Origin: Syntrophorhabdaceae bacterium | GTDB lineage: Bacteria > Desulfobacterota > Syntrophorhabdia > Syntrophorhabdales > Syntrophorhabdaceae | Direction of reading: 5' to 3' | Length of the DNA stretch: 34,166 bases | Assembly (NCBI GenBank): GCA_026415015.1 | Contig: JAOAHW010000209.1 | Span: 1 to 34,166 of the forward strand | In this document: positions 1-34,166 of the stretch, piece after piece | Numbering within the stretch: position 1 is the first letter of the stretch | How the letters are laid out: every line of letters starts with the position of its first letter | Made by a program: the position numbers and the translations under genes | Notes under the pieces: generated by a model | Databases searched by the model: none | What the model was told of the DNA's origin: nothing | The model's input: the letters and a program-made list of their open reading frames with translations, nothing else

Positions 1-19
1 AGATGTGTATAAGAGACAG
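1..19. other. Nextera/Tn5 mosaic-end adapter remnant (AGATGTGTATAAGAGACAG), technical artefact
   Basis: Exact 19-nt ME sequence at the contig start. Its reverse complement ends the window. Confidence 0.95.
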
Positions 20-605
20 GGTCTATACTACCCTTTCCTTTTAGTCTCAGTTTTTTGCCTGACTCTATGCCCTTTGGTATCTTTATGTCTACCTCTTCCA
101 CGCCTGACTGTCGTGAAAAGGATACCCTCTTTGAACAACCCCTAACAGCATCCATGAAAGGTATCTCAAGCTCATAATTGAGGTCAAGACCACCTTCAGG
201 CTGTTTTTCCCTGGAGATATAATCACCAAAATCATAATACTGTCTTCTCTGTCTGCTGCCCCTACCTGCCTGTCTACCGAAGATGGTGCTGAATATATCA
301 CCGCTGCCAAAGCCCAGGTCTCTGAAGAGGTCACCGATATTAAAACCCCTGAATATATCCTCCTCAGTATATCTCTGCTGGAATCCACTCATACCAAATG
401 TATCATACTGTTTTCTCTTTTCTTTATCGCTTAAGACTGCATATGCCTCGCTTATCTCTTTAAACCTCTCTTCTGCCTCTTTATTATTGGGATTTCTGTC
501 AGGGTGATATTTAAGGGCAAGTTTTCTATAAGCCTTTTTTATATCCTCATCTGATGCACCCTTTTGAACACCCAGTATCTCGTAATAATCCTTTTTAGTT
601 CCCAT
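20..605 (-). CDS. J-domain co-chaperone, CbpA / class II DnaJ-like (C-terminus cut by contig end)
   Basis: Absent from the ORF track because it runs off the window. Manual translation from ATG 605-603 gives [13 protein letters not shown]...[15 protein letters not shown] (HPD motif), then a G/F-rich linker, then [15 protein letters not shown]...[19 protein letters not shown] with no CxxCxG zinc finger. SD GGTGGTGA lies just upstream. Confidence 0.85.
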
Positions 606-644
606 TATATCACCACCCTTTGTGGAAATTTATTCTATAATAAA

Positions 645-1472
645 TCAGCGTATAGTTGCAACATAAGAGCCCTTGGGAAATCCTAAATTATCACTTACAG
701 CATGGCACTTAACCTTCATCACATGGATGACTTGCCTTTTTTTATCCATCTCTGATATGGTCTCGTAATTACCCATACCCTTTGCAATCACAATAATATT
801 GTCTTCCCAGAGAGACTTTATTATACCCTTTATATCCTTTTCCTCTATCCCCACCTCATCAGTGCCAGTAGAGATAATATTATCAAAGATTTCATTAAAA
901 CCATACCTTATAACATCCTTCATAGAAAGGTCGTTCTGGACAGGGTGTTCTTTTACGGCATAATATACCCTTTTTCCCCTCTCCTCAAGAAATCTAACCA
1001 GTCTTATGTCAAAGAGAAAGTCTCCTATATTGTCACCAAGTAGAAGCACATCCCTGCCTTTTTCGTCAATCTCTTTTTTAATCCCTTCTATATCACCAAA
1101 GAAATTTATACTTTCAGCCCCTGAAAACCCGCCATGGTTATCAGGGAATATATCTGTTGAGTTTCCCAGGCTTGAGAATTTAAGGGCACCCTCTAAGGTA
1201 TCAGGGAAAAACCCCCAGAGTCGTGAGACCGCATCCTTTGCCCTTAAATATTCATTGTCTTTCATCTCAGCATAAGGGTCATATACACCTGTTGCCTCTT
1301 TTATATAACGGAGCACTACATTAGCTATTGCAGGCGGGGTCTTACCATCTTTCCACATCCTTTTCACAATATCCTGACAGTGTATCTTTACAGCCTCGTT
1401 TGCCCCTGAAAGACCTGATGTCCTTTCTACAAGCCCCTTCAAACAATCTACGCAGTATTCAGTAACCTTCAT
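645..1472 (-). CDS. DUF89 / ARMT1-like damage-control phosphatase
   Basis: 275 aa. Motifs LLLGDNIGDFLFD and KGMGNYE are typical of DUF89 metal-dependent phosphatases. Confidence 0.75.
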   Translation of the reverse strand: MKVTEYCVDCLKGLVERTSGLSGANEAVKIHCQDIVKRMWKDGKTPPAIANVVLRYIKEATGVYDPYAEMKDNEYLRAKDAVSRLWGFFPDTLEGALKFSSLGNSTDIFPDNHGGFSGAESINFFGDIEGIKKEIDEKGRDVLLLGDNIGDFLFDIRLVRFLEERGKRVYYAVKEHPVQNDLSMKDVIRYGFNEIFDNIISTGTDEVGIEEKDIKGIIKSLWEDNIIVIAKGMGNYETISEMDKKRQVIHVMKVKCHAVSDNLGFPKGSYVATIR

Positions 1473-1633
1473 CTTGATTTTTTATATAAAAGATAAAACC
1501 TTATGGGATTAAATTCAATCCTAAAGATAATTTATTTGTGAACCTTGAAACAGTGTCAAAATATAGCTTGTTTATAAGGTCTTATTCTGTTATCTTTTTA
1601 TGCTTACATCCCCATGGTCTGGAGGCTATATAT

Positions 1634-2542
1634 ATGAACATACTTGAGGCAATAGGCAACACCCCGCTGGTAGAGCTTATGAATATCAACAAGAACCTCA
1701 AGGTCAAGGTCCTGTGCAAACTCGAGGGCTGTAACCCAGGGGGGTCAATAAAGGACCGTCCAGCCCTTTATATGATCCAGAAGGCAGAGGAGAGGGGAGA
1801 GCTTACAAAAGACAAGATAATACTGGAGCCCACATCAGGCAACACAGGGATTGCCATAGCCATGATAGGGGCTGCAAAGGGTTATAAGGTTGATCTGTGC
1901 ATGCCTGAGTGCGTAAGCACAGAGAGGAGGCTTATCCTCGAAGGTCTTGGCTCAAATGTATTTCTTACACCTGCAAAAGAGAATATAGATGGCGCTATAA
2001 AAAGGGCGCATAGGCTTCTGGAGGAGGAACCGGATAAATACTATATGCCCAATCAGTATGAGAATAAAGACAATGTCCTTGCCCACTTTGAGACCACAGG
2101 CCCTGAGATATACAGACAGACAAAGGGTGAGATAGATTATTTTGTGGCAGGCATGGGGACCACAGGGACACTCATGGGCACAGGGGCTTATCTGAAATCT
2201 GTAAAACCTGATGTCAAGATAGTAGGTGTTGAACCTGTAATGGGCCATACAATCCAGGGTCTCAAAAACATGACAGAATCTATGGTGCCTAAGATATTTG
2301 ACCCCTCCCTCCTTGATGAGAGGCATATGGTTGAGGATGGTGAGGCCTTTGAGGCCACAAGGCTCCTTGCCCAGCACGAGGGTATATTTGTAGGTACATC
2401 AAGTGGTGCTGCAGTGGCTATAGCCTTAAAGATTGCAAATAAAATAGACCATGGAAATATTGTGGTTATACTACCGGATAGGGGTGACCGTTACTTAAGC
2501 ACCATGCAGTTTAGGTCCATATGCGCTAAGTGTCCTCCATAA
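1634..2542 (+). CDS. cysK: Cysteine synthase family PLP enzyme (CysK/CysM-like)
   Basis: GNTPLVEL, SIKDRPA (PLP lysine) and TSGNTGIA motifs. ATG 1634 is preceded by GGAGG at 1621-1625, so it is preferred over the GTG 1538 extension. The unusual C-terminal tail ends ...SICAKCPP. Confidence 0.85.
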   Translation: MNILEAIGNTPLVELMNINKNLKVKVLCKLEGCNPGGSIKDRPALYMIQKAEERGELTKDKIILEPTSGNTGIAIAMIGAAKGYKVDLCMPECVSTERRLILEGLGSNVFLTPAKENIDGAIKRAHRLLEEEPDKYYMPNQYENKDNVLAHFETTGPEIYRQTKGEIDYFVAGMGTTGTLMGTGAYLKSVKPDVKIVGVEPVMGHTIQGLKNMTESMVPKIFDPSLLDERHMVEDGEAFEATRLLAQHEGIFVGTSSGAAVAIALKIANKIDHGNIVVILPDRGDRYLSTMQFRSICAKCPP

Positions 2543-2589
2543 ACTTTAATTATGCCACAGGGTAGAAGAACTTTTTCAAATATAACAAA

Positions 2590-3507
2590 TCATGGTCTCG
2601 GATAAAGCCCTGCTGATTTTACTATCTCAGGGATAATCTCCTCCCATCCTATTGCCATTATATGGATTCCACAGACACCCTTTATACCCTTGAGTCTGTC
2701 AATTGTCTCAACACAAATACTTATGCCTTCTTCCGGTGCCTTTTCTTTCGGGGTACCTCTCAGCCTATCTATCAGTTTATCTGGCACATCCATGCCAGGT
2801 ACATTTCTCTTCATATAATTTGCCATACCAACAGATTTTAATGGTGTAATCCCTGCAATGATACTGACCTTTTCATGGACACCAAGACCCCTTACCATCT
2901 CCATCCACCTCTCAAACTTCTCAATATTAAAAATACACTGGGTCTGGCAGAACTGGGCGCCTGCAGCAGCCTTTTTTGCAAGTCTCATGGCCCTTATCTC
3001 AAATGGGTCTGCAAAGGGATTTTCAACGCAACCGATAAATATATCAGGCCTGCCTTTTACCTCCTCTCCGCTTAAAAACCTGCCTTCATCCCTCATATCT
3101 CTTATACATTGGATGAGCTGCAAAGAATCTATATCAAAAACATTTTTTGCGCCTTTGTGGTCACCGAATCTTTGATGGTCACCAGATAGGCAGAGGATAT
3201 TTTTAATACCAAGGGCAGATGCACCAAGGACATCACTCTGTATGGCAATCCTGTTTCTGTCCCTGCACACCATCTGCATGACAGGGTCAATGCCCATGTC
3301 TTTTAAAATAACGCAGGATGCAAAGCTACTCATCCTCACCACAGCGGTCTGGTTATCAGTGACATTCACAGAGTCCACATATCCCTTCAATATCTTGGCT
3401 TTTATCCTTATCATATCAGGGTCTGCACCCCTTGGTGGCCCGCACTCTGCTGTAACTGCAAAGGCACCGGATTGAAGCACCCTTTTTAGATTGCCCTGTG
3501 CCGTCAT
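2590..3507 (-). CDS. metF: Methylenetetrahydrofolate reductase, acetogen/SRB type
   Basis: 305 aa. AVTAECGPPRG, VNVTDN and CLSGDH segments are typical of MetF. It overlaps metV by 4 nt (ATGA). Confidence 0.9.
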   Translation of the reverse strand: MTAQGNLKRVLQSGAFAVTAECGPPRGADPDMIRIKAKILKGYVDSVNVTDNQTAVVRMSSFASCVILKDMGIDPVMQMVCRDRNRIAIQSDVLGASALGIKNILCLSGDHQRFGDHKGAKNVFDIDSLQLIQCIRDMRDEGRFLSGEEVKGRPDIFIGCVENPFADPFEIRAMRLAKKAAAGAQFCQTQCIFNIEKFERWMEMVRGLGVHEKVSIIAGITPLKSVGMANYMKRNVPGMDVPDKLIDRLRGTPKEKAPEEGISICVETIDRLKGIKGVCGIHIMAIGWEEIIPEIVKSAGLYPRP

Positions 3508-4172
3508 ATCTCCATGTCCTCTCTTTGCCTCTTCCTTGGCCCTCCATCCCTTGCTGTTGACCAGTCTTTTGGAGACACTATCTCCATGTACATATCCATC
3601 ATGCCCTTCTTCTTATACCTTTCGATTATAAGATGCCAGGCGCATGGCGTGTCTTTATCTATCTCGCACCTGCCCTCTGAAGACCCGCCGCAAGGTCCAT
3701 TAAAGATACTCTTTGCGCAACGGGTCACTGGGCATATACCCATGGTCCTATGAAGGACACAGTTTCCGCAACCCTGACACCTCTCAGTCCAGAGGCCATG
3801 TCTCTCTGTAACACCCATGAAGGTTGTATTCACACCGGGTAATACAAGGACATCTGTATACCTCTCACCTAAAAACTGGACCCCGCATCCACAGGCAAGG
3901 GAGAGGACAGCATCATAGCCCCCTATGGTATCCTTTAATTCTTCGAGGTATTCAATATCACACTGTCTCTCAATGGTCTTTTCATGGACCTCTGAACTTA
4001 TCCTGTCTTTCGTCCTCCTTAACCTTATCTGTGATGCCAGGATAGCCACCTCCTTTGCACCCCCTACAGCACACACTGTTACACACTCGTTGCACCCTAA
4101 GACAAGTATATCCCTGTATGGGGCAAGCATACTCATTATCTCATCAAAAGGCTTTCTATCTGCAATTATCAT
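3504..4172 (-). CDS. metV: MetV, MTHFR C-terminal-domain Cys-rich subunit
   Basis: 222 aa. Contains the Cys-rich CQGCGNC...CP...C...NGPCGG...C signature of the MTHFR_C family. Sits directly upstream of metF, as in Moorella. Confidence 0.85.
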   Translation of the reverse strand: MIIADRKPFDEIMSMLAPYRDILVLGCNECVTVCAVGGAKEVAILASQIRLRRTKDRISSEVHEKTIERQCDIEYLEELKDTIGGYDAVLSLACGCGVQFLGERYTDVLVLPGVNTTFMGVTERHGLWTERCQGCGNCVLHRTMGICPVTRCAKSIFNGPCGGSSEGRCEIDKDTPCAWHLIIERYKKKGMMDMYMEIVSPKDWSTARDGGPRKRQREDMEI

Positions 4173-4621
4173 ATTCCACCCCTGCCGCTATCTCTTGTAG
4201 ACTTTATTTTATTCAATTTAAATGGGTTAGGCCCTAAGGATTTTATTCTCTCTGTAAACTCTTTAGCAATCTCTGCAAATCTCAACCCCTCTGCAGAAGA
4301 TACATTATACATAGAGACCCTTTGGCCACCAATCCCTGATTCATCAAGGAGCGTCTTGAGATATTTAACCCTCTTTTTTGCCCTTATATTCCCTGTAAGA
4401 TAATGACAGTCTCCCTCAAGACACCCCACAAGGTATATACCATCTGCACCCCCTTCAAATGCCTTGAGGATATGGATTATATCCACCCTCCCTGTGCATG
4501 GTACCTTTATAATCTTAACACTGGTGGGGTATGAAATCCTCATGGAACCTGCCAGGTCCGCGGCAGTATACCCTCAGTATTCACAGCAATAGGCAATAAT
4601 ATCTGGCTCAAATCTCTCCAT
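4169..4621 (-). CDS. mvhD: MvhD/FlpD-like [2Fe-2S] electron-transfer subunit, probable selenoprotein (UGA at 4576-4574 read as Sec, residue 16)
   Basis: The track ORF (4169-4543) lacks the family N-terminus. The same frame upstream reads ATG(4621) MERFEPDIIAYCCEY-TGA-GYTAADLAGS-MRISYPTSVKIIKVPCTGRV. The TGA sits where homologues have the Cys of CCNWC(S/T)YxGAD. Confidence 0.75.
4526..4573 (-). promoter_or_regulatory. Candidate bacterial SECIS hairpin immediately 3' of the mvhD UGA
   Basis: mRNA reads GGGUAU ACUGCCGCGGACCUGGCAGGU...UC AUACCC. An outer GGGUAU/AUACCC pairing encloses a CUGCC-N8-GGCAG stem-loop that starts about 10 nt after the UGA. Confidence 0.45.
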
Positions 4622-4626
4622 ATTAT

Positions 4627-4689
4627 AATAGACTAAAGACTATAGACCAGAGACTATAGACTAAAGATAATAGACTATAGTCTGGTGTC
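4627..4689 (-). repeat. Tandem heptamer array A (8-9 units; plus strand TA[T/A]AGAC, mRNA sense CUNNAGU) in the hdrL-mvhD intercistronic gap
   Basis: Plus-strand units in register: AATAGAC TAAAGAC TATAGAC CAGAGAC TATAGAC TAAAGAT AATAGAC TATAGTC (TGGTGTC). The array ends 5 nt from the mvhD ATG. It contains the palindrome AGACTATAGTCT and an imperfect 11-bp inverted repeat (4648-4685). Confidence 0.85.
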
Positions 4690-4710
4690 AATAGGCTCTA
4701 AACCCCCTAT

Positions 4711-7700
4711 TTAAGTATTTACAGCAGCAAGGGTCTTTTCAATAATCTGCCTGTCCCTGTAATGCATTACATCTATGGCCTTTGCAGGGCATTCAGCAGC
4801 ACATACCCCGCACCCCTTACATCTATTTATATCTATCTCTGCCTCACCCCTTTCATTTACAAAGGGCACAGAAAAAGGACACACCCTCACGCAGGTAAGG
4901 CAGGCAGCACATCTATCTGCATCCACATATGCCACAATGCCACCTATTGGTATCCTATCCTTTGCAAGTATGGTTATAGCCCTGGCAGCTGCACCTTCTG
5001 CCTGGATGATGGTCTCTTTTATTGTCCTCGGTGAGTGGCACATCCCTGCAAGGTATACACCATCATAGGAAAAGTCTATTGGTTTGAGTTTCATATGTGC
5101 CTCAAGGAAAAAACCCTCAGGGGTTCTCGGTAGCCTGAAGATATTGGCAATATCCTTGTTATCCCTGGGTATTATGGCACAGCTTAACCCAACAATATCT
5201 GCCTCCATCTCTATATCCTCTGACAATACCATATCATGACAGGTTACATGGGCATGATCCCCTCTTGGTTCTACTATAGGTGGCATGGAGGCATCAAACC
5301 TTATAAATCCTATCCCCATCTGCCTTGCCATACGGTAATATCTCTCATAAAACCCATAGGTCATCATGTCCCTATAGAGGATTATAATATCTGAATCAGG
5401 TGCAATCTCCTTAAGCCTTATTGCATTTTTTATAGCTATAAGACAGCATATCCTGCTACAGTATGGCCTTTGTTTATCCCTTGAGCCTACACACTGTATC
5501 ATCACACATCTTTTATATCCTGTGACCCTGTTTTCCATTATTGCAGACTCAAGCTCCATCTGGGTCATGATATATTTTTTTTCTCCGTATCCATAGAGGC
5601 CATAGGGCTTAATCTCTTCTCCTCCTGTAGCTATAATAGTAGCACCATGCCTTATTATCTCTTTGTGGTTGTCACTGAGCCTTGTTATCTCGGTCTCAAA
5701 GTTTCCCTTAAAACCTGAATGCCCTTTGATGGTTGAGCCTGTCATAACCTCAATATGAGGGTGATGAAGCACCCTCTCTTTTAAATTTCGGAAAAATGCC
5801 TGTATATCTATCTTATCTAATGTAGTGCTAATATACCTGAGGTTTCCTCCTAACTCATCCTCTTTTTCTATCAAAAATACCTTAAAACCCTGGTCTGCAA
5901 GATTTAGAGAAGATGTCATGCCTGCCAGACCACCGCCCACAACAAGGCAGGACCTCTCTACAGTGACTGACTTTTCTGTCAATGGCTCTATTTTAGCTGC
6001 ATTGGCAACTGCCATCCTCACAAGGGCCTTTGCCTTTTCTGTGGCATCTTCTTTTTCATGCATATGGACCCATGAGCACTGGTCTCTTATATTTGCCATC
6101 TCAAAGAGATATTTATTGAGCCCTGCATCCCTTATGAGAGACCTGAATAAAGGTTCATGGGTCCTTGTGGAACACGATGCCACAACCACCCTGTTGAGGT
6201 TATATTCCTCTATGGTCTTTTTTATCTTCTCCTGGGTATCCTGGGAGCATGTAAAGAGATTCTCCTGGGCAACAACAACGCCTGGTAGACCCTCTGCATA
6301 TGTCTTAACCCCAGGGACATCTACTATGCCACCTATATTTACCCCGCAGTTGCATATAAATACCCCTATCCTTGGTTCCTCATTGACCACATCTTTCTCA
6401 TTTGGAGGTGTCTTTATCTCAATATCAACCCATCTGGCCTCTTTTAATGGCCTTGAGGCCTCACACGCAACACCACTACCATCTATTACAGTCTCTGTTA
6501 TATCCTTTGGTGACCCGCAGGCACCGCACAGATATATACCCTCTTTTAATGTGGCAAGGGGTCTTTGGGGGTGGGTCTCTATAAACCCGTAACTATTTAA
6601 TTTCACATCTAAAATATCTGCAAGTTGCTTGAGCTGTTTTGATGGCCTTAGTCCTATAGACAGTACAACAAGTTCAAAATGCTCTGTCTTGTATGATCCT
6701 GCCTCGTCAATAAAACATATCTCCAGGTCCTTTGTCTCAGGATCCTCTATAACCCTTGATACAAGGGATTTTATATATCTCACCCCATATTTGTTCCTTG
6801 CCTGCTCAAAGAGATGTTCATATCCCTTTCCAAAGGTCCTTATATCCATATAGAAGATTGTGGGCTCTATATCATGCTGGTGTTCCTTAGATATTATTGC
6901 CTCTTCTGTGGCATACATACAGCATACTGATGAACAGTATTCATTTATCTTGCACCTGCTACCTACACATTGGATAAAGGCGATTTTTTTTGGAATCTTT
7001 CCATCAGAGGGTCTCATGATCTTGCTCTCTGTAGGGCCTGTGGCAGATAGGACCCTCTCGTATTCTATACTTGTAAGGACATTCCTGCATATACCATAAC
7101 CGTATTCTTTGAGTTCTCGCGGATTAAATTCATCATAACCAGTGGATATTATGATACTGCCTACATTGACCTTTGTCTCCACAGGTACCTGGCTATAGTC
7201 TATTGCCTCTGGTTTGCATACCTCCTCACATATACCGCATCCCAGACACCTCCGGCAGCTAAGACACCTTCTTGCCTCCTCTACTGCTGATATCTGGGAA
7301 ATACACTGGTTTATCTCGGCAAAGCCAGACCTTTCAGAGATAGGGGTCCTCGGGATAAAGACCCTTGGTTTTTTCTGGACATAAAATGGAGGCTCATCGA
7401 GTATCTTGTCATCCTCTGCAAGTCTGCCTTCCCTCATATCCTTGCCCTCAAGGAATCTTTTTATAGACTCTGCTGCCCTCTTACCCTGGCTTATGGCATC
7501 TATGGCAGTTTTAGGCCCTGTGACAGCATTGCCCCCTGCAAAGACACCCTTTTTAGTTGTCTCAAGGGTAACCCTATCAACCTTAATCCTGCCATCAGAA
7601 AGCCTTTCTATCTCTTTGTAGTCTCTAAGATATGCTGTATCTATTGTCTCGTAGATAACCAGTATCAGATTATCCCCTTGGAGGTACCTGGTCACAGAAC

Positions 7701-9117
7701 CGTCAAATACAGGCTCAAACTCATCTTTCTCATTATAGACCTCAAGACACCTCTGGAGCTCTATACCTGCAAACCTATCTCCTCTGGTATGGATCCTGTA
7801 AGGACCCCAGGAGTTGTATATCTTTATGCCCTCCTCTAATGCCTGGCCTATCTCCCACCTGTGGGCAGGCATATCCTCCCATCTCTCAAGGGCTACAATA
7901 GTCACCTCTTCTGCACCGCATCTTTTTGCAGTCAGGGCCGCATCCATGGCAACATTGCCGCCTCCTAAGATAATAACCCCCTTCCCCAGTTGTATAGCCC
8001 TGCCCAGGTTAACACCCCTCAAAAAACTCAAGGCATCAAGGACACCCTGGGCGTCTTCATTTTCTATACCCAGTCTCCTTCTTCCATGGGCACCTGAGCC
8101 TATAAATGTGGCATCAAAGTTATTGAATATATGATCAAGGGGTATATCTTTGCCAACCCTTGTATTATACCTTACCTCTATGCCAATCTTCTCCAATATA
8201 GACATCTCTCGCTCAAGGACATCCCTGGGCAGTCTATATGCAGGTACACCTACATAAAGCATACCACCGAGTCTATCGTATGCCTCAAATATGGTTACCC
8301 TGAAGCCTTCCTTCCTCAGCTCGTATGCGCATGTTGTACCTGCTGGGCCACCACCTATCACCGCTACCCTCTTTTCCCTTTCCTCTTTTATCTTAGGTAC
8401 AGGTATCTGTCTTTTGCCCAGTTCATAATCAGCCACAAACCTCTTCAAAGCACATATTGCTATTGGCTGGTCAACCTCCTTGCCGCGTAGACATGCCTCT
8501 TCGCACGGATGGGCACATATGCGACCTATAATACCAGGGAACGGTAGCTTTTCCCTTATCAGATCCAGGGCCTCGAGAAACTTCCCCTCCACAATAAGGC
8601 TTATATAGTCCCTTGCATTGAGGTTTATGGGACATGTAAATATACAAGGGGATAGCTGTCTATCTAACATATACGTAGAAGGTATTGCCTGGGGGAAGTT
8701 TATAAATGCCGCGCTCCTTAAAGAAAGGCTCTCATTGTATACATCACCCACCTCAAGGGGGCAGTTTATTCCACATACCCCACAGGATGTGCATCTATCG
8801 TATAAGACCCTCCTTGGCCTCGTCCTCAAGGTAACAGTAAAGTTACCTGCCTCACCCTCTATAGCTACCACCTCAGAGTTCATAAGAAGCTCTATATTTG
8901 GGTCTCTGCCAACCTCCACAAGCTTAGGTGCCATCACACACATAGAGCAGTCATTGGTGGGGAAGACCTTGTCGAGCTGTGCCATATTGCCGCCGATATT
9001 GGGTTTTCTGTCTGCGAGATAGACCTTAAAACCTGCCTCCACAAGGTTTAAAGAGGCCTCCATGCCTCCAATACCACCGCCTATTACAAGGACCTTACCT
9101 ACAACCTTCTTACCCAT
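4711..9117 (-). CDS. hdrA: Giant HdrA-family flavoprotein (HdrL-like): an HdrA-like unit interrupted by a GltD/NfnB-like NAD(P)H module, fused to a second complete HdrA
   Basis: 1468 aa. aa 1-155: VIGGGIGG, NDCSMC, CTSCGVCGINCP. aa ~155-560: CxxxCP...GRICAHPCEEAC, VIGGGPAG, ILGGGNVAMD (glutamate synthase small-chain-like). aa ~610-900: CVGSR...CSSVCC. aa ~915-1468: RIGVFICNCGVNI, VVGGGLAG, CVGSRD...YCSRICC and a C-terminal 2x CxxCxxCxxxCP. SD AAGGTG lies 7 nt upstream. Confidence 0.85.
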   Translation of the reverse strand: MGKKVVGKVLVIGGGIGGMEASLNLVEAGFKVYLADRKPNIGGNMAQLDKVFPTNDCSMCVMAPKLVEVGRDPNIELLMNSEVVAIEGEAGNFTVTLRTRPRRVLYDRCTSCGVCGINCPLEVGDVYNESLSLRSAAFINFPQAIPSTYMLDRQLSPCIFTCPINLNARDYISLIVEGKFLEALDLIREKLPFPGIIGRICAHPCEEACLRGKEVDQPIAICALKRFVADYELGKRQIPVPKIKEEREKRVAVIGGGPAGTTCAYELRKEGFRVTIFEAYDRLGGMLYVGVPAYRLPRDVLEREMSILEKIGIEVRYNTRVGKDIPLDHIFNNFDATFIGSGAHGRRRLGIENEDAQGVLDALSFLRGVNLGRAIQLGKGVIILGGGNVAMDAALTAKRCGAEEVTIVALERWEDMPAHRWEIGQALEEGIKIYNSWGPYRIHTRGDRFAGIELQRCLEVYNEKDEFEPVFDGSVTRYLQGDNLILVIYETIDTAYLRDYKEIERLSDGRIKVDRVTLETTKKGVFAGGNAVTGPKTAIDAISQGKRAAESIKRFLEGKDMREGRLAEDDKILDEPPFYVQKKPRVFIPRTPISERSGFAEINQCISQISAVEEARRCLSCRRCLGCGICEEVCKPEAIDYSQVPVETKVNVGSIIISTGYDEFNPRELKEYGYGICRNVLTSIEYERVLSATGPTESKIMRPSDGKIPKKIAFIQCVGSRCKINEYCSSVCCMYATEEAIISKEHQHDIEPTIFYMDIRTFGKGYEHLFEQARNKYGVRYIKSLVSRVIEDPETKDLEICFIDEAGSYKTEHFELVVLSIGLRPSKQLKQLADILDVKLNSYGFIETHPQRPLATLKEGIYLCGACGSPKDITETVIDGSGVACEASRPLKEARWVDIEIKTPPNEKDVVNEEPRIGVFICNCGVNIGGIVDVPGVKTYAEGLPGVVVAQENLFTCSQDTQEKIKKTIEEYNLNRVVVASCSTRTHEPLFRSLIRDAGLNKYLFEMANIRDQCSWVHMHEKEDATEKAKALVRMAVANAAKIEPLTEKSVTVERSCLVVGGGLAGMTSSLNLADQGFKVFLIEKEDELGGNLRYISTTLDKIDIQAFFRNLKERVLHHPHIEVMTGSTIKGHSGFKGNFETEITRLSDNHKEIIRHGATIIATGGEEIKPYGLYGYGEKKYIMTQMELESAIMENRVTGYKRCVMIQCVGSRDKQRPYCSRICCLIAIKNAIRLKEIAPDSDIIILYRDMMTYGFYERYYRMARQMGIGFIRFDASMPPIVEPRGDHAHVTCHDMVLSEDIEMEADIVGLSCAIIPRDNKDIANIFRLPRTPEGFFLEAHMKLKPIDFSYDGVYLAGMCHSPRTIKETIIQAEGAAARAITILAKDRIPIGGIVAYVDADRCAACLTCVRVCPFSVPFVNERGEAEIDINRCKGCGVCAAECPAKAIDVMHYRDRQIIEKTLAAVNT

Positions 9118-9123
9118 TCTCTG

Positions 9124-9477
9124 TCACCTTCTAAGACAATACACAGGGTCACGGTCATCATAGCCTTTAATTTCAATAAGGTTTCTCCTAATCAGCTCTT
9201 TGATATGATTAAACACTATGGACATCTCCAAATGGAGGGCCGTTGAAATATGGATTACTGTCTTTTCTCCCTCTGCAAGAGTTTTAAGTATCCTTGCCCT
9301 CTCCAATGCCGCCTCAAGGAGGGGGTTAAAGACAAGGTAGAATTGTCTCTCTGTGAACCTCTCTCCATAGACATTCCCGCCTATGAGTCTGTCTTTTTTT
9401 GATAACAGCCTTTCAATCCTTGCTGCACCATCAGGGTCATATATCTTTATAAAGTTTAGCTTATCTGTTATGTCCAT
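9124..9477 (-). CDS. Small hypothetical protein with a probable winged-helix (ArsR/MarR-like) C-terminal half
   Basis: 117 aa. The segment ARILKTLAEGEKTVIHISTALHLEMSIVFNHIKELIRRNLIEIKG has the helix-turn-helix-wing pattern. It is embedded between hdrB and hdrL. I recognise no family. Confidence 0.45.
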   Translation of the reverse strand: MDITDKLNFIKIYDPDGAARIERLLSKKDRLIGGNVYGERFTERQFYLVFNPLLEAALERARILKTLAEGEKTVIHISTALHLEMSIVFNHIKELIRRNLIEIKGYDDRDPVYCLRR

Positions 9478-9502
9478 CTGCCTTATCTATCTTCTTTTAG
9501 CC

Positions 9503-10366
9503 CTAAAGCTTTATCTTTTTGACCTTCGTAAGAAGGTTATCCACAGGTATAATGTGGGATTTACTGCCCCTTATAACACCGCTTATGGCCATCTCCAAAA
9601 CCTCTGTTATAAAAATTACAGGGATAGTTTCCTTTTTTCTACCCATAAGGGGCAATAGATCCAGATTTAACTGACACAATGGGCATGGCGTAACAATGGC
9701 ATCAGCACCTATCCTCAATGCCATATCCATAATCCCTGAAGAATGCCTTAAAGTGGCATCTTTATCTGTTATGGTCTTGCCTGCACCACAGCACTCCATC
9801 TTATATTGCCATGTGAGCACCGATGCCCCTGTAGCTGAGATTATATTATCCATACTCACAGGGTCTTCTGTATCATCAAATGGTCTTATCCTTTGAGACC
9901 TCGTAAGTACACAGCCGTAATAAGGTACAACCGTAATAGATGACAGGTCATATCTTATGCCTCCGGCAACCCTTTCTAAACCCACATGGTCAGTTATGAC
10001 CTCTATAATATTTTTTACCTCTATGGAGCCCAAACAACTCAACGGTGCTATGACATCATTGACCTCATCCATAAGGCTTCTATCAGTCCTCATCTTCTCG
10101 TTTGTAATCCTTAGTCTTTGATAACAGGCAGGGCATGGGCATATAAGGTGATAACCCTCTGCCTCGGCTATGGCAAGGTTTCTTGCTGGAAGGCTATGGC
10201 AGAGGAGGTCGTCTAATGCAATGGCAGCAGATGCACCGCAGCATGACCAGTCATCTATCTCTTTTAAATCAATGTCATAAAATGAGAGGACATCTTTGAT
10301 GGATGCCTCATAAAAGCTACTGGATGTCTTAAGAGAACAGCCTGGATAATATGAAAGCACAAACAT
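9503..10366 (-). CDS. hdrB: Heterodisulfide reductase subunit B-like (two CCG domains)
   Basis: 287 aa. YYPGCSL...WSCCGA...PCPACY, then YYGCVL...MECCGAG...PCPLCQ, which are duplicated CCG-domain cysteine motifs. Confidence 0.88.
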   Translation of the reverse strand: MFVLSYYPGCSLKTSSSFYEASIKDVLSFYDIDLKEIDDWSCCGASAAIALDDLLCHSLPARNLAIAEAEGYHLICPCPACYQRLRITNEKMRTDRSLMDEVNDVIAPLSCLGSIEVKNIIEVITDHVGLERVAGGIRYDLSSITVVPYYGCVLTRSQRIRPFDDTEDPVSMDNIISATGASVLTWQYKMECCGAGKTITDKDATLRHSSGIMDMALRIGADAIVTPCPLCQLNLDLLPLMGRKKETIPVIFITEVLEMAISGVIRGSKSHIIPVDNLLTKVKKIKL

Positions 10367-10369
10367 GAT

Positions 10370-10417
10370 GGCAGACTAAAGACTGTAGACTAAAGACTGT
10401 AGACAGATTATAAAGTC
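10370..10417 (-). repeat. Tandem heptamer array B (same motif family as array A) in the hdrC-hdrB gap
   Basis: Plus-strand units: GGCAGAC TAAAGAC TGTAGAC TAAAGAC TGTAGAC, then a degenerate unit and TAAAGTC. The array ends 3 nt from the hdrB ATG (10366). Confidence 0.85.
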
Positions 10418-10469
10418 TTGTTTTTTAGCCTGTTCTTTCAAATTAGACCCTCTATCATATGCCTCATTT

Positions 10470-10991
10470 TCATCTTCTTTTTATCCTTTCAAAGACCTCT
10501 TTGATATGTCTTTTATCCTTTACTCTATGGGGTAAGATACCCATCCTGCCTTTAAGCATCATGGTAATACCCATCTTTGCATCTTTGAAAAATTCCTTTT
10601 TTTGTAACTTGTAGTTGAGGATAGTGCCCAGCTCATACAATCTACCGTGGTGTCTTATGCTTTCAAGAAAGAGCCTATCAAACCCCCAGATACGGTCATC
10701 TGCTGTTACTCCTTCTTCTGATGCCACCTTTCTTAATGTCTCAAAAACACGGGCCACATCAATGTCATTAGGACAGCGGATACTGCATGTATTACACATA
10801 AGGCATTCCCATAATCCCTTTGAACTAAGCACCTTTTCCCTCTCCCCTAATTGGATATATCTCATAATCCTATGGGGATATATATCCATCCTCTCTGCCA
10901 CAGGACAGCCATTAGTGCATCTGTAACACTGGAAACAGGCAGATATCTGCTCTCTTGACCTCACTGTTATCTCTTTTAAAAAATTTGTCAT
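10470..10991 (-). CDS. hdrC: Heterodisulfide reductase subunit C-like (2x[4Fe-4S])
   Basis: 173 aa. CFQCYRCTNGCP and CLMCNTCSIRCP motifs with HdrC-typical spacing. Confidence 0.85.
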   Translation of the reverse strand: MTNFLKEITVRSREQISACFQCYRCTNGCPVAERMDIYPHRIMRYIQLGEREKVLSSKGLWECLMCNTCSIRCPNDIDVARVFETLRKVASEEGVTADDRIWGFDRLFLESIRHHGRLYELGTILNYKLQKKEFFKDAKMGITMMLKGRMGILPHRVKDKRHIKEVFERIKRR

Positions 10992-11021
10992 TTAAATGAA
11001 AACCTTTGTCTTTCTTTGAAG

Positions 11022-12929
11022 TTATTTTTGAAAAACCAATATATCTTCTATACCAATTTTTCCTTTATCAGCTTTTGAAAGACCATGTTCAATAACATCA
11101 ACTAATTTAAAACCTGCCATTTTTCCTAAATCGCTTAAAATAGCAGAGGTCTCTATTAATTCCTCTTTTCCATCGACGGCCCACATATGATATTTACTTA
11201 TAACCATCAAGTAATACTTATTTTTTTTCAAAACCCTATAACACTCTTCAAAGGAGAGTTTCATCATTTTTAAATAATTTTCAACTATATTTGATTTATA
11301 TTGCCTTCGTGATTTTTTTAATAAATTTATAAGTTCCAAACTTGAATTAGGGAGTTCAATAGAAAGATATTTGTCACAAACAAACAGTGGCAACTGTTCG
11401 TATGTGGTTTCTTCTCTATGTTTTGATTCATAAAATTTTTTTGTTGATTCCCATTTCAGATCTTCGTCTAAACCAAGGATAAGGATAGGTATCTTATTAT
11501 TTCCTATATAATCTAATGCATCGAAATAGGGTGGTGAGGTAAGGATACCATCTATAGAACCGTTCTTAATCATATACATATTTGTAGAATCACCCTTTAT
11601 TATATTTACTTTTGCACTACTAAAGTCCACTTTTAATATATCTGCCATTATTTTTGTAGCATACAAAATCAGATACCTATCTTCTACATATGATTTAAAG
11701 GAATTAATTATATCCCATGTTCTACTCTTTTCTGAAAATTCTACTATCTGTTGACTCAACAAAATCAATAAAAAATCCCTTATATCTTCATCTTTAATAA
11801 CTTCTATTTCTTTAAGCAAATTGGTTATTTTGGCAAGGTGAGGTTCAATCTTCCCATAAGCGCTTGAACCATTTGTATTTGATTTTATTTTATCCTTCAG
11901 TCTTATTAATTCATTTTTATTACTATCTGTTGAAAACCCTCTGTCTATAGACTCAAAAATCCTAATAATCTCTTCTCTTAATCTTTCTGTATTAATTCCA
12001 AGATTACACTTTACTTGCGCAATCATCTTTCCTATGCTTAAAATCTCAATACCTATTGAATTTATCCCCATAGTTGGCGCATCTGCAATAAAAGCCCCTG
12101 AACCCATGAAGGGGTCTAATATAACATCCCCTGAATTAACCCTGAGCAAGTTAATCAAGGCTCTTGAAATTCTTGGATCTCCTTTTCCTTTATATTTATG
12201 TAAGTAATGGAGAAAAGGCTTGCGTAGGTCAGTGGATGCCCAGTCTACAAAATCTCCTATATTATTCTTACCTAACCCAAAATGGGGGGACCGATAATGC
12301 CCTGCTTTAAGATGGTCAATTAATTCATTAATACCACTAAAAATACCCTTTTCTTTTTCTGAGAAATAAGACCTCCAGTTTTCATTGTTCTTTGGGCGAA
12401 AAACCGCAGCCGGAAGTTTTTTTACCTCTGTAGCGTATTCAAAAAAGGTATGGAATGGTAAAAATCGAATACACACAAGTTTTGTATCCTCTTTGGGTAT
12501 ATTTTTCAAAAAAATCTGGGTATAAGGATTAAAATCTATCTTATCTCCATTGATTTCTTTATTTGTAATTGCCAACCCTAATTTTTTGAGGAAAGATTTT
12601 ATCTCTGCAGTATTTTTTTGGATAAAGATTACATATATCTCTCTAAAAAAAGTGACCCTTTTGATAATGCTGACTATATCAATGGGCTGAATATTGGCTA
12701 AATATGCCTGGCCTTCACCTAAATATACCAATCTATTCATTAAATGTATTACTTCTTCATCAAGTAATGAAAATGGTATTTCTCTCATAAGAAAAGCAAT
12801 GGTCTTAACAAATCTGGTTTTAGTATTTAAAAGAGCATCTATTTCTCTCTGAGCAAAAAAGACTTCATCAGGATCCCTCAAATCAAATTTAATCTTTGCC
12901 AGAATTGTTACGTTGAGATTGTAAGACAT
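11022..12929 (-). CDS. Amino (N4-C or N6-A) DNA methyltransferase, atypical architecture
   Basis: 635 aa. Motif I VILDPFMGSGAF (aa 270-280, nt 12096-12116), motif II-like IGIEI, motif III-like IIKGDS, motif IV TSPPYFD (aa 464-470, nt 11526-11537). An RVLKKNKYYLMV segment lies downstream. The gene is AT-rich and sits next to a nuclease gene. Confidence 0.75.
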   Translation of the reverse strand: MSYNLNVTILAKIKFDLRDPDEVFFAQREIDALLNTKTRFVKTIAFLMREIPFSLLDEEVIHLMNRLVYLGEGQAYLANIQPIDIVSIIKRVTFFREIYVIFIQKNTAEIKSFLKKLGLAITNKEINGDKIDFNPYTQIFLKNIPKEDTKLVCIRFLPFHTFFEYATEVKKLPAAVFRPKNNENWRSYFSEKEKGIFSGINELIDHLKAGHYRSPHFGLGKNNIGDFVDWASTDLRKPFLHYLHKYKGKGDPRISRALINLLRVNSGDVILDPFMGSGAFIADAPTMGINSIGIEILSIGKMIAQVKCNLGINTERLREEIIRIFESIDRGFSTDSNKNELIRLKDKIKSNTNGSSAYGKIEPHLAKITNLLKEIEVIKDEDIRDFLLILLSQQIVEFSEKSRTWDIINSFKSYVEDRYLILYATKIMADILKVDFSSAKVNIIKGDSTNMYMIKNGSIDGILTSPPYFDALDYIGNNKIPILILGLDEDLKWESTKKFYESKHREETTYEQLPLFVCDKYLSIELPNSSLELINLLKKSRRQYKSNIVENYLKMMKLSFEECYRVLKKNKYYLMVISKYHMWAVDGKEELIETSAILSDLGKMAGFKLVDVIEHGLSKADKGKIGIEDILVFQK

Positions 12930-13019
12930 CTTATCACCTGTTATTCAATCAACTTTAAATAATTCACAAGGTTTAATCTTAAATTGAAGTTTTGTAGGGT
13001 CAGGGGTTCCTCCCTTCCT

Positions 13020-13775
13020 CTACATAGTAATTCTACCTATATATAGACTTCCTTTTGGTGATATCTTTACTTCACCTATCCCAAAAAAGTTCATAACTGT
13101 ATTAATATCCTTCAAAATCCACGTGGTAGTGAAATCATCTTTATTATATCTTGTGATAAGCATCCAGTTTGCAGAAAAACCACCTCTTCCTTTTAATATA
13201 TCTGATACCACAAGTATTTTATTTTTTTCAAAGAAGGCTATTACTTTATTTTTTAAACCCTCAGGTAATTCATCAATAAAAACTCTTCTATTGTCTCTCA
13301 AAGTAATATTTTTAAACATGTGAGAATGAACATTAGGATTTATCTCGCCTGTAAAAAGTTTAAGGGCAAAGCTTACATCTTCGTCAAATCTCCATATTTC
13401 TTTATATGTATCGACCCATCTTTTATCTACCTGATTATAATCTGCATCAGAATTTGCTTTTTTTAGTGAGATATTTTCAACCTTTATGATTCCAGCAAGC
13501 CTTACTGTAATCCTTATCTGGGCATCTGCCTTTTTGAACTTCATGAGATCTTCAAAGTCTTCTTCTAAACCTAAATTTATAACATCCTCTTTTTTCATTC
13601 TTGAAGGTATATGAATAGCCTCCACAGCATCTATCTTCCCTAAATTATAGCCCATAATCTTTAACCATAACTGTGCCTCTCTATCTTCTTTCCAATTATT
13701 GAACTTCCCACAAACTATCCTCTCATTAGCAAATCCACCCTTTGCTGTAGTAGAACCAATCTCAAAAGAAGCCAT
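13020..13775 (-). CDS. Type II restriction endonuclease, HinP1I/MspI-like (from recollection of those sequences, not a search)
   Basis: Start preferred at ATG 13775 (MASFEIGSTTAKGGFANE...NNWKEDREAQLWL). Putative catalytic segment is KKADAQIRITV...VENISLKK (D...x-K pattern). It lies 90 nt upstream of the methyltransferase and is AT-rich. Confidence 0.6.
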   Translation of the reverse strand: MASFEIGSTTAKGGFANERIVCGKFNNWKEDREAQLWLKIMGYNLGKIDAVEAIHIPSRMKKEDVINLGLEEDFEDLMKFKKADAQIRITVRLAGIIKVENISLKKANSDADYNQVDKRWVDTYKEIWRFDEDVSFALKLFTGEINPNVHSHMFKNITLRDNRRVFIDELPEGLKNKVIAFFEKNKILVVSDILKGRGGFSANWMLITRYNKDDFTTTWILKDINTVMNFFGIGEVKISPKGSLYIGRITM

Positions 13776-13777
13776 CC

Positions 13778-14518
13778 CTACATCAGCCCTCTCTCCTTCA
13801 GGCTGCAATAGGCATCTTTTTCAGGCATAATAATTTTACTCATTGTGCTTTTTGCAGTGTCTCTTCCTACTATTACATGGTCGAGGACCTCTATACCAAG
13901 GAGCCTGCCTGCATCTATCAAACGCCTTGTGATATTTATATCATCCTGAGATGGTTCAGGGTCACCTGAAGGGTGGTTGTGGGCAACTATTACAGATGAG
14001 GCGCATCGGGATATGGCCTCCTTGAAGACCTCCCGGGGATGGACAAGGCTTGCATTGAGTGTGCCTATGGAGATAGGGGTGATAGCCAGTACCTTATTAC
14101 GGGTATTCAGCGTAACAAGTACAAAGTGTTCCTTTTTTTTGTCCTTGATCTCGTGTCTTATAAGGTCTGCTACTGCCTTTGGATTGGTTATCTCAATATC
14201 ATTTATAGGATTATCTATTTCTATCTCTTTTCTTTTTGCAAGCTCAAAGCATGCCTTTAGCTGAATAGCCTTTGCTAAACCTATCCCCTTTATCTTTGAT
14301 AGCTCCTCGATGGTTGCCTCGCTGATTGCCTTTACACTACCAAAATTTGAAATGAGCTCCTGGGCAATCGTCATAACAGACCTTCCAGCAACACCCCTGC
14401 CTATGATTACTGTTAGAAGTTCCTGTATAGACAATGCCTCTGGGCCCAATCTCTGAAGCCTTTCACGGGGTCTCTCTGACCTGGGCATGTCAAGGACAGT
14501 ATAAGATTTATTTTTCAT
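13778..14518 (-). CDS. radC: RadC-like JAB-domain protein (UPF0758)
   Basis: 246 aa. HhH segment IKGIGLAKAIQLKA and JAMM motif HNHPSGDPEPSQDD. C-terminus is ...SLKERGLM. Confidence 0.9.
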   Translation of the reverse strand: MKNKSYTVLDMPRSERPRERLQRLGPEALSIQELLTVIIGRGVAGRSVMTIAQELISNFGSVKAISEATIEELSKIKGIGLAKAIQLKACFELAKRKEIEIDNPINDIEITNPKAVADLIRHEIKDKKKEHFVLVTLNTRNKVLAITPISIGTLNASLVHPREVFKEAISRCASSVIVAHNHPSGDPEPSQDDINITRRLIDAGRLLGIEVLDHVIVGRDTAKSTMSKIIMPEKDAYCSLKERGLM

Positions 14519-14563
14519 TCCCTCCCCCCAAGGGATATAAGACCTTCAAAAGAGACACCGAGG

Positions 14564-15718
14564 TTATTTAATCTCTTTTTTTATGGTGTCATATAGTGTT
14601 CTATATGGGATATTCATCTCCTCGGCAAGCCTCTTTACATCGTCGAATTCAATATGGATTTTTATATAATCCCCCTTTGAGTTGCTACCATATTTTACCC
14701 GAACAGGGCCAAATGATGTCTCTATCTTCTTTATCTCCCTTTTCAAGACCTCTCTTGAATCCCTCCTAAGCCTTATCCCAAAGGTGGTTGTCTCTGTAAA
14801 TATGGCATCCTTTATGTTTTCGAGGTGTTCGTCTCTTGCTATCACAGATAGTCTTATACCGAGCCTGCCTTTTTTCATATACACAGGAAAAAACAGACAG
14901 TCAATAGCGCCTGCCTCCCTTATCCTATCTGACACAGCACCTATATACTCCATATCCATATCATCTATATCTGTCTCTATAACCCAGACATCATCTCCTT
15001 GATGGATGTCATTAGATTCGCCTATGAATATCCTCAATATATCAGGTCTTGATGCCTTGTAAGTCCCTGCCCCGTAACCTGTTTTTTCTATAGACATGGA
15101 GGGTGGGGTATTTTTTCCCTTTACAAAGTGTTTCACGATAGCAGCACCTGTGGGTGTTGTAAGTTCTAAGGCCTCGTCGTAAAAAACCAGCTTCATACCT
15201 GATAAGATCTCAAGGGTAACAGGTGGTGGATTCGGTATAATGCCGTGGGATGTATTTATAGTGCCCCTGCCACAGGGGACTGGGCCACAGTATACCCTGT
15301 CTATACCCATATAGTTTATGCCTGCTGCAACACCTATGATGTCGATGAGTGTGTCTATGTTTGAGAGTTCATGGAAATGGAGCTCATCCTTTGATATACC
15401 GTGAATCTTTGATTCTGCATCCACAATAATATGGAGTATAGCCCTTGCATCTTCCTTTATCCCCTCGTCTAAATCTATATCTTCAATTACCTTCTCCATC
15501 TCCTGTATCGTGAGGTGGATATGGGACTGCTCTATATTCAGGTGCAGGCCCTCTATAATACCATGGGTTATCTTTTCAGGGGTTATCTCAGGCAAAGGAT
15601 AGGGCATTTTTTTTAGTGTCTTTATGAGTTCATCAAAGGGATAACCTGCATGGATGAGGGCAGCCAGCATCATATCTCCGCTTATCCCGAATATAGGGTC
15701 TATGTAGATTATCTTCAT
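14564..15718 (-). CDS. larC: LarC, nickel insertion protein for the NPN cofactor (DUF111)
   Basis: 384 aa. The N-terminus MKIIYIDPIFGISGDMMLAALIHAG is typical of LarC. It is a single uninterrupted ORF. Confidence 0.85.
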   Translation of the reverse strand: MKIIYIDPIFGISGDMMLAALIHAGYPFDELIKTLKKMPYPLPEITPEKITHGIIEGLHLNIEQSHIHLTIQEMEKVIEDIDLDEGIKEDARAILHIIVDAESKIHGISKDELHFHELSNIDTLIDIIGVAAGINYMGIDRVYCGPVPCGRGTINTSHGIIPNPPPVTLEILSGMKLVFYDEALELTTPTGAAIVKHFVKGKNTPPSMSIEKTGYGAGTYKASRPDILRIFIGESNDIHQGDDVWVIETDIDDMDMEYIGAVSDRIREAGAIDCLFFPVYMKKGRLGIRLSVIARDEHLENIKDAIFTETTTFGIRLRRDSREVLKREIKKIETSFGPVRVKYGSNSKGDYIKIHIEFDDVKRLAEEMNIPYRTLYDTIKKEIK

Positions 15719-15720
15719 AA

Positions 15721-16464
15721 TTATAGCCGATTTATAAGGGTTGCAAAGTAGGCAGCACCAAAACCATTATCTATATTAAAGACAGAGACAGTAGAGCATG
15801 AATTGAGCATGGCAAATAGTGCTGTCAAGCCACCGAGACTTGCACCATAACCAACACTTGTAGGGACACCTATTACAGGGACGCCAACAATGCCTGCAAT
15901 AACAGATGGCAGTGCACCCTCCATACCTGCCACTGCGATTATCACCCTTGCCTTTTTCAGTGTATCCATATTTCCAAAAAGCCTGTGTATGCCTGCTACG
16001 CCCACATCATAGAGCCTCTCTGTCCTGTTGCCAAAAAACACAGAGGTTATATATGCCTCCTCTGCCACAGGTATATCGCTTGTCCCTGCAGAGACCACAA
16101 GGACAGTCCCCTTACCTGTAATAGTTTTATCTTCTTTTATATAGAGGCACCCTGCCCTCTCATTATATACAGCAGCAGGGAATCTCTTGCACAGGCTTTT
16201 ACCTATTTTATTTTCAAGACGGGTTATCAGGACATCCTGTTTTTTTTCTATCATGGCATCTATAATATCTGTAAGCTCGCCTAAGGTCTTGCCTTTACCG
16301 AATACAACCTCCTGCAGACCCTTGCGTAATGACCTGTGGTAGTCAAGTTTTGTATGATTTAGGTCTTTAAACGGCAAATCTTTTAGCCTCTCAAGGGCCT
16401 CTTCAGGGGATGTAATGCCATCTCTTACTGCTTTTAGGAGGTTTTTTATGTCTGTCTCTTTCAT
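15721..16464 (-). CDS. larB: LarB, nicotinic acid adenine dinucleotide carboxylase/hydrolase (PurE-like)
   Basis: 247 aa. GLQEVVFGKGKT, VVSAGTSDIPVAEEA and VAGMEGALPSV motifs. Confidence 0.85.
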   Translation of the reverse strand: MKETDIKNLLKAVRDGITSPEEALERLKDLPFKDLNHTKLDYHRSLRKGLQEVVFGKGKTLGELTDIIDAMIEKKQDVLITRLENKIGKSLCKRFPAAVYNERAGCLYIKEDKTITGKGTVLVVSAGTSDIPVAEEAYITSVFFGNRTERLYDVGVAGIHRLFGNMDTLKKARVIIAVAGMEGALPSVIAGIVGVPVIGVPTSVGYGASLGGLTALFAMLNSCSTVSVFNIDNGFGAAYFATLINRL

Positions 16465-16477
16465 ATCTCTACCAAAG

Positions 16478-16831
16478 TCATTCTACTGCAAAGGCGTTTT
16501 TAACAATCTTAACACCATCACTGCCTATGCCTACTACATCAAACCTTGCCTTTTTATTAGAACCCCTGTTTTCTTTTAGGTAAAACTGGGCTGACCTTAT
16601 CATGTGTCTTTTCTTTATCTCATTTATAGAATGGAGGGGGCCTCCAAATCTCTGACTATTTCTCTTTTTGACCTCTACAAAAACAATATAGCCTCCCTCT
16701 TCTGCTATGATATCTATCTCACCAAAGGGGCTGGTGTAGTTCCTCTCTAATATCCTGTATCCCTCAGCCTTGAGGATCTTGACAGCCCTCTCCTCTCCCT
16801 CTTTGCCCTCTTTTCTCTTACCATCTATCAA
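16478..16831 (-). CDS. yraN: YraN family (UPF0102) endonuclease-like protein
   Basis: 117 aa. GEERAVKILKAEGYRILERNY...GEIDIIA...VFVEVKKR. Confidence 0.85.
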   Translation of the reverse strand: MIDGKRKEGKEGEERAVKILKAEGYRILERNYTSPFGEIDIIAEEGGYIVFVEVKKRNSQRFGGPLHSINEIKKRHMIRSAQFYLKENRGSNKKARFDVVGIGSDGVKIVKNAFAVE

Positions 16832-17405
16832 GATATTCCCTCACGCCCTTAAATGTCTTTCTGTGGATTGGAGATATACCGTGTTTTTCTATAGCCAGCC
16901 TGTGGTCTTTTGTGGGGTAGCCCTTATTTTTTTTAAAGTTATATACAGGATAAAGGGTGTGATATGCATCCATAATCCTGTCTCTTGTAACCTTTGCGAT
17001 TATAGATGCACAGGCTATGAAGAAGCACTTTCTGTCACCTTTTATGATGGTCTTTCCATGAGGAAAACCATATACACCATGATTTCCATCAATGAGGAGT
17101 AAGTCAGGATTAATGCGGGTATTTTTGATGGCCCTCTCCATGGATAGGAGGGATGCCTTTAGTATATTGACCTTTTCTATCTCTTCATGGTCTGCTATGC
17201 CTACACCAATACTATATGCATTTTCTATAATCCACTTAAAAAGCCCTTCCCTTTGTGTCTCTGATAAAAGCTTTGAATCTCTGATATCTCCCTTATAAAC
17301 AGGGATATCTTTCCATATGACACATGAGGATACAACAGGGCCTGCCAGGGGTCCCCTGCCTGCCTCATCTATACCGGCTACAAGACCCTTAATCTGGCAA
17401 TGCAT
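16818..17405 (-). CDS. rnhB: Ribonuclease HII
   Basis: 195 aa. GIDEAGRGPLAGPVV and ...DSKLLS... motifs. Confidence 0.92.
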   Translation of the reverse strand: MHCQIKGLVAGIDEAGRGPLAGPVVSSCVIWKDIPVYKGDIRDSKLLSETQREGLFKWIIENAYSIGVGIADHEEIEKVNILKASLLSMERAIKNTRINPDLLLIDGNHGVYGFPHGKTIIKGDRKCFFIACASIIAKVTRDRIMDAYHTLYPVYNFKKNKGYPTKDHRLAIEKHGISPIHRKTFKGVREYLDRW

Positions 17406-17752
17406 CAGTCTCTTTTTTCTTTTAGCTTTGCTGCCTTGCCCTTTAAGTTTCTCAGGTAATAGAGCTTTGCCCTTCTTACCTTGCTCTTGCCCACAACCTC
17501 TATCTTTTCTATAAGGGGTGAATGCATGGGAAAGGTCTTTTCAATGCCTACACCATAAGATATCTTTCTTACTGTAAATGTGGCCCTTGTGTTTCCGCCC
17601 CTCTTTCTTATAACAACACCCTCAAAGACCTGGACCCTCTCCTTGTCACCTTCAAATATCTTCGTGTATACCTTTACGTTGTTGCCCACATTAACCTCAG
17701 GAAGGTCGAGCCTCATATGTTCCTTTTCGATTAGATCAATTGCTTCGTTCAT
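17405..17752 (-). CDS. rplS: 50S ribosomal protein L19
   Basis: [14 protein letters not shown]...[33 protein letters not shown]. The internal ATG 17752 is preferred over 17770 because it matches the family N-terminus. Confidence 0.93.
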
Positions 17753-18317
17753 CTTTGCCTCCTCTTTCACCTAAAATTCTATCGAGTATGATACCTATTG
17801 CCACCCTCAAAGACAGGTGATTGTATGCCCCTTGACCGAAGATTGGTTCCAGCATCCTGTCACAGACCTCAATGGTCTCATCTGTTAAGCCCCAGCCTGT
17901 CCCGAAAAGTATAAGGACATGCTGGCCTTCATCTTGGACAATCCTCCTCATATCTCTAAACCCGATCTGTTTATGAGGCCGAGGTTTAGAGGATGTCCCA
18001 ATAATCAGGGGATTACACTTTTTTTTCACTTCTTCTATTACAGCTTCGAGGCTTTCCCTCGTGGCAATAGTATTAAGGGCTACTCCCCTTAAAGGATTAT
18101 AATCAGCGCCATATCCATATCTCCAGTGGTCAATAAGCCTCTCCATGATCATCCTCTGCTTTACAAGGGGAGTAACAATATAGCACATTTTAATCCCAAA
18201 AGTCATGCAACTTCTTGCAATATCATGAAGCTCAAGATTATTTACACTGGTGGCAACAACCTCTTTATTTTTATTATAGACAGGATAATGGATAACAGCG
18301 ATATCTACATTACTCAG
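17736..18317 (-). CDS. SPOUT-type RNA methyltransferase of the kind found between trmD and rplS (PF09936-like); start codon unresolved
   Basis: C-terminal [15 protein letters not shown]...[19 protein letters not shown]. The frame stays open upstream of the track ATG (18206) and encodes [34 protein letters not shown]. The 5' limit given here is the CTG at 18317. Confidence 0.6.
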
Positions 18318-19044
18318 ATAGACCCTCCATTATCTCCCTTATAAGGACTTCATCTTCCTTGTTTGGCTGGAACCTTTCCATTAAATCAGGTCTTCGTATT
18401 ATGGTCTTTCTTATGGATTCCCTCCTCCTCCATCTTCTTATCTCCTCGTGATTCCCTGAAAGCAAGACAGATGGTACCTCCATACCCATAAAGACCTCTG
18501 GTCGTGTATATTGAGGATATTCGAGGAGCGACTCTTCAAGGCTCTCTTTTACATGAGATTCTTTATTACCCAGGACACCAGGGACAAGCCTTGAAATAGA
18601 ATCAATAAGGACAAGGGCAGATACCTCACCCCCTGATAATATGTAGTCTCCTATAGATATCTCTTCATCTACAAGGTCTATTATCCGCTCGTCTATACCC
18701 TCATACCTGCCGCATATAAGACATAGATGGGGTTTTTTAGCGAGTCTTGAGGCTGTATGCTGTGAAAATACCCTGCCCTGTGGTGTCATGAGTATATAAT
18801 AGGGCCTCCCTAAGTTACTTTCCACATGGTTCATGGCATTATATAAAGGTTCTATCTTCATAACCATACCAGGTCCGCCGCCATATGGTGTATCATCACA
18901 TGTTTTATGGGTATCATGGGCAAAATCTCTTATGTTGACTATATTAAACCTTAAGATCTTGTTATCTGTTGCCTTTTTTATAATACTCTCATTTAAGGGT
19001 GATTCAAAGAACTTTGGAAATAGGGTAAGAACTGTAAAGATCAT
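18310..19044 (-). CDS. trmD: tRNA (guanine37-N1)-methyltransferase
   Basis: 244 aa. FTVLTLFPKFF, YGGGPGMVM and LLSGNHEEIRRWRR motifs. Confidence 0.95.
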   Translation of the reverse strand: MIFTVLTLFPKFFESPLNESIIKKATDNKILRFNIVNIRDFAHDTHKTCDDTPYGGGPGMVMKIEPLYNAMNHVESNLGRPYYILMTPQGRVFSQHTASRLAKKPHLCLICGRYEGIDERIIDLVDEEISIGDYILSGGEVSALVLIDSISRLVPGVLGNKESHVKESLEESLLEYPQYTRPEVFMGMEVPSVLLSGNHEEIRRWRRRESIRKTIIRRPDLMERFQPNKEDEVLIREIMEGLSE

Positions 19045-19538
19045 GCAAGGAGATCATCTCCCTTGACATTTATTATAGAGCGCTCAATATCGATAGATAT
19101 TACGAATGTGTCTATCATGGGTATTAGTATCTCTCTATCCCCTTTTACCACAATGACATCGTTTGCCTTTGTGTGCATTATATAATCAACCTTCCCGAGT
19201 AGTTCGCCAGACTTGTTTACTACATCAAGGCCAATAAGTTGATAGTCATAGTACTCATCTGGTCCAAGGCCCGGAAGGTCTTCTTCCTTTACAAACAACT
19301 CTTTGTTTATAAAGGGAGTGACCTTCTCTAATCCATCGTAACCAAAAAATTTAATATAAAAAATATCTTTCTGGAATCTGATACGCTCTGGTTTTAGCTC
19401 TATCCACTCATCCCTTTGCCTTACGAGGAAATTATTGTATCTATTTAATCCCTCCCTTTCCTCGTTATAATACCAGAACTTTACCTCTCCCTTTAAACCA
19501 TGGGTGGATATTACCCTTCCAATGGAGACGCATTTCAT
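19041..19538 (-). CDS. rimM: 16S rRNA processing protein RimM
   Basis: 165 aa. IGRVISTHGLKGEVK and a C-terminal PRC-barrel-like region. Its position between the KH protein gene and trmD is conserved. Confidence 0.9.
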   Translation of the reverse strand: MKCVSIGRVISTHGLKGEVKFWYYNEEREGLNRYNNFLVRQRDEWIELKPERIRFQKDIFYIKFFGYDGLEKVTPFINKELFVKEEDLPGLGPDEYYDYQLIGLDVVNKSGELLGKVDYIMHTKANDVIVVKGDREILIPMIDTFVISIDIERSIINVKGDDLLA

Positions 19539-19771
19539 TATTCAATTATTTCAAGCACTGCCCTTTTCTTTGCCTTAGTTGAGGCTGCACTGAGGATGGT
19601 CCTCATAGCCCTTGCAGTCCTGCCCTGCTTTCCAATTACCTTGCCAAGGTCATCCTTGGCTACATTTAATTCAATTACTGATGTCTTCTCTCCCTCGATC
19701 TCAGCAACCTTCACCTGATCTGGATTGTCTACCAATGCCTTTGCAATGAACTCGATTAAGTCTCTTAACAT
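19538..19771 (-). CDS. KH-domain RNA-binding protein (UPF0109)
   Basis: 77 aa. [11 protein letters not shown]...[16 protein letters not shown]. Confidence 0.9.
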
Positions 19772-19787
19772 CTCCCACCTCCGGATA

Positions 19788-20045
19788 TTATTGTGTTAAT
19801 TCTTTTAAGACCCCTTCTTTCTTAAAGATGTTTTCTACAGTTTTTGTGGGCTTAGCCCCTTTTTTATACCATGCCTTTATCTTTTCCCTGTCGAGGGTTA
19901 TCTGGGCTGGCTCTCTTAACGGATCATAGGTCCCCACATTCTCTATAAACCTGCCATCTCTCGGATAGATGCTCTCTGCCACAACAATCCTGTAAAAAGG
20001 TTTCTTCTTAGTCCCGTAACGTGATAATCTGAACTTAACAGCCAA
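19788..20045 (-). CDS. rpsP: 30S ribosomal protein S16
   Basis: [23 protein letters not shown]... Confidence 0.95.
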
Positions 20046-20056
20046 TATGCCACCTC

Positions 20057-21388
20057 CTATCGGAATAATAATTGTTTTGGTAGACCTTTCATTCCACCTT
20101 TTGCGAATTTCTTTATCATCTTCTTTGTCTCTGCATATTTTTTAAGCAGGTCATTCACATCCTGCACCTTTGTCCCGCTACCTTTTGATATCCTGAGCCT
20201 CCTGCTCCCGTCTATTATATGGGGATAGAGCCTCTCTTTTTTTGTCATGGAGTTGATAATAGCCTCTATCTTTTTAATATCCTTTTCCGCTGCCTGAAAA
20301 TCTATAGCACCCTTTAATTTGTTTAGACCTGGAAACATACTAATTATGGATTCCAGTGAGCCGAGTTTTTTCATCTGTTTTATCTGGTCCCTGAAATCCT
20401 CAAGGGTAAACTCATCCTTCCTTATCCTCTTTTCAAGCTCCCTTGCCTTTTTCTCATCAAAGACCTCCTGGGCCTTTTCCACAAGGGATACCACATCACC
20501 CATACCGAGGATACGGGATGCCATCCTCTCAGGATGGAAGGGTTCAAGGGCATCGAGTTTTTCGCCAATGCCTATGAGTTTTATGGGTCTTCCTGTTACA
20601 GCCCTTATGGAGAGTGCTGCACCACCTCTGGTATCTCCATCGAGCTTGGTCAGTATTACACCATCTATACCAAGCCTCTCATGGAATGTCTTTGCAATAC
20701 CCACGGCATCCTGACCTGTCATGGAGTCTATGACAAGGAGGGTCTCCTTAGGGTTAAGGACCTTTTTCTGGTTTATGAGCTCCTCAACCATCTCATCATT
20801 TATATGGAGCCTACCTGCTGTATCAACAATGACAATATCAAATCCGTTTTTCATGGCATAGGCCTTTGCCTCTGTGCAGAGGACAACAGGGTTTTTAATG
20901 TCCTTTACAGGGAATGTGCTTATACCTATCTGATTACCTATCTTCGTCAATTGCTCAATAGCAGCAGGCCTATATATATCAGTGGGGACAAGTAGTGGTT
21001 TTCTACCTTTTTTTCTTAAGAATAAGGCAAGCTTCCCTGCTGTGGTAGTCTTACCAGAACCTTGAAGCCCGGCCAAAAGCACAGCAACAGGTGGTGAACC
21101 ACCTACATCAACAGGGACATTCACCCTGCCTAAAAGCTCGCAGAGTTCATCATACACTATCTTTATAAACTGCTGGCCCGGTGTTATGCTTGTTAAGACC
21201 TCTGCCCCGAGAGCCTTTTCTTTTATTTTGTCGAGAAAATCTTTAACAACCTTATAGTTGACGTCTGCCTCAAGGAGGGCAACCCTAACCTCCCTTAGGG
21301 AATCCTTTATATTATCTTCAGAGAGCTTGCCATAGCCCCTTAGTTTTTTAAATGTTGTCTCTAATCTCTCCTGTAACCTTTCGAACAT
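20057..21388 (-). CDS. ffh: Signal recognition particle protein Ffh
   Basis: 443 aa. [15 protein letters not shown] and TKLDGD motifs, plus a Met-rich M domain. Confidence 0.95.
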
Positions 21389-21397
21389 ACAGCCAAT

Positions 21398-21426
21398 AAG
21401 ATAATAGAAAAATCACATATAGTCAA
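21398..21426 (-). promoter_or_regulatory. Possible sigma70-type promoter for ffh (TTGACT-17-TATCTT)
   Basis: The hexamers are read on the minus strand. The -10 lies only ~9 nt from the ATG, which would imply a near-leaderless mRNA. No SD is visible. Confidence 0.3.
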
Positions 21427-21478
21427 TGATAATCAACATTAAGGTATTTATATCTTTTGAAAAATAAAGGTAATATAA

Positions 21479-21913
21479 TTAAAGGCTAAGGAGCTTAAAC
21501 CCTGATACAGGATCAGGTTCTCTTGAAGCGTCTATTCCATCAAGTTCAAGGATAATCCCCTCTAATATGATGAATGTATCTGCTGACCCTCTCAGACAGC
21601 CTACCCTTGTGCTGTCTTTTTTACCGTATGCACCGTGGAGATGTATAATAGGTTCATCTTTATGCCAGAATATAGTACCAATCCCAAGGGTCTCATGGCT
21701 TTCTGTGAGCCTACGCCATACAGGTTCAGGTGGCAGCTCATCCCTTTCAGGACCAACAACAATATCTGCCTTTTTTATACCACCTACAAGATAGAGGATG
21801 CCTGCCTTTATATCTTCTTTTTTTACAATGTCTATAATATGTTCGAGTACTGGATCGCCATCATCAAACTGGAGTACAAATACCCTTCCTATCCTGGCTG
21901 TCTTATATTTCAT
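21479..21913 (-). CDS. PPC/DUF296 domain protein
   Basis: 144 aa. VFVLQFDDGDPVLEHI...HLHGAYG pattern of PPC (PCC) domain proteins. Confidence 0.7.
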   Translation of the reverse strand: MKYKTARIGRVFVLQFDDGDPVLEHIIDIVKKEDIKAGILYLVGGIKKADIVVGPERDELPPEPVWRRLTESHETLGIGTIFWHKDEPIIHLHGAYGKKDSTRVGCLRGSADTFIILEGIILELDGIDASREPDPVSGFKLLSL

Positions 21914-21945
21914 CTATTTCCTTTTATCCTTAAAACTAACTTAAA

Positions 21946-22290
21946 TCACTTTTTGATAGGCTCTAGATCCACCTCTTTGCCAAAGGTATCGGCAAGCTCT
22001 TTTTCGAGCCCTTCAAGGTCATCTTTTTTATCGAACTCTATGACGAGCTCCCTGTCGTCCAAGACCTTGAGCCTACCATACTTTTTCACAATCTCGGTGA
22101 CCTTTATCGGGTCTACAGTAATCCATCCCTTCATCCGCTTTACAAGCTCCTCACCATTAAAGGCCCTCTCTATGGTGAGGTCCACCTTTCTTTTCTTTGC
22201 CTCCCAACCCACAAGGGCTGGCTGAACAACCATAGGTGTAACAGGGTCATGCATGGCCGCACACCTGAACCATAGTTTAGCCCTAATCAT
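21946..22290 (-). CDS. Hypothetical protein (114 aa), no family recognised
   Basis: ORF with a good SD (GAGGTGAAGGA) upstream of ATG 22290. It is co-directional with the PPC gene and divergent from iclR. Confidence 0.5.
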   Translation of the reverse strand: MIRAKLWFRCAAMHDPVTPMVVQPALVGWEAKKRKVDLTIERAFNGEELVKRMKGWITVDPIKVTEIVKKYGRLKVLDDRELVIEFDKKDDLEGLEKELADTFGKEVDLEPIKK

Positions 22291-22307
22291 AATCCTTCAC
22301 CTCATTT

Positions 22308-22336
22308 TTTATAAAGAAGAAATATTTTATCAATAA
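22308..22336 (-). promoter_or_regulatory. Possible promoter for the 114-aa ORF/PPC pair (TTATTG-17-TATAAA)
   Basis: Minus-strand hexamers with a 17-nt spacer. The -35 is weak. Confidence 0.3.
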
Positions 22337-22422
22337 CAGCCAATCCTCACAAGGGAAAAATGAAATATTGTCTCTGTTCACTATCGTAATTTAGTATCTA
22401 TAAATTCAACATCAAATAAACA

Positions 22423-22451
22423 TTGACAAATCATGCTATTCATTATATAAA
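22423..22451 (+). promoter_or_regulatory. Sigma70-type promoter of the IclR gene (TTGACA-17-TATAAA)
   Basis: Consensus -35 at 22423-22428, a 17-nt spacer, and the -10 at 22446-22451, 18 nt before the ATG. Confidence 0.55.
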
Positions 22452-22468
22452 GTTCATCATAGTGAATT

Positions 22469-23233
22469 ATGTATAATGCACCTATTATAAAAAAGGCCTT
22501 TGAGATTATAAAATTGATGGTAGAGGACTATAACCTCCTCGGCGTAACAGATATATCAAAACGCCTTTCCATAAGCAAAAGCACAGTCTTTGGTATCCTC
22601 AAGGCACTTGAGGATGAAAACCTAATAATAAAGGACAACTCCAACAAAAAATACCTTATAGGTCCAGGGCTTTTTGAGTTGTCAAAGAAGGTTTTTAAGG
22701 GTGGGGAACTCTCAAACATTGCAAGGCCATTTCTTGAAAGGCTTGTGGATTATGTAGATGAGACAGTCTTTCTATGCATAAGAGAAGAAGACAATATTGA
22801 AACCCTCGATGTTATTGAGGCGAGAAAAGCTGTGAAGATCTCATCTCCTGTTGGAACAAAGATGCCCATCACAGCATCTGTTCTATGCAAGATATTCCTA
22901 TCACCCATGAAAAATGACGATATAAGGGATTTTCTTTCGAGGAAGGGCCTGCCAAAATATACAGAGAACAGCATTACAGACATAGATAAATTTTTAGAGG
23001 AGATAGAAAAAACAAGAAAATTGGGCTATAGCCTTGACCTTGAGGAGTATCTAAGGGGTGTAAGGGCGCTGGCAACACTTTTATATTATAGCGATGGCAC
23101 ACCTGCAGGGGCAATATGTATAGTTGGATTTTCAAGGTCTATCAAAGATGAAAAACTGCCCATGATGATACAGCACCTGAAAAATACTGCGAAACTCATA
23201 AATCAGAGGCTCTTGCAGCTTAATATCAAATAG
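22469..23233 (+). CDS. IclR family transcriptional regulator
   Basis: 254 aa. N-terminal wHTH (ISKRLSISKSTVFGILKAL) and a C-terminal IclR effector domain pattern. Confidence 0.88.
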   Translation: MYNAPIIKKAFEIIKLMVEDYNLLGVTDISKRLSISKSTVFGILKALEDENLIIKDNSNKKYLIGPGLFELSKKVFKGGELSNIARPFLERLVDYVDETVFLCIREEDNIETLDVIEARKAVKISSPVGTKMPITASVLCKIFLSPMKNDDIRDFLSRKGLPKYTENSITDIDKFLEEIEKTRKLGYSLDLEEYLRGVRALATLLYYSDGTPAGAICIVGFSRSIKDEKLPMMIQHLKNTAKLINQRLLQLNIK

Positions 23234-23276
23234 TGATAGTAAAATATTGCCCAAAGAAATTGAAACAGGGATTAAC

Positions 23277-23292
23277 TACCAAGGCATTGGTA
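23277..23292 (+). terminator. Weak hairpin after the IclR gene (TACCAA-GGCA-TTGGTA)
   Basis: 6-bp perfect stem with a 4-nt loop, followed by ATTGTTG. The T-tract is poor. Confidence 0.25.
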
Positions 23293-23296
23293 ATTG

Positions 23297-23325
23297 TTGA
23301 CACTCCATAAAGAGGGATATTCAAT
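23297..23325 (+). promoter_or_regulatory. Possible promoter of the lipoprotein gene (TTGACA-17-TTCAAT)
   Basis: Consensus -35, a 17-nt spacer and an acceptable -10, 32 nt before ATG 23358. Confidence 0.45.
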
Positions 23326-23357
23326 CAATCCGGTCTTTATTTTGCAGGATATATAAC

Positions 23358-24056
23358 ATGAGGTCTAATACATTATTAAAAATATTTTGCATCTCTGTTT
23401 GTATTGTCCTTGTCTCATGTGCAGGTATTAATGAGAAACACAGGGGATTACTAAAACCGGATGAAAAATATATAGATTGTAGGCCTGTAGTGGATGAAAA
23501 AAACAAGGGGTCACCCATGTTAAGATGCGCTATCAGCTATGACCAGTTAAATTTTTTTACGCCACCTGGAACCAAACTAATAATGATGGCTGATTCAGGT
23601 GAAAGGCTTGAATTATGGTGGACTATTGACTGGCTTGGCATGGGCTATATATTTCCTCGATGGAGATTCGCCCTTATGTACTTTAACCCGAAAGGAAAAG
23701 AAGAGCTCATCTCAGGTGTCAGGATAGGTGAATGTCGCTTTCGTGAGGGCTGTAATCACGGGGCATACTTTGGACCGGACATGAACAAAAACAACACCCC
23801 TGATTATTTTACAGAGATAATCTGGGATAACTGGGATTATGGAGATGATGACGGTGTAAAGGGCTATCTTGACCACTATCAGCATGTCTATAAACCCCTT
23901 ATAAACCAATATACAGTTACAAGGTTCCTATATTTTTATCCTGAAAAATGTACACCTCCTGTAAGCCCAAGGGATGAGGTCTGCAAAATTTCAGAGGAGT
24001 GTAAACCACCTTACAGATTAAAAGAAAAAAAGATTATCAAGTCTATGAGCTTTTAA
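23358..24056 (+). CDS. Cys/Trp/Tyr-rich lipoprotein of unknown function
   Basis: 232 aa. Signal peptide with lipobox (CIVLVS-C-AG). The mature part has several conserved-looking Cys and many aromatic residues. No family recognised. Confidence 0.6.
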   Translation: MRSNTLLKIFCISVCIVLVSCAGINEKHRGLLKPDEKYIDCRPVVDEKNKGSPMLRCAISYDQLNFFTPPGTKLIMMADSGERLELWWTIDWLGMGYIFPRWRFALMYFNPKGKEELISGVRIGECRFREGCNHGAYFGPDMNKNNTPDYFTEIIWDNWDYGDDDGVKGYLDHYQHVYKPLINQYTVTRFLYFYPEKCTPPVSPRDEVCKISEECKPPYRLKEKKIIKSMSF

Positions 24057-24079
24057 ATTTTGACATATAAACCTACAAT

Positions 24080-25534
24080 ATGATAAAAATACATGCCATG
24101 GACATAAATATATTCAACACTTTCACAGGAAAGAAAGAGCCATTTAAACCTATCAAGGATAGCTCTGTAGGGATATATGTATGCGGTGTCACTGTATACG
24201 ACCACTGCCATATTGGTCATGCAAGAAGCGCCATAGTCTTCGATGTAATAATTAGATATCTACTGGAGAGGGGTTATGAGGTAACATCTGTTAAAAACTT
24301 TACAGACATAGATGACAAGATTATAAAGAGATCCATAGAAGAGGGTATATCATGGAGGGAGGTGTCAGAGAAGTATATTGGCTCATTTTATGAAGATATG
24401 GACAGCCTGAATATCTTAAGACCCACATACGAGCCAAGGGCAACAGAACATATAGATGATATGATAAGACTTGTGGAGACACTTCTCAAAAATGGTAATG
24501 CATACATAATGGATGGCGATGTATATTTTAGTGTTGAAAGCTTTAAAGGATATGGTGAGCTGTCAAAGAGGTCCATTGATGAGATGATGGCAGGGGCAAG
24601 GGTAGACATAAATGAAAAAAAGAAAAATCCCCTTGATTTTGCCCTTTGGAAGTCATCAAAAGAAGGTGAACCCTGGTGGGATGCACCATTTGGAAGAGGA
24701 AGACCTGGCTGGCATATAGAATGCTCTGCCATGAGCACAAAATACCTTGGAAACCCCTTTGATATCCACGGTGGAGGTAAGGATCTCATATTCCCCCATC
24801 ATGAAAATGAACGCGCCCAGACAGAAGCAGCGACCCTTAAAAGATTTGTAAACTACTGGATACACAATGGATTTGTGAATATAGAAAAAGAAAAGATGTC
24901 AAAATCATTAGGTAATATCCTGCTTATAAAGGATTTTATTAGAGAATATCACCCTGAGACCCTGAGGCTCTTTTTTCTCTCCAACCATTACAGGAGCCCT
25001 GTAGACTATAATGAAAAATCCATAGATGACAGTAATAGCGCCCTATACAGACTATATCATACTGTAGAGAGGGCAGATGAACTGGAGAGTCAGAAAAATG
25101 CACAACCCATGGTCTTTTCTGAGGCAGATGTTGTTAAAAATAGGTTTTATGAGGCCATGGACGATGATTTCAATACAGCTTTAGCCCTTTCGTGCATATT
25201 TGAGTTGTCCAGGATACTAAACAGGTTAATGGACACCCAGGATGAAAGTGGTCTCCCCTTTGTTTTATACACAAAAAATACCCTCCTCTATCTCTCCCAA
25301 ATCCTCGGCATCCTCAAGGATAAATGGCATATATATGACGAGAATGAAAAAACAAGACACCTTAACCGCATTGGCTTTAGTCTTGCAGAATTAAATAAGG
25401 CCATAGAGGAGAGGGTAGAGGCAAGGAAGAATAGGGATTTTAAAAAGGCTGATAGCATAAGAGAGATGCTTATTGGAAAGGGTATACTATTACAGGATAC
25501 CCCAAAAGGCACTGAATGGAGAATAAAAAAATAA
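24080..25534 (+). CDS. cysS: Cysteine--tRNA ligase
   Basis: HIGH-type motif (CHIGHARS) and KMSKS. The alternative in-frame ATG 24098 (MDINIFNTFTGKKEPF) fits family N-termini better. Confidence 0.95.
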   Translation: MIKIHAMDINIFNTFTGKKEPFKPIKDSSVGIYVCGVTVYDHCHIGHARSAIVFDVIIRYLLERGYEVTSVKNFTDIDDKIIKRSIEEGISWREVSEKYIGSFYEDMDSLNILRPTYEPRATEHIDDMIRLVETLLKNGNAYIMDGDVYFSVESFKGYGELSKRSIDEMMAGARVDINEKKKNPLDFALWKSSKEGEPWWDAPFGRGRPGWHIECSAMSTKYLGNPFDIHGGGKDLIFPHHENERAQTEAATLKRFVNYWIHNGFVNIEKEKMSKSLGNILLIKDFIREYHPETLRLFFLSNHYRSPVDYNEKSIDDSNSALYRLYHTVERADELESQKNAQPMVFSEADVVKNRFYEAMDDDFNTALALSCIFELSRILNRLMDTQDESGLPFVLYTKNTLLYLSQILGILKDKWHIYDENEKTRHLNRIGFSLAELNKAIEERVEARKNRDFKKADSIREMLIGKGILLQDTPKGTEWRIKK

Positions 25535-25554
25535 TCTTATAAAGGAGAACTTTG

Positions 25555-26103
25555 ATGATAGAAGTAAGGTTTCATGGAAGAGGTGGCCAGGGTGCAGTAA
25601 CATCAGCAGAGCTTGTGGCACAGGCAGCAATAAAGGGTAATATGTATGCCCAGGCGTTCCCTAGTTTTGGCCCTGAGAGAAGAGGGGCACCAGTTCAAGC
25701 ATTTTTAAGGGTCTCTGATAGGCCCATCAAGCTCAGGGCAAAGGTATATCACCCCAATAATGTTGTTATTCTCGATGCGACCCTCCTTGGTGTTGTTAAT
25801 CCCTCTGAAGGACTGAAAAAAGACGGGTTCATAATAATAAATACCAGTAAATCTGAAGATGAGCTAAAAAACCTCTTTCCAGGATGCAATATCGCTGTTG
25901 TTGACGCAACACACATAGCCAAAGAGGAACTCGGGGTGCCTATAACAAATACCACCATGCTCGGTGCCCTTGTAAAGGCATCTAATATTATAAATATAGA
26001 ACTCCTTGAAGAACCGGTAAGGGAGAGATTTGGCGTTATAGCCCAGAGAAACATAAATGCATACATGAGGGCTTATAACGAAACCAAAATCATAAAGACT
26101 TAA
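25555..26103 (+). CDS. 2-oxoacid:ferredoxin oxidoreductase gamma subunit (PorG-like), stand-alone
   Basis: MIEVRFHGRGGQGAVTSAELVA...FGPERRGAPV. AGGAG lies 7 nt upstream of ATG 25555. No alpha, beta or delta subunit genes are adjacent. Confidence 0.85.
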   Translation: MIEVRFHGRGGQGAVTSAELVAQAAIKGNMYAQAFPSFGPERRGAPVQAFLRVSDRPIKLRAKVYHPNNVVILDATLLGVVNPSEGLKKDGFIIINTSKSEDELKNLFPGCNIAVVDATHIAKEELGVPITNTTMLGALVKASNIINIELLEEPVRERFGVIAQRNINAYMRAYNETKIIKT

Positions 26104-26135
26104 GCTGCCTGGACAGAGGGCCTATCTTTTTTACC

Positions 26136-27758
26136 ATGAGGGTCTCTGGCAATATAGTTGATATCCTGAATAACGAGGTATATCCTGGCACAATAGAGAT
26201 AAAAGACAGGGCCATAAAAGGCATATTCAGGGAAAGCAGTAGATACAACACATACATCCTCCCTGGTTTTATAGATGCCCACTGCCACATAGAGAGTTCC
26301 ATGCTCTGTCCCTCTGAATTTGCTCGAATTGCCACAGTCCACGGCACAATAGCCACTGTCTCTGACCCCCACGAGATAGCAAATGTCCTGGGCATAGACG
26401 GTGTCTACTTTATGATAGACAATGGAAGACAGGTACCTTTTAAGTTTCATTTCGGTGCACCCTCATGCGTCCCAGCTACAGATTTTGAGACAACTGGTGC
26501 TAAAATTGATATATCAGCGCTGGAGACACTCCTTAAAAATCCCGAGATTAAATACTTAAGCGAGATGATGAACTTCCCTGGGGTTATAAACCATGACCCA
26601 CAGGTGATGGATAAGATCACCCTTGCTAAAAGATTTAAAAAACCAATAGATGGACATGCCCCTGGTCTCAGGGGTGATGCCCTCAAAAGATATATAGAGG
26701 CAGGTATAACAACCGACCATGAGACCTTTGGATATGATGAGGCCGAGGAAAAGATTAATCTTGGCATGAAGGTCATAATAAGAGAGGGATCTGCTGCAAA
26801 AAACTTCGATACACTAAGCACTCTTATATCAAAATATCCCCACAATTGTATGTTTTGCAGCGATGATAAACACCCTGATGACCTCGTAGAGGGACACATA
26901 AACTCCCTTGTAAAGAGGGCGGTGCTTTCTGGGATAGACCTAATGAAGGTGCTGTGGTGTGCGTGTGTAAATCCTGTTTTTCACTATGGACTTGAAGTAG
27001 GTCTTCTAAGAGATAGTGACCCTGCTGATTTTATTGAGGTGGATAGCCTGCAAGACTTTAATATTTTAAGGACATATATAAATGGTAGGGTTGTGGCAGA
27101 AGAAGGCAGCCCTTTGATAGAACATATACCTGCAAGACACATAAACAGATTTGGGACACAAATAAAATCTCCCTTAGATTTCATTTTATACGGCAATCAA
27201 GACAAAAAGACAAATATTATAGAGGCCATAGATGGACAGATCATAACAGGCTGGTCCAAGACAACACTTAGACCAACTGACGGATGCTTTAAGGCAGACA
27301 GAGAAAGGGATATATTAAAGATTGCAGTAATAAACCGTTACAGTAATGAAAGACCTGCAATGGCCTTTATCAAGAATTTCGGCCTGAAAAAAGGTGCTAT
27401 TGCCTCGTCCATCGCCCATGACTCACACAATATAGTAGTAGTGGGTACAGATGATGAAGACATATGCAGTGCTGTAAACCTAATCATTGAAAAAAAAGGC
27501 GGGCTTGCTGTAGCTGTAGGGAATATACAAATGGTTATGCCTTTGCCTGTAGCAGGGCTTATGTCAGATGGAGATGGTTATGAGGTGGCCAGGACATACA
27601 AAAACCTTGACAGGCTTGCAAAACAAATTGGCACAAGCCTCAATTCGCCATTTATGACCCTTTCCTTTATGTCACTACCTGTCATACCTAGACTTAAGAT
27701 TACTGACAGAGGTCTGTTTGATGTGGATAGGTTTAGATTTATTGACCTTTTTGCCTGA
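26136..27758 (+). CDS. ade: Adenine deaminase
   Basis: 540 aa. FIDAHCHIESSML metal-binding motif plus the overall amidohydrolase/AdeC pattern. Confidence 0.88.
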   Translation: MRVSGNIVDILNNEVYPGTIEIKDRAIKGIFRESSRYNTYILPGFIDAHCHIESSMLCPSEFARIATVHGTIATVSDPHEIANVLGIDGVYFMIDNGRQVPFKFHFGAPSCVPATDFETTGAKIDISALETLLKNPEIKYLSEMMNFPGVINHDPQVMDKITLAKRFKKPIDGHAPGLRGDALKRYIEAGITTDHETFGYDEAEEKINLGMKVIIREGSAAKNFDTLSTLISKYPHNCMFCSDDKHPDDLVEGHINSLVKRAVLSGIDLMKVLWCACVNPVFHYGLEVGLLRDSDPADFIEVDSLQDFNILRTYINGRVVAEEGSPLIEHIPARHINRFGTQIKSPLDFILYGNQDKKTNIIEAIDGQIITGWSKTTLRPTDGCFKADRERDILKIAVINRYSNERPAMAFIKNFGLKKGAIASSIAHDSHNIVVVGTDDEDICSAVNLIIEKKGGLAVAVGNIQMVMPLPVAGLMSDGDGYEVARTYKNLDRLAKQIGTSLNSPFMTLSFMSLPVIPRLKITDRGLFDVDRFRFIDLFA

Positions 27759-27765
27759 TCATCAG

Positions 27766-27788
27766 ACCTTTGGAAAGGTTCTTTTATT
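27766..27788 (+). terminator. Weak intrinsic terminator candidate after ade
   Basis: ACCTT-TGGA-AAGGT hairpin followed by TCTTTTATT. The stem is only 5 bp. Confidence 0.3.
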
Positions 27789-27795
27789 CATAAAA

Positions 27796-27824
27796 TTGAC
27801 TTAATAATGAAAATATTCTAATAT
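27796..27824 (+). promoter_or_regulatory. Sigma70-type promoter of the DRTGG/HydS cassette (TTGACT-17-TAATAT)
   Basis: Near-consensus hexamers with a 17-nt spacer. This predicts a 5' leader of about 170 nt before ATG 28001. Confidence 0.55.
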
Positions 27825-28000
27825 ATGAAACAGGTGAAGATTACTGGGGAACAGGATTCATTTTTATTCCATACAAGACCTTTAAAAGTTTTTTTTCATT
27901 TCCTTCAAACTATAGGTTTAAACGGTATAGGAGCAAATATCAGATCAAGGGGTATCTATTCTATGGGGATAAAATTAAATGGGTGTGGATTATAATAGCT

Positions 28001-28357
28001 ATGAATCTAAGAGATGTTAAAGAGATACTTGATGCTGAGGTTTTATGCTGTGAGGACCTCCTTGACCGTGAGGTAACAACATGCTTTGCCTGTGACCTGA
28101 TAAGCGAGATGTTACTCCATGTCCAGTCAAACACACTCCTTGTTACATCCCTTACCAATGCCCATATACTACATGCTGCTCAGGTAATGGATGCCCTTGC
28201 TGTGGTCTTTGTGGCAGGTAAAAGGCCTGATGTAAATGTGATTAAAAAAAGTGAACAGAGTGGTCTACCCCTCATGACAACAAAAAAATTGATCTTTGAG
28301 TGCTGCGGGCTACTTTATATGAACGGAATAAGGGGTAACCTTGAAGAATATGATTAA
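28001..28357 (+). CDS. DRTGG domain protein
   Basis: MNLRDVKEIL...ACDLISEMLL...LLVTSLTN...AVVFVAGKRP. The internal ATG 28001 is preferred over GTG 27983. Confidence 0.75.
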   Translation: MNLRDVKEILDAEVLCCEDLLDREVTTCFACDLISEMLLHVQSNTLLVTSLTNAHILHAAQVMDALAVVFVAGKRPDVNVIKKSEQSGLPLMTTKKLIFECCGLLYMNGIRGNLEEYD

Positions 28358-28825
28358 TTGGTAAAGACTATGTTGAATGACAGTTTTAGATTCACACCAC
28401 ATATAACACTGGAATTCAAGATAGGGGAAAAGGACTTCTTCATTGCTGGTGAATCTGCATCAAGGGTAAAAAAGACACTTCAGCAACTTGGCATGAAACA
28501 GGAGATTATAAAAAGAACAGCCATAATCATCTATGAGGCTGCCATGAATGTGGCAATCCACGCCAATCATGGGACTCTCAAGGTCTATATAGACCCTGAG
28601 GTCATATCCATAATAACAGAGGATAAAGGCCCAGGCATACCAGATATTGAACTGGCCATGAAGGAGGGTTATTCTACAGCCTCCCATGAGGTGAGGGAGA
28701 TGGGTTTTGGTGCTGGTATGGGTCTGCCGAACATAAAACAATGTTCCGATGAGCTCGATATAGACACAAAGGTCGGTGTTGGAACTACATTAAAGGCAAA
28801 GATTTGCCTGAATAATAAAGTATAA
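28358..28825 (+). CDS. HATPase_c protein, SpoIIAB-like Ser/Thr kinase / anti-sigma-factor-type ATPase
   Basis: N box EAAMNVAIHA, G1 box EDKGPGI, G2 box GFGAGMGLPN. The start is either TTG 28358 or ATG 28370. Confidence 0.8.
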   Translation: MVKTMLNDSFRFTPHITLEFKIGEKDFFIAGESASRVKKTLQQLGMKQEIIKRTAIIIYEAAMNVAIHANHGTLKVYIDPEVISIITEDKGPGIPDIELAMKEGYSTASHEVREMGFGAGMGLPNIKQCSDELDIDTKVGVGTTLKAKICLNNKV

Positions 28826-28844
28826 AAGAATAGGTAGAATAGAT

Positions 28845-30194
28845 ATGACTGAATATTTTCATTCTGTAACACTTGACTTTGAAAAATGCAAGGGATGCAC
28901 AAACTGTATAAAAAAGTGTCCTATGGAGGCCATACGTGTCCATGACGGTAAGGCTACTATTATGCAGGAGAGGTGTATAGACTGCGGTGAGTGCATAAGG
29001 TGCTGTCCCAATCATGCTAAGATTGCAGTAACAGATACACTTGACATATTATCTGAATACAAATACAGGATAGCACTGCCTGCACCATCCTTTTTCGGTC
29101 AGTTTAAGGAATTAGAGAATGCAGATTGCGTGCTCCATGGACTATTGAGCATAGGTTTTGATGAAGTCTTTGAGGTTGCCCTTGCTGCCGAGATTGTAGG
29201 ATATTTGGTGCATCAATATATAAAGGACAGTAAGATAAAAAGACCTATCTTCTCATCCGCCTGTCCTGCAGTGCTTAGGCTTGTGCAGATAAAATTTCCT
29301 GACCTCCTTGAGCAGATTGCCCCTATCCTTACACCTATGGAGGTGGCAGCAAGGCTGGCTAAGGAAGAGGCAGTGAAAAAGACAGGCATAGATTATGAAG
29401 ACATAGGCGCCTTTTTCATATCACCATGCCCTGCCAAGGTGACAGAGATGAGAAATCCCATGACCACAAAACACTCTGCAGTAAACGGTGTTATAGGTGT
29501 GCAACTCATCTACAAGGATATAATAAAATATATTATCAAGGAAAAGACACAGAAAGTGTCTTCAACACTTCAGAAGGCTACAAAGCTCGGGATGGCATGG
29601 GGGTATGTAACTGGAGAATCCAAAAACGTGGATGCCAGCACAACGCTTGCAGTAAGTGGTATCCACAATGTTATAAGCCTCCTTGAAGAGATAGAGAGAG
29701 GTGAGTTAAAAAATGTTGATTTTATAGAGCTTCAGGCATGTATAGGTGGCTGCGTTGGTGGCCCGTTAAATATACACAATCTCTTTGTTGGGAGGGTAAG
29801 GCTAAGGGAGCTTATAAAAAAGTGTGGATCAAGACCGTCTTATTATACAGATGAGGAGCTCCATAGGTTTTACACCCAAGGTCACTATGTATCTACAGAA
29901 CCAGTACAGCCCAAGACAATTATGCATCTTGATGAGGATATGTCAATAGCAATAATGAAGATGGAGCGCCTTGACAAGATTACAAATGAACTCCCAGGAC
30001 TTGATTGCGGTGCCTGTGGCTCGCCAAGCTGTAGGGCCCTGGCAGAGGATATAATAAGGGGCATAGCCTTTGAAACAGACTGTGTCATAAAACTGAGGGA
30101 AAAGGTTAAAACCCTGGCAGAGGAGATTCTTGATCTGGCAAGGATAGTCCCCCCTGTTATGGCTGATTCTTCTAAAAAGACAGGGGACAAATAA
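28845..30194 (+). CDS. [FeFe]-hydrogenase-like protein, putative sensory HydS type (group D-like)
   Basis: 449 aa. 2x CxxCxxCxxxCP (aa 15-54). H-cluster motif variants FSSACP (aa 136-141), ISPCPAK (aa 192-198) and ELQACIGGCVGG (aa 295-306). C-terminal C388x2Cx4Cx16C413. Confidence 0.8.
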   Translation: MTEYFHSVTLDFEKCKGCTNCIKKCPMEAIRVHDGKATIMQERCIDCGECIRCCPNHAKIAVTDTLDILSEYKYRIALPAPSFFGQFKELENADCVLHGLLSIGFDEVFEVALAAEIVGYLVHQYIKDSKIKRPIFSSACPAVLRLVQIKFPDLLEQIAPILTPMEVAARLAKEEAVKKTGIDYEDIGAFFISPCPAKVTEMRNPMTTKHSAVNGVIGVQLIYKDIIKYIIKEKTQKVSSTLQKATKLGMAWGYVTGESKNVDASTTLAVSGIHNVISLLEEIERGELKNVDFIELQACIGGCVGGPLNIHNLFVGRVRLRELIKKCGSRPSYYTDEELHRFYTQGHYVSTEPVQPKTIMHLDEDMSIAIMKMERLDKITNELPGLDCGACGSPSCRALAEDIIRGIAFETDCVIKLREKVKTLAEEILDLARIVPPVMADSSKKTGDK

Positions 30195-30210
30195 AAATTG
30201 AGGTGATGAT

Positions 30211-30552
30211 ATGACTCTCGGTGAATTGGCAGATAGCCTTGGATTTGAGATTTTAACAGGGGATATAAATCTTAAAAGGGAGATAAAGTCAGGGTATGTA
30301 TCTGATCTTCTCTCTGATGTGATTGCAAACATAGAGATGGATTCTGTGTGGATAACAATCCAGAGACATATTAATATACTCGGAGTAGCAAAACTTAAGG
30401 ATGTGGCTGCCATTATAATACCCAGGAATCTCCAGCTCGATAAAGATGTAATCGAAAAGGCAAAAGAGGAGAATATAGCAATCTTAAGAGACAGCCGCTC
30501 TGCCTTTGAGATTGCAGGTCTTATATATAATGCCTTGAAAAAAGGTATGTAA
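30211..30552 (+). CDS. DRTGG domain protein (second copy)
   Basis: 113 aa. VSDLLSDVIAN...AAIIIPRN...ENIAIL pattern. Confidence 0.75.
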   Translation: MTLGELADSLGFEILTGDINLKREIKSGYVSDLLSDVIANIEMDSVWITIQRHINILGVAKLKDVAAIIIPRNLQLDKDVIEKAKEENIAILRDSRSAFEIAGLIYNALKKGM

Positions 30553-30553
30553 G

Positions 30554-31270
30554 GTGTCATGGTTTTCCTGTGACCTCCATATACACTCTACACTCTCACC
30601 ATGTGCAAGCCTTGATATGTCACCAAAGAATATTGTTTTGAAAGCTAAAGAAGTGGGTCTCCATATCATAGCTATAACAGACCACAATATGACTGAAAAC
30701 TCCATCTTTGCCCATGAAATAGGAAAAAAAATAGGCCTTACTGTTCTATTTGGTATGGAGCTCCAGACCCAGGAGGAGATCCATCTTTTGGCTATATTCG
30801 ATGATTATCATACTGCCATGGAACTTCAAAAAAAGGTCTACTCTCTCCTGCCCCATATTAAAAATGATGTAAACTATTTTGGTGACCAGGTTGTGGTGGA
30901 TGAAAATGACGAGATAATACGCTTTGAAGACAGAATGCTTCTCAATTCCTCACAGATAACCATAGAGGACGCAGTAGAATGGATCAAGGCCCATGGAGGG
31001 ATTGCAATACCATCCCATATCGATAGCACCACATTCAGTATAATAAGCCAGCTTGGTTTTATACCAGATAATATCCCTTTTGATGCACTTGAGATAAAAA
31101 AAAGTGAAAATATACCAGATGTCTTACCTTTTATTATTAGAAAAGACATCCCCTTTGTAACATTTTCAGATGCCCATTATCTAAATGACATAGGAAAGAA
31201 AAGGACTACTCTTCATATGGATGAGCCAACATGCAAAGACATAAAAGCAGCTCTAAAATTATTGAGGTGA
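30554..31270 (+). CDS. PHP-domain phosphoesterase
   Basis: 238 aa. CDLHIHSTLSPCA, ITDHN and PSHID His/Asp motifs of the PHP family. The GTG start abuts the upstream stop codon. Confidence 0.8.
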   Translation: MSWFSCDLHIHSTLSPCASLDMSPKNIVLKAKEVGLHIIAITDHNMTENSIFAHEIGKKIGLTVLFGMELQTQEEIHLLAIFDDYHTAMELQKKVYSLLPHIKNDVNYFGDQVVVDENDEIIRFEDRMLLNSSQITIEDAVEWIKAHGGIAIPSHIDSTTFSIISQLGFIPDNIPFDALEIKKSENIPDVLPFIIRKDIPFVTFSDAHYLNDIGKKRTTLHMDEPTCKDIKAALKLLR

Positions 31271-33346
31271 GATTACTATCCTTGCATCTACTGCATATAG
31301 ATCATCGCCTTCACCTTTTATTGGATTTATGTCTATCTCTGATATATCTGGAAAATCTTCGACTAACCTCCCTATCCTCACCAGATAATCGGTAAGGATT
31401 TCTATGGACATACCTTTTTGACCCCTTATCCCTTTAATAAGGGAAAATCCTCTTATATTCGTGATCATATCGTATGCCTCTTCCTTTGTTAATGGAGCCA
31501 TATTAAAGACCATATCCTTTAATGCTTCTGTATATATCCCACCAAGACCGAACATAATAAGGTGTCCTGAGGTATCATCACGTTTACAGCCTATTATTAT
31601 CTCATTTCCTACAACAAGCTGCTGAGCCAGAACTGCAATAGCTCCTTCAATCTTTATCAATTCCTCCCAGATGCTCAAGGCCTTTTCCTGTGAGTCTATC
31701 CCTACCCTCACCCCATTTGTTTCTGTTTTATGGATTGGTCCAATTGCCTTCATAACCATAGGAAAACCAATTTTTTCACAAGCTGAGTAAACATCTTTTT
31801 TAGAAGTCATGTAAACCTGTAATGGCATTTTAAATCGTAAATAGCCTAATATCTTTGAGACATCAGAAAAAGATAATATACCTCTTTTGTCTATAATATC
31901 TTTTACAGCATTTTTATCATAATGGAAAACCTCATTTGATTTTTTATAGATCTTTGGTTTTCTCAAAACCTTTCCCATTGCCTTTGCAAGATTCACCTCA
32001 TCGAAAAAATAAAAATTGCCTTGTGAGGCAAACTCCATCAAAGGTCTATGACATGTTGTGACTGAGCTAAAAACAGGTATTATAGGGATTGTGCTGTATT
32101 TTATCGCTATTGCTATCTCATCGTATATTTTTTTATTATCAAAAAAGCCTGGATTTGCAATCATAACAACTATTACATCTATGTTGTCTTTTTCTTCTTC
32201 ATTTAAAATCTTCAATATCTCTTTTATCTGTGTTGCTGTCCTTGAAGGAAAACAGTCAATAGGATTAAGCACTGAACATTCAGGGGGAAGTATTTTTCCT
32301 ATAATATTTTGCGTATCTTCTCTCAAGACAGGGACTTTAAATCCCTGCCTCTCTAACTCATCAGTTATTATAACCCCTGGTCCACCTGCGTCTGTTATAA
32401 CGCATACATGGTTCCCTTTAAACTTACCTCTTATCGCCTTTAAAACACAGGCAATATCAATCATCTCTATCTTGCTTTCTGCCCTTATTATCCCTGCCTT
32501 TTTAAATAAGGTGTCTACTACTGTATCATTATTTGCCATAGCCCCTGTATGACTTATGGCTGCCCTGACACCTGCATCTGTGGCCCCTGATTTTATTGCA
32601 ATGATTGAACAACCTTTTTCAACGAGTCTCTTTGTATGGCTGAGAAACTCTCGGGGTTTCTTAAGGGATTCTATATACATCATCAAAATAGGTGCACCAC
32701 CTATTTCATAGTGTTCCCCATAGAGTCCAATAAGATCCTCAATACCAATCTGAACAGAATTGCCTACATTTACAACATTAGAGAATGATAACCCTCTGCT
32801 TACCGCCTGTTCCATAACAAGGTCTACAAATGCACCCGAACCACTTATCAGGTCTATTGCTCCAGGTTTTGTTTCAGGCATAATACCTGCAAACTTACCG
32901 CTATAGTAAGGGGTCATAAAACCAGAGCAATTAGGACCTATCATTATTATTCCATTTTCATTTGCAATTTTTAAAAGATGCGCCTCTTTTTTCTTTCCCT
33001 CTTTATCTTTTTCCCCAAAGCCTGCAGATATAATTATCACTGCCTTGACCCCTATCTCTGCCATCTCCTCAAAAACTGCTATAACTGCCTTTGCTGGAAC
33101 CACAATAATGGCAAGTTCTGGTATCTCTGGGAGTTCTTTGAGTGAAGGATAAGAGTCAATGCCCAATACCTTATTGCCTTTAGGGTTTACAACCATAAGT
33201 CTACCTTCATATCTATGGTCAATTATATTTTTTAAGATTTTTCCACCTGGTTTGTTTGTGTCCTCGCTGGCACCCACTATAACAATAGAATCAGGCATAA
33301 ACAATGCCTTATACTGTAAAAATGAACCTTTGACCTCTGTATCCAT
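31259..33346 (-). CDS. Acetate--CoA ligase (ADP-forming), fused alpha/beta (ACD)
   Basis: 695 aa. CoA-binding IVIVGASEDTNKPGG, a succinyl-CoA-synthetase-like ligase domain and a C-terminal ATP-grasp. It converges on the PHP gene and overlaps it by 12 nt. Confidence 0.85.
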   Translation of the reverse strand: MDTEVKGSFLQYKALFMPDSIVIVGASEDTNKPGGKILKNIIDHRYEGRLMVVNPKGNKVLGIDSYPSLKELPEIPELAIIVVPAKAVIAVFEEMAEIGVKAVIIISAGFGEKDKEGKKKEAHLLKIANENGIIMIGPNCSGFMTPYYSGKFAGIMPETKPGAIDLISGSGAFVDLVMEQAVSRGLSFSNVVNVGNSVQIGIEDLIGLYGEHYEIGGAPILMMYIESLKKPREFLSHTKRLVEKGCSIIAIKSGATDAGVRAAISHTGAMANNDTVVDTLFKKAGIIRAESKIEMIDIACVLKAIRGKFKGNHVCVITDAGGPGVIITDELERQGFKVPVLREDTQNIIGKILPPECSVLNPIDCFPSRTATQIKEILKILNEEEKDNIDVIVVMIANPGFFDNKKIYDEIAIAIKYSTIPIIPVFSSVTTCHRPLMEFASQGNFYFFDEVNLAKAMGKVLRKPKIYKKSNEVFHYDKNAVKDIIDKRGILSFSDVSKILGYLRFKMPLQVYMTSKKDVYSACEKIGFPMVMKAIGPIHKTETNGVRVGIDSQEKALSIWEELIKIEGAIAVLAQQLVVGNEIIIGCKRDDTSGHLIMFGLGGIYTEALKDMVFNMAPLTKEEAYDMITNIRGFSLIKGIRGQKGMSIEILTDYLVRIGRLVEDFPDISEIDINPIKGEGDDLYAVDARIVISPQ

Positions 33347-33353
33347 ATCTTTA

Positions 33354-34147
33354 TCACCTCTCTTTTTTTCTCATCATCAGGGATGTCATAGCCCCGATTA
33401 CTGCTACACATGTAGATAATGCAAAGGGATATTTGAATGATCCGGTTATATCCTTTAGCCAGCCCGCTATAAAAGGACCTAATGCCTGACCAATTCCAAA
33501 AAAAAGTGTTATAAAACCAAGGGCAGCAGGTGCAAGCCTCGCCCCTATTGCATCTCCTGCTGCGGCAGCCATAATTACCGGTATAGAAAAGGCAGTGAGA
33601 CCAAATAGAATAGCTGATATATAGAACAGGGGGATCGATTTTGTAATAATAAGAAAAAGACATGAGATGGCAAGGACAAGATATGCACCCATGGAGGCAT
33701 ATCTCCTGCCAACTATATCAGATAAACCACCCCATATAACACCACAGAAAATGGCACAGAATCCCAGAATCGCAAATAAATGACCTGCTGAGGAATCAGA
33801 TAGACCGATCTCTTTGGTGAGAAATGCTATGATAAATGTAAGATAGATGATATATGAGAATCCATACATAAAATATACTAATCCGAGCTTCCATATCTCC
33901 TTTTCATTTAAAAGTATCTTCCATGTGGAAAATAATGATATCTTTTCATTGCCTTCAGCGGGCTGACCATTACCTCCATATATGGTCAAGCCTTTCTCCC
34001 CTGGTGTATCCCTTAAGAGGGCATAGCATACAAAAGAAAATACAAAGACTATTATCCCAAGAAGATACCAGGTATACCTCCAACCATCTGTGCCATACAT
34101 GACTATCAGGCGTGGTATAACAAGACCTGTGATAGAAAGGCCTGTTC
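33354..34147 (-). CDS. MFS transporter (N-terminus cut by contig end)
   Basis: The frame stays open upstream of the track ATG (34100) as far as the adapter (...GTGLSITGLVIPRLIV-MYGTDGWRY...). About six hydrophobic helices are visible. Its stop lies 8 nt before the ACD start. Confidence 0.7.
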
Positions 34148-34166
34148 CTGTCTCTTATACACATCT
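34148..34166. other. Nextera/Tn5 mosaic-end adapter remnant (CTGTCTCTTATACACATCT), technical artefact
   Basis: Exact reverse complement of the ME sequence at positions 1-19. It generates the spurious MCIRDR... ORF. Confidence 0.95.

Follow-up and report, generated by a model that had tools for sequence, protein, structure and literature searches.

A probable Moorella/Hdr-type methylenetetrahydrofolate reductase gene cluster with a selenocysteine codon in mvhD and an additional winged-helix protein in a Syntrophorhabdia-like bacterium

Analysis of a 34,166-nucleotide stretch of DNA (the window) identified a cluster of seven genes that probably encodes a methylenetetrahydrofolate reductase (MTHFR) of the Moorella/Hdr type ('type IV' or '6S') in an uncultured Syntrophorhabdia-like (Syntrophorhabdus-like) bacterium, as a new member of an enzyme type that is already known. 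This assignment was made because the 1468-aa HdrA matches the published HdrA of Moorella thermoacetica in size, GltD insert and unit boundary. The cluster differs from that of Moorella in a selenocysteine (Sec) in MvhD with an accompanying invariant RNA block, a probable NADH-type motif in HdrA, the loss of the module I lysine and an ORF for a winged-helix (wHTH) protein.

All seven ORFs were found where the preliminary description had placed them, co-directional on the minus strand between positions 2590 and 10991, and every feature described below lies on that strand. Overlaps of 4 nt join mvhD to metV and metV to metF, which suggests translational coupling, and the remaining gaps measure 6, 25, 89 and 103 nt. 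Profile searches against Pfam and NCBIfam returned the expected family for each of the seven products, in line with the earlier family assignments, and the cofactor motifs proved to be intact. Comparison of related loci showed an identical seven-gene order in L001-L011, L013-L018, L025, L028 and L029, and also in L079, a 5.5-Mb contig in which gene calls had been made independently. At least 28 loci, from metagenome-assembled genomes (MAGs) of Syntrophorhabdia, other Desulfobacterota, Spirochaetota and Leptospirales, have MetV/MetF within 3 kb of a large HdrA; gene order varies among these 28 loci, and the adjacency is kept across several phyla. The seven genes are thus real and conserved, and a chance pattern is excluded.

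The smaller subunits carry the motifs of their families. HdrC (10470..10991) is a 173-aa ferredoxin-like subunit with two CxxCxxCxxxCP motifs (C19-C29 and C63-C73); it matched Pfam Fer4_17/Fer4_8, and its top NCBIfam match was HdrC TIGR03290, under the cut-off of that model. HdrB (9503..10366; 287 aa; Pfam CCG twice, NCBIfam HdrB/SdhE-like) has two complete CCG motifs (C10..C42C43..C76/78/81 and C152..C192C193..C228xxC231), which is the set that two non-cubane [4Fe-4S] clusters need. MetV (3504..4172; 222 aa) is a DUF5981/MTHFR C-terminal domain protein (PF12225, 122 bits) with an NGPCGG motif and cysteine clusters, while MetF (2590..3507; 305 aa) is the methylenetetrahydrofolate reductase catalytic subunit (PF02219, 144 bits; NCBIfam NF006396 MTHFR domain, 1.4e-65).

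The gene for the large HdrA ('hdrL'; 4711-9117) encodes 1468 residues (163.6 kDa) with Pfam matches to HdrA and to Fer4_20/Pyr_redox_2 (GltD/NfnB-like), and M. wolfeii HdrA (5ODC) served as the reference for its residue-level layout. The first part of module I (8656..9117, residues 1-154) aligned by phmmer to residues 144-291 of 5ODC_A, and contains the FAD motif GGGIGG, NDC57SMC60 (equivalent to Cys194/Cys197) and the first CxxCxxCxxxCP of the inserted ferredoxin domain. The second part (6382..7251, residues 623-912; 5ODC_A 292-510) contains the second half of that ferredoxin domain, the cluster motif C717..C733 of the TrxR domain, and E687. The N-terminal HdrA domain is absent from module I in the alignment to 5ODC_A. 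Where the signature lysine of module I would stand, comparison with orthologs showed Glu738, as is the case in this sub-lineage. Module II (4711..6381, residues 913-1468 plus the stop; 5ODC_A 2-174 and 471-644) has the N-terminal HdrA domain (C922, C924..), the FAD motif GGGLAG, the E1190/K1230 signature and a C-terminal 2x[4Fe-4S] ferredoxin domain; the alignment and motifs showed neither an inserted ferredoxin domain nor a Cys197 equivalent in this module.

Between the two parts of module I lies the GltD/NfnB-like insertion (7252..8655, residues 155-622; Pfam Fer4_20 and Pyr_redox_2), with two [4Fe-4S] cysteine sets, the FAD motif GGGPAG and the NAD(P)H Rossmann motif GGGNVA. It matched NfnB-like chains in the PDB at E values of 1e-74 to 1e-111 (9BOV, 9N5U, 8OH5, 4YLF_B and 5JCA_L). 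Like members of the NfnB/GltD family, it combines Fer4_20 and Pyr_redox_2 with both GxGxxG motifs and the cluster cysteines; unlike them, it forms an internal domain instead of a subunit, has no NfnA partner, and reads 'ALER' in place of the NADPH-type 'YRR'. The residues after GGGNVA are 'IVALER', and a motif survey across loci found 'ALE(R/K)' instead of 'YRR' in all Syntrophorhabdia orthologs. The Rossmann motif is therefore probably of the NADH type, a preference read from this single motif. As judged from its sequence, the 164-kDa HdrA is predicted to be a pseudo-dimer within one chain, made up of two HdrA units, with the GltD/NfnB-like module interrupting the inserted ferredoxin domain of the first unit (unit I).

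The preliminary description had proposed that this 1468-aa fusion replaces the usual HdrA of the Moorella cluster. However, the HdrA encoded in the Moorella hdrCBA-mvhD-metVF cluster is itself a protein of 1487 aa (162.8 kDa) that oxidises NADH, in which a GltD domain splits the TrxR-like and ferredoxin unit at the N-terminus, and residue 922 begins the HdrA unit at the C-terminus (PMC9430772). The two proteins thus share mass (163.6 vs 162.8 kDa), the start of unit II (913 vs 922), the GltD domain within the N-terminal TrxR/Fd unit, and a unit II devoid of an inserted ferredoxin domain. That the pyridine-nucleotide module was newly added to HdrA, which would set this complex apart from that of Moorella as a new variant, is consequently very improbable. 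The module is truly present in the window HdrA, and older reviews do name the Moorella subunit plainly 'HdrA', but more than 5,500 database proteins match the window HdrA at E<=1e-100, the best 120 being nearly all 1,450-1,500 aa long, and an NfnB-like insertion is also found in HdrA of ANME-1 and in the 'HdrL' reported from Desulfobacterium autotrophicum in 2009. The claim that the architecture had not been characterised biochemically does not hold either, because the layout of the window HdrA is that of Moorella HdrA: NADH:benzyl viologen and benzyl viologen:methylene-THF activities of the Moorella complex are cited in passages of PMC5861303 and PMC9430772.

The likeness to the Moorella MetFV-HdrABC-MvhD complex extends to the co-directional order hdrC-hdrB-hdrA-mvhD-metV-metF, as had been proposed, to metV lying upstream of and overlapping metF, and to the two CCG motifs of HdrB and two clusters of HdrC; orthology to the Moorella and Sporomusa proteins was judged here by published domain descriptions, not by sequence alignment. 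The window differs in the 117-aa wHTH ORF between hdrB and hdrA, in the Sec of MvhD (none is mentioned for Moorella MvhD in published descriptions of the complex), in Glu738, where Moorella HdrA keeps the E/K signature in both units, and in its host, a Syntrophorhabdia-like MAG as opposed to an acetogenic Firmicute. Sporomusa ovata has the same six-gene cluster (HdrCBA-MvhD-MetVF), but its HdrA (101 kDa) has no GltD domain and only two flavin sites, whereas the window HdrA is of the Moorella type. The 'HdrL' proteins of D. autotrophicum and Syntrophobacter fumaroxidans also combine a large HdrA with a GltD/NADH domain and are followed by mvhD, and D. autotrophicum is known to have selenoprotein MvhD and HdrL variants; these loci are tied to dsrABC, fdh or another hdrABC, and adjacency to metVF is not described for them. 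ANME-1 HdrA9-11 share the insertion point and the module, their inserted ferredoxin domain holding an NfnB-like insertion of ~500 aa; they are archaeal, however, do not lie beside MetF in ANME-1, and are not reported to carry a further HdrA unit in tandem on the same chain.

MvhD (4169..4621; 150 aa; FlpD family, Pfam FlpD 166 bits) had been described as a selenoprotein, and this was borne out. The gene starts at the ATG at 4621, upstream of the mechanically called ORF (4169-4543 only), and reads through an in-frame TGA at 4574-4576, which places Sec at codon 16 in the context CCEY-U-GY. About 24 orthologous loci keep the UGA, and others have Cys at the aligned position. At 13-29 nt downstream of the UGA lies an invariant 17-nt block, GCGGACCUGGCAGGUUC (4545..4561), and in an alignment of 15 mvhD sequences synonymous sites were invariant in this block only. 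The block forms a hairpin in a single-sequence fold, the alignment offering no covariation, and is a candidate bacterial SECIS core.

Two spacers contain heptamer tandem arrays, detected with TRF. About four copies of (C/T)AGTCTN (10373..10404) end 6 nt before the hdrB ATG, and about eight copies of TAGTCTN, including the palindrome AGACTATAGTCT, occupy 4628..4684 in the 89-nt hdrA-mvhD spacer, ending 7 nt from the mvhD ATG. The heptamer pattern matched 18 times against 3.3 expected, and the array of the hdrA-mvhD spacer gave an RNA fold of -28 kcal/mol (z = -2.0). These arrays in the 89-nt and 103-nt spacers could divide the operon into expression units.

The extra ORF (9124..9477), previously called DNA-binding-like, does encode a 117-aa wHTH-like protein, but this most likely acts as an accessory or docking (seventh) subunit of the Hdr module and not as a free regulator, since archaea and other bacteria have this domain as part of fusion proteins with MvhD or HdrA. 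In other loci it sits covalently behind MvhD, and also within HdrA-MvhD-wHTH-GltD polyproteins. A structural precedent is provided by the MvhD-like BamF, in which a wHTH docks on BamI (bioRxiv 10.64898/2026.04.10.717634). The BamF system also resembles the window in having an MvhD-type adaptor with Sec near an N-terminal Cys motif, and its wHTH mediates protein-protein contacts beside a module that handles NAD(H), a likeness drawn from the published description; the window, however, encodes the wHTH in a gene of its own, upstream of hdrA, and the NAD(H) module is GltD-like, as against HydBC/NuoEF-like in the BamF system.

The protein could alternatively be a transcription factor of the ArsR/MarR type through which the operon regulates itself, with the heptamer arrays before hdrB and mvhD as operators. 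The Pfam HTH_5 match barely exceeds its cut-off (23.9 bits vs 22), ArsR/SmtB repressors are the top Foldseek matches of the AF2 model (pLDDT 92.6; E~1e-3, TM~0.47), the recognition-helix pattern VFxHxKELxRRxLVEI resembles ArsR-family helices, public annotation names a MarR/ArsR regulator, and in the window the arrays are restricted to the two operon spacers. We nevertheless consider such a regulator unlikely. The invariant residues (N35, Y37, E39 and T42, in a GNxYGExxT loop) lie outside the HTH, the repeat units are wholly different between orthologous loci in which the protein is still 50-70% identical, and related genomes carry similar arrays outside the operon. The protein is absent in the L019 clade among the related loci compared. 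Together with the fusions and the BamF precedent, these points favour a subunit of the complex.

In the mechanism that we propose, MetF would bind flavin and folate as the catalytic subunit, with MetV as its iron-sulfur partner, and both would be wired to an electron-transfer module of HdrA, HdrB, HdrC and MvhD. NADH oxidation, or NAD+ reduction, would take place at the flavin of GltD, from which single electrons could pass through the two [4Fe-4S] clusters of GltD and the split ferredoxin domain to the flavin of unit II (E1190/K1230). There, flavin-based bifurcation or confurcation may join the methylene-/methyl-THF couple to a second partner, which would be a disulfide at HdrB, where the site is intact, or else a low-potential ferredoxin/flavodoxin. 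HdrC or MvhD would carry electrons to MetVF, and the Sec beside the [2Fe-2S] site of MvhD probably aids one-/two-electron switching. The scheme allows both methyl-THF oxidation and methylene-THF reduction in the organism. As the preliminary description had pointed out, the literature has not settled which second redox partner this enzyme class uses physiologically.

The cluster might instead encode two adjacent but separate enzymes. In that case HdrA(GltD)-HdrBC-MvhD(-wHTH) would be an NADH-dependent oxidoreductase whose substrate is a disulfide, a DsrC-like protein or ferredoxin, and MetFV would work independently as a ferredoxin-dependent reductase of two subunits, of the type found in Clostridium ljungdahlii. 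GltD-bearing HdrA does occur with MvhD, wHTH and HdrBC but without MetVF in loci of Bathyarchaeia and Methanomassiliicoccales, the MetVF of S. ovata and that of C. ljungdahlii depend on ferredoxin when on their own, S. ovata MetVF does not co-purify with Hdr proteins, and the 89-nt hdrA-mvhD spacer holds a hairpin-forming array. However, mvhD overlaps metV by 4 nt, and a two-enzyme split would therefore cut inside the Hdr module. Pulldowns in S. ovata show physical contacts of HdrA, HdrB and MvhD with MetF and MetV (PMC9430772), and the HdrA-MetVF adjacency persists in the 28 loci despite their varying gene order. We therefore regard two separate enzymes as quite improbable, and favour a single complex. 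Unlike in Moorella, Wood-Ljungdahl genes were not seen near the window cluster: acs, cdh, fhs and folD were absent from the 34-kb window and from the 8-kb flanks of the Syntrophorhabdia loci. In L019, a deltaproteobacterial MAG, the whole unit lies within a Wood-Ljungdahl cluster, flanked by fhs-folD and RACo-cooC-acsD, which also argues against separate enzymes, and in a second such MAG locus, L021, cooC-acsD follows downstream of metF.

Seven co-directional genes occupy 2590–10991 on the minus strand and form a real, conserved and operon-like cluster. The family assignments made for all of their products in the preliminary description were upheld by profile searches (Pfam and NCBIfam). The first gene, hdrC (10470–10991), encodes a two-cluster ferredoxin with best matches to HdrC and QmoC, in which two [4Fe-4S] motifs were identified, and hdrB (9503–10366) encodes a 2xCCG protein with both CCG motifs in place (Pfam and cysteine positions). 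These are followed by a 117-aa ORF (9124–9477) with a weak HTH_5 match in Pfam (23.9 bits, cut-off 22), referred to here as the wHTH ORF, and by the 1468-aa large hdrA (4711–9117), whose product is matched by HdrA models in four stretches and by GltD/NfnB-like Fer4_20/Pyr_redox_2 models. The last three genes are mvhD (4169–4621; 150 aa, FlpD in Pfam), metV (3504–4172; DUF5981, PF12225 at 122 bits) and metF (2590–3507; MTHFR, PF02219 at 144 bits). There are 4-nt overlaps between mvhD and metV and between metV and metF, and the remaining gaps measure 6, 25, 89 and 103 nt. MetV, encoded directly upstream of metF, carries an NGPCGG motif and Fe-S cysteine sets. Except for the wHTH ORF added between hdrB and hdrA, the order hdrC-hdrB-hdrA-mvhD-metV-metF agrees with that of the Moorella thermoacetica cluster (PMC9430772), as had been proposed. 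Promoter-like matches in a consensus scan for promoters and terminators (2300–11300) were no commoner than in shuffled sequences, a result that says nothing on operon structure. A PDB sequence search with MetV returned no solved relative, and no MetFV-Hdr complex was present among the PDB matches to the large HdrA.

We scanned species-representative genomes with the large HdrA, which yielded 78 loci (numbered with the prefix L), and then searched these loci with all proteins of the window by tblastn. The closest locus, in an uncultured ‘Deltaproteobacteria’ MAG, showed 86% identity and shared the flanking genes for LarC, RadC and the restriction-modification (R-M) methylase, and the next closest were many Syntrophorhabdaceae/Syntrophorhabdus MAGs at 58–67% identity. 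The complete order hdrC-hdrB-wHTH-hdrA-mvhD-metV-metF was found in L001–L011, L013–L018, L025, L028 and L029; the sequence of L012 stops before mvhD. The same order without the wHTH ORF was seen in a deltaproteobacterial clade (L019, L021, L027 and L072; the L019 clade) and in a Leptospirales MAG (L024), and Spirochaetales MAGs showed the order metV-metF-hdrC-hdrA-mvhD instead. MetV and MetF were encoded within 3 kb of the large HdrA in 28 loci, and independent gene calls on the 5.5-Mb contig of L079 yielded the identical seven genes. [quoted passage not shown] Wood-Ljungdahl genes were found neither within the 34-kb window nor in the sequence flanking the Syntrophorhabdia loci.

At E ≤ 1e-100, the large HdrA had more than 5,500 matches among database proteins. 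The best 120 listed were nearly all 1,450–1,500 aa long and were annotated as ‘heterodisulfide reductase subunit A-like polyferredoxin’ or ‘FAD-dependent oxidoreductase’; Moorella or other Firmicutes isolates appeared neither among these 120 nor in the genome scan. An exact look-up of the 1468-aa protein gave no record, and a literature search (HdrL, MetF, NfnB, GltD, Syntrophorhabdus, Desulfobacterota) found no published description of the cluster in Syntrophorhabdia. Judged from its gene order and domain layout, the cluster probably belongs to the known Moorella/Hdr-type methylene-THF reductase, in a lineage for which we found no description in the literature.

The large HdrA consists of two HdrA-like halves, as seen from its alignment to HdrA of M. 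wolfeii (5ODC_A). Residues 7–154 and 623–838 (unit I) align to 144–291 and 292–510 of the methanogen protein, and residues 913–1085 and 1291–1460 (unit II) to 2–174 and 471–644. Unit I begins at the FAD Rossmann motif, without the N-terminal domain, and keeps the NDC57SMC60 motif (equivalents of Cys194 and Cys197) and both halves of the inserted ferredoxin domain (C109–C119 and C624–C634). Unit II contains both the N-terminal domain and the C-terminal 2x[4Fe-4S] domain, together with a second FAD motif and a TrxR-domain cluster motif of its own; it lacks the inserted ferredoxin domain and the Cys197 equivalent. In unit I, a GltD-like insert (residues 155–622) splits the inserted ferredoxin domain in two.

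This architecture has been described before. Kremp, Roth and Mueller reported that HdrA of the M. thermoacetica hdrCBA-mvhD-metVF cluster is a 162.8 kDa protein in which an N-terminal TrxR-like and ferredoxin unit is broken by a GltD domain, and the C-terminal part (aa 922–1487) resembles methanogen HdrA without the inserted ferredoxin domain (PMC9430772). A physical complex with NADH:viologen and viologen:methylene-THF activities is a further mark of the Moorella-type enzyme (PMC5861303 and PMC9430772). Chadwick et al. independently interpreted the Moorella protein as a fusion of two HdrA units that have lost Cys197 and the N-terminal domain in a complementary manner, and described a matching insertion point of an NfnB-like module in HdrA9-11 of ANME-1 (PMC9012536). 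When the domain map of Kremp, Roth and Mueller is set beside our residue-level map, the two proteins are alike in layout, in mass (163.6 kDa in the window vs. 162.8 kDa) and in the start of unit II (residue 913 vs. 922). A large HdrA-GltD fusion followed by mvhD was named HdrL in Desulfobacterium autotrophicum in 2009 (PMC2702500), and the protein studied here likewise combines HdrA domains with a GltD-type NAD(P)H domain and is followed by mvhD. The preliminary description had regarded the GltD-bearing HdrA as the feature setting this locus apart from Moorella, a claim that has to be withdrawn. The NAD(P)H module built into this HdrA was known before, being already part of the Moorella enzyme, and the locus adds no new enzyme type. 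The chief practical value of the analysis is a correction: annotators and readers of genomes should not take a GltD-bearing HdrA for a novelty when they meet it beside metVF.

The GltD insert matched NfnB/GltD-type PDB chains (9BOV, 9N5U, 8OH5, 4YLF_B and 5JCA_L) with E values of 1e-64 to 1e-111. It shares with these modules the Fer4_20 cysteines, in two sets (C158, C162, C201, C205, C209 and C222), and both GxGxxG dinucleotide motifs, GGGPAG at 255 for FAD and GGGNVA at 385 for NAD(P)H. The ‘YRR’ that follows strand β2 in NfnB is replaced by ‘IVALER’. All Syntrophorhabdia orthologs have ALE(K/R/T/S/N) at this position and the L019 clade has CLES, and YRR is kept in L020, L023, L024, L035, L047, L064, L069, L070 and L073. 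As a general rule for Rossmann folds, an acidic residue at the YRR position favours NAD(H), and we infer that the insert, in place of an NADPH-type site, probably has one that favours NAD(H).

A Glu/Lys pair flags bifurcating HdrA flavins; it is E356/K409 in the methanogen enzyme, and each of the two Moorella units has one, E696/K750 and E1204/K1246 (PMC9430772). In the window it is complete only in unit II (E1190/K1230), and unit I has E687 with Glu738 at the position of the lysine. The unit I lysine is missing in L001–L003 and L006 as well, and is kept in most other orthologs (L004, L013 and L016–L027).

The suggestion that MvhD is a selenoprotein is supported by an in-frame UGA that aligns with a cysteine of homologs. 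The mechanically called ORF (4169–4543) is truncated, and read-through of the TGA at 4574–4576 extends it to the true start, an ATG at 4621, giving the N-terminus MERFEPDIIAYCCEY-U-GYTAADLAG. About 24 loci share the UGA at codon 16 with the window, and this position is cysteine in L019, L021, L027 and L072 and in archaeal MvhD (CNWC). A selenocysteine-containing MvhD is known in D. autotrophicum (PMC2702500), and the equivalent residue of BamF, an MvhD-like adaptor of class II benzoyl-CoA reductase, is Sec19, near the [2Fe-2S] cluster (bioRxiv 10.64898/2026.04.10.717634). A 17-nt block, GCGGACCUGGCAGGUUC, located 13–29 nt downstream of the UGA, was invariant in 15 sequences at every position, including all synonymous ones. 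As the flanking codons vary, this invariance suggests a constraint at the RNA level, and the block is a candidate for an element such as a SECIS. A hairpin is predicted for it, with no covariation available, and an Rfam scan of the whole window returned no family, hence no curated SECIS or riboswitch.

The wHTH ORF was found at the same position, with 42–71% identity, in the Syntrophorhabdia loci. In loci of Bathyarchaeia, Methanomassiliicoccales and other deltaproteobacteria, MvhD carries the same domain of ∼95 residues as a C-terminal fusion, and the fused copies share an invariant loop, GNxYGExxT (N35, Y37, E39 and T42 in the window ORF). A profile search of 1.84 billion representatives gave 366 relatives, 121 of them at E ≤ 1e-10, with lengths clustering near 115–135 aa and 210–270 aa. 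Among these relatives (numbered with the prefix P), Pfam detected FlpD followed by wHTH in P0130; HdrA-Fd, FlpD and then wHTH in P0143 and P0227; FlpD, wHTH and then HdrA-GltD in P0155; and HdrA-Fd, FlpD, wHTH and HdrA-GltD all in the single 1,737-aa chain of P0244. The window ORF matched P0130 and P0244 by BLASTP at 3e-11 and 1e-08, respectively. Unlike these single chains, MvhD and the wHTH protein are separate genes in the window (4169–4621 and 9124–9477). An AF2 model predicted a winged helix (pLDDT 92.6), whose nearest solved folds in Foldseek were ArsR/SmtB repressors at E∼1e-3 and a TM score of only ∼0.47, and NCBIfam ArsR models scored far below their own cut-offs. A recent preprint on class II benzoyl-CoA reductase described a wHTH carried by BamF that docks on BamI (bioRxiv 10.64898/2026.04.10.717634). 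Taken together, the fusions to MvhD and HdrA, the weak similarity to repressor folds and the BamF precedent suggest that a free transcription factor is a less likely product of the wHTH ORF than a subunit of the Hdr module with a docking or accessory role. The additional ‘DNA-binding-like’ ORF noted earlier is present, with a predicted winged-helix fold; its product may still bind DNA, but a regulatory role is the less likely one in view of the fusions. The gene is absent from the L019 clade and is not mentioned in published descriptions of the Moorella cluster (PMC9430772 and PMC5861303), and so is not essential to this enzyme type.

The domain from which such a detached copy could derive is found behind MvhD or inside HdrA-MvhD-wHTH-GltD polyproteins of Bathyarchaeia, Methanomassiliicoccales and other Desulfobacterota. 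We tentatively propose, at a little under an even chance, that the wHTH protein is a detached docking domain and a widespread seventh component of GltD-bearing HdrA complexes, positioning MvhD relative to the NAD(H) module by analogy with the wHTH of BamF, and that in this syntrophic lineage the Moorella-type reductase would then work as a methyl-THF oxidase, confurcating and linked to NADH. Should the docking reading hold, its role in these complexes would, with similarly guarded confidence, be one not previously recognised. In a number of loci, among them L008 (7150–7950) and L014 (6112–6792), the wHTH ORF either extends a long way upstream or includes, in frame, the C-terminal CCG domain of HdrB, and P0121 has CCG at residues 12–77 and wHTH at 139–252; these are either real HdrB-wHTH fusions or artefacts of start codons or frameshifts. 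A C-terminal cysteine had raised the idea of a thiol redox carrier, a DsrC-like substrate of HdrB; this was rejected, the residue being found only in the window, L001 and L004. In archaeal loci of Bathyarchaeia and Methanomassiliicoccales (L030–L038, L041, L066 and L067), the GltD-bearing HdrA occurs as split genes in the order hdrA-I(GltD), mvhD-wHTH fusion, hdrA-II, second mvhD, hdrC and hdrB, with no metVF nearby, which implies that NAD(P)H-HdrA-MvhD-wHTH is a portable unit with varied partners.

Tandem heptamers, (T/C)AGTCTN, were observed at exactly two places in the window on the minus strand, the hdrA-mvhD spacer (4628–4684) and the hdrC-hdrB spacer (10373–10404). The pattern is enriched (18 matches vs. 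3.3 expected), and both arrays stop 6–7 nt before a start codon with no clear Shine-Dalgarno sequence after them. The longer array contains the perfect palindrome AGACTATAGTCT and folds as a predicted hairpin (-28 kcal/mol, z = -2.0). Tandem arrays of 7 or 9 nt also occupy hdrA-mvhD, mvhD-metV and post-metF spacers in L002, L003, L007, L008, L010, L014, L028 and L029. Their units differ widely among Syntrophorhabdaceae (TAGGACC, GTTCTAC, CGTAAGG, GTTGCG..) and are laid out as long imperfect hairpins; in L002 and L003, mutually reverse-complementary arrays flank metV-metF. Similar arrays occur outside the operon in related Syntrophorhabdaceae, and this looks like a lineage-wide habit of intergenic repeats. 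The heptamers of cyanobacterial STRR sequences are a similar kind of repeat.

The wHTH protein could instead regulate its own operon, in which case the heptamer arrays would serve as operators. A conserved operator is difficult to reconcile with repeat units that differ across orthologous loci and with like arrays lying outside the operon, and we consider this explanation unlikely. A further alternative is that the Hdr module and a ferredoxin-dependent MetFV are enzymes independent of each other, as the Hdr-only loci of archaea and the loose association of Hdr and MetVF in S. ovata would favour. Against it stand the overlap of mvhD with metV and the adjacency of MetVF and Hdr genes across phyla, which make two separate enzymes quite improbable. 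The reading offered at the outset, a Moorella complex with a newly added NAD(P)H module, is contradicted by the literature (PMC9430772) and can be given hardly any credence.

For a single Moorella-type complex, a mechanism can be outlined from the observed motifs, domain order, synteny and fusions, all else being drawn by analogy with Mvh-Hdr, NfnAB, BamE and the work on Moorella and Sporomusa. NADH/NAD+ would react at the GltD flavin, and electrons would reach the HdrA flavins by way of the two [4Fe-4S] clusters of the GltD module and then the split ferredoxin domain of unit I. The likely site of bifurcation or confurcation is the flavin of unit II, with its E/K signature. One branch may lead through HdrC or MvhD to MetV and MetF, and the other to a low-potential ferredoxin or flavodoxin, or to a disulfide at the intact HdrB site. 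In a syntroph, energetics would favour the oxidation of methyl-THF, confurcated with a low-potential donor to yield 2 NADH; the reaction proposed for Moorella is the reverse of this (PMC5861303).

Among the steps of Wood-Ljungdahl bioenergetics, that of the Hdr-type methylene-THF reductase is the least understood, owing to the enzyme's elusive second redox partner. Uncultured Desulfobacterota, including Syntrophorhabdia, and Spirochaetota widely share the Moorella architecture. Apart from the putative wHTH subunit, the remaining interest of the locus lies in a set of natural variants that could help to dissect the mechanism: Rossmann motifs of NADH or NADPH type, a signature lysine kept or lost in flavin unit I, selenocysteine or cysteine in MvhD, and a winged-helix domain that stands alone, is fused or is missing.

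A restriction-modification pair (11022–13808, minus strand), comprising a 635-aa N6/N4 DNA methylase and a HinP1I-like endonuclease, lies 30 nt upstream of hdrC. It sits in a stretch with a G+C content of 0.34, compared to about 0.44; the methylase is found at the equivalent place in L001, and the Syntrophorhabdaceae loci lack the pair. The two genes are probably an inserted island, which parts the cluster from its original upstream region. Further upstream are genes of LarC (Ni_insertion) and LarB (AIR carboxylase-like) type for the nickel-pincer cofactor (14564–16464, minus strand), followed by a housekeeping block encoding YraN, RNase HII, L19, TrmD, RimM and Ffh. In L006, the hdrA-mvhD spacer is enlarged to 640 nt (12381–13020) and contains an ORF that, by eye, is a putative small GIY-YIG nuclease, followed by three copies of a ∼110-nt repeat; a Pfam-confirmed GIY-YIG gene lies upstream of the cluster in L079 (5777–6097).

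Follow-up and report, generated by a model that had tools for sequence, protein, structure and literature searches.

Five tightly packed plus-strand genes on contig JAOAHW010000209.1 of a Syntrophorhabdaceae bacterium were proposed to form an H2-sensing signaling module that lacks its usual hydrogenase operon. Two questions follow from this proposal: does the locus encode a sensory hydrogenase with dedicated partners, and does the module indeed stand alone? We analyzed the whole 34,166-nt stretch of DNA, here called the window, and compared the locus with those of 80 species, 67 of which were assessable, with room for the cassette, and 43 of which had long flanks.

The five genes and the central hydrogenase

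All five genes were present at positions 27796-31270 as predicted (Table 1), and profile searches backed each of the domain calls (DRTGG, HATPase, [FeFe] hydrogenase, DRTGG, and PHP). The intergenic gaps measure, in this order, 0-12, 19, 16, and 1 nt, and a scan of these gaps revealed no terminator-like sites. The arms of an imperfect inverted repeat (27787-27799 and 27817-27829) flank the promoter-like site upstream. The description of this site as a near-consensus promoter was supported in part. The block AAAATTGACT.AAT....AAAATATTCTAATAT is identical in four species (the window and loci L001, L007, and L087), whereas the rest of the leader diverges among them and contains indels. On the other hand, the consensus is matched incompletely, and such sites are no more frequent in the window than expected by chance (10 found versus 11.9 expected from shuffled sequence). 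The conserved block suggests that transcription of the cassette starts at a conserved sigma-70-type promoter. A 56-amino-acid open reading frame at 27825-27995 is probably non-coding; searches of the leader for an Rfam family and for a Rex box gave no match.

Table 1. Features of the cassette and its 3' neighbor in the window
Feature	Position	Strand	Evidence or remark
Promoter-like site	27796-27824	+	TTGACT-N17-TAATAT; 9/12 consensus positions
5' leader, ~170 nt	27825-28000	+	Poor conservation; ~100 nt indels in relatives
DRTGG-1, 118 aa from conserved ATG	28001-28357 (ORF opens with GTG at 27983)	+	PF07085, 2.3e-8
SpoIIAB-like GHKL ATPase/putative Ser/Thr kinase, 151-155 aa	28358/28370-28825	+	
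[FeFe] hydrogenase (HydS), group D (M2e), TamHydS type, 449 aa	28845-30194	+	Pfam/NCBIfam and motifs
DRTGG-2, 113 aa	30211-30552	+	DRTGG, 3.6e-6
PHP-family metal-dependent phosphoesterase, 238 aa	30554-31270	+	PHP, 1.2e-9; PHP_C, 9e-6
ADP-forming acyl-CoA synthetase (ACD)	31259-33346	-	Convergent; module boundary, outside the module

The hydrogenase matched the Pfam families Fe_hyd_lg_C (2e-36) and PF04060 FeS (4.5e-12) as well as 4Fe-4S dicluster domains, and consists of two N-terminal [4Fe-4S] motifs followed by the H-domain. The motifs L1 (SSAC140P), L2 (S193-P-C195), and L3 (C299xxxC303) and a C-terminal Cx2Cx4Cx16C motif (C388x2C391x4C396x16C413) are invariant in an alignment of 14 sequences, and all cysteines of the H-cluster and the accessory clusters are kept. 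The proton-relay cysteine of group A enzymes is lost (C299 to Ala), M353 is replaced by Ser, and the M497 position is occupied by Gln, compared to Leu in TamHydS. A PAS domain was not detected in the domain search. By these sequence features the protein is assigned to group D (M2e), TamHydS type; its HydDB class is apparently "C1".

TamHydS of Thermoanaerobacter mathranii has the same architecture, with two [4Fe-4S] motifs, the H-domain, the Cx2Cx4Cx16C motif, and no PAS domain. It shares with the window protein 46-57% identity, the L1 (SSACPAV), L2 (FISPC.AKVT), and L3 motifs, and acidic C-terminal residues, although it comes from the phylum Bacillota whereas the window protein is Desulfobacterota-like. 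Together with the two substitutions at C299 and M353, which are traits of TamHydS as well, this likeness supports a hydrogenase of the sensor-like kind. The group C (M2f) HydS proteins (TmHydS of Thermotoga maritima, HydS of Ruminococcus albus, and HfsB of Thermoanaerobacterium) also have a sensor-like H-domain without the proton-relay cysteine and, like the window protein, a C-terminal four-cysteine cluster. As in group D, their genes are linked to those of catalytic hydrogenases and of Ser/Thr kinases or phosphatases. However, they carry a fused PAS domain and are paired with PP2C-type phosphatases, whereas the window protein lacks PAS and is accompanied by a PHP-type phosphoesterase; DRTGG-2, separate or fused to the C-terminus of HydS, takes the place of the group C PAS domain. 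The designation "HydS-like" is thus appropriate for the sensor-like character but not in the sense of the PAS-bearing proteins of Thermotoga and Ruminococcus, and the mention of similar cassettes in Thermotoga may conflate groups C and D.

Four small proteins associated with HydS

The ATPase matched HATPase_c (5e-9) and HATPase_c_2 (1e-7) and has no HisKA/DHp domain. Its top NCBIfam match was the anti-sigma F factor SpoIIAB (3e-13), with scores below the family cut-offs of both SpoIIAB and RsbW, and its sequence relatives in the PDB were exclusively SpoIIAB structures (~4e-6). The N-box (E60, N64, H68), the G1 box (D89xG91xG93), and the G2 box (G116-F-G-A-G-M-G) do not vary in an alignment of 74 sequences. 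The PHP protein has a complete set of metal ligands (D7xH9xH11, D43-H44, E69, H77, H155, and D206xH208) and an invariant C17, and differs from its relatives only in a species-variable C-terminal tail. Conservation reaches 97-100% in the three GHKL boxes and at the metal ligands of PHP. The closest sequence relatives of the PHP protein were of the 3e0f/2yb1 type, the TrlF N-terminal domain, and the PolC PHP domain, which are nucleotide or nucleic-acid phosphoesterases; CpsB-type protein phosphatases were not among the nearest.

Conserved residues of DRTGG-1 are D38..S41, T55, and N59 (numbered from the GTG), and those invariant in DRTGG-2, which is weakly similar to the N-terminal domain of HPr kinase, are D32-L-L-S35, T49, and N55; the invariant Ser/Thr pattern is common to both. 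The profiles of the upstream and downstream copies split by position in 44 of 44 loci, and the two proteins are distinct orthologous paralogues.

The complete five-part cassette was found in 44-50 of the 67 assessable loci, and its gene order recurs in Desulfobacterota, Bacillota, Armatimonadota, and Spirochaetia. DRTGG-2 and PHP were both present in 57 loci and both absent in 7, with PHP alone in 3. Among 150 representatives of 50%-identity clusters, HydS carried DRTGG-2 at its C-terminus in seven independent clusters, DRTGG-1 at its N-terminus in two representatives (P0175 and P0180), and a fused HATPase in one (P0133); some of these fusions could result from gene-calling read-through. Short HATPase-HydS forms adjoin CheW, MCP, or two-component genes. 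DRTGG and PHP partners are not mentioned in the TamHydS papers (PMC8163306, PMC13104023), and the natural HydS-DRTGG, DRTGG-HydS, and HATPase-HydS fusions, the co-occurrence of DRTGG-2 and PHP, and the invariant catalytic motifs of the ATPase and PHP proteins are new. Taken together, these findings suggest that the four small proteins are conserved signaling partners of HydS.

Proposed signal transduction

The best explanation overall, and in our judgment a fairly probable one, is that the group D HydS and its four partners signal H2 to tune HydABC. Binding of H2 would cause a conformational change of HydS, and the DRTGG partners may receive this change by way of its C-terminal Fe-S domain. 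The C-terminal cluster of TamHydS does not change its redox state under H2 (PMC13104023), which counts against this route. The SpoIIAB-like ATPase would target a DRTGG protein, either by serine phosphorylation or by partner switching, with the invariant serine of the D-L-x-S motif as candidate phospho-acceptor; the PHP enzyme would reverse the modification, and the resulting state would tune HydABC, and perhaps also formate dehydrogenase, at the level of expression or activity. We infer this phospho-relay as the mechanism; the original prediction described the mechanism as not established, and it is still open, likewise according to a 2026 study (PMC13104023).

The arrangement resembles the SpoIIAA-SpoIIAB-SpoIIE and RsbV-RsbW-RsbU modules in that the gene of a small GHKL serine-kinase-like protein directly follows one for a small alpha/beta protein, with a gene for a dedicated phosphoesterase close by. 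In contrast to them, the cassette has no PP2C phosphatase, and neither a STAS protein nor a sigma factor was found in it. The resemblance to partner switching is one of analogy, not membership. The logic of a low-activity hydrogenase serving as H2 sensor for catalytic hydrogenase genes is also that of the [NiFe] HoxBC-HoxJ-HoxA system of Ralstonia eutropha, although this involves an unrelated metalloenzyme and a PAS-histidine kinase and DNA-binding response regulator, neither of which occurs in the cassette. Domain searches bore out that the cassette contains no DNA-binding output domain and found none across the whole window.

Signaling could also proceed without a protein phospho-relay, with the GHKL protein as an ATP-gated binding or anti-factor protein, PHP hydrolyzing a nucleotide or small phospho-metabolite, and the DRTGG proteins as ligand-binding or dimerizing adaptors. 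Such an adaptor role agrees with the literature, which discusses the DRTGG domain only for nucleotide-regulated CBS-pyrophosphatases and Pta, and the nearest relatives of PHP and the missing STAS substrate fit as well. We consider this reading rather unlikely, as the ATPase shows no variation in the catalytic Glu/Asn of its N-box or in its two glycine boxes, resembling active SpoIIAB-type kinases in this respect, both DRTGG paralogues have the same invariant Ser/Thr pattern, and the DRTGG-1 stop codon directly precedes the start of the ATPase gene, an arrangement also seen in spoIIAA-spoIIAB.

Linkage to hydABC and consequences for the locus

An NADH-dependent hydCBA operon adjoins the cassette in 32 of the 43 long-flank loci, directly downstream in 26 and divergently upstream in 6, and the adjacent HydA exceeds the NCBIfam cut-off for "NADH-dependent, group A6". 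The claim that similar cassettes precede NADH-dependent or bifurcating hydABC operons holds for Moorella mulderi, Thermoanaerobacterium, and these 26 loci, and the linkage has been reported for T. mathranii and Halanaerobium. Halsa_1862-1871 of Halanaerobium hydrogeniformans, known from genome-paper annotation only, encodes an anti-sigma-type Ser/Thr kinase, Fe-S/hydrogenase-like proteins, and a PHP-domain protein, followed by NuoE, a histidine-kinase-like protein, ferredoxin, NuoF, and HydA (PMC4237134), which corresponds to the layout of the 26 loci. There the catalytic operon follows directly, whereas the visible sequence of the window, in contrast also to the TamHydS operon, has no hydABC next to the cassette. 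As had been stated, no catalytic hydrogenase is encoded in the window, which covers 28 kb upstream and 2.9 kb downstream of the cassette. The same contig also encodes a MetFV-Hdr-MvhD complex. The predicted convergent ACD gene is real and shares 12 nt with the 3' end of the PHP gene.

The visible sequence does not suffice to call the cassette an orphan: the contig stops 2.9 kb past it, within a truncated MFS transporter gene and in Nextera adapter sequence. The nearest species, with 95% identity in HydS and 87% nucleotide identity in the cassette, has PCC, FocA/Sec-FDH, CBS, and a second HATPase gene after the cassette; 6.7 kb downstream, beyond opposite-strand FDH/FocA genes, hydCBA follows on the strand of the cassette in the order HATPase-hydC-hydB-hydA. 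The argument that the convergent ACD gene makes a downstream hydABC impossible therefore fails, and insertions in this lineage may have moved hydCBA away from the cassette. The survey of HydS neighborhoods suggested by the original prediction gave 11 of 43 long-flank loci (26%) without hydABC within ~9 kb, and 6 of these 11 contain the full cassette. Even if real, orphan status is not unusual; in Hydrogenedentota 32 of 53 were unlinked (PMC11406978).

A true orphan controlling ACD-dependent acetate/acyl-CoA metabolism, FDH, or MetFV-Hdr-MvhD in response to H2 would fit the visible flanks, the six unlinked full cassettes, locus L007 (85% HydS identity), where hydABC is missing from the 9 kb to either side, and the chemotaxis and two-component genes beside the short forms. 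We nevertheless regard it as improbable. Besides the assembly break and the hydCBA operon of the nearest species, the genes found 3' of unlinked cassettes have unrelated housekeeping functions and none recurs as a partner, ACD relatives reside in MarR-MFS-ACD units far from HydS, and the PHP/ACD junction was found in no other assembly.

That junction could also be an assembly chimera, with downstream context foreign to this genome. Synteny with relatives ends 6 nt short of the stop codon of PHP, GC3 of the ACD and MFS genes (0.31-0.34; ACD 0.31) is below that of most other window genes (0.36-0.50), and the top ACD homologue is only 78% identical compared to 95% for HydS; the uniqueness of the junction and the terminal adapter also fit. 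This is quite improbable, however: the 3' ends of both genes are intact and encode normal C-termini, the junction has no repeat, the ACD-MFS tetranucleotide profile correlates with neighboring segments (0.90-0.93), and ACD homologues are Syntrophorhabdaceae-like. The PCC gene located 3' of PHP in L001 has an orthologue in L088 (72% identity) that adjoins a MarR-MFS-ACD unit, an arrangement that fits a real insertion or deletion at this position.

Least probable, and by a long way less so than H2 signaling by HydS, is a slow catalytic enzyme or extra HydABC redox subunit with neighbors for assembly or maintenance: the H-cluster ligands and N-terminal relay clusters are intact, TamHydS catalyzes H2/H+ interconversion (PMC8163306), and some authors take group C3 proteins as the "T" subunit of Bfu complexes (PMC11406978), but the proton-relay cysteine is gone and the active-site pocket changed, TamHydS was shown experimentally to bind H2 tightly with slow turnover (PMC8163306), linkage to signaling-type domains is constant with occasional fusion, and the cassette also occurs without nearby HydABC.

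Sensor-like group D [FeFe] hydrogenases are a known, poorly understood class, and the locus is an instance of their standard accessory cassette. The hydCBA operon of the source genome most likely lies past the contig end or elsewhere, and the module would therefore act in trans. In view of the 26% of loci without hydABC and the CheW, MCP, and two-component neighbors, HydABC is not the sole possible target.

Gene content and promoter of the cassette

The five open reading frames of the cassette are all located on the plus strand and are separated by intergenic gaps of 0 to 19 nt. The domains that the original prediction had assigned to them were recovered in Pfam profile searches: DRTGG in the first protein (DRTGG-1; E-value 2.3e-8), HATPase_c (5e-9) and HATPase_c_2 (1e-7) in the SpoIIAB-like ATPase, Fe_hyd_lg_C (2e-36), 4Fe-4S dicluster domains, and PF04060, an Fe-S motif (4.5e-12), in the hydrogenase HydS, a second DRTGG domain in the fourth protein (DRTGG-2; 3.6e-6), and PHP (1.2e-9) and PHP_C (9e-6) in the phosphoesterase.

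A near-consensus promoter had also been described upstream of the cassette. The block TTGACT-N17-TAATAT was retained as the promoter, but only 9 of its 12 positions match the consensus, which is not a notable match. The promoter call is based on conservation: in an alignment of four species the block is unchanged, and the rest of the leader diverges and contains indels of about 100 nt. A promoter and terminator scan of the window gave counts not above those of shuffled sequence. The leader alignment also fixed the ATG start codon of DRTGG-1, and a transcription start is predicted near window position 27831. The -35 and -10 hexamers are flanked by an imperfect inverted repeat (TTCATAAAATTGA / TCTAATATATGAA, 77% complementary), and the -10 hexamer also overlaps with a short palindrome rich in A and T (ATATTCTAATAT). 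Both elements are candidate operators, but they matched no known regulator motif. A search of the cassette leader allowing up to 3 mismatches revealed no Rex operator, and screening the entire window against Rfam for leader RNA gave no matches.

Elsewhere in the window, the gene cluster from MetF to HdrC encodes a Moorella-type methylene-THF reductase/heterodisulfide-reductase-like complex, in keeping with a hydrogen- or formate-cycling anaerobe, and the low-GC island probably encodes a restriction-modification system gained by horizontal transfer. The LarC-like and LarB-like proteins belong to the pathway that makes the nickel-pincer cofactor and have no relation to the cassette.

Coordinates of features in the window and in loci of other species
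Location	Position	Strand	Feature
Window	2590-10991	-	MetF, MetV (DUF5981), MvhD, 1468-aa HdrA/NfnB-like flavo-Fe-S fusion, ArsR-like regulator, HdrB, HdrC
Window	11022-13808	-	Low-GC island (GC 0.29-0.36, GC3 0.26-0.27): 635-aa DNA methylase, R.HinP1I-like restriction endonuclease
Window	14564-16464	-	LarC-like (nickel insertion protein) adjoining LarB-like (AIR carboxylase family)
Window	19161-31264		Region syntenic with contigs of the sister species
Window	27787-27829		Imperfect inverted repeat
Window	27796-27824		Promoter block
Window	27796-31270	+	Cassette
Window	28001	+	DRTGG-1 start codon
Window	31259-33346	-	ACD, ADP-forming acyl-CoA synthetase
Window	33354-34147		MFS transporter gene, truncated
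Window	34148-34166		Nextera transposase adapter
L001 (sister species)	13849-16548	-	Formate dehydrogenase catalytic subunit
L042	9496-13314		Short form beside MCP-fused hydrogenase (group C2-like)
L047	9065-11314		Short form adjoining CheW
L057	15778-17526		Full-length HydA with TSCSPxW
L079	5946-11308		Short form beside Cache-GAF-PAS histidine kinase and OmpR-type regulator

Assignment of HydS and properties of its candidate partner proteins

HydS comprises 449 aa with two N-terminal [4Fe-4S] motifs (Fer4-family matches at residues 8-58), the H-domain, and a C-terminal Cx2Cx4Cx16C motif (C388, C391, C396, C413) in the region of the PF04060 match (residues 383-414). The H-cluster ligands C140 (motif L1), C195 (L2), and C299 and C303 (L3) are all present and, like the four C-terminal cysteines, invariant in an alignment of 14 HydS sequences. 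L3 has the sequence C-I-G-G-C. L1 reads S-S-A-C-P, so that the proton-relay residue Cys299 in CpI numbering, which was confirmed by alignment, is replaced by Ala while the cluster ligand is retained; L2 reads S-P-C, so that Met353 (CpI numbering) is replaced by Ser. Absence of Cys299 and exchange of Met353 for Ser or Thr are a criterion for group D (M2e), whose hallmarks are typified by TamHydS, a putative sensory hydrogenase of Thermoanaerobacter mathranii (PMC8163306). Ala at position 299 and Ser at position 353 are common to both proteins, and a tblastn comparison with the TamHydS coding sequence, which was translated from OCR-damaged text in the supplement of PMC13104023, gave 46-57% identity in three HSPs spanning residues 4-441, with identical motifs. 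Architecture, motifs, and similarity, all read from sequence, make it very probable that HydS of the window belongs to group D (M2e) and is of the TamHydS type.

An assignment to group C (M2f), which includes TmHydS, R. albus HydS, and HfsB, was ruled out by the absence of a PAS domain after the four-Cys cluster: no PAS profile matched HydS, and its C terminus lies 36 residues past the last Cys. Group D seems to correspond to HydDB group C1, "histidine kinase-linked (putative)," judging from PMC5037454 and PMC11406978 together; in agreement with the HydDB description, the HATPase gene adjoins the HydS gene. The HydS family is large, with more than 7,900 close matches and 551 clusters at 50% identity that have E <= 1e-30, and the closest relatives are proteins from Syntrophorhabdaceae and Syntrophus metagenome-assembled genomes.

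Residue conservation of the small proteins was analyzed with 60-74 sequences per protein. The ATPase (~150 aa) contains the GHKL ATP-binding motifs with invariant N, G1, and G2 boxes. Its nearest NCBIfam family is the anti-sigma F factor SpoIIAB (3e-13), with a score well under the family cut-off (TIGR01925, 49.8 bits versus 135; RsbW, 21 bits versus 145), and SpoIIAB structures are its only sequence relatives in the PDB. It is thus like SpoIIAB and RsbW in its GHKL motifs, its size, and the lack of a DHp domain, and unlike them in score, STAS protein, and sigma target, as profile searches detected neither a STAS antagonist nor a sigma factor in the cassette. A two-component histidine kinase was ruled out, since HisKA/DHp is lacking and only ~36 residues precede the ATPase domain.

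DRTGG-1 and DRTGG-2 scored 34.2 and 27.2 bits, respectively, versus the PF07085 gathering cut-off of 25.2. The name-giving motif is altered (L-T-g-L-x-N in DRTGG-1), and a D-L-x-S motif, one Thr, and one Asn are invariant in both paralogues. The Ser of this motif is S35 in DRTGG-2; in DRTGG-1 it is S41 when counted from the GTG and S35 when counted from the conserved ATG. PDB sequence searches with both proteins gave no matches at E <= 1, and a literature search on DRTGG together with hydrogenase returned nothing relevant. The upstream and downstream copies represent distinct orthologous paralogues, which were separated by their profiles in 44 of 44 loci. DRTGG-2 and PHP occurred together in 57 loci, both were missing in 7, and PHP was present without DRTGG-2 in 3. 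In the PHP protein, the metal ligands D7xH9xH11, D43-H44, E69, H77, H155, and D206xH208 are 97-100% conserved among 71 sequences and Cys17 is invariant; its nearest sequence relatives are nucleotide-type PHP phosphoesterases and polymerase PHP domains.

Natural HydS fusions were found in 10 of 150 representatives of the 50%-identity clusters. Seven are HydS-DRTGG proteins whose C-terminal domain is best matched by the DRTGG-2 profile, two are DRTGG-HydS proteins whose N-terminal domain is best matched by the DRTGG-1 profile, and one is a HATPase-HydS protein. The C-terminal fusions place DRTGG-2 at the position where group C sensors have their PAS domain.

Linkage to hydABC and the region downstream of PHP

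For a neighborhood survey with one genome per species, the best 80 loci among 596 relatives were analyzed; they derive from Syntrophorhabdales, many Bacillota (including Moorella mulderi and Thermoanaerobacterium), Armatimonadota, and one spirochaete, and their genes were labeled by single-seed searches and motif checks. Among these 80, all five parts were present in 44-50 of the 67 loci long enough to include the cassette, the range depending on the detection method. Where at least 7 kb was available on both sides (43 loci), hydCBA with NuoF was located directly downstream in 26 cases and divergently upstream in 6. The expectation that such cassettes precede NADH-dependent hydABC operons was thereby confirmed, and the adjoining HydA proteins pass the cut-off of the NCBIfam family "NADH-dependent [FeFe] hydrogenase, group A6." In the remaining 11 of the 43 loci no hydABC was found within ~9 kb; six of these contain the full cassette, including L007, a Syntrophorhabdales locus with 85% HydS identity. 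The TamHydS gene is likewise located upstream of a bifurcating HydABC (PMC8163306), and the same operon is listed in a Halanaerobium genome paper (PMC4237134). For Hydrogenedentota, 21 of 53 "C1" genes were reported to adjoin group A3 genes and 32 not (PMC11406978). A recurring alternative target past the unlinked cassettes was rejected, as the genes 3' of them are unrelated housekeeping genes (amylase-like, GGDEF-EAL, SpoU, LacI, GH94, PPIase, CN-hydrolase).

All 45 full-length HydA proteins encoded beside cassettes (L008-L085) have the L1 sequence TSCSPxW, with Ser at the position of the CpI cluster ligand Cys300. In six Syntrophorhabdales loci a second hydrogenase, which has TSCCPAW, is encoded on the other strand several kb 5' of the cassette. 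As the structurally characterized HydA1 of PDB 7q4v has TSCSPGW, TSCSP looks like a trait of the HydABC type and not a defect; a literature search for "TSCSP" found nothing relevant.

The cassette of the window had been termed an orphan. The nearest relative, a sister species whose HydS (P0002) is 95% identical, has contigs syntenic with the window at 82-90% nucleotide identity. Past PHP, it carries a PCC-domain gene, the oppositely oriented genes for FocA and a selenocysteine formate dehydrogenase, and a gene for a CBS protein, followed on the cassette strand by genes for a second HATPase and a 119-aa protein and by hydC (NuoE-like), hydB (NuoF-like), and hydA (584 aa, group A). FocA and the formate dehydrogenase are encoded between cassette and hydCBA. 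The dehydrogenase catalytic subunit is broken by an in-frame stop into ORFs of 352 aa and 530 aa, is called as one 899-aa protein in other assemblies, and probably contains selenocysteine.

In the window, synteny ends 6 nt before the PHP stop codon, and only the convergent ACD gene and the MFS gene, which breaks off near residue 150 of ~406, follow. The terminal sequence CTGTCTCTTATACACATCT is an adapter that, read on the minus strand, creates a spurious "MCIRDR..." ORF; together with the truncated MFS gene it identifies the right end of the window as an assembly break. The contig of another relative (P0003, 93% identical) stops inside the PHP gene. With only 2.9 kb visible past the cassette and hydB of the sister species starting 6.7 kb past PHP, the orphan status is not established, and a true orphan would be no rarity given the 11 unlinked loci.

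ACD relatives with 78% and 68% identity are encoded in MarR-MFS-ACD units away from HydS. In locus L088 such a unit adjoins a PCC gene. This gene is orthologous (72% identity) to the one located after PHP in the sister species and not to the upstream PCC paralogue, where identity is only 27%. These arrangements fit an insertion of an ACD-MFS-MarR unit between PHP and PCC in the lineage of the window, and with this insertion the hydrogenase operon would lie further downstream. The predicted order past the truncated MFS gene is MarR, PCC, and additional genes, with hydCBA roughly 10-15 kb from PHP. It is very unlikely that the PHP/ACD junction is instead a chimeric join in the assembly: the GC3 of ACD (0.31) and of ACD plus MFS (0.31-0.34) is under that of most other window genes, and one exact and one degenerate metagenome scan gave no matches to the junction, but PHP and ACD both have intact ends, and the tetranucleotide profiles on either side are in agreement. 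The position just past PHP is a synteny breakpoint, with ACD-MFS in the window, PCC-FocA-FDH-hydCBA in the sister species, and an amylase-like gene and an efflux pump in L007.

Possible signaling mechanism and significance

The five proteins identified here are conserved as a unit, occur as fusions to HydS, and are usually linked to an NADH-dependent HydABC. TamHydS is a slow, reversible catalyst with a high affinity for H2, changes its structure on H2 exposure, has a C-terminal cluster that stays oxidized under H2, and was proposed to have a sensing role (PMC8163306, PMC13104023); according to the 2026 study its interaction partners are yet to be identified (PMC13104023). In a proposed mechanism, HydS would transmit a conformational signal to its DRTGG partners, the SpoIIAB-like protein would phosphorylate a DRTGG protein or switch binding partners, the PHP enzyme would undo this modification or switch, and the resulting state would adjust HydABC. 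Taken as a whole, this phospho-relay is possible and falls somewhat short of probable; the nucleotide-type relatives of the PHP protein and the absence of both a STAS protein and a sigma factor count against it. A wider proposal, which we consider rather unlikely, is that the DRTGG paralogues are the missing transducers of group D, with DRTGG-2 as a separately encoded counterpart of the group C PAS domain; DRTGG-1, kinase, and PHP would form an unrecognized partner switch operating without STAS, sigma factor, or PP2C, HydABC would be controlled post-translationally or via an unlinked regulator, and lineages such as that of the window, with the cassette apart from hydCBA, would demonstrate action in trans.

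Some short forms, consisting of HATPase-HydS without DRTGG-2 and PHP, are encoded beside other signaling genes (L042, L047, and L079). These neighbors suggest that one sensor core can be wired to various outputs.

The cassette belongs to a known, widespread class to which the window adds no new system type, and the value of the analysis lies in the gene family and not in this locus. Syntrophs such as Syntrophorhabdus depend on the H2 partial pressure, which gives an H2 sensor a central place in their physiology. The question addressed is the signal output of [FeFe]-type H2 sensors, for which cross-phylum synteny, natural HydS fusions, and invariant catalytic residues point to two DRTGG proteins, a SpoIIAB-like kinase, and a PHP phosphoesterase as candidate partners.
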